Assembly: GCA_002269645.1 (NCBI GenBank)
Contig: NIVC01000059.1
Coordinates: forward strand, 1,054,001 to 1,118,000
Length of the DNA: 64,000 nucleotides
Direction of reading: 5' to 3'
Source: Macrostomum lignano
Taxonomy: Eukaryota
Shown: one piece after another, positions 1-64,000 of the stretch
Position numbering within the stretch: position 1 is the stretch's first letter
Layout of the letters: each line of letters starts with the position of its first letter
Position numbers and translations under genes: made by a program
The notes under the pieces: generated by a model
What the model saw: the letters and a program-made list of their open reading frames with translations, nothing else
Told to the model about the DNA's origin: nothing
Database searches by the model: none

Positions 1-2
1 GC

Positions 3-143
3 CCCCCGCCGTGCTGCCCTCCGCCGTGCTGCCCACTAGGACCGCAGTCGTGCTGCCCCCAGCCGTGCTGTCCGGATCCGTGCGGTGCGCCGTGCAGTAT
101 GTGCTGCTACGATTGCTGCGACTGCAACGTGAACTGCTGCTAG
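3..143 (+). CDS. 3' end of a Cys/Pro-rich small protein (partial, runs off the window)
   Basis: Frame +3 reads PPPCCPPPCCPLGPQSCCPQPCCPDPCGAPCSMCCYDCCDCNVNCC* with TAG at 141-143 (17 Cys in 46 aa). AATAAA occurs downstream near 396 and 438. Confidence 0.7.
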   Translation, partial: PPPCCPPPCCPLGPQSCCPQPCCPDPCGAPCSMCCYDCCDCNVNCC

Positions 144-1054
144 CGCCTTGCTGCAGTACGGAGAGTCGTCAACCTGAACCTCCAAACTTGACAATGGGGA
201 TGGCGTTTTTTTAGAACTCTTGGCTGGCTCCGTGTGTACATTAGAATCTTTTTATTGCAGCACGTGTCCCCTCTGCACATCTCGATCGCGATGCGAGGCG
301 GAGCGCTCCGCAATTTTTTGTTCTGTGATCCCAACTCCCCGACTTGAGCTATCAATCAATGCCAAGCTTTGCCTAATAGCGAACGCGCTATGTTATAATA
401 AAGTGGCAGTCTAAAATTGCTTTTTTTATTGTGCGGAAATAAATCTCGCGTCTGTTATTACTAATATCTTAGACTACAACCACTCCCTACTAACGCGAAA
501 TGCCAGTTTTTGCCCAACAAGAGTTTTAGAAAGAAAACTGATTCGAATAATTCCGGAAAAAAAGCATTTTCACAGAGATCAAACAATTGGGTTTTGTGTT
601 GGACTTTTCCAACTTGGAGAATTTCTAATAAACGGGGACTAACATTTAGTTTCGAGTTCGAACATTCAACTTAATCAGCTTTGGCGGCTAGTATTCTTGT
701 TGATTGCTATAGTTGCTCCCACAGATATTCACTAAGCTGAGTGATGCTCACTAAGCTATTGGTAAGCCACCACCAAGCCAGGCATTAAATTCGTGTTTGC
801 GTGATCGCGTATTGGCCAGCGTCCTTTGATGCACGATAAATATCATGATCACAATGCAGCCCCGTAGTATAGCATTTTTTCATTGTATTTAGGAAGTCGA
901 GTATACAGTTTCAGACACGGCCAACCATAGTTCAAGCTTTGACAATTGTTTAGGACCAAAACTGTGTATTGAGGAGAGCATCGAATTCAGACTTTAAACT
1001 CAGAAGAATTACTATATACAAAACAACAACAACAACAACAAATCAAGACCCACC

Positions 1055-1500
1055 TGTAGAGACGCAGCGGCTAGAAGCACGCCAGGTCGGAGGCGACGTA
1101 CGGCGCCGGCGGCCCCAAATAGCGTACCGAGGCCGGCTGGCCGGTGGCGGAGAGGACCGAGTACGAGCTCGTACGTGCACTTCCGCGTCGGCCACAGCAC
1201 CAAGCTGGCGGCGTACGCAAACCGCATCGGCCTAGCTACATCGGCGACCTGCCAGCACTGCGAGCTAGGCGAGCAAACCAACGAGCATGTGACCACAGTA
1301 TGCCCTGCCCTAGACCGATTTCGGCGACAGCTCGGCGTGACCAGCCTGAGCGATCTTTGTCGAGAGCCGGAGGCCGGTCGCCGGTTGTGGAATGCGTTCC
1401 AACAGCTTTAAGTGGGCTGAGTTGCCCGAGTCAGACAGCCCAAACAGCATTGCGAAAAAAAAACGTTGTCGGGCTAGTCAGTCACACAACGTAACACACA
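1055..1500 (+). mobile_element. 5'-truncated non-LTR retrotransposon 3' end (C-terminal CCHC zinc knuckle)
   Basis: Reads AERTEYELV/HFRVGHSTKLAAYANRIG...CQHCELGEQTNEHVTTVCPAL, matching the LRTGH...CxxC...H...CP C-terminus of I/LOA/Jockey/R1-type LINEs. A 4-nt insertion near 1170 shifts the frame. Stop at 1411, followed by an A/C-rich tail. Confidence 0.7.
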
Positions 1501-1509
1501 AAAACGCAC

Positions 1510-1998
1510 AAAAAATTGCTTACTGAGGTAAATAACGAACCGATCAGCATAGTACACATTGTTCTTCTCGTACTCAACGAACGGCCTCTTGGAGTCGCAC
1601 AGCATCGGTGGAGCAACCTTGAGGCCTCGACTCACCTAGCCGAAAGTCTCCTTGAACAAGTCGCCGATTTCCATGAAGCCGATGTCTTTGCTGCAGCCTC
1701 CGTGCACGAAATGGATGCAGAAATTGCGATTGAAGCCATTCCAGGGGTTGCCAGTGATCCAGTAGGGATGTGACCCGATCAGCCGCGCTTTGGTGTGAAC
1801 CAGTTCTCCGAGTCTAGCTCATTGGAATCTTTGCCGACATCAAATGTGACGCTTGCGGACCACCGTGTCGTCTTGGCTCACCAGCCGATCATAGCTCGCG
1901 GCAAGTTGTCCAGCCATTCCATACCGAAAGACGTCTGGTATCCACCGATAGGCCTCTTTCCGCAATGGGCTTTGGTGGTGAAAGGCAAGGTTTTTACC
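1510..1998 (-). pseudogene. Unidentified protein-like reading frame with three in-frame stops
   Basis: One minus frame reads GKNLAFHHQSPLRKEAYRWIPDVFRYG...RHI*CRQRFQ*ARLGELVHTKARLIGSHPYWITGNPWNGFNRNFCIHFVHGGC...ETFG*VSRGLK...YYADRFVIYL. Stops at 1840-1842, 1819-1821 and 1636-1638. Confidence 0.35.
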
Positions 1999-2415
1999 CG
2001 CCTCTGTATTTTTATTATATATAGCGATATAAAAAGTCCGAATTCATACTTTAGCGACTGTATTTACCACTGTAGATGATATACCGCTTGAACTTTATTA
2101 CTTATCCAACAGGATCACCATTACTTTGCTGCTGCCATGGTGAATCGTTGTGAATGCATATGTAGATCTGGAGGTATTGTGACGCATGATTAGCGAATCT
2201 ATTTTAGATAAAATAATGGAAATAGAGAAAATGCACCATTTTTGTTAACTTTATTGTACATAGCGATTTTTCAAAAATGTAACAAGTGAGAAATTCAATA
2301 GTTTAACTTTTTGTCTTGCTATGTGGAACAGCTGGGGACATCCAAAACGGAACGGCCAATAGGGTTTTATGGCCCAGCACTTGAATCAACTCAATATGGA
2401 ATATGCATGCAATAT

Positions 2416-2487
2416 GGAACGGTGAGCCAAAATAGAAGGAACGGTGAGCCAAAATAGAAGGAACGGTGATCCAAAATAGAAGGAACG
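2416..2487. repeat. 3 x 22-bp direct repeat (GGAACGGTGAGCCAAAATAGAA), possibly subterminal to the Tc1 remnant
   Basis: Directly visible tandem copies just upstream of the transposase remnant. Confidence 0.8.
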
Positions 2488-2559
2488 ATTTGAGCTTTTC
2501 ACAAAGACAAGACGCTTTTATTTTCTAACGATTCGTCGAGCTAAGTTACAATCGTATAA

Positions 2560-3262
2560 ATGGCACCGCAAATTTATGTACGCGATCGACATTGTGCATC
2601 ATAGCCGACAGTGCATCATCCGATGACGGATGTTCCAGTTTTGTTAGGACTATCCGAAACTTCTGTTCACCGCATTTGGTCAACATTCGAACAAGCCGGC
2701 ATGCAGATTGAAAGCTTTGCCTCGTGGATGACGCAAGGAAGAAAGCTGCAAAATGGACGCAGAGATGCAATTTTTTGCAACAAGAAGTGCAGCAAAATCC
2801 CATTCTAACGCTAAAGTCAATGGCTGAGAAGCTTGTTGAAAGCTTTCCTGACAAGCCGCATATGAGCCTTAAAACAATTGATCGAGTATGGATGGTTTGC
2901 TCTTTACGATCGAACTTGCTACCAAGGGAACGGATGTGCGCCAAAACACCAACCGAGTCGAAAGCCTCGACGCCAGAAGCGAATACGCTAACGAAGATTT
3001 GACCTTTTTATATTTGATGGTTTCAATTTGTGACTTAAAATGTGCTTCATTAATGCCTGTTTTTATTCTTTCTGTAAAGAAAACTCAGACCGTTCCTTCT
3101 ATTCCGGCTCATCGTTCCATATTGCATGAAAAATCGAGTTGTCTATGGCTTGCTTTACCCGAGTTAATTCAAACGCATGGCTATAGAATTCTATGGGCCG
3201 TTCCGTTTTGCATGCCCGCTGTTACACATAGCACGACAAAAGCAATAGTTGATTGGGACTGA
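2560..3262 (+). mobile_element. Degenerate IS630-Tc1-mariner transposase remnant
   Basis: Frameshifted pieces: HTH LLGLSETSVHRIWSTFEQAG; FLQQEVQQNPILTLKSMAEKLVESFP..MSLKTIDR; then LFTIE; and a broken first catalytic motif (ttt gat ggt ttc aat ttg, similar to DExGFNL) near 3015. Confidence 0.65.
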
Positions 3263-3921
3263 TGTTTTCTTTCAGAAGGACGTGAAAATAGGGTACTCGT
3301 ACTCATCAATCTATGCAAAATTTACCGTAAAATGAATGATTTAAGGCACGTCGTGGCCCGGGGCCCACTTATTTTTCCGCACCCTCTCTTCTTTTCCTGT
3401 GATTCCTGCACCCCCATGATGACTCATTATTTATCACCTGCACCCCCCAGACACCAAACCCCACCGGTACATTTACCTCATTTTTAATTTTGTTCGAAAA
3501 CATGACAGTTAATTATGACCCCCTATCTCCCCGCAAGTTTTTCCCTGCCTGTTACTTAATCCCCCCATCATAAATATTTTTTCTCCGCTGCGCCCCACCC
3601 CAATTTCTCGTCCAATGGCAGCGCGGCTGACGGGTGACGTCATCATCAGGGTTGCTTGATAACGGAAGCCAAGATCAGCAAGTCACGACCTTCAGTGTCA
3701 CGCATCACGCTCACGTTATCACGTGACGCGTGATCTGTCAGGGCTGTAAAATATAAGAGCTCGTTTTGACCCCAGCAGCAACTTTCCAGCGTTCCACGCT
3801 CCGCCTTTCCCCTTCCGCGTTTAATCTTGGACTTGTACGGTTCCGCTCTGCGTCCCCCCCCCCATTCCCCTACTTCTTTTCCCACCCTTCGGAGCTGTAA
3901 CTTTGCTTGGCAAACCTCCAG

Positions 3922-4032
3922 ATGCATCTTGTCTGGATTTCATGGCCGTCCGTGACTGCAGCCGCCGCCGTGACTATCCGACGACTACTGCTACTGCGCC
4001 AAGCAGCCCGGCCATCGGCCGTGTTCTGTAAG
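3922..4032 (+). other. Candidate upstream exon (possibly the first exon of the zinc-finger gene)
   Basis: ATG-open 37 codons ending in AAG|GTATTT (phase 0), preceded by a GC/CpG-rich stretch with TGACGTCA and CACGTG motifs. It would splice in frame to the CAG| acceptor at 11300. Confidence 0.25.
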
Positions 4033-4619
4033 GTATTTCTCTTTCTGTTGCGTTGCACTTGGGTATACATGTAGCTATAGTCAGCCGGTCCCTCCATTGC
4101 TCATCATTTTCTAATCTGTCAACCCTAACTTGTTGATTCCGTTTTAATAATTTACCGAGCGGTTAGGACCAAGTTTTAGGGCCAATAATTCAGGGCGGTA
4201 GCGATTCAACTCGCTTATTGCTTCTGTCGAGCTGTTGATTCATTTACAAAGAGTCGTGGTATGCAACGTGAGTAGCTTGAGTGCGCCTGTCGCAGCTAGG
4301 GCATGATGGAATGGAAACTGGGGATCAGAGAGGAGGATCACCGAGGATGAACCGAATTTAACCAAATAATCCTAGCAGTAACAATTACTCGTACAGTAGA
4401 AGAGTAATTTCTCGTAATTTCTAAATAAGTCATCGTTGGATGCATGTGCACCACGAGAGAGCTCTGGGACCTGCACTTCCACATCCCCTGCTGCTGCATC
4501 GAACCCATGTAGGAGCTAAGGAAAGGCATTGAGATGACGTTACCTATGAGAGCTACTATCCAACCTTGGGATCCTGGGGCTTAGGAGGGAATCCTAGTCT
4601 AAAACCGCTCACCAGCTAA

Positions 4620-5400
4620 AATATCAACCTATGCTAAAGTCCTCGTTTCCAGCACTGATCCTAGGCTGTCCTTGTACGCCTCGCATAGAATCCCTTAATC
4701 GGCCATTTCTAGTACAGTTGGGGTCAAAAGTTTTTACCGGGTTCTCCTGCACAGGTGAAGTGACTGGTGGCGGCGGCGCCTCTGTCGTGTACAGTGTACC
4801 TTCAAACAAACTCGGGCCCGCTGTCTAGACAATGCGATCTTGGTCGCAACGTCTGCAGCTACTGTACCGTCCAGAGGCTGCCACAAAGTCTAGGGCACGA
4901 GGCCTGGAGGCACAGACGTTTTCATGCAGCCCGGGTCACGTCATGAAGATACATGTTACTATCAGATCTTCGAGTAAGAGGGGTATTACGTGTTAGTAGT
5001 ACGCTCGCGTACTTTACTCAAGGACGACTTAAGTAACGTATATCGTATAACGTATAACGTATAACGTATATATAAACTTAAGTAGTCCTTGACTGTACTG
5101 CCAACTCCACGATAACTCGCGGAGAAGAATCCAAACAAGGATCACTAGCAGTTAGCAGTCAAAACTAGTATATTGACTCTGGGGCCATCCTAGCGAGAGT
5201 CGAGACCCTCCGCAGGCGAAGACTTCAACTGGCGGGCCACACTATCTGTGCAACCGGTACAGGACATCCAGCCGCTCTCATGCAGGGCCCCTGGCGCCAG
5301 AGCTACGGCTGGACACGCCACTACGTGGATTGCCTTCTGGATGACGCTGGGGTGATCGGCCAGGCGCATCTGTTGCCGCTGAGGAAACTACTGTAATCCA
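4620..5400 (+). mobile_element. Internally deleted RTE-clade LINE remnant (possible EN N-terminal trace plus C-terminal fragment)
   Basis: 5180-5397 reads LARVETLRRRRLQLAGH...QGPWRQSYGWTRHYVDCLLDDAG, a typical RTE C-terminus. 4700-4860 (FTGFSC..GGGG.SV...KLGPAV*TMRSWSQRL) weakly resembles the APE endonuclease N-terminus. Confidence 0.6.
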
Positions 5401-5586
5401 ACACCGTCCTTCGTGAAATGTACTGTCTTCTCCCGCGGTGTGCCTTGTTGTTGTACTCCCAGTGCTCAATTTTTAAAAAATAAACAATTAATCCAGACTA
5501 ACAAAAACAAATACTACCACAGTTGCCCTCCTCCAAGCTTGAGAAACTCTGCAGCGGGAGCTCTCCTTTGCACCCCAGTTTGTTTT

Positions 5587-6126
5587 GGGTGCAGCCCATT
5601 TCGGCGAAGGAATTTAAATAGGCAATTAAAAGACGCTTCGGCGAAAGTGAATTTTTTATATATTGCAAATATACCACTTTGGTGATTGAAGCTTTTAATA
5701 CATTGTTCATTGCTGAAATTTTTTTGCAGTTAGAAAATTAAAAAACTCATGACTTAGCTCGTAGCTATGTTAAGTACATGCGATCCATCGATATATGCAG
5801 TCGATATATGCGTAGATTAGGGATGACGATGGTGTGGTTTTTCAGATTTCCAGTTCCTAAAATCGTACTCTGAAATCCCGCCGTAATCTAATATAACAAC
5901 TAAATGAAACTGCGACAGAACAAAAACAAGTCACGATAAAATTTGTCTTTATAAAATTCGTCGCTTGTCTTTACTAACTTCATAAAACAACAAAAACTCT
6001 TCAGCGAAACTTATAACAAATCTTTCGCCGAAATGGTCAGCTTTAGACGAAATGGTCATTGCGAAATATATTTTTCACCGTTATTGACTTTCGCCGAAAA
6101 TTATTTCGCCGAAGTGGGTTGAAACC
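5587..6126. mobile_element. 540-bp non-autonomous DNA transposon (MITE), Mutator-like 9-bp TSD
   Basis: 22-bp imperfect TIRs GGGTGCAGCCCATTTCGGCGAA and GGTTTCAACCCACTTCGGCGAA (rc). Identical TSD GTTTGTTTT at 5578-5586 and 6127-6135. Internal TTCG(G/C)CGAA subterminal repeats. Confidence 0.85.
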
Positions 6127-6299
6127 GTTTGTTTTAATCCAGATAGACTTCCCGGAAATTCCGAGACCGATTTAAAATCCCGGGACTTCGTAACAACGCG
6201 GCGCGCGGTCTGACGCATTTGTTTCCCCATTGATATTCGCATTGATATTCGAATTTTAACAAAAGCAAAATACTAAAAGCAACCCGTAGCATGAAAAAT

Positions 6300-7152
6300 T
6301 ACACAGAGTAAACTGCAACCGTGAAACGACTATTGGTCAAGTTTCAGCTCGATATGTAACTTTGGCTCTGAGCAGGAGCGATTTTCGATGTGTTCCATTT
6401 AAAATACATGTGATTCCAAAATTCATATTGATATTCGAGTACAGGTACTTCTGCTTCACTGATCTTGACGAAACTTTACACAGAGTAAACTGCAACCGTG
6501 AAACGACTATTGGTCAAGTTTCAGCTCGATATGTAACTTTGGCTCTGAGCAGGAGCGATTTTCGATGTGTTCCATTTAAAATACATGTGATTCCAAAATT
6601 CATATTGATATTCGAGTACAGGTACTTCTGCTTCACTGATCTTGACGAAACTTTACACAGAGTAAACTGCAACCGTGAAACGACTATTGGTCAAGTTTCA
6701 GCTCGATATGTAACTTTGGCTCTGAGCAGGAGCGATTTTCGATGTGTTCTATTTAAAATACATGTGATTCCAAAATTCATATTGATATTCGAGTACAGGT
6801 ACTTCTGCTTCACTGATCTTGACGAAACTTTACACAGAGTAAACTGCAACCGTGAAACGACTATTGGTCAAGTTTCAGCTCGATATGTAACTTTGGCTCT
6901 GAGCAGGAGCGATTTTCGATGTGTTCTATTTAAAATACATGTGATTCCAAAATTCATATTGATATTCGAGTACAGGTACTTCTGCTTCACTGATCTTGAC
7001 GAAACTTTACACAGAGTAAACTGCAACCGTGAAACGACTATTGGTCAAGTTTCAGCTCGATATGTAACTTTGGCTCTGAGCAGGAGCGATTTTCGATGTG
7101 TTCCATTTAAAATACATGTGATTCCAAAATTCATATTGATATTCGAGTACAG
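6300..7152 (+). repeat. 177-bp tandem repeat, left arm of the foldback element
   Basis: TACACAGAGTAAACTGC recurs at 6300, 6477, 6654, 6831 and 7008. Confidence 0.95.
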
Positions 7153-9317
7153 GTGGAGGAGATGGCGCAACGTGACACAGTGGTCATTCTCGGAGACCTG
7201 AACGCAGTTCTGCGTAGGTCCGAGCGATCGCTGTTTGTGACAGCGCGCGAGAACGGCAACACCGGAGCGCTAGAGGACTTCCTGGAGAGACAGGACATGG
7301 TGTCGGCCAACACCAGATTCCGCAAGTCACCGGGCAGGCTCGCGGCCTTCGTGGGCTGCAAGCGGAGGCGGCGGAACGCGCGCGGCCGGAACGCTACGCG
7401 GAGGCTGGCACAGCTCGACCACGTGCTTGTGCGCTTTCGTGAGCGCCGCCGCGTCACTAACTGCCGCACCATTACGCCGCTGGCTCTGCGGTCCGACCAT
7501 CGGCTGCTCATCTGCGACCTTCGGCTTCGGGACCCGCTCTACCGTCCGCCAAAGCGGCCATCGCGCGGCGCTACTACCGCGCGCTCAGGGACGCCGAGAC
7601 GCGGCGTCGCTTTGCCGGTGCCTTTGTCACTGCGCTGGGCGACAAGCGTGGAGGAGCCGAGTACGCGGAGGTGAGCGCTGCAGTTCGAGCCGCTGCGGAG
7701 CAAGCAGTCCCGCTGATGCGACCGGCCCAGCGCGGGCAGCCGGTCTGGCAGGACGACCCCGCGATCGACGAAGCGAGGGAAGATCTGGAGAGGCTCCGTC
7801 TGAGTGGGCGGCAAACTCGCGAGGCGGAGGAGGCTCTGGCAGCTGTCTATCTGCAGCGGCAGCAGTCCGCTGTCGATGACGCCATCCAAGCCGTCTCTGC
7901 CGCAGGGCCCGATGCCAGAGGGCGCGTGGCCTGGTCCGTCATCAACACTCTGACGGGGCGAAAGCGGCGCATCGCGCTCAACCAGGCAGGCGACATTCCG
8001 GATGAGCGCAGGAACGAGCTGCGCGAGTTCTTCGCCGCCATTGTCAACGCGCCGCCCCCTCCGCTTCCAGAAAATCTGAGGCTGCCGACGGAAACGCCGT
8101 TGCCGGCGGAGGAGAGCTTCAACGTTGCCCCAGTCAGCACAGCCGACGTTGTGAAGTTCGCTCGGCAGTCGCCGGGCGGCAAAGCGCTTGGTCCGGACGA
8201 GGTGCCCACCGAGGCGCTGCGGATCCACTGCGTGGCCACTGAGGTCGCCAGAGTGATGAACCGGTGAGGTGGCGCCAAACGAATGGACCACGGCGCACAT
8301 CGTCGCCATTCCAAAGAAGCCGGGCACCACCAAGCTCGAGGAGCATCGAGGCATCTGCCTACAGTCCTGCGCCGCGAAGCTGTTCAACCGCATGCTGCTA
8401 TCGCGGTTACAGACTGTGCTGGACCCGTACCTGTGGCCTGAGCAGAACGGATTCCGGCCCCATCGCAGCACAGTGACGCAGATCCTGGCTCTTCGGCGAG
8501 TCATCGAGGAGGCGCGCATCCGCCAGTTGACCCTGATCCTGATCTTCGTCGATTTCAGGAAGGCCTTCGACTCGGTCGTGAGGGACGCGCTCCCAGAGGT
8601 GCTCCGTGCGTACAACGTGCCAGACCTGCTGATTTCTGCTGTCATGGCGCTATACCACGGCACGACGGCTGCTGTCTCAGCACCGGACGGCCTATCGGAT
8701 TTCTTCGAGACATCCTCCGGGGTGCTCCAGGGAGATACGCTAGCGCCGTTCCTATTTATTCTGGTGCTTGACTGGGTGCTACGGACTGCTCTGCCTTCCA
8801 ACGACGACGGCTTCCTGCTGCGGCGACGTGTGGGTCGACGCCAACCGGAGAGACGGCTCAGCGTGCTTGGCTACGCCGATGACCTCGCCCTGTTGTCCTC
8901 GACCGTCGAGGGCGCCCAACGACAGCTGGATAGACTGGTTGCCGTTGCGGCGAGCGTCGGCCTGGTGGTCAACACGCAGAAGACCGTCGTGCTATGCGTG
9001 CCGGACGACACCGAGGCTGAAATCTTCTGCCGAGGCGCTGACGGACAGGCGAGTGAGCTTCCAAGATGTCAGCAGTTCGTCTACCTCGGCGGTCTGGTTC
9101 CCGACGTCCGCGAAGATCTGCGGCATCGCCGAGGACTTGCCTGGGCTGCCTTTCGTTCTATAAGGTCAGTCCTGTAGTCCGAGTCCCTACCGCGGACCGC
9201 CAGAGGGCGGCGCTGTTCCAGGCGGTGATCGAGACCGTCCTGTTATACAACGCCGAGACCTGGACGCTGATAAACTCGCTCGAGGCTCATGTCGACGCGG
9301 CGCACGCTGGCCTGCTC
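7153..9317 (+). mobile_element. RTE-clade LINE ORF fragment (APE endonuclease C-half, linker, reverse transcriptase), frameshifted and truncated at both ends
   Basis: Motifs VILGDLNA, QLDHVLV, SDHRLL; KALGPD; RGICL; QNGFR; FVDFRKAFDSV; GVLQGDTLAPFLF; LGYADDLAL; FVYLG; VLLYNAETWTL. Frameshifts near 7570, 8267 and 9195; stop at 9175-9177. Confidence 0.92.
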
Positions 9318-9685
9318 TGTGTAAAGTTTCGTCAAGATCAGTGAAGCAGAAGTACCTGTACTCGAATATCAATATGAATTTTGGAATCACATGTATTTTA
9401 AATAGAACACATCGAAAATCGCTCCTGCTCAGAGCCAAAGTTACATATCGAGCTGAAACTTGACCAATAGTCGTTTCACGGTTGCAGTTTACTCTGTGTA
9501 AAGTTTCGTCAAGATCAGTGAAGCAGAAGTACCTGTACTCGAATATCAATATGAATTTTGGAATCACATGTATTTTAAATGGAACACATCGAAAATCGCT
9601 CCTGCTCAGAGCCAAAGTTACATATCGAGCTGAAACTTGACCAATAGTCGTTTCACGGTTGCAGTTTACTCTGTGTAAAGTTTCA
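9315..9685 (-). repeat. 177-bp tandem repeat, inverted, right arm of the foldback element
   Basis: CTCTGTGTAAAG recurs at 9315, 9492 and 9669; it is the reverse complement of the left-arm unit. Confidence 0.95.
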
Positions 9686-11315
9686 TGCTTTTAGTATTTT
9701 GCTTTTGTTAAAATTCGAATATCAATGCGAATATCAATGGGGAAACAAATGCGTCGCGGTCTGCTGCTGCACCGTCGGCGTCGAGGAGTCATGCATTATA
9801 AAATCAAACCTATGATGCCAAAGAGCTTGATTTGTCATTAAAAAAATTTGACAAATCAAGTGCACTTGCACTTAGGCGTGGGGCAATATAGTTTTACTAT
9901 TTAAACATCACTTAGTCCATGTAGTCTAGGGGCACAGAAACAATGGCATGGTTACTGGTTGTTTTTTAAAATAAATTCTATAGTAATATAGTGTAGGCTA
10001 GGCCCTATTATAATTCTATACTATACCTAGTCTAATAATAGTCAACAACAACTAGTCCTACTCTAGCTCAACTTGACTACTCAAATTCAAAATGGTGACT
10101 GGTCAGATTAGATTGGTGATAAGACATTTTGGTGGTAAGTTTAGACACTGGTGACAAGTTCATAGTTATTTGTTGTTAGGCCTACTATTTATGTCTATGC
10201 CTATAGCCTAGTAGCTAGTACGTAGTAGGCCTAGTCATATAGGCCTATGATTATTCTTTAGTCATTTTGATGTTGCATAATAATTGGGCCCTATAATTGA
10301 GTTTACTAAGCTGTCAGTTGCATATCTGCTTATTGTAGGTAGGTATAATCAATCATTATTAGGGGCCTTATAAAGTTATATAGCAATTACTTCAATGTTT
10401 AATTAATCTTCTAGTTCCACCTTTGAGCCAATGAATAGGCACCTATAAGTCTTATACCATGAATGCCCTAAAAACCATATGCCTTTTTCTTCTCTTTTTC
10501 TCTTTGATATATAAGGTAGTTATAGGAGCCATTTATATGATACTTGGCCCTGATATTTATTCTTTATGCTGCATAAAAGCATTTTTCTTTAGGTTCTTTA
10601 TCTTTTTCTCTAAGAATAAGACAATTCTTGCCCAATTAAATTTTATCCATCTGTTTTAATCTATTCAAGCTCTAATGCTCTTTAATGTGTATATTTAATA
10701 TTTAGGTGTCTTGTAGTTGTATTTTCAGTCTAATTCAAACCAATTTAATCAATTTGATTTGAATATAAAAGTTATTCAAAAAGCTTTAGCAACTAGGCTT
10801 AGCTATTAAAATGCAAACAGAGAGTTAGATTAAAAAATATTGCTTTTAAAGTCTATATAACCTAGACAACATGTTTTATATATATTTGATGCCTTTTTTA
10901 TACAAGAATAAAATTTTACTCAATAACTGAATTGAAACTATCATCTTATGATATGAGCATCTTGGTCAGTTTTGGAACTGTGCAGAGCCAAATCTAGGTT
11001 GTAGGGTAGGTGACAAACAATTTTTTAGTTGGTTCTATACCTAAAATGTAGTTTGTCATTGCTGTTATAGGACTTAAGACTAATGCTTTTCCTTTTAATA
11101 TTAAATAATTCAATTTATTGTGCAACTGCATATAAATCTGACCTATTTAAAAAATACATTGAATTTTTATTTTATTACTGGATAATTATGCTTGCAATTT
11201 TTTTTCAAGTTAATCAAAATGTCCTGTATATAAATGTTTTTAAAGAGAATTTAAATTGTCAATAAAAATAAAATTTTCCAACTCTCTGAAATCTGTGCAG
11301 CTCAAGGCAGTTTCA

Positions 11316-14300
11316 ATGCCAGACAATGGACATGAGAATGGGAGTCTGGAATCTTCATCTATTGTTATGCTAACACGCCAACGAAGATCAAATAGAATAG
11401 CCAGTCAGCCGCAGCAGCATCAACACCTGCAAGAAGAAGAGTTAACCCAAGCAGCTCAACCAGACGCCACTAAGAATGAACCACAGCGCCAAAAGCAGAG
11501 ACGCCGCAAGCAAGGCCGACCATCTTCTTCTGCTGCTCAGGCTCCGGCTGCAGAGAGCGACACAATTATTACCAATCAGCTAGACAGCCAATTGTCAGCA
11601 TCGAATTTGTTAATCTGTTTCGACTGCCGTTTTGCCACCCTGCAATTGTCGGCTTATATGGATCACGTGATGCAGCGGCACGGATTGGCGCCCACAGAGG
11701 TGAAGCTGCATCGCTGTTTAGACTGCGGCTTTCTGTCTAGCGAAGCTGCGGTTCTGACTGAACACCTGACTGTCATGGGTCACGGGGCTGCTGCTACTGC
11801 TTCGGACAACCCTGGTTTGTGAAAATTTATCTTTAACCCGTTCATTGATTTACTTCTTTTTCAGCTCTTTAGCTTATTCACTCAATCCTCGAGTCACATG
11901 TTTCTCTGCATTCACTCAATCCTTGAGTAACTTCTTTCTCTTCATTCACTCAATCCTCGAGTCACTTGTTTCTCTCCATTCACTCAATCCTCGAGTCACT
12001 TGTTTCTCTCAGTTCACTCAATCCTCGAGTCACTTGTTTCTCTCCATTCACTCAATCCTCGAGTCACTTGTTTCTCTCAATTCACTCAATCCTCGAGTCA
12101 CTTGTTTCTCTCAGTTCACTCAATCCTCGAGTCACTTGTTTCTCTCCGTTCACTCAATCCTCGAGTCACTTGTTTCTCTCCGTTCACTCAATCCTTTCTC
12201 TCAATTCACTCAATCCTCGAGTCACTTGTTTCTCTCAATTCACTCAATCCTCGAGTCACTTGTTTCTCTCAATTCAATCAATCCTCGAGTCACTTGTTTC
12301 TCTTCATTCACTCAATCCTCGAGTCACTTGTTTCTCTCCATTCACTGAATCCTTGGATCACTCAAATCACTTACCCTACCCCCCCTTCCACCTCAGAGCC
12401 CGCCTGTCCAGATGATAACCTGGCCATTCCAACTGGCACTGCAGTTGGTCATGTAACGCCAAAGAGCCGCGGCTTGCACTCTTGCACCAGCTGCGGCAAG
12501 CATTTCCGTCTCAGATACAGCCTGATGCGACATCGTCTCGCTGTGCACATATCAGAATCAGCAGCTGCAACACCTGCGGCTGATACGGAAGCAACCAGCT
12601 CCGCTTCGAAGTTGGCCTGTCGAATCTGCTGTAAACTATTTAAATCCCAGCGCTCATATCAGGTGCACAAGTTAGCATTCCACGCCTCCAACACTGACGA
12701 CGCGACTGCAGCTGGTAAAGTTGCTATCGCTGATCAGTCGCTGATTAATCTGGATTGCCCAACGAATCCCGGAGATGACTGCGTGATTGTGTCCGATCCG
12801 GAACCATTCAAGTGTCGTTATTGCGATCTGAAGTGAGTTAATATCCTGCATGTATATACTAAGTCTTAATGCACATCAAGCTCAGTCTGTAGAATCCACA
12901 AACAATCATTCACAGTCGTTCATGAACCATCCTCAATCGTCCATGAACTATTCCCAATCATCCTTGAGCCATCAAGGAATCGTCCATGAACTATTCCCAA
13001 TCATCCTTGAGCCATCAAGGAATCGTCCATGAACTATTCCCAATCATCCTTGAGCCATCAAGGAATCGTCCATAAACTATCCCTAATCGTCCAAAAAATA
13101 TCCCCAATCGTCCATTAGACATTCCCAATCGTCCATGAGCCATCCCCAATCGTCCATGAGCCATCCCCAATTGTCCATGAGCCATCCCCAATTGTCCATG
13201 AGCCATCCCCAATTGTCCATGAGCCATCCCCAATTGTCCATGAGCCATCCCCAATTGTCCATGAGCATTCCCAAATCGTCCATGAGCCATTCTCAAAGAA
13301 TCGTCCGTGAATTATTCTCAAATAATCGTCCACGAACTATCCCCAATCGTCCATGAGCCAAGCTTCATCACCCCTCTCTCCCGCCGCAGATTCGCTAAGA
13401 AGACGGCATTCGCCAGGCACGTGGCCGTCGACCATCCCGCCGAGCGGCCCTACCAGTGCGGCCAGTGCGGCCGCGGCTTCAAGTTTCCGCATTCGCTGGC
13501 TATGCACGCTCGCTTTCACAAGGGCGAGCTCACCTGTGAGCAGTGCGGCAGGTTGTTTCACAGCGATCGCGAGTTTCACGAGCACATGGCGTCTGTGAGT
13601 ACAAGATTTGTAACGTTAATTTGAGATATTGTACTGTGGAGGAATTTTTATTGCTTGCCGGGGAAATATATAAATAAACAACAATCCCTGCATTGATAAA
13701 ATATATTGATCCAAAATTGGGATGCCTAACAATGACCCATCCCTAGATATGAGGATTAATCACAAATTGGGATATCTAACAATGACCCATTCCTAAATAT
13801 GAGGATTAATCACAAATTGGGATATCTAACAATGACCCATCCCTAGATATAAGGATTAATCCCAAATTGGGATATTTAACAATGACCCATCCCTAGATAT
13901 AAGGATTAATCCCAAATTGGGATATCTAACAATGACCCATCCCTAGATATAAGGATTAATCCCAAATTGGGATATCTAACAATGACCCATCCCTAGATAT
14001 AAGGATTTATCCCAAATTGGGATATCTAACAATGACCCATCCCTAGATATAAGGATTAATCCCAAATTGGGATATCTAACAATGACCCATCCCTAGACAT
14101 AATGATTAATCCCAAATTGGGATATCTAACAATGACCCATCCCTAGACATAATGATTAATCCCAAATTGGGATATCTAACAATGACCCATCCCTAGATAT
14201 AAGGATTAATCCCAAATTGGGATATCTAACAATGACCCATCCCTAGATATAAGGATTAATCCCAACTTGGGATATCTTAAATCTAACGAAATCCCAGACT

Positions 14301-15117
14301 GACTGGTCACTAATGTAGAGATCCCTGTTCCTGATCTTGTGGATATTCAGCCTAGCTATTCACTTTCGAAAAGAAAAAATCCCAAAGATCCTTTCCCACC
14401 ACAACCAAGGTGCACGAAGGCAGCCTGACATTCCTATGCGAGTCCTGCGGGCGCACGTTCCCAACCCAGTACCGGTTGAACCGGCACGCCAGGTCGCACA
14501 ACCGGGATCGCCAGCTGGACTGTCCGCAGTGCGGCCGCCTGTTCCACCGGGCCGACAAGCTGAAACTGCATCTGGAGTGCGTGCACTCCGACCGGCGGCC
14601 TCACCTGTGCCACCTGTGCGGCCGGGCTTATAACAGGCGCGACAAACTGGCTCTGCATATTAAACAGCATCAAAGAAAGGAGGAACAGCAACAGCAGAAG
14701 CAGCAACAACAGCAAGAGCAGCAGCAAAAGCAATCGAAGCCATGTAAAGTCGGTCGGCGACCGCGTAAAAAAGCGACAGTTGCGACAGAAGGCCCTCGTA
14801 GGGAGGAGCCTACGCCTACGCCGCCCACACAGCCGCATGTTCCGCCGCCGCCGTCGTCTCTTCCGACAGCGCATTGCCCGAATTCTCCTCTAGGAGACGC
14901 TCTGATTAGCATAGCCAACGGCTGTCTGCACGATGACGTCATGTCGGACGGATTTCTTCTGCAGCAGCAGCAGCAACAGCAACAACAGCAACAACAACAT
15001 CAGCAGCAGATCATTTTCTTAGAATCATTCGACCAGCCGGAGCAGCAACACTTGGCACTCTATTCTCCCCTATCTGGCGCTTTCTTTGCCGCTAACGATG
15101 GCAATCTAATGCAGTGA
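11316..15117 (+). CDS. C2H2 zinc-finger protein, 10 fingers, polyQ C-terminus (4 coding exons, about 615 aa)
   Basis: Exons 11316-11814, 12397-12832, 13390-13594 and 14410-15117 join in frame over GT-AG introns (1848 nt). Fingers split by introns are restored on splicing: CRYCDLK|FAKKTAFARHVAVDH and CEQCGRLFHSDREFHEHMAS|VH. The start may lie further upstream. Confidence 0.88.
11870..12350. repeat. 34-bp minisatellite in ZnF intron 1
   Basis: Unit TTCACTCAATCCTCGAGTCACTTGTTTCTCTCCA, period 34. Confidence 0.95.
12900..13360. repeat. 21-bp minisatellite with degenerate flanks in ZnF intron 2
   Basis: Core unit CCATGAGCCATCCCCAATTGT, period 21 at about 13130-13270. Confidence 0.9.
13705..14275. 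repeat. 50-bp minisatellite in ZnF intron 3
   Basis: GATATCTAAC recurs every 50 bp (e.g. 13921, 13971); about 11 copies. Confidence 0.95.
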
Positions 15118-16633
15118 TGCTCTTTACTAGCTAGTTTCAAATTCCGCTAATTTATTGTTAAAGAACTATTCGATCTGGAACATCATTTATTAGCTTTTGT
15201 TCTGTGATAATATTGTTTTCAATCTCAACTATCTAGCACGCATATATATAGTTAGCTATATTGTTAATTTGCTTAGCCTCTAACGGCTCTAGTGTACGTG
15301 CGTACAATTTGAAATCCAATGACACGTAGAGATTTATTAAAAGCGTTTAAACAAAATTTAAACAAGTATTTGTGAATCTACTAACATATAATTTATAGTA
15401 TATTTAATTTATGGTACAATAATTTTTAATCAAGGCGTGTTTGTATGCTAAATAGTTCTCTGTGTTTGTTTCAATAAATAAACAAAATTTCAAGGATCTT
15501 CAAAGGATTTGCAGTGTTCTGTTGTTTGACAAATTTAATTTTACGGATTTATGTCAGTTATGCATGTAAATAGTTTTTATCTCTTAATTCAGAATTTTTC
15601 AGAAAGCTCCACATTTGACTCGGAATTCAAAGCCTTAAAGATATTGTACATGTACAGATAGCTGTACGCTTTGGAGCTAGTACTGGTAGTTCGAGTTGCA
15701 TGCTGTCGGTTAAGAAATGAATTTGCGAATGTAGTTCGTCTTTGCGTTAAAATACATGCAGTAAATCTTCTAAAATCTATGTCATACATACTGTAAATAA
15801 ACGTTCAACAACACACTAAATCTATTTAAATTTTTAGTCTGCAATAACTAATGATTAATGACTTCATGATTCATTAGTTATCAATAACTAATGATAACTA
15901 ATGATGTGTGGTAAACCTTGGTATCGCAAGCAGCTATCAGTAAATTACAAGTATGTTTTGTCTCAAAACTTGTTCTGTTCGTCGCTTTTAAGAACAAAAT
16001 AATGTTGCATTTATGATGGATCATTTTGAAGTCGCAAGTCAAACCTGTTACCAAACAAATCACGGCCAGGTGCAATCGATGTGTTTTCATGTAGAATTTC
16101 AAAAAAGGGTATTCTGATCGAGATACTGCACTTAGTTTACATGTATAATTGACAAAATAGAAAAAATGAAAGAGCACCATTACTTATAACTTCACGGATT
16201 ATTTTACATTACCATTCACTACAATACAGTGGTCCTTGATTTACTATTACTCAGATGAAGTCAACTGCAGGTGTGGATATATAAGTGCGTAATTATGTAC
16301 AATAGATAAACAAATCATAAGTTTAAATTATTTCTTTAGAGTGAACTAAAGCATTAAAATTTTCATATCAAAAATATTCCTAAAAACTTCTTATTTTTTG
16401 TTTTTAATTATTTACTATTTTCAACTTTACCAAGACCAATCATAAGATGCCAAGCTGTAACACGCTTCCCTTCTGAATTTAAAAGTAGGTTTTTCCGCGA
16501 CATAGTTAGCTCGTACCATAGTATCAGGTTCTCGGGTTCGACACCTCTATTTACTAAACAGTTATTTTCACAGTTTTTATACAGGTATCCTAACTTCTAT
16601 AACAGTAATATTTTATAATACGCTCGTAATATA

Positions 16634-18601
16634 ATGATCAAGTGGTTTTTTGTACTTGCGGCTCTCCTGCCATTTGCATTTTGCGAAGTATACTTCAAAG
16701 AAGAATTTCTGGATGGTGAGTTTCGTTTCGTGTCTATATATATTACAATTTGTTAAAATTTTAGGATACTGAATACCAATGACTAATTTTAGGATACTGA
16801 ATACCAATGACTACTGAATACCAACGGTAGTTAAAGATACAATTTTAATGAATTGGCTTTTAAGACTGAAGAAAATGAAAAAATATTATTCATGATTGAA
16901 ACAGCACAGCTAAGCTAGAAGATACTTCAAAAGTTTTTTATTGTCAGACTTTTAAAATTAATTTTAATGGGGAAAACTCTTTGCTAAAACACACTTTTTC
17001 TTAGAGAACTCATTTATCTCTACATAAAAAATATAATGTGCAATATATAGCTGCAACTGCAACAAAAAATTCATTAATGTTAGCATAGTAGTTTTATTAC
17101 ATATTCTGTCTTGTCTTGAATGCAATTTAGGTTTGTTCTTTCATTTCATAAAATTTATCACTGCCTTTTTAGTAAAGTAAATTGAATTGTTTTTATTTCT
17201 TTTAATTTTATTTTCAAGTTTCAAATAAAAAATAACTAATTTTTTAATATTCATTAGATAAATGTGCCTTGGATAAATACATTAACCAGGTTAAAACTTT
17301 AGCTATTTGACCTAACTCAGTGGACTCCACTTAACCCGCAGAGTCATGGCGTGATCGCTGGGTTGAGTCCACCTACAAAGGCGCCGACCAAGGCAAGTGG
17401 GACTGGAGCGCTGGAAAGTTCTACAACGACGCCCAGAAGGACAGGGGCATCAAAACTACCCAGGACGCCAAGTTCTACGACATCAGCGCCAAATTTGACA
17501 AGCCCTTCTCAAACCAGGGCAAACCGCTGGTCATTCAATTTCAGGTTAGCTAGTCCCCATCTGCTAAAACGAGCTTAAATAAAAAGCATCAAACTCGTTA
17601 CTTGCTACTCGTTAGTAGGCGATAGCTTTTACTGTGATTAATATATTTTGAACATTAAATTACCTCAGGTGAAACACGAGCAAAACATCGACTGCGGTGG
17701 CGGCTACGTGAAGCTTCTTGGCAGCGACATCGATCAGAAGAACTTCCACGGCGACTCGCCCTACAAAATCATGTTCGGCCCGGATATTTGCGGTCCTGGC
17801 ACTAAGAAGGTGCACGTCATCTTCAACTACAAGGGCAAGAATTTGCTCACCAAGAAGGAGATTCGCTGCAAAGATGACGAGCTGAGCCACCTGTACACCC
17901 TGATTGTGAAGCCTGACAACACCTACGAGGTGCTGATTGACAACGAGCGAGCTGAAGGCGGCGAACTCGAGGCCGACTGGGACTTCCTGCCACCCAAGAA
18001 GATCAAAGATCCGGCCGCCAAGAAGCCGGACGACTGGGACGAGCGCGAGAAAATCGACGACCCGAACGACAAGAAGCCGGAGGACTGGGACAAGCCCAAG
18101 ACCATCCCGGATCCCAAGGCCAAGAAGCCCGACGATTGGGACGACGAGATGGACGGAGAATGGGAGCCGCCGATGATTGACAACCCGGACTACAAGGGCG
18201 AATGGAAGCCCAAGCAGATTGACAACCCGGCCTACAAGGGCAAGTGGATCCACCCGGAGATTGACAACCCGGACTACTCGCCGGACCCCGAGCTGTACAA
18301 GTACACCGACATCGGCGCCATCGGCTTCGACCTGTGGCAGGTGAAGTCTGGATCCATCTTCGACAACGTCTTCGTTGGCGACGACCCAGCCGAGGCCAGG
18401 GCCTTCGCCGATGAGACCTTCAAGAAGACCGTCGAAGGCGAGAAGAAGATGAAGGAGAAGCAGGACGAGGAGGACAGGAAGAAGGCCGAAGAAGAGGAGA
18501 AGAAGCGCAAAGAGGAGGAGGAAGCCAAGAAGAAGTCGGAAGGCGGCGAGGCCAAGAAGGAGGACGACAGCAAAGCTGGCGATACAAAAGACGAGCTCTA
18601 G
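16634..18601 (+). CDS. CALR: Calreticulin (3 exons, 405 aa)
   Basis: Exons 16634-16715, 17342-17544 and 17669-18601 are in frame. Signal peptide MIKWFFVLAALLPFAFC/EVYFKEEF; KHEQNIDCGGGYVK; IMFGPDICG; P-domain KPEDWD and GEWKP repeats; acidic tail ending KDEL. Confidence 0.98.
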
Positions 18602-19674
18602 AAGCATAAGAACATTGCCGTTAGCGACAACCGAGCCATCGACAGCCATTGTGTAAGCTGTTATGTACTGCTAGTGCCAAGTACTTTGTAAAATCGGTTA
18701 AGTTCAAAATTGATCTATATCAGTAATCATCATTCGAAATTATAATTTTACTGTTAATACTAGTAATAAAATATTTAATAATAATAGCCAAGTTTTGAAT
18801 TGCCTGCAGCTGTGAGAAGGCCCTAGTCGAAATATTATTACTAATTTTACTTGTTTTGCCTAGCAACTGATATAATTGCCTTATAAGTTATCGTCGTTTT
18901 TAAGGTTCGGCTTTGCGGTCTTCAATCATCGGTAACGTCGTTGTTAGCTAAATAATACTTTTGTTTATTTACGTATTGGTTTTATATGTTTAATTTTTCT
19001 CCGGCTTTGCATCTCGTGTCGTGTTCTCTGCGCACTATAATTAAATTATAGTACTTTATAAAATACGTGTTTAGTCACAAGCTGTTAACTTGAAGTTTCT
19101 GAGCTCATTTATCAAACGCAAAGATAAATTGTGCACACAGGTATTATTATTTTGCTTATCGCTTTGAAACAACGTTTGAAACAACATGAAACAACGTTTA
19201 TATAATACTGTTGTCAGTTTCTTGAGACTAACAACAGATTAAAATTATTGAGAATGAATACAGAAATAATAAATATTATTGATCTTTGTATTACTATGAT
19301 GCACAAGAATACGTGGCTACGTGATCACGTTTGATGTCTTTATTCTGTCAAAAAAGAATACTTAAAGCTTAAGATCAAGTTTTTTGTATTTTTTCTTTAA
19401 CTTATTTACACACATGTACTACTTGTGCATTTAAGTAGTACGAGGTAAAATTAAAATCTTATCAAACAAAGGGGGATATATAATGTTGTTATAAATTTTC
19501 GTCACCACCAAGGAGTACTTGAGTGCAGCTGTCGGAACCCCCATTATTGCTCTAGATTGGTTTCATCATTTGTATGTCGATCCAAATATATATTGTGCGT
19601 TGAGTGCCTCGTTTGACTTCAGTGTCTGGACTAATTCTCGGATTCTATAGTTCGTTTAGAGTGTGCATGGTCTA

Positions 19675-21150
19675 GTTTCGTTTCAGAGCGTCTAGATAGT
19701 TTGTTTTCAGAGTGTCTAGATAGTTTGTTTTCAGAGTGTCTAGATAGTTTGTTTTCAGAGTGTCTAGATAGTTTGTTTTCAGAGTGTCTAGATAGTTTGT
19801 TTTCAGAGTGTCTAGATAGTTTGTTTTCAGAGTGTCTAGATAGTTTGTTTTCAGAGTGTCTAGATAGTTTGTTTTCAGAGTGTCTAGATAGTTTGTTTTC
19901 AGAGTGTCTAGATAGTTTGTTTTCAGAGTGTCTAGATAGTTTGTTTTCAGAGTGTCTAGATAGTTTGTTTTCAGTGTCTATTTTGGTTCCAGGGAGCTTA
20001 GATTGGTTTCAAAGAATATAGATTGGTTCCAGAGAGTAGTCTAGATTGGTTCCAGAGTATCTAGATTGGTTTGATGGAGTCTAGATTGGTTCCAAAGTCT
20101 CTATTTTGGTTTCACGGAATCTCGAGATTGGTTCCAGAGTGTCTAGATTGGTTCCAAGGAGTCTATGTTGGTTCCAGGAAGTTTAGATTGGTTCCAAGGA
20201 GTACATGTATATGTTGGTTCCAGGAAGTTTAGATTGGTTCCAGAGTGTCTAGATTGGTTCCAATGAGTCTAGATTGGTTCCAAAGAATCTAGATTGGTTC
20301 CAAAGAATCTAGATTGGTTCCAAAGAATCTAGATTGGTTCCAAAGAATCTAGATTGGTTCCAAAGAATCTAGATTGGTTCCAAAGAATCTAGATTGGTTC
20401 CAAAGAATCTAGATTGGTTCCAAAGAATCTAGATTGGTTCCAAAGAATCTAGATTGGTTCCAAAGAATCTAGATTGGTTCCAAAGAATCTAGATTGGTTC
20501 CAAAGAATCTAGATTGGTTCCAAAGAATCTAGATTGGTTCCAAAGAATCTAGATTGGTTCCAAAGAATCTAGATTGGTTCCAAAGAATCTAGATTGGTTC
20601 CAAAGAATCTAGATTGGTTCCAAAGAATCTAGATTGGTTCCAAAGAATCTAGATTGGTTCCAAAGAATCTAGATTGGTTCCAAAGAATCTAGATTGGTTC
20701 CAAAGGATCTACGAGTACGAGCTAGATTGGTTCCCAGGGTGTCTAGATTGGTTCCCAGGGTGTCTAGATTGGTTCCCAGCGAGTCTAGATTGGTTCCCAG
20801 GGTGTCTAGATTGGTTCCCAGCGAGTCTAGATTGGTTCCCAGCGAGTCTAGATTGGTTCCCAGGGTGTCTAGATTGTTTCCCAGGGTGTCTAGATTGTTT
20901 CCCAGGGTGTCTAGATTGGTTCCCAGCGAGTCTAGATTGGTTCCCAGCGAGTCTAGATTGGTTCCCAGGGTGTCTAGATTGTTTCCCAGGGTGTCTAGAT
21001 TGTTTCCCAGGGTGTCTAGATTGGTTCCCAGCGAGTCTAGATTGGTTCCCAGGGTGTCTAGATTGGTTCCCAGCGAGTCTAGATTGGTTCCCAGCGAGTC
21101 TAGATTGGTTCCCAGCGAGTCTAGATTGGTTCCCAGGGTGTCTAGATTAA
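19675..21150. repeat. Composite TCTAGA-core minisatellite: 24-bp, then 20-bp, then 21-bp units
   Basis: TCTAGATAGTTTGTTTTCAGAGTG (19675-19975); CTAGATTGGTTCCAAAGAAT (about 20270-20705); CTAGATTG(G/T)TTCCCAG(GGT/CGA)GT (20720-21150). Confidence 0.95.
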
Positions 21151-21462
21151 TTCCAGCTTCTCTGGATTGATAATATTATTTCTAAAAGCTTTCTCAAAAG
21201 GGTCTAATATCGCGGCCTCACGGATTCAGGGACTCCAGATTCTTATTTGAGTTGTTCCAGTTAAATCACACTAGGTTTGGTTTTGTGGAGGATTCCAGTC
21301 AATCAAAACGGTTCCAGAGTTTGTCAATAGAAATTAATTTCAGAGATTTATAATCTTCAGCAACATAAGATCTGCATTCTGTAGGGTATGTGTGAAGATT
21401 ATTTCAAAGGCAGTGTTGTCGACATATTCGCCACTGCTTATAACTGCAGCATCGGCCAGGCA

Positions 21463-23226
21463 TCAGAAGTTTTCAAATCGAACCGATCGACTATTTGCCT
21501 GCGGCAGAATGTGCAGCACAATGAGCACGCTCAGCACTGTGCTCAACAGGTAGAACTCGAACAAAAACCTGTCAATCACCTCGGATAAGTAGGTCCACTT
21601 CTGCTGCTCGCATTTGTTCCGCTGCTCTCGCCTGTTGCACACCGTTGCCGCCGACGCCGACTCCGGCTCGTTGATCGCATCGGTCTCGGAGACTTCCAAG
21701 TCATCATCGGAGTCGCTGCTGCTGCTGCCATCCATCGGTGTCGTCAGGGGAGTCTTCTTGCTGGCGTCGTCAATATTCTTCTTCTTCTTCTTCAGTCCTT
21801 TTCTCGCCTCGCGGCGTGGACGCTCTGCCGCCGTTCGGCAAAGCTTTCAACCTTACTGTTGTTTCGAGAGGTGCCTGGGTCGGTTAGGTCCAAGCCACTC
21901 TGTTGCGAGGAGGTTTGCCCATAGACCGCGGCTGTTACGCCGAGGCTACGGGCCTCTCTCCCCCCCCCGATTCTGCTTTGCCAACCGGGTTGCTCCGGTT
22001 GCCCGCTTGGCACCGCGTGTTGACGGCACGCTTCGTGGAGGTGCAGAATCTTGCCAAGCCAGATCTTGCCAAGCGTCGTCAATATCGGACTGTCCTTCGT
22101 TCCTTCGTCGTCGTTGAAGCCTCAGCGCTGGCGGACTCGGCTGAGCAGCCACGTTCGGGCGGCAGCTGAAGGTGAGGGGACCGAGCAGGCGGCTGCCCAG
22201 CAGCCACAGCCAAGCTGGGACGCGCGGACAAGGGTCGTGGTGGCCTCTGCCGTGCACGTGGAGAACCAGAGTAGCCAGGATGAGCGACAGCGAGTTCAAC
22301 GTCATCACCATGTTGAGGAAGATGCCAATCAACGGTGTGGAGTTCGATTCGGGCGTGTTTTCGGCGATCAACAGCTCGAGGAAGTAGAGAAACAAGAAGA
22401 CGTTCAGGCCGATTTCAACTTTCTCGGCAATGTGACACGGCAGCCAGAAGCTGAACATGGTGAGGACGCACAGCATGATGCTGGGAGCGATGACCGTGTA
22501 TGAATAATACAGAGCCTTGCGCTGGATGTGCAGCTTGAGCGACAGCACCGGATAAGTCAAATTGTTGAGCATCTCTCGACGACTTCGGCTGATTTTTATG
22601 CCGGCGAGTTTCAGTTCCTGGTGCTCCTGCAGCTGGGAGATGTCCACTCCGCTCTGGCCGTCTGGCAGGCTCAACTCCAACTGCGACGCGTCGTAAGTCC
22701 ACGAGGCGAACAGCACCTCGCAGAACTGATGATCGAATGGAAAGTACAGCACGTCAACGCTGCAGGAGCTGCGAACTGTGGTCGGGATGGTCCAGAGCAC
22801 CCGGCCGGAGTGGTGCACGCTCACCCGACTGTTGTTGTCGTGCACGAAGCCCTCGTTGCCATCCGCGGCGTTGTTGTAAACGTAGATGTCGGGCAGCCAG
22901 ATGCTGGTGGCTGGCAGCACGGTGTCCCGAATTCCTGCAAAGTCAGCCGGCCGCCAGACCAGACGCTCGTCAACCCAGGACTCCATGACAACGGCATTTA
23001 AATGCAGGATCTGATTCTTCTCGTCCAGATCCATCAGGCGGCTGAGCTGTACACTGAAGGTGACGCCTAGGACGGCGCTGGCAGACAGCACTGGCCGGGT
23101 GTTGGCATCGTATTCAAGCATCAGACTGCGGTGCAGCCGGTCCTGTGGTGGCTCCAAAGCAGCAACAACCAGCGTGAGCTCCACTAGAAGCAACAATAGT
23201 AGCAACGCCAAGCAGTTGAGCAGCAT
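21463..23226 (-). CDS. Nicotinic acetylcholine receptor-family Cys-loop channel subunit, non-alpha type (no vicinal Cys); M3-M4 loop interrupted by stops
   Basis: Signal peptide; YDANTRPV; WLPDIYVYNNAD; Cys-loop CSVDVLYFPFDHQFC; FASWTYD; M1-M3 within ORF 21946-23226. M4 (KWTYLSEVIDRFLFEFY) lies in the same frame at 21463-21735, behind three in-frame stops. Confidence 0.88.
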
Positions 23227-24089
23227 TTTTGTTTCAATGCGAGAGGCCTTGGCAACAAGCAGAGCTTCAGCTTCAGCTTTTATTTATCGTCTACCGAAGA
23301 TCGAAACCAACGACGCGAGAGCGGCCGGCAATCAAATTTACAGCCTCGGGGAGGGAGCTGTGGACGGTCGAGACCGGACTGGTTTAGGGGAGAGCCGACT
23401 TTTATGAGGGGGGAAGAGGGAAGAGAATTGAAGACCACGAGTATAGCTACGCTAGAGCTGGGTAAGTGGCAGGGAGAGAGAGAGCGCGAGGACTGGTTTG
23501 GGGGGGGGCAACACTGCGATGCCGGGCAAGAAAACAAGGTAAAGGGTTCTTCTGGGCTGAGGGAGAGGAGGGTTGATTGACGTGTTTTGCTTTCCTGACC
23601 GCTACTGCTGCTGCTGCTGAAGAACTGAAGAAGGCTTCCTTCTGCCTCTTTTACTTCTTCAATTCTGGTTAAAAGGCGCAGCGGAGAAGACGTTGCTCCC
23701 CCCCCCCACGATGGAGGTTAACGAACAGAAATCGAAAAGTGCAAAATTGTGTTTATTGCTCTGAATGCCAGATGCTGGCGGCTCGAATCGATCACTTCAG
23801 TTAAATTCGGGCGCGCTTGAGCCTTTGGTGGCTCAGTAGAAATGCTTCAAGTGGCCATCAGTGCAGTGTAAAGTCCTCTGGTCTCTATCGTTTGAGAGGA
23901 GGCCTTAGAAAGCTATTGAGTTTAAAGGCTTGGCCTAGGTCAGTTTATATACACCGAGGCGGGCAGGCTTACTAACATTACTTTGCTATACATGCTAGCT
24001 CGTAGGCTGCAGTAGGCTAAGGCTTTAGGTACACTATCGGATTACCTGCTGAGCTGTCGTGCCATACGAGTATTGAACGAATACGACAT

Positions 24090-25380
24090 AGAGAGAGAGA
24101 GAGAGAGTCATAGAGACAAGGGGAGAGTCATAGAGAGGGAGTCATAGAGAGGGGTGTTGCGGAAAAGCGATCTCAGTGTACTTCTTTACTATACGTTCAT
24201 CCATAACTTGGTATTGATCAGTTCGCCCTCTCTCCCTCTCAAAATGTACGAATGTACGTTGCTGAGTTAGCCCACCTCTATGTGTACATTTAACTTTCAA
24301 CTTAGCTACTCATACAAATATAAGTGCGCGCGGTCGGTGGCTTGGAGTGAAGTCACGTTTTTGTTTTCTTCGCATATCCTAAAGTTTGCAAACCACGAGT
24401 GATTCAGCAAATTCTCTACAGGGGGGAGAGTCATAGAGAGGGGAGAGTCATAGAGAGGGGAGAGTCATAGAGAGGGGAGAGTCATAGAGAGGGGAGAGTC
24501 ATAGAGAGGGGAGAGTCATAGAGAGGGGAGAGTCATAGAAAGAGGGAGAGTCATAGAGAGGGGAGAGTCATAGAGAGGGGAGAGTCATAGAGAGGGGGAG
24601 AGTCATAGAGAGGGGAGAGTCATAGAGAGCGGGAGAGTCATAGAGAGGGGGAGAGTCATAGAGAGGGGGAGAGTTATAGAAAGGGGGTGAGTCATAGAGA
24701 GGGGGAGAGTCATAGAGAGGGGGAGAGTCATAGAGAGGGGGAGAGTCATAGAGGGGGGGAGAGTTATAGAGAGGGGGAGAGTCATAGAGAGCGGGAGAGT
24801 CATAGAGAGGGGAGAGTCATAGAGAGGGGAGAGTCATAGAGAGGGGAGAGTCATAGAGAGGGGGAGAGTCATAGAGAGGGGAGAGTCATAGAGAGGGGGA
24901 GAGTCATAGAGAGGGGAGAGTCATAGAGAGGGGAGAGTCATAGAGAGGGAGAGTCATAGAGAGGGGGAGAGTCATAGAGAGGGGAGAGTCATAGAGAGGG
25001 GAGAGTCATAGAGAGGGGAGAGTCATAGAGAGGGGAGAGTCATAGAGAGGGGAGAGTCATAGAGAGGGGAGAGTCATAGAGAGGGGAGAGTCATAGAGAG
25101 GGGAGAGTCATAGAGAGGGGAGAGTCATAGAGAGGGGAGAGTCATAGAGAGGGGAGAGTCATAGAGAGGGGAGAGTCATAGAGAGGGGAGAGTCATAGAG
25201 AGGGGAGAGTCATAGAGAGGGGAGAGTCATAGAGAGGGGAGAGTCATAGAGAGGGGAGAGTCATAGAGAGGGGGAGAGTCATAGAGAGGGGAGAGTCATA
25301 GAGAGGGGGAGAGTCATAGAGAGGGGGAGAGTCATAGAGAGAGGGAGAGTCATAGAGAGGGGGAGAGTCATAGAGAGGGA
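24090..25380. repeat. Purine-rich 17-19-bp minisatellite GAGAGTCATAGAGAG(G)n
   Basis: Dozens of directly visible copies varying in G-run length; interrupted at 24155-24420. Confidence 0.95.
24155..24420. mobile_element. 266-bp solo LTR inserted in the GA-rich minisatellite
   Basis: Unique sequence with TGT...ACA ends, flanked by GGGG on both sides (TSD length ambiguous in the G-run). Internal ATATAAGTGCGCGCGGT motif. Confidence 0.65.
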
Positions 25381-26479
25381 TAAAAAGCTACTCAACTAAA
25401 CTCAACTCAATCCCTTCTCAAGGGATTTCAACCTGATTATTCATCTGAAACTTTGCTGATTAAATTAAATAGGAATAAAATGAAAAATACTGTCTGCAAA
25501 TTCACGCAGACCTTCAATCGTGAATCAAGAGCTTTCTATGAAATTCTCCCTGCATGTACTTCTCCTCCGGACGCATACAGTTTCTTAGAAGCTCTCGAAA
25601 TGATGAATTAAGCAGTTGATTCTGCACTCAACAGCCCTGCACAGTAACAGGTTAGCCAAGCACTGACGAACGGGGGTTGATAAAGAAAACTTGCATAGCG
25701 TATCATTTTATACTCAAAGCTATATGCTGATTTATTGAGTTTACCAAGCTCACATAAAAATAGTCCACTCATGTTTGCTATGCCCTAAGGAAAGTAAAAT
25801 ATTATTGAATTCTATTTTATGATATATTTCTATTGAGTATGTGGTAGTAGATGTGGGCAGTCTATATTTTATCTAGTGTATCAGAAGTGACTCGAATCTT
25901 CACAGTTAAAGTTGTTTAACAAAAGTCTTTTTAATTCGGGGTCAGCTAAGGTCAGCTGGGTGTTACAGGAGTATCCAAATATGGGTGGAAATTTACAGCA
26001 AAACATTTAACACACACACAATAAAGCATGCGAGATCCGAACAGTATAGTGAAATGAGGGTTGTAAAAAATATGAAATATCCACTGCAATACTGCTGTTG
26101 CATTTATCATGCAAAGCTAGAAAGCGGATACAAAGTTGAAATCCTGCGAACTACAGAATACTCGCAGATTGGGCCATAGACTAAGTTTGCTAAGTTTTGC
26201 ACTCAGTCGAGTTTCTCAGTGAGAAATTTACGAGTTGCTATGGCCCACTTATCTTGGTTCAGCTTTAAATGTCCGTGACTAAAGCCATACAAGAATAACT
26301 TATACATATCACTCACAGTAGCAAAAAGAGCGTTTTTGGCCTTTATAATGATAAAATTTATTTAAGTTACAAGCAGACCAGGCCGATAAACAGTTTGGCT
26401 TTTCTCTTGCCCGCTTGTTGTGGTCTGACTTTGACCTCTTCCTTTACTCTCATTTCTCTCATTTTACTTACTCTCCTTT

Positions 26480-26700
26480 ACTCTCATTTGGCTGGGTTGG
26501 ATTGGGCCTGCCCCCTAGGCGGAGTTTCGTCCGTCTGACTTCGCCCTCTCTCCTTACTGGTCTCTCATTGGCTGGGCTAGATTGGGCCTTGCCCCTAGGC
26601 TGAGTCTCGTCCGTCTGACTCTGACTTCTCTCCTTAACTGCTCTCTCATTGGCTGGGCTAGATTGGGCCTTGCGTAGGCTGAGGTTCGTCCCTCTTGCGT
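26480..26700. repeat. About 3 degenerate copies of an ~80-bp unit
   Basis: CTCTCATTGGCTGGGCTAGATTGGGCCTTGC at about 26563 and 26643, with a looser copy at about 26481. Confidence 0.7.
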
Positions 26701-27189
26701 TCACTTGTGCACATCGAGTCAAATACTTATTGTTCATTCTCAACCCCATATGCCCCAGAGGCCGCAAAATCCAAAGGAAAGAAAATTTCAGCTGCCACAT
26801 TAGATTTAAGGGACACTAAGCAGACAAACTACTGAAAAAGAGTAGACACTCTACTTTTTCACAACTATCATCGCGTGTTGACATACCCAGTTATTCTAGT
26901 ATCGGTGGTTAGTAGTATGTTTTGATAATTAGCAAGTTTACTGGCGAAAAAACAGATTTCATGGCGGGTAAGGCGGAGCCGCCGGTGAGGAGATGGCGAA
27001 GGAGGGCTGGACACGAATCAGAGAGATCTAAGAATTAATGAAATTTATTGTTTTGTATACGCTTTAATCATGTGTGGACAAAGCAAAGGGGAGAGACTAA
27101 ACAAGTTTCGAAAGGCTATAATTGTTAGTTTCTAAGGTTTTCATTGGGCTAAATTAATTAGGTCAGCATAAATTAGGAGTTAAAAAAAT

Positions 27190-30100
27190 TCACTCAGTCG
27201 CTGTTAGCTCCAGAATGTCTTCGATCAAGAATTCAGCTTGGGCTTCAACGTCCAGGGCATCGGATTGGTCTTCGGTTGATTCCTGCTGCTTCTGTTCCGG
27301 TGCATCTTCGTGATTCTGATTCGCTTCATTTTTTACAGCTTCCGCTTCCGGTTCAGCAGGTTTCACTTCCTGTTCAGCTGGTTTCGCTTCCGGTTCAGCT
27401 GGTTTCGCTTCCGGTTCAGCTGGTTTCGCTTCCGGTTCAGCTGGTTTCGATTCCGGTTCGGCTGGTTTCGCTTCCGATTCAACAGGTTTCATTTCCGATT
27501 CGGCTGTTTTCGCTTCCGGTTCAGCTGGTTTAGCTTCCGGTTCAGCTGGTTTAGCTTCCGGTTCAGCTGGTTTCGTTTCCGGTTCAGCTGGTTTCGTTTC
27601 CGGTTCAGCTGGTTTCACTTCCGGTTCAGCTGGTTTCGCTTCTGGTTCAGCTGGTTCCGCTTCCGGTTCAGCAGGTTTCGCTTCCGGTTCAGCAGGTTTC
27701 GCTTCCGGTTCCGCTGGCTTGATTTCTGGTTTCGCTGATTTTTCTTGCAGCTCCGCTGGTTTAGCTTCGGGTTCCGCTGGCTTGACTTCAGGTTCCGCCT
27801 TCTTGAATTCCTGTTCTGTCGCCACTGGCGGAGGTGGCGGCGCTTGTGGTTCAAGTGGCGGCACCTGTAGCTGAGGTGGCTGCACCTGCACCTGAGGTGG
27901 CTGCACCTGCACCTGTGGTGGCTGCACCTGCACCTGTGGTGGCTGCACCTGCACCTGTGGTGGCTGCACCTGCAGCTGAGGTGGCTGCACCTGCACCTGA
28001 GGTGGCTGCACCTGCACCTGAGGTGGCTGCACCTGCACCTGAGGTGGCTGCACCTGCACTTGAGGTGGCTGCACCTGCACTTGAGGTGGCTGCACCTGCA
28101 CCTGAGGTGGCTGCACCTGCACTTGAGGTGGCTGCACCTGCACCTGAGGTGGCTGCACCTGGGGCTGTGACGCCTGCACTTGTGGTGGCGGTTGAGACTG
28201 CGCCACGCGCATCTGTTTTCCAGCGTCTTCGGACACTATTTGCTGGTGCATCGCTACCTGCATCTGCTGAGGCTGAGGTTGCGATTTCTGCTGCTGCTGC
28301 AGCTGCTTGATAGGGGATTCTTGCTTTGGGACAACTTGCTGATTCTGAGCAGGCAGCTGCTGTGACGGTTGCACATGCTGTTCCTGTGGACGAACCTGCT
28401 GTTGTTGAGGATGCATTTGTTGCTTCTGAGGACGAATCTGCTGTTGCTGCTGAGGCTGCATCTGCTGTTGCTGAGGGCGAATCTGCTGTTGCTGCTGAGG
28501 CTGCATTTGCTGTTGCTGTTGCTGAGGCTGCATCTGCTGTTGCTGCTGAGGCTGCATTTGCTGTTGCTGTTGCTGAGGCTGCATCTGCTGTTGCTGCTGA
28601 GGACGAACCTGCTGTTGCTGCTGAGGCTGCATTTGCTGTTGCTGAGGACGAACCTGCTGTTGCTGCTGAGGCTGCATTTGCTGTTGCTGAGGACGAACCT
28701 GCTGTTGCTGCTGAGGCTGCATTTGCTGTTGCTGAGGACGAACCTGCTGTTGCTGCTGAGGCTGCATTTGCTGTTGCTGAGGACGAACCTGCTGTTGCTG
28801 CTGAGGCTGCATCTGCTGTTGCTGCTGAGGCTGCATTTGCTGTTGCTGGGGACGAACCTGCTGTTGCTGCATCTGTTGCTGCTGAGGTTGCATCTGCTGT
28901 TGCTGAGGCTGCATCTGCTGTTGCTGCTGAGGCTGCATTTGCTGTTGCTGGGGACGAACCTGCTGTTGCTGCATCTGTTGCTGCTGAGGTTGCATCTGCT
29001 GTTGCTGCTGAGGCTGCATTTGCTGTTGCTGGGGACGAACCTGCTGTTGCTGCATCTGTTGCTGCTGAGGTTGCATCTGCTGTTGCTGAGGCTGCATCTG
29101 CTGTTGCTGCTGAGGCTGCATCTGCTGTTGCTGCTGAAAACGAATCTGCTGCTGCTGTTGAGGATGTATCTGTTGTTGCTGAGAATGCATCTGCTGTTGC
29201 TGAGGATGCATCTGCTGTTGCTGAGGCTGCATCTGCTGTTGCTGAGGATGTATCTGTTGTTGCTGAGGATGCATCTGCTGTTGCGGACGAATCTGCTGCT
29301 GCTGCTGAGGATGCAGCTGCTGAGCAGGAACCGGCGGCTGTTGAGGATATATCTGCTTCTGTTGCATCTGCTGCTGCTGAGGCCAAATCTGCTGTTGAGG
29401 GGACATCGGCTGCTGCTGAAGCTGTTGCTGAGGCTGCTGCTGAAGCTGTTGCTGAGGCTGCTGCTGAAGCTGTTGTTGAGGCTGCGGAACCTGATTCTGC
29501 TGAGGTCGCCCGTGCTGCTGAGATTCCAGCATTCCTGCGTAATGCCCTCCTCGCAGGTTGGCCTGCACGTTGGTGTACATCAGCTCCGCTTGCTCAACCT
29601 CGGGATCGCGGAACAGCCTCGCCTTCAGATCGGACTCTGTGAAATGAAGTCGTCAGTAGTTGAACGCCAGCATCTGCGATTAAAAGATAAAAAGATGAAA
29701 CATTTTCGTACCCCGTTCAACGCGCAGAATGTCGGTCACTGACGGCTTCGGTCTATTGATTTTGCTCTCCAGTTCCTCCGATCGTTCCACCTTGCGCAGC
29801 TCCAACAGTCGCTTGAAATTGGACGCCTCTGTTAACAGAAAAACGAGGTTCTTTGCACTTTTTTTGCAATTTGAGAGACGAACAAACAGATTTTGAAACA
29901 GTATGATGACAAGCACACCTGCTTTTGTACAAGGTCTAAATCTCCTGTGAATGAATATCTTGCCAAAGTAAACCTGGGTCGGATTCCGTTAGAGCTTGTC
30001 ATGCCATTCACAGTCACTGGAGGGCCATAACCCCAAGTGGTAATGTCAGGGCCGTTGTACACACCCATGATGTGAGACAAACTAACTCACTCAGTAGACA

Positions 30101-33100
30101 CTCATTTTCATGCATTTCAGGACAGAGACTGAACAATATGATCCGAGCAACATCTCCCTGCAAGGCTGCTCACCCGGTTCCACGTGCTTCAGCTCAGGCC
30201 TGAAGTCTTCAACGGGCATGACAGTCAGAGTGGCTTCGGCAAAGATCTGGCCGAGAGGGTTGCGAGCGAGCACGCGCAACCGAGTGTCGCCGATGTCCTT
30301 GCAGCGCAGGATCTCAAAGTAGTTGATCGAGCCATCGTGGTACACCTTGCAGTTCGAAGTCTGGAAGTTATTAAAATATTCGTTTGCGAGTGACTGTGAA
30401 AAACAAACGAAAAATGGTAAAATCTGGTAGATTTTTGCGCTTGAAAAGCAGCAACATAAGCAGTGCACAGTCACTTCAATTAAACAATAATTTTTGCGCC
30501 TGTTCTTACAGTAAATTCGATACTTTTTACATTTACAACATTAAGTACTATAAACGAAATTCAATTTGGGTAAGCAACTCTCACGCTGAAGCACACGACT
30601 ATTGGGGTTCTACAATTCATAACTGTGATAATATATAGTACGAAAATACAATAAAGTCACCACTTAGCATAGCGTTTTTCGCAGCTGATGAGGCAGGATG
30701 CATAATTAAAAACTAAATTTGTTTAAACGTTTCTTCCGTCGAACGCCTCTATTGAAGCTGAAGCGCGATTTTTTTACAAAGCCGTGCGTTCCTTTTGCCG
30801 CTGCGACGCAAAAATCAATAGTTTATACTGACTACTAGCAGTAGATTACTCGAATGTGCACACTAATGCAATATAAGCAGCCTTACATCGCTTGTGTCAA
30901 TGTTATTGTTGACACTTTCAGTTTCATTAACCTCGTCCGAGTCCTGTTAGGAAAAGTGGAGCTTGACAAGTTGGAAATGTATTGTGCAAGTTTATATCAA
31001 AAATTTTGTTATTCACACGAGGTAAAATTTAAAAGCAAAGGGAAACAGAAAAAGAATTAACACGACTGTGAAATCAAATTGAGCTGATGGACTTCATCAA
31101 CTGCACAACCGATTTCAGTGACATCAAAATTGAGACAGTTTCTATAACGTCAAGACAATTGCATCAAAATCAAGACAGTTGCACCAACGTCACGACAGTT
31201 GCACCAATGTCAAGACAGTTGCACCAACATCACGACAGTTGCACCAATGTCAAGACAGTTGCACCAACATCAAGAAATTTGCACCAACATCAAGACCACT
31301 ACAACTTTAATCGAGCTATAAGTAACTTCTTAAATCCAATAGAATTGTGACTGCGTCTGTAAATTAAAGACAGACACGGTGCCACGTGTTGGACACCTTT
31401 GCAGTCAAGACAAGACACAAGATACATCGTTGTCTTTACGAAACTAATGGATTTGGCCTTCGAACAGTCGCGAGTACATAGTGAAAGATACAGCGGTGGC
31501 CATATTGTTTCAGATGCATCAAAGGTAAATAAGGCTGGTGATGCAGGTTGAGGTAATGGTACGGATTGTTGTTTGGTATTTCATAACGCGAACAATCATG
31601 CTGCATTACGAGCAAAAATACATATGTAGTTTCAACTAGAAGAGCAAGACACGGAAGTTTTTTTTTGTTTCTCAGGCGATGAGTACATGACAAGTATTAT
31701 CTATTCAACGGTACGATAAAATCCAAGGGCTTACGGAAGCAATCATCTGCTCGTTGAGATACCAGGCCACTCGAGGCCTTGGGAAACCACTGAGCTTCAC
31801 CAGAAACTTTGCCGGATAGCCTTCGCATACGGTTACGGACTCTGGCATGATGTCGAAGTGAGGCTGAGACTGCGGCTCAACAAATTCGCGGAATTGAAAC
31901 TCCTCGGGTCCGATCGGAGCCCTAGAAAGGTTACGGGTGTTTCATTTAAAGTGAATTTCGAGCGCGTTTGTACAGAATTTACAGATCTTTACGAGGGGAG
32001 AAAGTCTATGCCACAGAAGAACTTTTACAATCTAAATGACTCCTACGTATTTAGACGCCAACCGAAGGACGTCCAGCTAATTTTTGGACTGTAAATTAGC
32101 CGCTCAGAAACTGTAACTCACTCTCTCCACTGTCGCTCAAGATCCTCTAGCCGTTGAAAGCCCTGTGCACCTCCGGGTAACTGCGTTCGCGTCACCACCG
32201 ACTCGCTCGCGTGGCACAGTACGGCGACTCGGTTGCTTTCAACTGCGCCAGACCGATTGCGCACCACCGCCCAGTACTGGCCGGAGTCTTCAGCATAGCA
32301 GTGCCCGATCTGCAACCAGGCAAGGCCCCTCTCGCAGTCGGTGTGCACCCGCGAGCCCAGCGTCACTGCTTGGCCGTCCTTCAACCAGTCGACGCTCAGG
32401 TTACCGTCTTTGGCCGGCTCAATCTGCAGTTTTGTGTGTTTTGTAATTTTACCAATCTGTTTTTAGTAAAGAAAGTGAGTAAAATTTCTGTTTTTCTACT
32501 CACGACAGTAGTCTAAGACCACGTGATAAGATGCTAAAATAAAACTATCATTAGAAGAGATTCTACCATGGCTAAACGACAACCGGGCGCTATACGCTCA
32601 TTTTTCAACGCTTTGAAATCGTTATTCAAGGCTACTAAAAAGACGAACACATTAATGAGCCAATGCCTGCCTCCAAAACCACAGACAAAATCTATCATTA
32701 TTTTGTTTAGGCCCATAGACGATTTAGAACCATAGAACCATAGAAATCTTAAAACCATAGACAATACCATAGAACTATAGAACCATACCATAGCATAGAA
32801 CACAAAATACACTAGCGATACGACAGCTAGATATGCGTTCCTTACCGAATTTCTAAGAAAATCGAGTGTATTCCGTCCTTTTTGACACTGTCGCAAATCA
32901 AGGCGCAGAGGCAAGCAGTTTGGTCAATTACGCTGATACCTGAGAATTCTCACAGGTTGTATAGTGGGCCTAAACTTCTTATCATCAGGCATGTGTATAC
33001 TGTGCCTCTGTGGTCGGCCATCATGTGGTCTTACTGTACATGCGTAAGTCAGATGAAAAGCACGTCACCGCGCTCCAAATCGACCCCGGGAATTTCGCAC

Positions 33101-36100
33101 GATGCGTCACCGCTGCTTCGCGCCAAAAAGTGTCAACTTTCCCTTACTTAAGTAGTTGAATCCTCACCTGCAGCTGCAGACCCAATCGTTCGCCCTCCTT
33201 GAGCTCCGGCGGCTGCACCAGACCCCTGACAATGACTGGCGGCGGCTGCTGCTGAGCATCAGCGCCAGGCATCGCGGCTCGTCCAGTCGCCATCTCCTCC
33301 TCCAGCTGCATCAGACTGCGGATACTGTGCTCCGCGTTGCCCGGCAACTGCGATGACGTCACCACGCCGGTGCCGCCGGGCTGGCAGACAAGTTGAGCAG
33401 CAGTGCTCTGTGCCTGGCCGTGCTCGCTCTCCAGCACGGCGCAGTACGTGCCGCTGTCCTCCGAGTTTACGTAGGCAAATTTTAGCCAAGCTAGCCCGAG
33501 TTCGAATCCTGCCGTGATTCGGGAGCCGAATTGGACCAGGACGCCGTCGCGAAACCAGTGCGCCTGCACCCGGTTACCGTTGCCGGGGTCGGCTCGGGCT
33601 GAGAGCGCAGCAGGGGCCGCCGCCTCCGGCACCTGCAGCTGCGCTGGGCTTAGCGGGGCCAGGAAGCGCGGCGGGTCGGCGCGGTGAAGATCGGCTTCCA
33701 TCCTGCGGGTGCGTGTTGACAATCGGGTGTACAAAATATTACCTTTAACTCACCATCAGCCATTTTTTACTCATTATCTACATTCAAAACCCACCGATTG
33801 CTCATTGCTACACCCAGCGATTGCTCATTGCTACACCCACCGATTGCTCATTGCTACACCCACCGATTGCTCATTGCTACACCCACCGATTGCTCATCGC
33901 TACACCTACCAATCGCTCATCGCTACACCCACCGATTGCTCATCGCTACACCTACCAATCGCTCATCGCTACACCCACCGATTGCTCATTGCTACACCCA
34001 CCGATTGCTCATTGCTACACCCACCGATTGCTCATCGCTACACCCACGGATTGCTTATCGCTACACCCACCGATTGCTCATCGCTACACCCACCGATTGC
34101 TTATCGCTACACCCACCGATTGCTCATTGCTACACCCACCGATTGCTCATTGCTACACCCACCGATTGCTCATTGCTACACCCACCGATTGCTCATCGCT
34201 ACACCCACCGATTGCTCATTGCTACACCCACCGATTGCTCATCGCTACACCCACCGATTGCTCATCGCTACACCCACGGATTGCTTATCGCTACACCCAC
34301 CGATTGCTCATTGCTACACCCACAGTTAATTCTCCAACCAGGGCACTCACGGTCTGAACTCTTCCCCGTACTCCTCCAGTCGTTGAATGTTCATCACCGA
34401 GCTCGCTGGCAGGGCAGATGCGGTCACCACCCCAGCAGAGCCAGAGCAGCTGTGAATGATTGTTTTTTTGAACGATTTGACTCAAGTATTCGATGTTACT
34501 GCCACTAATGAGACTCCACTCATGACTCACCTCAGCTGAGCTGTGTTGCTCTGAGCCGAACCGTGTTTATTCGTTGCCAAGCAACAATAGAGGCCACTGT
34601 CCTCCGGGTAGCAATAGATAATCTCCAGTGCCGTGTAGCCTCTATCGTACACTGCCCGAATTCTCGAGCCTAAAGTTACCGGGACTCCATTCTTATACCA
34701 TTCCACCTGGATGTTTGAGTCCGCCGCCGGCGTCACTCGGGTCTCGAATCGTGCGCTGGAGTTCTCTGCGACCACTGCGCTATCAATCTGGCGGACAAAC
34801 TGAGGCGCCGATTGCGGAATTCGATCGTCATAGTCCTGGCGGGTGCTGCGGGCGCTCAGACGCTCGTCCAGACGGTCGATGTTGGCCACCATGGACTGCT
34901 CGGGCAACTGGGTGTCCGTCACAACGCCCTCCTCGGCCATGACCCTGGCAGTTTCGGTAAATTTGAGCATTTTTTGAACTTCTCAGGCGTTGTGAAATCA
35001 GGGGTTTTCAGCTTGTGGATACTGGGGCCCAGGCTGTGAAAGTCAGGCCTCGGCCTGGAACTCACGTCAGCGACATCGGATTGCTCTGGTCCATACCGAA
35101 GCTGCTGCGCACCACGCAAGAGTACTCGCCGCTGTCCTCCGGGTAGGTGTGCAGGATGTCCAACGAAACGTAGCCACGTTCGAATGTCGTGTTCAATCGC
35201 GAGCCTGGGGGAGGGTCGAAGAGAGACCGGGTGCTTGACGCAATATGTGAAGCTAGTGCTTGAAAACGCGGTGGGGAGGGTCGAAGAGATACCGGGTGCT
35301 TGACGCAATATGTGAAGCTAGTGCTTGAAAACGCGGTGGGGCGGGTCGAAGAGAGACCGGGTGCTTGACGCAATATGTAAAGTTGGTGCTTGAAAACGCG
35401 TTGGAAAGTTTAAAGGGAAAGTTTTTTAAAGTCTGTCGAATATCTAATTTAAAAAAATAAATCAGATGACATCAGATATGGTACTCCCGACCACTGTCGG
35501 CTTGAGACCCAAGTTTATGAATGGCAGTCATTATAGTATTTTTTTTACTTGTCAGAGGTATTATAGATGGTCTCTTCTAAATTCTCTTTTGCACCTTATA
35601 AAATAAAAAAACTCCGGTCTCTCTATCCGGCCCTCAGGTCGGTTGAAACTTCACAATAGCAATCCGGCCATGCAGCTCAGGGTTTGTGCCTCTTCTCAGC
35701 TCTTTCTCTCATCTCTCCTCTTTTCTCTCATCTCTCTTTCTCTATTCCCTCCTCTTTCCACTCTTATCTGGCCTAGAGCCATTCTGTGCACTATTAAGAA
35801 AATTTTGCAAAATAAAAAGGACAGGCATCGGCTCACCAGCATTGAGTGGCAGGCCGTCCTTGCACCACTCAGCCTGCATCGAGCTGTCATTCAACGGAGC
35901 CACTCGACAGTCGATTCTAACTGCGGCGCCTTCGCTTACGCTGGCAGACGGCCGCGGCTGGCGTACAAACCTGGGTGCCTCGCCAACTGCACCTTGGCGA
36001 TGCTGCTGCTGCTGCTGCTGCTGCTTCTTGTTGAAAGTGGCCGATCGACTGAGCTCGCCATTGATGTCGAATCCAGATGGGGCCGGACTCAGCTGTTGCT

Positions 36101-36335
36101 GGTACTGCTGCGGCTGTTGCTGGTACTGCTGCGGCTGTTGCTGGTACTGCTGCGGCTGTTGCTGGTACTGCTGCGGCTGCGGCTGTTGCTGGTACTGCTG
36201 CGGCTGTTGCTGGTACTGCTGCGGCTGTTGCTGGTACTGCTGCGGCTGTTGCTGGTACTGCTGCGGCTGTTGCTGGTACTGCTGCGGCTGTTGCTGGTAC
36301 TGCTGCGGCTGTTGCTGGTACTGCGGTGACTCCAT
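27190..36335 (-). CDS. Kettin/Sls (titin-like) Ig-domain protein: 5 I-set Ig domains plus a long Gln/Pro/Glu-rich repetitive tail (10 exons, about 1641 aa if the ATG at 36335 is the start)
   Basis: Minus-strand exons 36335-35837, 35204-35066, 34944-34531, 34449-34351, 33702-33168, 32423-32122, 31921-31735, 30360-30174, 29828-29712 and 29636-27190 are phase-compatible over GT-AG introns. Ig motifs PxF...EW.K.G...GSR...G...L.I...PEDSG.Y.C, with kettin-like linkers (VVT.TQLP...I.RLE). Confidence 0.85.
31120..31290. repeat. Short intronic repeat CAAGACAGTTGCACCAA variants
   Basis: Several imperfect tandem copies. Confidence 0.7.
33790..34322. repeat. 23-bp intronic minisatellite CACCCACCGATTGCTCATTGCTA
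   Basis: About 23 copies between exons of the Ig gene. Confidence 0.95.
35215..35400. repeat. 3 x 64-bp intronic repeat
   Basis: ACCGGGTGCTTGACGCAATATG recurs every 64 bp. Confidence 0.9.
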
Positions 36336-37187
36336 GCTTGAATTGATGAAGCGCAACACCAATTTCCGGCACAACTGTTGCTTCACGCGGATTCTGTTTT
36401 AGACCAGCTTGTCTACAGGTATACCCCGGGCTTCGCAACACTCCCTCAATCAGTTTCTGCCTTTCCTTTACAAAGTCTACCTGAACTGCACAGACAGCCA
36501 CGGCAGCCACCTCCAGCGCCAACGCACCATCAGCTTGATGTCATCGATCCCCGAAGCTCTGGACACAGATTGGTGGGGGTTGGTTGGTGTTCGTTGCTTC
36601 CCTCTTCCCCCGCTGCTGGCTTTCCCTGCCCTATCCCTCAGAGCGAAGAACAGAACCGGATTTCACTATAGACAGGACGCAACCAACGCGGTTAGCGAAA
36701 GGTCGATCTATTGCCTGATCCTGCATGGTTGTTCTCCCTGTCCAGGCTAAAGTTCAGCGCCCGCGGAACCCACGCGCAGCACACAACCCCACGTACACCA
36801 TCCTCAACCCGCCGACCGCCGATATCCCATTCAAACCTCTGGGATGGTCAGAGCGGAAAGGCCAAGCGTAACTCCGCCTAAAAGCAGAGATGTTGCAGAT
36901 CCTTACGCGCAGCTCCAGCTCGCATTTGAACTGCGCTTTTGCATTCTTTTATTCTTGAACCGATGGCTTTTCTTGTCTATCAGGTGCTGCTTTGCTTCTT
37001 GGGGACATCGTAAGGTTTTGTATGGCAAAAGTTTTTGAAAAAAATGATCTTTTCGACTAGAAGGGCGAAAAGTTTCAACATCTTGTCCATAGAAATTTGA
37101 GTTTTGACCATGCATAACACGCTCGTACTTGTACTAATATAATATATAATAGATTACACCTACCCAATTGTTGGGCAGACGTGCAAC

Positions 37188-37701
37188 CAAAGAGTATTGA
37201 GGTCGCCTAGTATCCGGTAGAGTGCCAATAAGGATGAAAATCTGAAGCCGATTTTTAGAATCCACCCACCCCCTCCGGTCACCAAGCTTTTTAGTCTATG
37301 GCACAAGTTGTGGCTAGAATGGTGTACAAAGCCGATGCTTAAGATTAATACGGATGCATCAGAAACGCAGTTATTGCAATTAGCTACCGCGCACTTTAGT
37401 GACACGGCTGTTGTTGTTCAGACGTAAGGGCTATATGGCATGGCTGTTACGGAGTTGTGTATCGACGACGGCAACTGAGTCTGGTGACTGAGCGATGTTG
37501 CCTTGCTTATTTGATACATGCATTTTCTAAGTGTGAAATGTCTTATATTTCTGAGCATCGGCTTTGTACACCATTCTAGCCACAACTTGTGCCATAGACT
37601 AAAAAGCTTTGGTGACCGGAGGAGGGGGGTGGATTCTAAAAATCGGCTTCAGATTTTCATCCTTATTGGCACTCTATACTAGGCGACCTCAATACTCTTT
37701 G
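37188..37701. mobile_element. 514-bp MITE with ~150-bp TIRs and 8-bp TSD (P-element-like CAAAG end)
   Basis: 37188-37339 is the near-perfect reverse complement of 37554-37701. Flanks CGTGCAAC (37180-37187) and CGTGTAAC (37702-37709). Confidence 0.85.
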
Positions 37702-37849
37702 CGTGTAACCGACAGCTCAGCCGTAGCTATTGCGCGGCGCATCTGAAAGCTGCAATAAGGGATGCAGAATCAAGTGCATTGGAGCCCGCAACAGACTAAG
37801 AAGGTTAAACAATATCCTACCCCTATAGCTCTGGCACACTAGATGTGAT

Positions 37850-40800
37850 TCACAATGTGGAATCTATGATTCACGATGTATGATCTGTTGTTCACAACGT
37901 AGAATCTTTGTTTCTCAATATGACAGTTGTAATTCACGATGTAGCATTTGTGATTAACGGTTTAGTATCTGCAACTCACAATGTAGTATTTGTGGTTCTG
38001 ACTGGACCTATGATTCACACTGTAGCATTTGTGATTCACACTGTAGCATTTGTGATTCACACTGTAGCATTTGTGATTCACACTGTAGCATTTGTGATTC
38101 ACACTGTAGCATTTGTGATTCACACTGTAGCATTTGTGATTCACACTGTAGCATTTGTGATTCACACTGTAGCATTTGTGATTCACACTGTAGCATCTGT
38201 GATTCACACTGTAGCATTTGTGATTCACACTGTAGCATTTGTGATTCACAACTGTAGCATTTGTGATTCACACTGTAGCATCTGTGATTCACGCTGTAGC
38301 ATTTGTGATTCACACTGTAGCATTTGTGATTCACACTGTAGCATTTGTGATTCACACTGTAGCATTTGTGATTCACACTGTAGCATTTGTGATTCACACT
38401 GTAGCATCTGTGATTCACACTGTAGCATTTGTGATTCACACTGTAGCATTTGTGATTCACACTGTAGCATTTGTGATTCACACTGTAGCATTTGTGATTC
38501 ACACTGTAGCATTTGTGATTCACACTGTAGCATTTGTGATTCACACTGTAGCATTTGTGATTCACACTGTAGCATTTGTGATTCACACTGTAGCATCTGT
38601 GATTCACACTGTAGCATTTGTGATTCACACTGTAGCATTTGTGATTCACAACTGTAGCATTTGTGATTCACACTGTAGCATCTGTGATTCACGCTGTAGC
38701 ATTTGTGATTCACACTGTAGCATTTGTGATTCACACTGTAGCATTTGTGATTCACACTGTAGCATTTGTGATTCACACTGTAGCATTTGTGATTCACACT
38801 GTAGCATCTGTGATTCACACTGTAGCATTTGTGATTCACACTGTAGCATTTGTGATTCACACTGTAGCATCTGTGATTCACGCTGTAGCATTTGTGATTC
38901 ACACTGTAGCATCTGTAATTCCCACTGTAGCATCTGTGATTCACACTGTAGCATTTGTGATTCACACTGTAGCATTTGTGATTCACACTGTAATAGCTAT
39001 GATTCACACTGTAGTATCTATGATTCACATTCTAGCACTTGTGATCCCCACTGTAGTATCTGTGATTCACACTGTAGTATCTGTGATTCACACTGTACTA
39101 TCTATGATTCACACTGTAGCATCTATGATTCACACTGTAGCATTTGTGATTCACACTGTAGCATTTGTGATTCACACTGTAGCGTTTGTGATCCCCACTG
39201 TAGCATTTGTGATTCACACTGTAGCATTTGTGATTCACACTGTAGCATTTGTGATTCACACTGTAGCATTTGTGATTCACACTGTAGCATTTGTGATTCA
39301 CACTGTAGTATCTGTGATTCACACTGTAGCATCTGTGATTCACACTGTAGCATTTGTGATTCACACTGTAGCATTTGTGATTCACAACTGTAGCATTTGT
39401 GATTCACACTGTAGCATCTGTGATTCACGCTGTAGCATTTGTGATTCACACTGTAGCATCTGTAATTCCCACTGTAGCATCTGTGATTCACACTGTAGCA
39501 TTTGTGATTCACACTGTAGCATTTGTGTTTCACACTGTAATAGCTATGATTCACACTGTAGCATCTGTAATTCCCACTGTAGCATCTGTGATTCACACTG
39601 TAGCATTTGTGATTCACACTGTAGCATCTGTAATTCACACTGTAGCATTTGTGATTCACACTGTAGCATTTGTGATTCACAACTGTAGCATTTGTGATTC
39701 ACACTGTAGCATCTGTGATTCACGCTGTAGCATTTGTGATTCACACTGTAGCATCTGTAATTCCCACTGTAGCATCTGTGATTCACACTGTAGCATTTGT
39801 GATTCACACTGTAGCATTTGTGTTTCACACTGTAATAGCTATGATTCACACTGTAGCATCTGTAATTCCCACTGTAGCATCTGTGATTCACACTGTAGCA
39901 TTTGTGATTCACACTGTAGCATTTGTGATTCACACTGTAATAGCTATGATTCACACTGTAGTATCTATGATTCACATTCTAGCACTTATGATCCCCACTG
40001 TAGCATCTGTGATTCACACTGTAGTATCTGTGATTCACACTGTACTATCTATGATTCACACTGTAGCATCTGTGATTCACACTGTAGCATTTGTGATTCA
40101 CACTGTAGCATTTGTGATTCACACTGTAGCATTTGTGATTCACACTGTAGCATCTGTGATTCACACTGTAGCATTTGTGATTCACAACTGTAGCATTTGT
40201 GATTCACACTGTAGCATCTGTGATTCACACTGTAGTATCTGTGATTCACACTGTAGTATCTGTGATTCACACTGTAGTATCTGCGATTCACACTGTAGTA
40301 TCTGTGATTCACACTGTAGTATCTGTGATTCACACTGTAGTATCTGTGATTCACACTGTAGTATCTGTGATTCACACTGTAGCATTTGTGATTCACACTG
40401 TAATAGCTTTGATTCACACTGAAGTATCTGTGATTCACACTGTAGCATTTGTGTTTCACACTGTAATAGCTATGATTCACACTGTAGTATCTATGATTCA
40501 CATTGTAGCACTTTTGATCCCCACTGTAGTATCTGTGATTCACACTGTAGTATCTGTGATTCACACTGTAGTATCTGCGATTCACACTGTAGTTTTTGTG
40601 ATTCACACTGTAGTATCTGTGATTCACACTGTAGTATCTGTGATTCACACTGTAGTATCTGTGATTCACACTGTAGTATCTGTGATTCACACTGTAGTAT
40701 CTGTGATTCACACTGTAGTATCTGTGATTCACACTGTAGCATCTGTGATTCACACTGTAATAGCTATGATTCACACTGTAGTATCTATGATTCACATTCT

Positions 40801-41465
40801 AGCACTTGTGATCCCCACTGTAGTATCTATGATTCACATTCTAGCACTTGTGATCCCCACTGTAGTATCTGTGATTCACACTGTAGTATCTGTGATTCAC
40901 ACTGTACTATCTATGATTCACACTATAGTATCTGTGATTCACACTGTACTATCTATGATTCCCAATGTAGCATCTGTGATTCACACTGTAGTATCTGTGA
41001 TTCACACTGTAGCATTTGTGATTCACACTGTAGCATTTGTGATTCACACTGTAGCATTTGTGATTCACACTGTAGCATTTGTGATTCACACTGTAGCATT
41101 TGTGATTCACAACTGTAGCATTTGTGATTCACACTGTAGCATTTGTGATTCACACTGTAGCATTTGTGATTCCCACTGTATTTTCTGTGATTCACACTGT
41201 AGTATCTGCGATTCACACTGTAGTATCTGTGATTCACACTGTAGCATTTGTGATTCACACTGTAGCATTTGTGATTCACACTGTAGCATTTGTGATTCAC
41301 ACTGTAATAGCTATGATTCACACTGTAGTATCTATGATTCACATTGTAGCACTTGTGATTTCCACTATAGCATCTGTGATTCACACTGTAGTATCTGTGA
41401 TTCACACTGTACTATCTATGATTCCCACTGTAGCATCTATGATTCACACTGTAGCATTTTTGATT
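37850..41465. repeat. 3.6-kb 21-bp satellite GTGATTCACACTGTAGCATTT with higher-order structure
   Basis: About 170 copies with variant units; 22-bp insertion units near 38250, 38650, 39385, 39681, 40185 and 41111. Confidence 0.97.
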
Positions 41466-42122
41466 AAAAATTTTCACTAACGTCTTGCATCAAAATTTAT
41501 TATTTGCTTTCGTCAATCCCGAACAAGAAATTTTGATTGACAATCAGAAATTTCATTTCTGCTAGCCGGTCTTCCCGGAAATTGACAAATTTCTGTGTCC
41601 GGAAGACAGCCAGGAGGTCAGACCTCGGCTTGCAGTGTTCCTAGGAACAAAGGAACGAAATTCTGACAACTTGCATCGGAACACCTGATAGAAGATTTCA
41701 GAGTCTCATTCAGGGAAACCATCACGGTTTGCGTGTGAAAGTGACTAGATAAGTCAAAACTGTCAGTCTGTCGGTTTCACCTGTCAACTTCAATCAATCA
41801 AAATGAGGATGGCAACTTTCCGCTTTGACTATTCCGGTACCACTTTCTCTTTCCTCTCTCTCCGAGCGTAAAAAAATAGTTGCTAGTAAAAAAAACCATG
41901 CTGTATACCGGTGGTTTATGGCCCAATTAATTGTTCAGTGCGTTGGCATGAAAAGCGCACAGTTGGATTGACCGAAATTTATTCACGGCGGGAGTCATGC
42001 ATGATTGCGACGACTCAAATGATGATTTGGCTGTAAATGATCTGCCGCATAAAAGGCCAAACACTGCTGATTATAAATTACAAACTTCTCTAAAGGCCTC
42101 CCTTCTCTGTACACTTATTCAC

Positions 42123-43020
42123 CGTGAATCTCACTCCTCTGTGAATCTCACTCTCTGTGAATCTCACTCTGTGTGAATCTCACTCTGTGAATCTCACTCT
42201 CTGTGAATCTCACTCTCTGTGAATCTCACTCTCTGTGAATCTCACTCTCTGTGAATCTCACTCTCTGTGAATCTCACTCTCTGTGAATCTCACTCTCTGT
42301 GAATCTCACTCTCTGTGAATCTCACTCTCTGTGAATCTCACTCTCTGTGAATCTCACTCTCTGTGAATCTCACTCTCTGTGAATCTCACTCTCTGTGAAT
42401 CTCACTCTCTGTGAATCTCACTCTCTGTGAATCTCACTCTCTGTGAATCTCACTCTTTCAATCTCACTCTGTGAATCTCACTCTCTGTGAATCTCACTCT
42501 CTGTGAATCTCACTCTCTGTGAATCTCACTCTCTGTGAATCTCACTCTCTGTGAATCTCACTCTCTGTGAATCTCACTCTCTGTGAATCTCACTCTCTGT
42601 GAATCTCACTCTCTGTGAATCTCACTCTCTGTGAATCTCACTCTCTGTGAATCTCACTCTGTCAATCTCACTCTGTGAATCTCACTCTCTGTGAATCTCA
42701 CTCTCTGTGAATCTCACTCTCTGTGAATCTCACTCTCTGTGAATCTCACTCTCTGTGAATCTCACTCTCTGTGAATCTCACTCTCTGTGAATCTCATTCT
42801 CTGTGAATCTCACTCTCTGTGAATCTCACTCTCTGTGAATCTCACTCTCTGTGAATCTCACTCTCTGTGAATCTAACTCTGTGAATCTCACTCTCTGTGA
42901 ATCTCACTCTCTGTGAATTTCACTCTCTGTGAATCTCACTCTCTGTGAATCTCACTCTCTGTGAATCTCACTCTCTGTGAATCTCACTCTCTGTGAATCT
43001 AACTCTGTGAATTTCACTCG
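42123..43020. repeat. 16-bp satellite GTGAATCTCACTCTCT
   Basis: About 55 nearly homogeneous copies. Confidence 0.97.
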
Positions 43021-43622
43021 TTAGAAATCATGTCACAGTTGAGATCCCAGTATTTCCCAGTTTGACTACTGATATCCCAGTATTTTACAATCTCACTACT
43101 GAGAATCTTCATTCCTCAAATCTCGTTCCGAAGTATTTCAATCCTCAAAATCTCGCTCTTGAGAATTGTAAACATCAAAATCCACTCCTGGAGAATATTT
43201 TTGTTAAATCTGGTTTCTGAGAATTGCAATCTTCAAAATATCACTCCTGAGACCCTAGCCATGTGTTCGAATCTCTAGTTAGTTCACCGCTCGAAGCTCG
43301 TTAGACACAGACTGTCCTTAGCCAACCAACTCTCAGCCAGCATCCCAGAGTTGGAGTCGAAATTGCAGCCAGCCAATACGACCGCTGCATCCCAAGCAAG
43401 CATGGGTTGACACTTGGGATAAAACCGCGGCAATCTTCACCGAGAAGGCGTTGCTTCTTCTCCTCTATAGCCTGAAATCTTCTTGAAGACTTTCTGTTTG
43501 CAACTGTTGCAGCAAATCAATTTCAAGGTAGAAGCTTTGGTTCCTGTATTGCACTAATACCAATTGCATACAAAAGGTTGAATCATCCACCCACCGAATT
43601 TTCAGGCAAAAACTGTCAAAGC

Positions 43623-44186
43623 ATGAAGGTCGCCGCTATGATCGCTTTCATTGCTGTAGCAGCGTTGGTCACTGTTCAGCTCACAGGTTTGTTATACACG
43701 ATCGATTGTTACTCGTATTAAAATTGATTTGAATTTCTAAGAAACCAATCGGTTTCGTTGCATCTCAGACGCCTCCCTGGCCGAGGAGGGTCCGAACAGC
43801 CATCAGATGTTCCGCTTCAAGAAGGGATTTCACTTCTTCCGACTGCGCAAGTCTGCCGCCGCTGCCCAGGGCTGCATGATTAACGACAACGCCTTGGAAG
43901 GGATGGAGATGGTGGTTGTGAGTTAAAACTGCTTCATTTACCCTGTGAACCATTTATCAATCAAAATGCAGCTTCTCGAGCGTCGTCAGAACTGTATCAA
44001 TAAATCAAATTCTAGGGCTGTTTCAAAGGAACTGTCATGCCAGAGTTGTCAGACAGTAACTCAGTCAGTGCTAAACCGTAATCTTTCTTTTTCGTCGTTA
44101 ATTTGCAGAAAGCGGCCCGTTCTGGAAAGCTGTGCAACCAGGACAAGCAGATGCTCAGGGTGTTCCTGGCCAGCTTGCTGCTGTGA
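43623..44186 (+). CDS. Secreted neuropeptide precursor (3 exons, 96 aa) containing KK-GFHFFRL-RK
   Basis: Exons 43623-43686, 43769-43917 and 44109-44186 splice in frame to MKVAAMIAFIAVAALVTVQLTDASLAEEGPNSHQMFRFKKGFHFFRLRKSAAAAQGCMINDNALEGMEMVVKAARSGKLCNQDKQMLRVFLASLLL*. It has a signal peptide, dibasic cleavage sites and a C-terminal Cys pair. AATAAA near 44396 and 44452. Confidence 0.85.
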
Positions 44187-44624
44187 GCCGGATCCGGCGC
44201 CTACTCCTGAGGGACCCGACTCAGTTATTAAATCATTCGGTTCTGCTGGGGTAACCATGACAGAATTGGCGCAGCCCAGCAAGACACGAATATAAAGGAT
44301 TACCCTTACAATCAGTTAATACCATCTCGTGTGTCATGCTTTTAAATTGTTGACACAATTATAAACTAAACGATCATGTTTAACTAAAGGCTTTGAATAA
44401 ATCTGAAAGTCAGTAACTTTCACTCACCAGTTAATCGAGGTCGCGCGGTCCAATAAAACTGTTAATAATTGATTCAATTCTAACAAAATCTGTTGTCTTA
44501 ATATTCTTAGTTCTTTTGATAAATAGTTTGTTATCGAGATCTATTGATTGTTAAGAAGCTTTCTCTGAAAATTGTGTTAATCAGAGTATATTTTGAACTG
44601 AAGTTTAGACAGGCAGGTTGGGTG

Positions 44625-45105
44625 AAGACTGAAGCTTTGAAAGACAGGCTGAAGCTTAGAAAGACAGGCTGAAGCTTAGAAAGACAGGCTGAAGCTTAGA
44701 AAGACAGACTGAAGCTTGGAAAGACAGGCTGAAGCTAAGAAAGACAGGCTGAAGCTTTGAAAAACAGACTGAAGCTTTGAAAGACAGACTGAAGCTTAGA
44801 AAGACAGGCTGAAGCTTTGAAAGACAGACTGAAGCTTAGAAAGACAGACTGAAGCTTTGAAAGACAGGCTGAAGCTTTGAAAGACAGACTGAAGCTTAGA
44901 AAGACAGGCTGAAGCTTAGAAAGACAGGCTGAAGCTTAGAAAGACAGGCTGAAGCTTTGAAAGACAGACTGAAGCTTTGAAAGACAGACTGAAGCTTTGA
45001 AAGACAGGCTGAAGCTTTGAAAGACAGGATTGGTGAAAACTGAAGCTTAGAAAGACAGACTGAAGCTTAGAAAGACAGAATTGGTGAAGACTGAAGCTTA
45101 GAAAG
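44625..45105. repeat. 20-bp minisatellite AAGACAG(G/A)CTGAAGCTT(A/T)GA
   Basis: Period 20 directly visible. Confidence 0.95.
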
Positions 45106-45565
45106 TATTTATTTAATTTTGAAGGCCTGTCGATATTGTTTAAACAATCTGATAGTTGTTATGTCAGGTCACATCCTCTTAATCTCTAGTTAAAACGCAT
45201 ACAAGTAGTGTTTGATCGCGTGTCATTATTAAATTTTCTAAACTCATTGGAACAGAGGTTGCAGACGCTAACTTTGTCTTGGATTTAGCCCGTATATGTG
45301 TATACCGAATCAATTTATTTTAGGCCTATATACGGCTCGTATAAGTTCTGTATACTTCTGTTCTGTGTACAGAGAATAAGCCTAGTTGATCACAGGCAAC
45401 TGATGTTAACACGAACTTCCGTGCATCTACAAAAACTGTGTTGCGAAATTTGTTAGTTTAACATTTAGCCTGTCCATGAAGATGTAGTACTGTAGCATAC
45501 CAGCCCTTCACAATGCTGAGAGCAGGGCTTTTGCTGTTTTTTACAACTTTTTGAGTGCCACTATT

Positions 45566-46133
45566 TTTGGTTAGGGTTTGGTTAGGGTTCGGTTAGGGTT
45601 TGGCTAGGGTTTGGTTGGGGTTTGGTTAAGGGTTTGGTTAGGGTTTGGTTAGGGTTTGGTTAGGGTTTGGTTAAGGGTTTGGTTAGGGTTTGGTTAGGGT
45701 TTGGTTAGGGTTTGGTTAGGGTTTGGTTAGGGTTTGGTTAGGGTTTGGTTAGGGTTTGGTTAAGGGTTTGGTTAAGGGTTTGGTTAGGGTTTGGTTAGGG
45801 TTTGGTTAGGGTTTGGTTAGGGTTTGGTTAGGGTTTGGTTAGGGTTTGGTTAGGGTTTGGTTAGGGTTTGGTTAGGGTTTGGTTAGGGTTTGGTTAGGGT
45901 TTGGTTAGGGTTTGGTTAAGGGTTTGGTTAAGGGTTTGGTTAAGGGTTTGGTTAGGGTTTGGTTAGGGTTTGGTTAGGGTTTGGTTAAGGGTTTGGTTAA
46001 GGGTTTGGTTAGGGTTTGGTTAGGGTTTGGTTAGGGTTTGGTTAGGGTTTGGTTAGGGTTTGGTTAGGGTTTGGTTAGGGTTTGGTTAGGGTTTGGTTAG
46101 GGTTTGGTTAGGGTTTGGTTAGGGTTTGGTTTA
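45566..46133 (+). repeat. Interstitial telomere-like 11-bp repeat (TTAGGGTTTGG)n
   Basis: About 50 copies, with occasional TTAAGGGTTTGG variants. Confidence 0.95.
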
Positions 46134-46779
46134 GTTTTTGACTATTAAAGACCCCTTCAGCTTAGGTTTGAAAGAAAAACTTTTTTATATTACTGAAATT
46201 TTTTAAATTTATTGATGAAAAACTGCAATGCAGGCAAAAAAGAATATTCATATTTTTCGGGCAAATTTATGGCGTAGAATTTATTATCCTCACTGGGTAC
46301 GGTAATATGATTATAACTCATGACAGTCGACTCGCCACTATGAAATATGCTCATACCTAAGCTCTAGTTAGTTATTATTTTTGAATAAAAGACATGCACG
46401 GCGATCCAACATTAGCCTAATTTACTTGACCAAATTCAATGAAGTCCTGAGTTGAACTCAAGCTTGTTTGCGAATGTGCTTTTCAAGGAAAACAGAGAGG
46501 CCGTTATTAAAAACTGGCTAATCGAAATTCAGCGATTAAGATAAATTTTTATTTAGATGAATTATCGGCTAATGCATTTCGCTTCCGTACCTGACAGAAA
46601 TAAAAGGACTCTCATGAGAGCCAGTTATTTGCACGGGTAGTGCCATGCATAACAGCTGCGAGGAAATACGACAGGGTCAAAATAAGACTTTGAACAGTTT
46701 GAAGAAAGGTTTGGGGACTTCTGCGTGTCTCTCAGGGATGTTGCCAGGATTTTTGAGGGGTACCAGGCCGGGGCTTTTG

Positions 46780-47420
46780 CACCCTAGGCTTTAGCACCAG
46801 GGGCTTTAGTACCAGGGGCTTTAGCACCAGGGGCTTTTGCACCAGGGCTTTAGCACAAGGGGCTTTAGTTTTAGCACCAACTGGAGCTGTAGCACTTAGG
46901 GGCGCCAGCACCAGGGGCGCCAGCACCAGGGGCGCCAGCACCAGGGGCGCCAGCACCAGGGGCGCCAGCACCAGGGGCGCCAGCACCAGGGGCGCCAGCA
47001 CCAGGGGCGCCAGCACCAAGGGGCGCCAGCACCAAGGGGCGCCAGCACCAAGGGGCGCCAGCACCAAGGGGCGCCAGCACCAAGGGGCGCCAGCACCAAG
47101 GGGCGCCAGCACCAAGGGGCGCCAGCACCAAGGGGCGCCAGCACCAAGGGGCGCCAGCACCAAGGGGCGCCAGCACCAAGGGGCGCCAGCACCAAGGGGC
47201 GCCAGCACCAAGGGGCGCCAGCACCAGGGGCGCCAGCACCAGGGGCGCCAGCACCAGGGGCGCCAGCAACAGGCTCTTTAGCACTTTGGCCGGGGGCTTT
47301 AGCACCATGGGGCTTTAGGTTTAGCACCATAGGAGGGGGGCTTTGGGTTTAGCACCAGGGGCTTTGGGTTTAGCACTAGGAGCTTTGGGTTTAACACCAG
47401 GGGCTTTAGCACCTGCAGCT
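46780..47420. repeat. GC-rich 15/16-bp minisatellite GGCGCCAGCACCA(A)GG
   Basis: 15-bp units flank a central block of 16-bp units; degenerate GGGCTTTAGCACCAG edges. Confidence 0.92.
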
Positions 47421-48932
47421 AGGGGGCGCCAGCTGAGCCCAGCTTTTCTCCAATCGGCAAGCAATAAAAGTTTAGATTTAAATTGCACTCTTTGCAGCAG
47501 CTTTTGACACCTCAATCAATAACGCAGCTGGTGATGCGTGGTGGCGTTTTTAAATAAAAGGGTGCCTTTCAATTAATGTATACTCTCCAGTACATCTTTA
47601 GGTACACGTATAATTAGAGGATCTAGCTCGATCTTCTCTCCCAAGAAAACATGCAAGTTTTTTACCAAGTGGATGATATTCGAGTCCTACATATAAACTG
47701 CAGTATTCTGAATAAATTTACATGTAAAATTAAAGGTAATACTGTGCTGTGCTATTTTATATTCCTTTCTTGGGTTGGTTTCTCTAGCTTGAAATTTGAT
47801 ATTCAGATAGAACACTTAATTCACCCGCATGATGGAACTTAATTTCCTACAACTGAGTACGGTATATAGTCCAATCTTTTCATCGGTATTTAAAGCGCCG
47901 TGTTGAATTATAAAAGTTTAAAGTAGATTCTTACACTTCCAGCTTTTGAAAAATTAGTAGTTTCATCAGGCTTGGAAGTCTAAACTTTGTGAAGCTATAG
48001 TAAGGAGCTATACATGTACATTTAAATATATACGACACAATAGAAATGTACATCTATGATCTATATGATTCCACATCGCTCGCAATTGATAAAATTTCGA
48101 GCTTGAATTGTCCCATATATTTAATTAAAAAGCTAACTCTAGTTTGTTATATTTTAATTTCTACGCAAGTATGCTCTTTTGTTAAAGTGAGTCTTAAGGA
48201 GCAAAATTAAATGGGTAAAGTTTCTTCGAAACAATGTAAATAGTATTTTTCGTTAGACCTCCCTGATTTCACTCTACTCTACTCCATTTCATCCATCACA
48301 GTTAATCGCTATGAAACTGTCTATATAATAAGTGGTTATCCATATGATATCTAAAAGAATTTGATGACGTATTATTAGCACAATCATTCCCAATATACTA
48401 ATGAGTAATGATAAATATGGTGGCCAATACAGTACAGTGTAAGAGTGAGACCAAGATGGCCACAACATTAAATCTCTATAATATCTATTTGATTTCTACC
48501 AATAATTAGCAACTTAGTAGCTATTGTTACATTAATTATTATGTTTAATCATTCATATTCATAAAAACTGTCATACTAATACATCAAATATTAGATTTGA
48601 AACTAATTACCTATAATATAATACAAAAACTTTAATCTTTTTCTGTGTTTGTGCCAATGTATTCCCTATCATTACATCTATCAAATCTATCACTATCACT
48701 ATCAGTTTATCAAGAAACCATTGCTAGTGTCTAGTGGTAACAGTATGCAAAAATTGGGATAAATAAAATATGCAACAAGGCTATTTGCTTTTTTATTTAG
48801 TAGATAGATATCTATAGGCCAGGCTACAATAAAATCTAAAGCCAAATGGAATGGTTATAATGTAATATATGCCTAATTCTGTTATAGCATTTATATCCTT
48901 AAATACCCTTCCTAATTAATCCTATTACTAAT

Positions 48933-49235
48933 CCCTATTGCAGCGCATGGCTTAAGTACACCAGACCAGATGCCTACACAATATGCGCCACGCTGTGAAA
49001 TGACTTACCTGTGAAAGAAACCCTAAAGCAAAATTAACGCAGTTTTAGGTAAACGGCAGGAGTAACTATGACTGTCTTGTCAAGCCTAAATGCCTCGGCA
49101 TCTAATTAGTACTACGCCCGTATTCTATGGGGTGGCATTTTTGCGACTTATCCCTGGTCCACCACCAATGCTGCGCCACGCAGGCTGATCCGCGCCGGAC
49201 GCCGTCCGCCAAAATGCCCATGCGCTGCAATCAGG
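48933..49235. mobile_element. 303-bp MITE (18-bp TIR, 8-bp TSD) carrying a 28S rRNA fragment
   Basis: TIRs CCCTATTGCAGCGCATGG and CCTGATTGCAGCGCATGG (rc). TSD TTACTAAT at 48925-48932 and 49236-49243. Confidence 0.85.
49048..49110 (+). pseudogene. Degenerate 28S (LSU) rRNA fragment from the R2 target region; not a functional rRNA gene
   Basis: GGTAAACGGCAGGAGTAACTATGACTGTCTTGTCAAGCCTAAATGCCTCGGCATCTAATTAGT versus the conserved eukaryotic GGTAAACGGCGGGAGTAACTATGACTCTCTTAAGGTAGCCAAATGCCTCGTCATCTAATTAGT. Confidence 0.85.
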
Positions 49236-49409
49236 TTACTAATAGGAGATAAGTGAAATATATAGATCTAATTATTTATCTATACATTTAGAGCTATGGC
49301 CATCTTGGTAAATGGTCATCTTGGTCATATGCCATAAATACAACATACTTACATACAAGTTCTATTATACTACTAGCTAGTACTAATGCTAGCAGTAGCA
49401 GTACTAATA

Positions 49410-49780
49410 GGGGGGCTATAGCCCAGTGATAGTGCAGCTGCTCTGATGTGTCAAGGACCCAAGCTTGATTCCAAGTGCAGTTGCATTAATTTAGGGCTGA
49501 ATTGGAATCTTGGCTTGGCTCCACTCGTCTTGTGCAATTAACGGCCTTGAGAGCCAACCTCCAAGGCACAGTGAAGTGTACATGCCTAACAATAAAATAA
49601 AGTTAGGGCCACTATACACTCCTATATGAGTGTATGCCTGTGTATATATCCGCACACTTGTATGCCTGCTCACGGAAGTCGGCAGAATGGGCAGTAATGC
49701 CTCTCGTCAGTTGTGTGCCTATGTCGCTTAAAGTGCGGCATTGTGCATACAACCCCTTGTCTCTAATAAAAAAGCAATAC
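49410..49780 (+). mobile_element. Decayed tRNA-derived SINE
   Basis: Head GGGGGCTATAGCCCAGTGATAGTG...GCTTGATTCC resembles tRNA A and B boxes. A-rich tail near 49765; possible TSD GCA(G/A)TACTAAT. Confidence 0.5.
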
Positions 49781-51483
49781 TAATGCTAATGCTTAGTTTA
49801 GATTCTTAATTGGAAATAGGTCTATCTTTTATTATTACTATTAATACTACCTATAAAGTTCTAAACTTAGGTCTATAGTAATATAAAAGCCAACCCCTAC
49901 CCAAAGGCCAAGCCAAAGCAAGGTATTAAGAATATCATATATTATACAATTATGAATTATGACAATTTAAGTCCAGGCTACTAGCTATATATATGTATCA
50001 GTGTTAGTGATCATAATATTATTTATATAGTTTGGATCATATAATGCTTTTAAGCTAAAAGAAAAATTTTGCTTTTCTTATAAATATCATTATGACTTTT
50101 ATTTTTCCCATTTATCAATTGTTGTTATACTAAGGAAATATTCAAATAAGCATATGCAAAGTCTATATCAACTCTAGGCTCAAGTGCTAAAAAGCACTAT
50201 TAGCTTGCTAGGCTTCATTCCTTATAACACTTAATTGTAAGCTTTGTAGCCTTGACTATCCTTGTTAAACTAAGGCTAAGGCCTAATATAATTAATTTAA
50301 TATATGATCTAGACTAGATATAAACTAGGCTTATGCCAACTAGCTAGGCCAAATATTATTTAAAAGTAGGATATAATAAATCTTTTAAATTTTTTAATAT
50401 TTCAATTTATAGACAATTTTTTATAAAATAAGATTTAATTGAAATTTTGATATTTTAGTCTCTATGCATTTTGTAAGAGACCACACTCCTGAATCAAAGA
50501 TGGTTGTAAGGGGGAGGTGCACAGGATGCCCTCCTATAGAGTTAATTTTTTTTAGATGGAAAATACCCTATTATGCATATATATAATATACATATATATG
50601 TACCTTAATAATCTGCACCCCTTTTCAAAATTTTCTAGATTTTACCTATCCCAAATCTTATATATTTGTCAGAATTTCAGTATACAACAGATGTGAAAAA
50701 AATAGTTGGCATGCCATAAAGTATCTAGCATATGGAACAATCTGCTAGAAAATTGTGCCTTAGAGCCAGTGTATAGCATAGCTATATAGCATATAGATTG
50801 TGGTGTATTTAGGATGGGGGGCAAAGAGGGTGGCTGCCCTCTCTCCTTGTGGCTAGCAATGATGGTGCCCAATTTCCTTTGCCCATAAAAAGGTCCTTAC
50901 CACCCTTAGTTTGCTTAGTATAGTACCCTTCTAGTTTATCATGATGCCCCTCTAATGTATATTATAGTGCCCTTACTCAGTTAAAATCTGCCTCCCATTT
51001 TTTATTTCCAAATCTGCCTCTATTATTAAACACTTTCTTAGGCCTAGGACCTTTCAATAGAAAAGTATAATCATTATGACTATTGCATTCATTCACAATA
51101 TATTAAATCTTCAATATACTTATACTAAATTACTAAAAAGATATAAGAATGATTTTTTAGTTTTTTAAATCAAACTTAAATAATGCAAGTTTTTAATTTA
51201 TGATGCATAATTTATTGAACTGTTTTAAGTTTAAGAGTAATAGAAAGCATAATGGAATTATTTAAATAGTAATTATAAACTAATGAAAACTATAAGACAT
51301 ATGCTAGATATTTTAGTATAAAATCTCAATATTTCTTCTAGCCAGACTTCTAATTGGTCAAAATTTATTGGTTTTAAGATTTTCTAGATCAAGCTTCAAA
51401 AAATATTATCAATGCTATTTTAATGTTGTGTCAAATTAGACTAACAATCTCGCTTTTGTTTTTGATGATAAAATTGCGTAAAA

Positions 51484-54400
51484 ATGGTCATCATGAATGC
51501 CAATATTGTTTATATGATGTTTTCTTCAATTGTTGCATTGACCTCTGGTGAAACACTTCGTCTCACTATTGTAAGTTTCAATTTGCAAATTTACTCTTTA
51601 CACTTTACCCAAAAAAAGATTCTAAAGGAAGATGTCATTCAATATTTTTTTTCTACCTGAACATATCGCCTACCTCTACCTGAAGGTGTCCCTGAAGATA
51701 TACCCTACCTGAAGATATCCCCTACCTGAAGATATCCCCTACCTGAAGATATCCCCTACCTGAAGATGTTCCCCACCTGAAGATATCCCCTACCTGAAGA
51801 TATCCCCTACCTGAAGATATCCCCTACCTGAAGATATTCCCTACCTGAAGATGTCCCCTTCCTGAAGATATCCCCTACCTGAAGATATCCCCTACCTGAA
51901 GATATCCCCTACCTGAAGATATCCCCTACCTGAAGATATCCCCTACCTGAAGATATCCCCTACCTGAAGATATCCCCTACCTGAAGATATCCCCTGCCTG
52001 AAGATATCCCCTACCTGAAGATGTTCCCCACCTGAAGATGTCCCTTTCTGAAGATATCACTTACCTGGGGATGTCCCTAAAGACTTTCCGCTATAAGCTA
52101 AGGCTGATGTGCACTCTGAAAATTCTGTCATTTTCACTCCCCTATATATACCCACCCTCCTACTAAAATGCTGTAATGATTACTCGCATTTTTAAACTGA
52201 TTTCAAATTGGCGCCCAAAATTTGCATTGGTCAGGCCGACAGAGAGCGTAACGGTACTTTAGTTGGCCTGTGTAACGCTGAGACAGCAAGGTTTGGCCCA
52301 ACAGAAGATTTCTATTCTATTACTGTGAGTAGTGCTGTGGTATTTGACATTTGTTTTCGTAATTAACACTTATTAGATGACAAGGCATCGGTGTGTATAT
52401 ATACTGTCTTAGTTACTCTCGCCGTTTACCCTAATTGACCAATGTTATTTTGTTTAAGGGCGTGGTGGTCAATGCTGCCCCAATTAACGGCTGCGAGCCG
52501 CTGCAGCCACCGCCTTATCCGCGCAACGATTCGCTGGTTTGGATCGCCCTTCTAGCCAGAGATTCAGGCGCCAGCGGCTGCTACTTTGATAGGAAAATTC
52601 TCAACGCACAGAAGGCCGGATTTGGAGCTGCTCTCATTTATAACTATGAGAACACTATAAACGCTATGCAGGCCTCTAGTCGTGAGTTGTTCTTATTTCA
52701 TTTAATTTAGTTTTATTCGTTGCTATAGAAACTAATATTAATGATGCTTGTGTTGCTAAGCAATTCGAGTCGAGGCTGTGGGAAAGGAATAATTATTTAG
52801 TATTGATGCGTTCGTTGCTATGGTAAATAGCATCGTAGCTGTTAGTTGCTAGGGCGACTATTTCCAGTGATTTGGTTTCTAGGGGGACTGCTGCCAGTGC
52901 TTTGGTTGCTAAGGCGAATATTGCCAGTTTTTTGGTTGCTAGGGAGAATGTTGTCGGTTAGTTGCTAGGGCAAATGTTGTCGGTTGGTTGCTAGGGAGAA
53001 TGTTGTCGATTGGTTACAAGGGTGAATATTGTCAGTTGGTTGCTAGGGCGAATGTTGTCGATTGGTTACAAGGGTGAATATTGTCAGTTGGTTGCTAGGG
53101 CGAATGTTTTCAGTTGGTTGCTAGGGATAATGTTGTCGGTTGGTTGCTAGGGATAATGTTGTCGGTTGGTTTCTAGGGTGAATATTGTCGGTTGGTTGCT
53201 AGGGAGAATGTTGTCGGTTGGTTGCTAGGGCGAATGTTGTCGGTTGGTTACAAGGGTGAATATTATCAGTTGGTTGCTAGGGCGAATGTTTTCAGTTGGT
53301 TGCTAGGGAGAATGTTGTCGGTTGGTTGTTATAGAGTGTTGTCGGTTGGTTGCTAGGGAGAATTGCCAGTGCTTTTGTAGCTCTTAGTGTCAGTGGTTTA
53401 GTTGCTAGGGTAAATAGTGTCATTGGTTTGGTTGTTAGGGTGAAATGTATCAATGCTGTGGTTCCTAAGGAGAAAGAGTGCCAGTGCATTGGTCGCTAAT
53501 GAGACTGGTATCTCTGTTTTTGTTGCCATGTGAAGCAGAGCCTCTTGATACGTCTTATTGAATTGCCGAAAAATATTCCAGTTGGCAGCAAAGTGCTCAT
53601 CCCTGCTGCCATGGTAACGCGCTCCTGTGGCACGCTTCTGCAAGAGAAGTTTGTCTACAGTCCAGAGCGGGATTCCCGGTTCAATGTCGCATTTCGCGAG
53701 TACTTCAGCTTCGATTTCAACGTCTACGTGATCTCCTTTGTGGCTATTATCTGCACCAGCTTCATTCTGTTCGCTCTGCTCTGGGTGAGTCTATATGCAA
53801 AAAATGGCAAATTAACAAGCCAAAATGGCACATCTACAAGTAAAAATGGCACATCAACAAAACGAAAATGCAAATCGACAAGTAAAAATGGCACATCTAC
53901 ATGCAAAAATAGCACATCTACATGCAAAAATGGCACATCTACATGCAAAAATGGCACATCTACATGCAAAAATGGCACATCTACATGCAAAAATAGCACA
54001 TCTACATGCAAAAATGGCACATCTACATGCAAAAATAGCACATCTACATGCAAAAATGGCACATCTACATGCAAAAATGGCACATCTACATGCAAAAATG
54101 GCACATCTACATGCAAAAATGGCACATCTACATGCAAAAATGGCACATCTACATGCAAAAATGGCACATCTACATGCAAAAATAGCACATCTACATGCAA
54201 AAATGGCACATCTACATGCAAAAATAGCACATCAGCATGAAAAAATGGCACATCTACATGCAAAAATGGCACATCTACATGCAAAAATAGCACATCTACA
54301 TGCAAAAATGGCACATCTACATGCAAAAATAGCACATCAGCATGAAAAAATGGCACATCTGCATGCAAAAATGGCACATCTACAAGAAAAAAGGCATTGA

Positions 54401-57400
54401 CAAGCGAAAATGGCACATCTACATGCAAAAATAGCACATCTACATGCAAAAATGGCACATCTACATGCAAAAATGGCACATCTACATGCAAAAATGGCAC
54501 ATCTACATGCAAAAATAGCACATCTACATGCAAAAATGGCACATCTACATGCAAAAATAGCACATCTACATGCAAAAATGGCACATCTACATGCAAAAAT
54601 AGCACATCTACATGCAAAAATGGCACATCTACATGCAAATTGGCACATCTACATGCAAAAATGGCACATCTACAAGAAAAAAGGCATTGACAAGCGAAAA
54701 TGGCACATCTACATGCAAAAATGGCACATCTACATGCAAAAATGGCACATCTACATGCAAAAATGGCACATCTACATGCAAAAATAGCACATCTACATGC
54801 AAAAATGGCACATCTACATGCAAAAATGGCACATCTACATGCAAATTGGCACATCTACATGCAAAAATGGCACATCTACATGCAAAAATGGCACATCTAC
54901 ATGCAAATTGGCACATCTACATGCAAAAATGGCACATCTACAAGAAAAAAGGCATTTACAAGCGAAAATGGCACATCTACATGCAAAAATAGCACATCTA
55001 CATGCAAAAATGGCACATCTACATGCAAAAATAGCACATCTGCATGCAAAAATAGCACATCTACATGCAAAAATGGCACATCTACATGCAAAAATGGCAC
55101 ATCTACATGCAAATTGGCACATCTACATGCAAAAATGGCACATCTACAAGAAAAAAGGCATTGACAAGCGAAAATGGCACATCTACATGCAAAAATAGCA
55201 CATCTACATGCAAAAATGGCACATCTAAATGCAAAAATGGCACATCTACATGCAAATTGGCACATCTACATGCAAAAATGGCACATCTACAAGAAAAAAG
55301 GCATTGACAAGCGAAAATGGCACATCTGCATGCAAAAATAGCACATCTACATGCAAAAATAGCACATCTACATGCAAAAATGGCACATCTACATGCAAAA
55401 ATAGCACATCTGCATGCAAAAATAGCACATCTGCATGCAAAAATAGCACATCTACATGCAAAAATGGCACATCTACATGCAAAAATGGCACATCTACATG
55501 CAAAAATAGCACATCTACATGCAAAAATGGCACATCTACATGCAAAAATAGCACATCTGCATGCAAAAATAGCACATCTGCATGCAAAAATAGCACATCT
55601 ACATGCAAAAATAGCACATCTGCATGCAAAAATAGCACATCTGCATGCAAAAATAGCACATCTACATGCAAAAATGGCACATCTACATGCAAAAATAGCA
55701 CATCTGCATGCAAAAATAGCACATCTGCATGCAAAAATAGCACATCTGCATGCAAAAATGGCACATATACAAGAAAAAAGGCATTGACAAGCGGAAATGG
55801 CACATCTGCAATAAAATTGGCTCATCTACAAGCAAAAATGGTATGTATGTAAGCAAAAAATGGCACATCCATTAGCAAAAATGGCATATCTGTTGTGTTG
55901 CTACTCTATGCGTGTGCGTAATTGTGTGTACATTCGATGTACACCTGTTAGCTATCGATCGCATTACAATATATGATATATAAGTGAGAGCGCGGTAAGT
56001 TTGAGAGCTTGAGAGTTTCGCCTACAAACTTGCAGACTGGCTGGCTTATTCATTATACAACAATATCTGCAAGCAAAAAATGGCACATCTAAATGCTAAA
56101 GTGGCACATCTACAAGCAAAAATGGCACATCTGCATAAAAAATGGCACATCTACAAACAAGTGGCAGATCTGCAAGCAAAAATGGCACATCTACAAACAA
56201 AAGTGGCACATCTGCAAGCAAAAATGGCACATCTGCATAAAAAATGTGCCATTTTTATTGCCATTTTTTATGCCATTTTGGCCATAAAAAATGTGCTATT
56301 TTTTATGGCCAAACGAAGCAAACGATTTTTGCTTCGTTTGGCCATTTGCCAAACGAAAATGGCACATCTACAAACAAAAATGGCACATCTACATGAAAAA
56401 ATGGCACATCTACATGCAAAAGTGGCACATCTGCAAGCAAAAATGGCACATCTGCATGAAAAAATGGCACATCTAAATGCAAAAGTGGCACATCTACAAG
56501 CAAAAATGGCACATCTGCATAAAAAATGGCACATCTACAAACAAGTGGCAGATCTGCAAGCAAAAATGGCACATTTACAAACAAAAGTGGCACATCTACA
56601 AGCAAAAAAATGGCACATCTACAAGCAAAAATGGCACATCTACAAGCAAAAATGGCAACATCTGCAAACAAAAATAGCACATCTACAAAGCAAAAGTGGC
56701 ACTTTTTTATTCATCAATGGCACATAAATACTCAAAAAGCGCACTGAAGAGCAAAAATGGCATATTAGAATCCAAAACTGGCAAGTTCACAATAAAAATG
56801 GCACACTGACCCACCTTCTGAATTGCTGAATTCCGCTAGGCATTCCGCTGGATTCGCGACTGGCGCATCAGACAGCGAACCCGTCTGTCCCGGTCCAGTT
56901 TGAAAAAGCTTAAAGTGAAAAAGTTTGAGAAGGGTGAGCAGTTTTTTTTTTAAATATTGGTTAAACAGCTTTATTACTGTTCTCTATTGTCTGTAGTTCA
57001 TTATAATAATCGACCGAATTCCTATTATAACAACACATTGGCTGGCAGGCACTGATCCCTACGAGTGCTGCGCCATCTGTCTCGAAGACTTTGAGCCTGG
57101 CGACAAGCTGAGAATTCTGCCGTGCAATCATGGTGAGCATCTCGTTTGGATTGAGACATTTGGGACAGTGGGATCTGGGACTTCAAAAGGTTCAAGATAT
57201 GAGACTTAGGGTGAGATATGAGAGTTAGGGAGAGATATGAGATATGAGATTTGGAATGAGATGAGATTTTGGGTGCGATATAAGATTTAGAGTGAGATGT
57301 TAGATTTAGAGTGAGATATGTGACTTAAGGTGATATATTAGATTTAGAGTGAGATATGAGACTTCGAGTGAGATATGAGACTTCGAGTAAGATATGAGAC

Positions 57401-59785
57401 TTCGAGTAAGATATGAGACTTCGAGTAAGATATGAGACTTCGAGTGAGATATGAGACTTCGAGTGAGATATGAGACTTCGAGTAAGATATGAGACTTCGA
57501 GTGAGATATGAGACTTCGAGTGAGATATGAGACTTCGAGTGAGATATGAGACTTCGAGTGAGATATGAGACTTCGAGTGAGATATGAGACTTCGAGTGAG
57601 ATATGAGACTTCGAGTGAGATATGAGACTTCGAGTGAGATATGAGACTTCGAGTGAGATATGAGACTTCGAGTGAGATATGAGACTTCGAGTGAGATATG
57701 AGACTTCGAGTGAGATATGAGACTTCGAGTAAGATATGAGACTTCGAGTAAGATATGAGACTTCGAGTAAGATATGAGACTTCGAGTAAGATATGAGACT
57801 TCGAGTGAGATATGAGACTTCGAGTAAGATATGAGACTTCGAGTAAGATATGAGACTTCGAGTAAGATATGAGACTTCGAGTAAGATATGAGACTTCGAG
57901 TGAGATATGAGACTTCGAGTGAGATATGAGACTTCGAGTAAGATATGAGACTTCGAGTGAGATATGAGACTTCGAGTGAGATATGAGACTTCGAGTGAGA
58001 TATGAGACTTCGAGTGAGATATGAGACTTCGAGTGAGATATGAGACTTCGAGTGAGATATGAGACTTCGAGTAAGATATGAGACTTCGAGTAAGATATGA
58101 GACTTCGAGTAAGATATGAGACTTCGAGTAAGATATGAGACTTCGAGTAAGATATGAGACTTCGAGTGAGATATGAGACTTCGAGTAAGATATGAGACTT
58201 CGAGTAAGATATGAGACTTCGAGTAAGATATGAGACTTCGAGTAAGATATGAGACTTCGAGTGAGATATGAGACTTCGAGTGAGATATGAGACTTCGAGT
58301 GAGATATGAGACTTCGAGTGAGATATGAGACTTCGAGTGAGATATGAGACTTCGAGTGAGATATGAGACTTCGAGTGAGATATGAGACTTCGAGTGAGAT
58401 ATGAGACTTCGAGTGAGATATGAGACTTCGAGTGAGATATGAGACTTCGAGTGAGATATGAGACCGAGTGAGATATGAGACCGAGTGAGATATGAGATTA
58501 AAGGTGATATACGAGTCTAAGGGTGAGACTATGAGATGATTCGACTTTTATTCGAGAATCAAGCGCGCGTTAGCCACTGTGGCCACCCACCCGGAACCCC
58601 GCAGCCTACCACATGAAGTGCATCGATCCCTGGCTACTGAAGAATCGCAGCTGCTGCCCAGTCTGCAAGCGTCGCGTTTTCCCGCGTCAACCCGGCGAAG
58701 CCGCCGAAGAAGGCGACTCCGACGTCGAGTCCGGCGCCGGCGCCAATTCCAATGGCGCCGAGTCAATCGGCGGGACGTCGGGCGCGGGCGCCGTCGGAGC
58801 CGCAGCCCCTGTTGCCGCCGTCGCTGGCGCGGAGACCGGAAACAGCGGAAACGCCGGAAGCAGCGGTGGGCGAGCGGACGGCGAGCGAACGCCGCTGCTG
58901 TCGTCGTCCAACTCTTCGAGTGTCGCCAGCGGAGGCAGCTTCGGCGCCGTCGGCTCGAGCGGCGCCCGGGCGGCTTTCGACAATCCGGGTAGGCTGTTAG
59001 ACTATTGGTTCATTGTCCCCGGTTTGGGTCAGTATCCCCGGTTTGGGTCATTGTCCCCTGTTTTGGGTCATTGTCCCCGGTTTTGGGTCACTGTCCCCGG
59101 TTTTGGGTCATTGTCCCCGGTTTTGGGTCATTGTCCCCGGTTTTGGGTCATTGTCCCCGGTTTTGGGTCATTGTCCCCTGTTTTGGGTCATTGTCCCCGG
59201 TTTTGGGTCATTGTCCCCTGTTTTGAGTCATTGTCCTCGGTTTTGGGTCATTGTCCACGGTTTTGAGTCATTGTCCCCGGTTTTGGGTCATTGTCCCCGG
59301 TTTTGGGTCATTGTCCTCGGTTTTGGGTCATTGGGCCAGCCTCCCAGAGTGTCAGTTGCTGGGCCAGCCTCCCAGAGTGTCAGTTGCTGGGCCAGCCTCC
59401 CAGAGTGTCAGTTGCTGGGCCAGCCTCCCAGAGTGTCAGTTGCTGGGCCAGCCTCTTAGGCCGTTGCCTTCATGATTTCACAATTATTAAATCTCACTGT
59501 TCAGCTCTACACCTGCAAGACGAACTGGCATCGGCTGTGGCTGACACCGCATCCGCGATTCCTGATGATGTGACCCGCTCTGAACAGCAACAGCATAGCA
59601 ACGGCGGTTCCAGTTTGAGCAGCTGCAGCAGCAGCAGCACCGTTTCAGTCACTTCTCTGATCACCAGCGCTGATGGTCAAGTTGAAGAAGACGGCCATCA
59701 TCAACAATCTGTCGAAGTGCTGGCCGAGGTGTGTGTTCATCAGCCTGACGAAGCCGGCGCCAAGGATGAGAACCCGCGAGTGTGA
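51484..59785 (+). CDS. RNF13: RNF13/RNF167-like PA-TM-RING-H2 E3 ubiquitin ligase (8 exons, 481 aa)
   Basis: Exons 51484-51570, 52235-52324, 52459-52681, 53582-53784, 56840-56933, 57049-57132, 58605-58988 and 59505-59785 are all in phase (1446 nt). Signal peptide; PA domain (ARFG..GVVVNAAPINGC..CYFDRKILNAQKAG); TM; RING-H2 [43 protein letters not shown]. Confidence 0.93.
51670..52080. repeat. 17-bp intronic minisatellite CCTACCTGAAGATATCC
   Basis: Period 17 directly visible. Confidence 0.95.
52840..53470. repeat. 26-bp degenerate intronic minisatellite GTCGGTTGGTTGCTAGGG(A/C/T)GAATGTT
   Basis: Period 26 (e.g. 53161, 53187). Confidence 0.9.
53795..56800. repeat. 3-kb 21-bp intronic satellite ATGGCACATCTACATGCAAAA
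   Basis: More than 100 copies with a recurrent TACAAGAAAAAAGGCATTGACAAGCG variant block; interrupted at 55891-56062. Confidence 0.97.
55891..56062. mobile_element. 172-bp solo LTR inserted in the 21-bp satellite
   Basis: TGTTGT...ACAACA termini; exact 5-bp TSD ATATC (55886-55890 and 56063-56067); internal ATATATAAGTGAGAGCGCGGT motif. Confidence 0.8.
57200..58500. repeat. 19-bp intronic satellite GAGT(G/A)AGATATGAGACTTC
   Basis: About 58 homogeneous copies plus a degenerate 5' edge. Confidence 0.97.
59010..59455. repeat. Adjacent intronic 20-bp (GGTTTTGGGTCATTGTCCCC) and 28-bp (GGGCCAGCCTCCCAGAGTGTCAGTTGCT) minisatellites
   Basis: 20-mer at 59010-59333; 28-mer about 4 copies at 59334-59455. 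Confidence 0.93.
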
Positions 59786-60059
59786 TCGGATCCTCTGATA
59801 TATAATAAAGAGATGCCATGACTAACTTTCATGCGCACCGTATACTACTGCGGCTAATGCTTATTATTTTTTACTGTTGTTGCCGTAATTAAGCAGATTT
59901 TGCGTAGATTTTATGTAATAGTATGAGTAATACGAGTTAGTCGAATCTATTTTGTTATTGATTTTTTTCAGAGGCAAACAGAATTGTCTTGCTGTTTATT
60001 TATTTATTTATCTAATGATCCTAAAGTCTTGATATTTACTAATCCTATAATTAAATAAT

Positions 60060-60340
60060 CCTATGATCCAAAAATCTCACGATCCAAAAATCCCATGATC
60101 AAATAATCTCATGATCAAATAATCCTATGATAAAAATCCCATGATTCGAAAATCCCATGATAAAAATCCCATGATCCAAAAGTCCCATGATAAAAAATCC
60201 CATTAACAAAAAGTCTCATGATCATATAATCCCATGGTAAAAAATCCCATGATCAAAATATCCCAGAATCAAATAATCCCATGATCCAAAAATCCCATGT
60301 TCACAATGACCCAGGATCCCGTTATGTTAAGATTCAGATG
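60060..60340. repeat. Degenerate ATCCCATGATC(A)AAAA repeat
   Basis: Multiple imperfect copies 3' of the RNF13-like gene. Confidence 0.75.
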
Positions 60341-61534
60341 CCTTTAAATCCCATAACCGAATGATCATGTATGATTCAAAGATCCACGAAAAGATTTTAT
60401 TGCATGTGTATAATGCCTCAAGACGAAGACAGTGTGGCAACCGATTACCATTTCTTTTTTCTTCTTTAACCCTACTCACAGTAGTATCAACAAGCTTTTC
60501 GTTGAATTTCTCGCCGCCTAAATTAAATTACATACCATCAGTCCGTGTACACAATTTGTTTATGTTTTTATTACTGCGCTTTCTAAGAAAAACTATTTTA
60601 ACTGGTAATTAATTCATCAAAACATTCTCTTTTTATTGTTTTGTGTGCGTTTAAATTTGTTTAATTTTTTATAAATCTGCTCCAATTAATTGTCAGTATA
60701 AATTTATCTTTATTTTTGCTTGATCCGCGAGTGTGCTGTTTGTTTGAATTGCAATATGTGTAAAAATAATTAGTGCGTCATTGCGTCATTCAGGGGTATT
60801 AATTTTATCGGTCATGTTGTTGAATGAATTAATATCAATCTACAAGTAGAGCCATTACTAGAGTTGTAATAATATCTATTACAAAAATGATTTCATTTCG
60901 TTGTGTCTTAATATTTTCTTGTATTTTTTACATTTTATTTTGCTTTCTTGGTAAGAAGCTTTAAGATTTTATTACATACAGTATCTTAAATAGCCAGTCG
61001 ATTTCAAATTAGTGGCACTTTGTTTTCCCTGAATAATCAAAACATAATAAATTGGCACATTGATTTTTAAGTTGTCGGGACAATTTTATGGCTTACGCTA
61101 TCTTGATGCAATTCTAATAAAGCAATTATTACTCATATAAAACTGTATTTTATCGAGTTTTGTATGGTGCAGAAGAGCTAGTTAGTTTACATTTCGGCTG
61201 CTAAGTCTACCGCTGTGGCCCATACGCACCATTTCGCTTTAATTTAGGAGTTTTTCGGTTTGTAAAAAACTCAATAATTTTTTGTTTACTGAGTGCCTGC
61301 TTCAACAATTTTGTAAGCAAACAAAAGTAAATATTGATTGATTGATTGATTGCCTTACTACATATTCAGATTTTATAAAATTTGTTTATTAAAAAAACAA
61401 CGCTCGATTTGTTATGTTTTTGTCTTGCATCTTTGCTTGGATTGTGATTGACCATTTACTGTCATAAAAATTGCTCACGATTTTTTCCGATAAGTATTGT
61501 TCACAGATTTCGAGGGGTTTTCTAAACTTTTCTA

Positions 61535-62695
61535 AGAATCGCACACTGTATGCTATCAATTTCCCGCAATATTGTAACAATCGCACACAATATCCTAAGA
61601 ATCGCACACAATATCATAGGAATCGCACACAATATCCTAAGAATCGCACACAATATCATAAGAATCGCACACAATATCCTAAGAATCGCACACAATATCC
61701 TAAGAATCGCACACAATATCATAAGAATCGCACACAATATCCTAAGAATCGCACACAATATCATAGGAATCGCACACAATATCCTAAGAATCGCCCACAA
61801 TATCCTAAGAATCGCACACAATATCCTAAAAATCGCACACAATATCATAAGAATCGCACACAATATCCTAAAAATCGCCCACAATATCCTAAGAATCGCA
61901 CACAATATCCTAAAAATCGCACACAATATCCTAAGAATCGCCCACAATATCATAAGAATCGCCCACAATATCCTAAGAATCGCACACAATATCCTAAAAA
62001 TTGCCCACAATATCATAATAATCGCACAAAATATCCTAAGGATCGCCCACAATACCATAAGAATTGCCCACAATATCCTAAGGATCGCCCACAATACCAT
62101 AAGAATTGCCCACAATATCCTAACGATCGCACACAATATTCTAAGAATCGCCCACAATATCCTAAGGATCGCACACAATATCCTAAAAATCGCACACAAT
62201 ATCATAAGAATCGCACACAATATCATAAGAATCGCCCACAATATCCTAAGGATCGCACACAATATCCTAAAAATCGCACACAATATCATAAGAATCGCAC
62301 ACAATATCATAAGAATCGCCCACAATATCCTAAAAATCGCCCACAATATCCTAAGAATCGCACACAATATCCTAAAAATCGCACACAATATCATAAGAAT
62401 CGCACACAATATCCTAAAAATCGCCCACAATATCCTAAGAATCGCACACAATATCCTAAAAATCGCCCACAATATCCTAAGAATCGCACACAATATCATA
62501 AGAATCGCACACAATATCATAAGAATCGCCCACAATATCCTAAAAATCGCCCACAATATCCTAAGAATCGCACACAATATCCTAAAAATCGCACACAATA
62601 TCATAAGAAACGCACACAATATCCTAAGAATCGCACACAATATCCTAAAAATCGCACACAATATCATAAGAAACGCACACAATATCCTAAGGATT
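61535..62695. repeat. 21-bp satellite AAGAATCGCACACAATATC(C/A)T
   Basis: About 55 copies, period 21. Confidence 0.97.
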
Positions 62696-64000
62696 GCAAT
62701 CTTCTCTCTTTGCAATCCTCTCTTTAAAAGAATCTCATAATTTCTTGTCTTAGCTAAAGTTTTACAGGTAATATATATAAACCTTAGTAGCTTAATTTGC
62801 TACTCTATAGCAGTTGGGGGAGCTGGAGTCAATCCTTACTCACGGTACGAGTCGTAGGCTGCCTTACAAGATGATTAACCACGGAGAACTCCGATTAACT
62901 TGCGGGTGCTTGCAACGAATGCTGTGACCAGTGGAGTTACACAAGATCGCCTACATGAAAAGAGTATCATCTTGCATTTTTAATCACGGCCGTGGCTGTA
63001 ATATCGCAACCCTAATATAGGCTTTGGTGAGGATCGGGCCAAATCATAATTTGAAGATAGCCGGAAGTGGCCGCCGAGTTGCTGCTGTTTCTGACTCTGC
63101 GGGGGTTGGTGGACAGCTAGAGAAGAGGTGGGTTCGTTTCCGCAGTCTCTCTTCTAGTTGAAGTCAGAGGGGAAGAAAGCCTCGCTCACTAGTTATGAAG
63201 AAGATTCTGTCTCTCTCTCTCCGCTCGCGAAATTGGCTTCGACTCGGCTTAATCCCGCGCCTCACCTCGGATAATACAGCCCGAGCGTATCTCTCCTCTC
63301 TCCTCTCCTGAAATGGATTTTTTTATTTTATTGAAGACGGCCTCTCCAGCTTAATTGGGTAGGTCAGCAGAGAGAAAGAGAGCGCGCGCCCCTGCGCTAA
63401 GGACGGTTATCAATTACCGTCCTATATGCTGCATGCCTTTCTAAGGACTTCGGCTCAGAGACTTGAGTCCTTATCCTTGCCAATATCTCTAGGCTCAGTG
63501 TGAAGAATGCCGGCCAAACCCCTTCATCCTCCCCTGATTTTCTCTCCGTGTGCGTCTGGGTGTCCGGCCAGTCATAGAGAGAAGCTTCCGAGTTTGCACC
63601 CGCAGAATGATATATTATGATGGAGAGCTGATATTTTGCATCTTTGAAGCAGAGCCTGTCGTACGTTAAGTACTTATCTGTTGGCCTCTGTCCCTCATGG
63701 CCGGATCAATTAATAAACCTGCGTCTTGGCCGTCCTCCAGAAGCTTCTCTTAGTCTTAAGTGGGCTAGTTCCAGCTGCTGCAGCTTGCCAGAAAGCACAC
63801 ACACACACACACACACACGCCACTCTAGTAGCCCTATACTCATTTCTCTTTCCCTACTCCTTGAGTCCCCCCTTCGTCCGCCGCTATAGCTGGATGCTGA
63901 TTGTCGGTCGAACTATTTGTCTGTCCGTCTGTCTATCTTTCTCTCCTTCCGTTTCTTGCAACTCGTCTGTGTCGCCGTGAGCGAGCGACTGGCTAGCTAC

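What the first reader, a model, noticed from the sequence alone, without database searches (positions are those of the whole stretch)
43623..44186. Hidden neuropeptide prohormone between two satellites
Seen: three small exons absent from the ORF track give a signal peptide, then ...SHQMFRF-KK-GFHFFRL-RK-, then a C-terminal segment with two Cys. Known: dibasic sites mark convertase cleavage, and no C-terminal Gly means non-amidated peptides. From memory (to verify), GFHFFRL resembles the planarian SPP-18/19 and parasitic-flatworm npp-28 (G/A)YHFFRL peptides. Inference: a flatworm neuropeptide gene with a second related peptide (…HQMFRF) and a disulfide-bonded co-peptide, probably unannotated.
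Basis: partly seen in the sequence, partly recalled or inferred. Interest (0 to 1): 0.7.

Follow-up and report, generated by a model that had tools for sequence, protein, structure and literature searches.

The report
Flatworm FRL-peptide neuropeptide precursor gene
A small three-exon gene of the flatworm Macrostomum lignano encodes a secreted precursor of two short "FRL/FRF" peptides, belonging to a neuropeptide family already known from planarians and blood flukes; it is real, but it is an ordinary new member of that family and its gene model is already in GenBank as a "hypothetical protein".

Summary
Exons 43623-43686, 43769-43917 and 44109-44186 (+) join through GT..AG introns into a 96-aa open frame: a signal-peptide-like N-terminus, then ...SHQMFRF-KK-GFHFFRL-RK-, then a 47-aa tail with two Cys.

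The window is Macrostomum lignano contig NIVC01000059.1. This exact protein is already deposited as PAA50095.1/PAA92253.1, "hypothetical protein BOX15_Mlig024884g3/g2". That annotation was built from RNA-seq transcripts, so "unannotated" holds only for function.

Planarian SPP-18/19 yield MS-confirmed, non-amidated GYHFFRL; SPP-19 also yields KHIGHQIFRL; Schistosoma npp-28 encodes AYHFFRL. The whole architecture matches SPP-19 (BLASTP E 2e-11). A profile built without any Macrostomum sequence scores 43.7 bits (E 2e-6 for 1.8 billion proteins). The three-exon, phase-1/phase-0 structure is shared with trematode genes.

A full HMMER scan adds context. The family is found only in flatworms and includes GnRH-like precursors: Smed-grh-1, a polyclad "GnRH-2", and M. 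lignano Mlig008027. The window gene is one of three M. lignano paralog groups that lack the GnRH-type peptide, and it is closer to its M. lignano paralogs than to spp-19.

Verdict: new member of a known kind, modest interest.

The parts
43599..43605 (+). Polypyrimidine-AG (ttttcag) 17 nt upstream of the ATG; possible 5'-UTR or trans-splice acceptor
   Evidence: Sequence. The chimeric UniProt model P0004 enters the neuropeptide reading frame exactly at 43605/43606. Use as an acceptor is inferred, not shown.
43623..43686 (+). Coding exon 1: Met1 to the first base of codon 22; signal-peptide-like segment MKVAAMIAFIAVAALVTVQLT
   Evidence: Hydrophobic core at residues 4-18 and a (-3,-1) site TDA|SL after A23. 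Identical CDS in GenBank.
43687..43768 (+). Intron 1 (82 nt, phase 1, GT..AG, 33% GC)
   Evidence: A phase-1 intron after the signal peptide is shared with the three other M. lignano paralogs, S. mansoni npp-28 and the F. hepatica homolog.
43769..43917 (+). Coding exon 2: spacer, both FRx peptides, both dibasic sites, Cys57
   Evidence: It is the only significant hit in the window to the non-Macrostomum family profile.
43774..43818 (+). Predicted peptide 1, SLAEEGPNSHQMFRF (residues 24-38); counterpart of planarian KHIGHQIFRL / HQIFRL
   Evidence: Alignments. The planarian peptides were seen by MS. The N-terminus depends on the predicted signal cleavage.
43819..43824 (+). Dibasic site KK39-40
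   Evidence: K39 is invariant in the alignments; across the wider family this first basic position is K or R.
43825..43845 (+). Predicted peptide 2, GFHFFRL (residues 41-47), no C-terminal Gly, so non-amidated
   Evidence: FFRL is invariant and the preceding H nearly so; wider family members vary at single positions (GFHYFRL in Smed-grh-1, AYHFFRI in Fasciola). GYHFFRL was MS-confirmed as non-amidated in the planarian.
43846..43851 (+). Dibasic site RK48-49
   Evidence: Same RK as in Smed-spp-19.
43852..43917 (+). First part of the C-terminal peptide (residues 50-71), Cys57 at 43873-43875
   Evidence: C57 is invariant in every alignment made.
43918..44108 (+). Intron 2 (191 nt, phase 0, GTGAGT..AG)
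   Evidence: A phase-0 intron between the two Cys sits at the same or an adjacent alignment column in all M. lignano paralogs, S. mansoni and F. hepatica.
44109..44186 (+). Coding exon 3: residues 72-96 (KAARSGKLCNQDKQMLRVFLASLLL) plus TGA; Cys80 at 44133-44135
   Evidence: C80 and D83 are invariant in every alignment made, and the ...LASLL end is shared with spp-19.
44227..44232 (+). Candidate poly(A) signal ATTAAA, 41 nt after the stop (a second, AATAAA, lies at 44396-44401)
   Evidence: Use not shown.
42124..43019 (.). Upstream flanking satellite (16-mer GTGAATCTCACTCTCT x57); context, not part of the gene
44629..45078 (.). Downstream flanking satellite: 20-mer CTGAAGCTTTGAAAGACAGG x20 over 44629-45028, extended to 45078 by TRF's 40- and 60-nt period rows; context, not part of the gene

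Best explanation
This is Macrostomum lignano gene Mlig024884 (copy g2 or g3), a three-exon gene for a 96-aa secreted prohormone. It belongs to the flatworm 'FRL-containing' family: Smed-spp-18, spp-19, grh-1; Schistosoma npp-28. Proposed mechanism, by analogy with the planarian proteins. The signal peptide is removed, probably after Ala23. A PC2-type convertase cuts after KK39-40 and RK48-49, and a carboxypeptidase trims the basic residues. Three products result: SLAEEGPNSHQMFRF, the non-amidated heptapeptide GFHFFRL, and a 47-aa C-terminal peptide whose two conserved Cys (57, 80) probably form an intramolecular disulfide. The short peptides would act as neuropeptides released from a subset of neurons, presumably on a still unknown receptor. 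Evolutionarily, the gene is a paralog of the M. lignano GnRH-like precursor Mlig008027. It has lost the N-terminal GnRH-type peptide and kept the FRL/two-Cys module, which is the same end state as planarian spp-19. Shown here: the sequence, the splice-compatible structure, identity with a deposited gene product whose annotation was built from RNA-seq transcripts (that specific transcript was not seen here), significant family homology, and a conserved exon-intron structure. Inferred: signal-peptide cleavage site, convertase processing, disulfide, neuronal expression, bioactivity.
For: Spliced ORF with canonical sites and an exon/intron GC contrast. The exact protein is in GenBank, from assembly GCA_002269645.1, and the window is 100% identical to NIVC01000059.1. 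That annotation was built from StringTie/TACO RNA-seq transcripts with TransDecoder ORFs (PMC5730564). BLASTP to Smed-spp-19 gives E 2e-11 over residues 33-95, reaching the C-terminus. A profile of 12 non-Macrostomum members scores 43.7 bits, E 1.9e-6 at Z = 1.84e9. The full HMMER scan finds only flatworm relatives, 17 at E <= 0.001. In the alignments, K39, FFRL44-47, K49, C57, I59, C80 and D83 are invariant and H43 nearly so; in the wider family the Cys pair and D83 stay invariant while the other positions vary conservatively. GYHFFRL, KHIGHQIFRL and HQIFRL were detected by MS in the planarian, non-amidated. spp-18 and spp-19 are expressed in discrete CNS neurons and depend on COE. The same three-exon, phase-1/phase-0 structure occurs in four M. 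lignano paralogs, S. mansoni and F. hepatica. Three genomic copies keep the ORF intact, and all three amino-acid differences fall outside the peptide cores.
Against: No direct read-level RNA-seq, peptidomic or expression data for this gene could be reached with these tools. Differences between copies (4 nonsynonymous vs 2 synonymous nucleotide changes) are too few to demonstrate purifying selection. Peptide 1 ends in FRF rather than FRL and has no dibasic site on its N-terminal side, so its mature form is uncertain. The signal peptide was judged only by hydrophobicity and the (-3,-1) rule. The AlphaFold model is low confidence (pLDDT 54.5), so it says nothing firm about the disulfide. No receptor or function is known for any member of the family.
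Confidence: 0.85

Rival explanations
1. A redundant, decaying duplicate. After the GnRH-like gene duplicated and this copy lost its GnRH peptide, it is still transcribed but no longer makes a needed signal.
For: The GnRH-type peptide is absent from the CDS, the introns and the whole window. M. lignano has three other paralog groups, two of which encode HQIFRL plus GYHFFRL. Substitutions between copies show no clear excess of synonymous changes.
Against: The ORF, both splice-site pairs, both dibasic sites, both Cys and the C-terminal motif are intact in all three copies, and the peptide-coding core is 100% identical. The same GnRH-less architecture yields MS-detected peptides in the planarian. 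Conservation across Macrostomorpha, Tricladida and Trematoda is concentrated on exactly these elements.
Confidence: 0.07
2. A secreted peptide of a non-neural cell type (gland, epidermal or defensive secretion) rather than a neuropeptide. UniProt names the g1 copy 'Venom peptide'.
For: UniProt name for A0A1I8FX78. Planarian spp-18 and spp-19 also label 'unidentified sub-epidermal cells' besides the CNS. No expression data exist for the M. lignano gene.
Against: The name is automatic, and no Pfam family hits the protein. The planarian homologs are expressed in cephalic ganglia and nerve cords and depend on the neuronal factor COE. The dibasic-flanked short peptides are typical of convertase-processed neuropeptides.
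Confidence: 0.06
3. A chance open frame between repeats, with an accidental resemblance of a heptapeptide.
For: The exons are very short and the region is repeat-rich.
Against: Whole-length similarity beyond the heptapeptide. The exact protein is a deposited product of an RNA-seq-derived annotation. Intron phases are conserved in other flatworms. Three syntenic copies exist.
Confidence: 0.01

Closest known systems
Smed-spp-19 (secreted peptide prohormone 19, Schmidtea mediterranea; GenBank GU295186, UniProt E3T7U8)
   Same: Same order of parts. Signal peptide...HQ(I/M)FR(L/F); dibasic site; G(Y/F)HFFRL; RK; Cys; a loop of about 20 residues; Cys-x-x-DK-x-(F/M)L...ASLL at the C-terminus. No GnRH peptide and no amidation Gly. 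BLASTP E 2e-11.
   Different: Only about 31-40% identical. Peptide 1 in the window gene has no upstream KR and ends in FRF. Tyr is replaced by Phe in peptide 2. There is an Ala-rich insert (SAAAAQG) before Cys1, and the Cys-Cys loop is 22 rather than 20 residues. Distance trees put the window gene with M. lignano paralogs, not with spp-19, so it is probably not a one-to-one ortholog.
Flatworm GnRH-like precursors: Smed-grh-1 (GU295185), Stylochoplana pusilla 'GnRH-2' (BCO16381.1), M. lignano Mlig008027 (PAA94807.1)
   Same: They share the entire FRL module and the two-Cys tail. Mlig008027 also shares the linker LAEEG...HQ(I/M)FR(L/F) and the three-exon, phase-1/phase-0 structure.
   Different: Those precursors carry a GnRH-type peptide straight after the signal peptide, followed by an amidation and cleavage signal: Q-x-(F/Y/M)-HFS-...-W-x-P-G-KR. 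The window gene has none. In Mlig008027, intron 1 splits that peptide.
Schistosoma npp-28 (Smp_043650) and its trematode homologs (Fasciola, Opisthorchis, Paragonimus, Calicophoron, Fasciolopsis)
   Same: Signal peptide; dibasic-flanked (A/T)(Y/F)HFFR(L/I); Cys...Cys-x-(E/D)-D-(R/K/Q/L)-x-x-L tail; three coding exons with phase-1 and phase-0 introns.
   Different: They have only one FRL peptide and no HQxFRL peptide. The loop is shorter (17-18 residues) and so is the C-terminus. Introns are much longer in Schistosoma (14 kb and 5 kb).
Smed-spp-18 (GU295184)
   Same: GYHFFRL flanked by KR and KK, and a two-Cys tail with DKK.
   Different: Single FRL peptide. An extra dibasic site after Cys2 releases FIEMISSV. 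The window protein has only DK there.

Membership tests
Flatworm 'FRL-containing' prohormones (spp-18 / spp-19 / grh-1 / npp-28) | N-terminal signal peptide | tested here: met
   K2, hydrophobic core at residues 4-18 (Kyte-Doolittle about 3.0), and a (-3,-1) site TDA|SL. AlphaFold predicts a helix at 3-24. This is a heuristic only; SignalP was not available.
Flatworm 'FRL-containing' prohormones (spp-18 / spp-19 / grh-1 / npp-28) | Heptapeptide (G/A/V/T)(Y/F)H(F/Y)FR(L/I), bounded by dibasic sites on both sides, with no Gly for amidation | tested here: met
   KK-GFHFFRL-RK at residues 39-49. Alignment columns are invariant or vary only within these alternatives.
Flatworm 'FRL-containing' prohormones (spp-18 / spp-19 / grh-1 / npp-28) | C-terminal piece with two Cys 17-22 residues apart, the second followed by x-(D/E)-D/x-(K/R)-x-(F/L/M)-L | tested here: met
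   C57 and C80 with 22 residues between them, then CNQDKQML. C57, C80 and D83 are invariant.
Flatworm 'FRL-containing' prohormones (spp-18 / spp-19 / grh-1 / npp-28) | Statistically significant whole-length sequence similarity | tested here: met
   BLASTP E 2e-11 to spp-19, 1e-10 to grh-1 and 1e-7 to npp-28. The non-circular profile scores 43.7 bits, E 1.9e-6 at Z = 1.84e9.
Flatworm 'FRL-containing' prohormones (spp-18 / spp-19 / grh-1 / npp-28) | Shared gene structure: three coding exons, a phase-1 intron after the signal peptide, a phase-0 intron between the Cys | tested here: met
   Window gene and three M. lignano paralogs. S. mansoni npp-28 and the F. hepatica homolog. Planarian gene structures were not examined.
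Flatworm 'FRL-containing' prohormones (spp-18 / spp-19 / grh-1 / npp-28) | Processed peptides detectable by mass spectrometry; expression in neurons | not testable with these tools
   Shown only for the planarian members. No M. lignano peptidomic or in situ data were found.
GnRH/corazonin-type precursors | GnRH-type peptide directly after the signal peptide, followed by G-K-R: pQ-x-(F/Y)-H-F-S-x-G-W-x-P-amide | tested here: not met
   No such motif in the CDS, the introns or any frame of the 64-kb window. It is present in the paralog Mlig008027, Smed-grh-1 and the polyclad GnRH-2. The gene is related to these precursors but is not a GnRH gene.

The most novel reading that the evidence does not exclude
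The FRL/two-Cys module, not the GnRH-type peptide, is the constantly retained part of flatworm GnRH-like precursors. The GnRH peptide has been lost independently several times: within Macrostomum (three of four paralog groups, including this gene), and separately in the triclad spp-18/19 and trematode npp-28 lines. That would mean that (G/A)(Y/F)HFFRL is an ancient, flatworm-wide signalling peptide. It would have been born inside the 'GnRH-associated peptide' region and later emancipated as stand-alone genes.
Probability: 0.4. Interest if true: 0.45.

Novelty: new member of a known kind. Interest (0 to 1): 0.3.

Why it matters
It gives a functional name to a set of M. lignano 'hypothetical proteins': Mlig024884 g1-g3, and by extension Mlig013730, Mlig034597 and the GnRH-like Mlig008027. 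UniProt currently labels some of them misleadingly ('CBP domain-containing', 'Venom peptide', 'BofC_C domain-containing').

It shows that the YHFFRL peptide family reaches back to Macrostomorpha, an early-branching rhabditophoran lineage, with a conserved exon-intron structure.

M. lignano is transgenic-tractable and amenable to RNAi. Four paralog groups, one with and three without the GnRH-type peptide, offer a practical system for two questions. What do the orphan FRL peptides do, and which receptor do they use? This may also inform work on the npp-28 peptide of schistosomes and liver flukes. None of this is surprising to a specialist: the family and its link to grh-1 were tabulated in 2010.

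Tried and rejected
- Pfam scan of the 96-aa protein and of P0001: no family. The UniProt 'CBP domain' name could not be reproduced.
- First single-sequence search of the 5.8-billion-protein set: only the gene's own cluster. The profile search and the exhaustive HMMER scan were needed to reach relatives.
- AlphaFold2 on the 10-sequence alignment: pLDDT 54.5, pTM 0.24. It predicts only a signal helix, a coil over the peptide region and two C-terminal helices (61-75, 81-95). That is too weak for a fold search, so none was run.
- Search for a hidden GnRH-type exon or relic in intron 1, upstream, or anywhere in the window: none.
- Other family members in the window: none.
- Literature naming the M. 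lignano genes: none found. This covered full-text searches on npp-28, spp-19, HFFRL variants, Mlig024884, Macrostomum with neuropeptide or GnRH, and the supplements of two M. lignano papers. Koziol et al. 2016 (Int J Parasitol), which from memory extends the npp nomenclature, is not held, so prior mention there cannot be excluded.
- Rfam on the whole window: nothing.
- dN/dS between the three copies: too few differences (6 nt) to be informative.
- Strict orthology with spp-19: rejected. The window protein scores higher against M. lignano paralogs, and 0 of 300 bootstrap trees pair it with spp-19.
- One alignment call was a mistake and carries no information.

Full report
**1. What is in the sequence**

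- Exon 1 is 43623-43686, exon 2 is 43769-43917 and exon 3 is 44109-44186, all on the + strand.
- Both introns are GT..AG. The second donor is the strong GTGAGT, and both acceptors follow pyrimidine-rich tracts.
- The joined CDS is 291 nt, in frame. It encodes MKVAAMIAFIAVAALVTVQLTDASLAEEGPNSHQMFRFKKGFHFFRLRKSAAAAQGCMINDNALEGMEMVVKAARSGKLCNQDKQMLRVFLASLLL*.
- Exons are 52-58% GC, against 33% and 39% for the introns.
- The exons sit in prokaryote-style ORFs of only 47, 39 and 27 aa. This explains why they were missing from an ORF track.
- The only dibasic sites are KK39-40 and RK48-49, and the only cysteines are C57 and C80.
- The N-terminus has a basic residue, a 15-residue hydrophobic core and a TDA|SL (-3,-1) site after Ala23.
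- Tandem arrays flank the gene. Upstream lie a 21-mer at 38011-41465 and a 16-mer at 42124-43019. Downstream lie a 20-mer at 44629-45028 (to 45078 on TRF's longer-period rows) and an 11-mer at 45566-46131.

**2. Where it comes from, and whether it is annotated**

- A protein search found one cluster, all from Macrostomum lignano.
- The exact 96-aa sequence is PAA50095.1 / PAA92253.1, 'hypothetical protein BOX15_Mlig024884g3 / g2'.
- Window 33623-54186 is 100% identical to NIVC01000059.1 positions 1087623-1108186 of assembly GCA_002269645.1 (Mlig_3_7).
- That GenBank annotation was produced from genome-guided RNA-seq transcript assemblies (StringTie plus TACO plus a de novo transcriptome), with TransDecoder ORFs (PMC5730564). 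The deposited three-exon CDS is therefore indirect evidence for the two junctions. I could not inspect reads.
- Two further copies exist, on NIVC01003718.1 and NIVC01001158.1 (g1, PAA71544.1), with syntenic flanks. This is expected for the partly duplicated DV1 genome.
- Across the three copies the CDS is 97.9-100% identical. The three amino-acid differences (A14V, A26V, A52D) lie outside both peptides, both cleavage sites and the Cys-containing tail.
- 'Probably unannotated' is therefore wrong for the gene model and right only for the function.
- UniProt entries derived from the older ML2 assembly carry misleading automatic names: 'CBP domain-containing protein', 'Venom peptide', and a 619-aa chimera named after GMC oxidoreductase. 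No Pfam family hits the protein.

**3. The recalled resemblance is real and extends to the whole protein**

Collins et al. 2010 (PMC2953531) report the following in Table 3 and the supplements.
- GYHFFRL is an MS/MS-confirmed, non-amidated peptide from Smed-SPP-18 (KR.GYHFFRL.KK) and SPP-19 (KR.GYHFFRL.RK).
- SPP-19 also yields KHIGHQIFRL and HQIFRL.

The two sequences compare as follows.
- SPP-19: signal - SDDLIV - KR - KHIGHQIFRL - KR - GYHFFRL - RK - DEKC...(20)...CGSDKSFLAELASLL.
- Window protein: signal - SLAEEGPNSHQMFRF - KK - GFHFFRL - RK - SAAAAQGC...(22)...CNQDKQMLRVFLASLLL.

Statistics.
- BLASTP of the two gives E 2e-11 over residues 33-95, reaching the C-terminus.
- To avoid circularity I built a profile from 12 family members of other genera only. 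It scores the window protein at 43.7 bits, E 1.9e-6 even for a 1.84-billion-sequence search space.
- In a six-frame translation of the whole window, the same profile picks exon 2 as the only significant piece and exon 3 as the runner-up.
- In the alignments, K39, F44-F45-R46-L47, K49, C57, I59, C80 and D83 are invariant and H43 is nearly so. Across the wider family only the Cys pair and D83 stay strictly invariant; the others vary conservatively (K/R at the basic sites, F/Y, L/I).

**4. The wider family**

An exhaustive HMMER scan of 1.84 billion representative proteins found 17 hits at E <= 0.001. All are from flatworms.
- Schistosoma npp-28 orthologs.
- Unnamed proteins of Fasciola, Fasciolopsis, Opisthorchis, Paragonimus and Calicophoron.
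- Smed-spp-18 and spp-19.
- A polyclad 'GnRH-2' (Stylochoplana pusilla, BCO16381.1).
- Three more M. lignano gene groups.

The GnRH-like members read as follows.
- Smed-grh-1: signal - QSYHFSNDWLPG-KR - YHTGHQMFRL - KK - GFHYFRL - KK - two-Cys tail.
- Polyclad GnRH-2: signal - QNMHFSNGWQPG-KR ... THDFFRV - RR - VYHFFRL - RK - two-Cys tail.
- M. lignano Mlig008027: signal - QQFHFSHGVNGWKPG-KR - GLAEEGHAGHQIFRL - KK - GYHFFRL - KK - two-Cys tail.

Collins et al. already grouped grh-1, spp-18 and spp-19 as 'FRL-containing' (supplement file 5). So the family is a GnRH-like precursor family in which several members have lost the GnRH-type peptide.

The window gene has no such peptide in its CDS, its introns or anywhere in the 64 kb. 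It therefore fails the defining feature of a GnRH gene while being a clear relative.

**5. Gene structure**

- All four M. lignano groups have three coding exons. A phase-1 intron follows the signal peptide, a phase-0 intron lies between the two Cys, and the last exon is 72-78 nt.
- In Mlig008027 the phase-1 intron splits the GnRH-type peptide (QQFHFSHGVN|GWKPG).
- S. mansoni npp-28 and the F. hepatica homolog have the same three-exon, phase-1/phase-0 layout. Their second intron is within one alignment column of the M. lignano position.
- This is independent support for common descent across Macrostomorpha and Trematoda.

**6. Orthology**

- The window protein scores higher against its M. lignano paralogs than against proteins of other species. 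Scores are 75, 67 and 55 bits for the paralogs, against 42 for spp-19, 40 for grh-1 and 39 for the polyclad gene.
- It shares with the paralogs the LAEEG-type linker and a two-residue-longer Cys loop.
- In NJ bootstraps of the mature region, the four M. lignano groups form a clade in 69% of replicates. Window plus spp-19 pairs in 0%, and the three GnRH-bearing genes form a clade in 0.3%.
- The most economical reading is duplication within the Macrostomum lineage and independent loss of the GnRH peptide there and in the triclad and trematode lines.
- Caveats: only about 60 short aligned positions are available, and the Ala-rich composition of M. lignano proteins could pull them together. I rate this at about 0.4.

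**7. Mechanism**

What is shown here:
- a splice-compatible ORF whose exact product is deposited from an RNA-seq-derived annotation;
- homology to prohormones whose peptides were seen by MS;
- conservation concentrated on the cleavage sites, the heptapeptide and the Cys pair.

What is inferred by analogy with the planarian members and general prohormone biochemistry:
- signal-peptide removal, probably after A23;
- cleavage by a PC2-type convertase after KK39-40 and RK48-49;
- carboxypeptidase trimming;
- no amidation, because there is no Gly; this matches the non-amidated planarian peptide;
- a C57-C80 disulfide in the 47-aa tail.

AlphaFold weakly predicts that tail as two helices, 61-75 and 81-95, joined near C80 (pLDDT 54.5).

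The planarian homologs are expressed in subsets of cephalic-ganglion and nerve-cord neurons and depend on COE. No function or receptor is known for any member.

**8. Rivals**

- A decaying duplicate (0.07). All functional elements are intact in three copies, and the same architecture is productive in planarians.
- A non-neural secreted peptide (0.06). Expression data would settle this.
- Chance (about 0.01). Refuted.

**9. Novelty and score**

- The family, its peptides and its link to the GnRH-like gene were published in 2010, and the gene model has been in GenBank since 2017.
- What appears new, within the literature I could search, has three parts. One is the identification of the M. lignano members and the functional naming of Mlig024884, Mlig013730, Mlig034597 and Mlig008027. 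Another is the conserved intron phases. The third is the suggestion of repeated GnRH-peptide loss.
- Koziol et al. 2016 could not be checked.
- This is a new member of a known kind: useful for annotation and as an entry point for functional work in a tractable flatworm, but not surprising. Interest 0.3.

Noticed in passing
L004 3001-3877 (NIVC01000001.1); proteins P0019, P0028-P0030: M. lignano has an unnamed GnRH-like precursor, Mlig008027 g1/g2/g4/g6, all 'hypothetical protein, partial'. It encodes QQFHFSHGVNGWKPG-KR followed by HQIFRL and GYHFFRL. Copy g6 reads QQFHFSHGWKPG-KR (without VN), which has the canonical 12-residue GnRH length. The phase-1 intron splits the peptide exactly at the VN|G position, so the VN may reflect a donor shift or a difference between copies.
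   Followed up: partly
L005/L006 3001-3632 and L007 3001-5138: There are two more GnRH-less M. lignano paralog groups. Mlig013730 g1-g3 encodes GHQIFRL-KK-GYHFFRL-KK. Mlig034597 g1 encodes HEPVRF-KK-GFHFFRL-RRR. Both have the same three-exon structure, and both are 'hypothetical' or misnamed ('BofC_C domain-containing') in databases.
   Followed up: partly
window 43834-43856 versus UniProt A0A1I8F7C4 (P0001): The ML2-assembly version of the protein reads GFHFFDCASAAAAAQ instead of GFHFFRLRKSAAAAQ. This is what a 1-nt deletion plus a nearby 1-nt insertion would give, and it destroys the peptide end and the RK site. It is probably an assembly indel artefact rather than an allele.
   Followed up: no
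window 30166-35975 and 43605-44183 (+); UniProt A0A1I8GY11 (P0004): A 619-aa UniProt model ('GMC_OxRdtase_N domain-containing') is a chimera. It strings together + strand fragments lying 8-13 kb upstream (over the region where a long minus-strand gene is called in the GenBank annotation) and the three neuropeptide exons, entering at the ttttcag acceptor at 43605.
   Followed up: partly
L001 versus L002/L003, window-equivalent 43000-44500: Mosaic identity between the copies. L001 is 100% identical to L003 upstream of the ATG but 100% identical to the window copy across the CDS. This suggests gene conversion or recombination between duplicated chromosomes, or an assembly mosaic.
   Followed up: no
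window 21946-23226 (-): An uninterrupted 426-aa ATG ORF encodes a Cys-loop ligand-gated ion channel (Neur_chan_LBD E 4e-54, Neur_chan_memb E 5e-14).
   Followed up: no
window 8269-9177 (+): A reverse-transcriptase (RVT_1, E 8e-30) ORF fragment sits among overlapping long ORFs at 6362-9177. It is a retroelement remnant or copy.
   Followed up: no
window 45566-46131: An 11-mer satellite, TTTGGTTAGGG x51 with 97% matches, contains the TTAGGG telomere-type hexamer. It is an interstitial telomere-like array 1.4 kb downstream of the gene.
   Followed up: no
window 38011-41465: A 3.4-kb 21-mer satellite (TGATTCACACTGTAGCATTTG x164) generates many spurious ORFs of more than 200 aa on both strands in the ORF list. 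The array is also present at the paralogous loci.
   Followed up: no
window 14410-15117 (+) and 56080-56727 (+): A C2H2 zinc-finger ORF and a coiled-coil ORF are presumably exons of neighbouring genes. According to the GenBank models, a PA/RING-finger gene starts about 7.3 kb downstream of the prohormone (window about 51481 onward).
   Followed up: no
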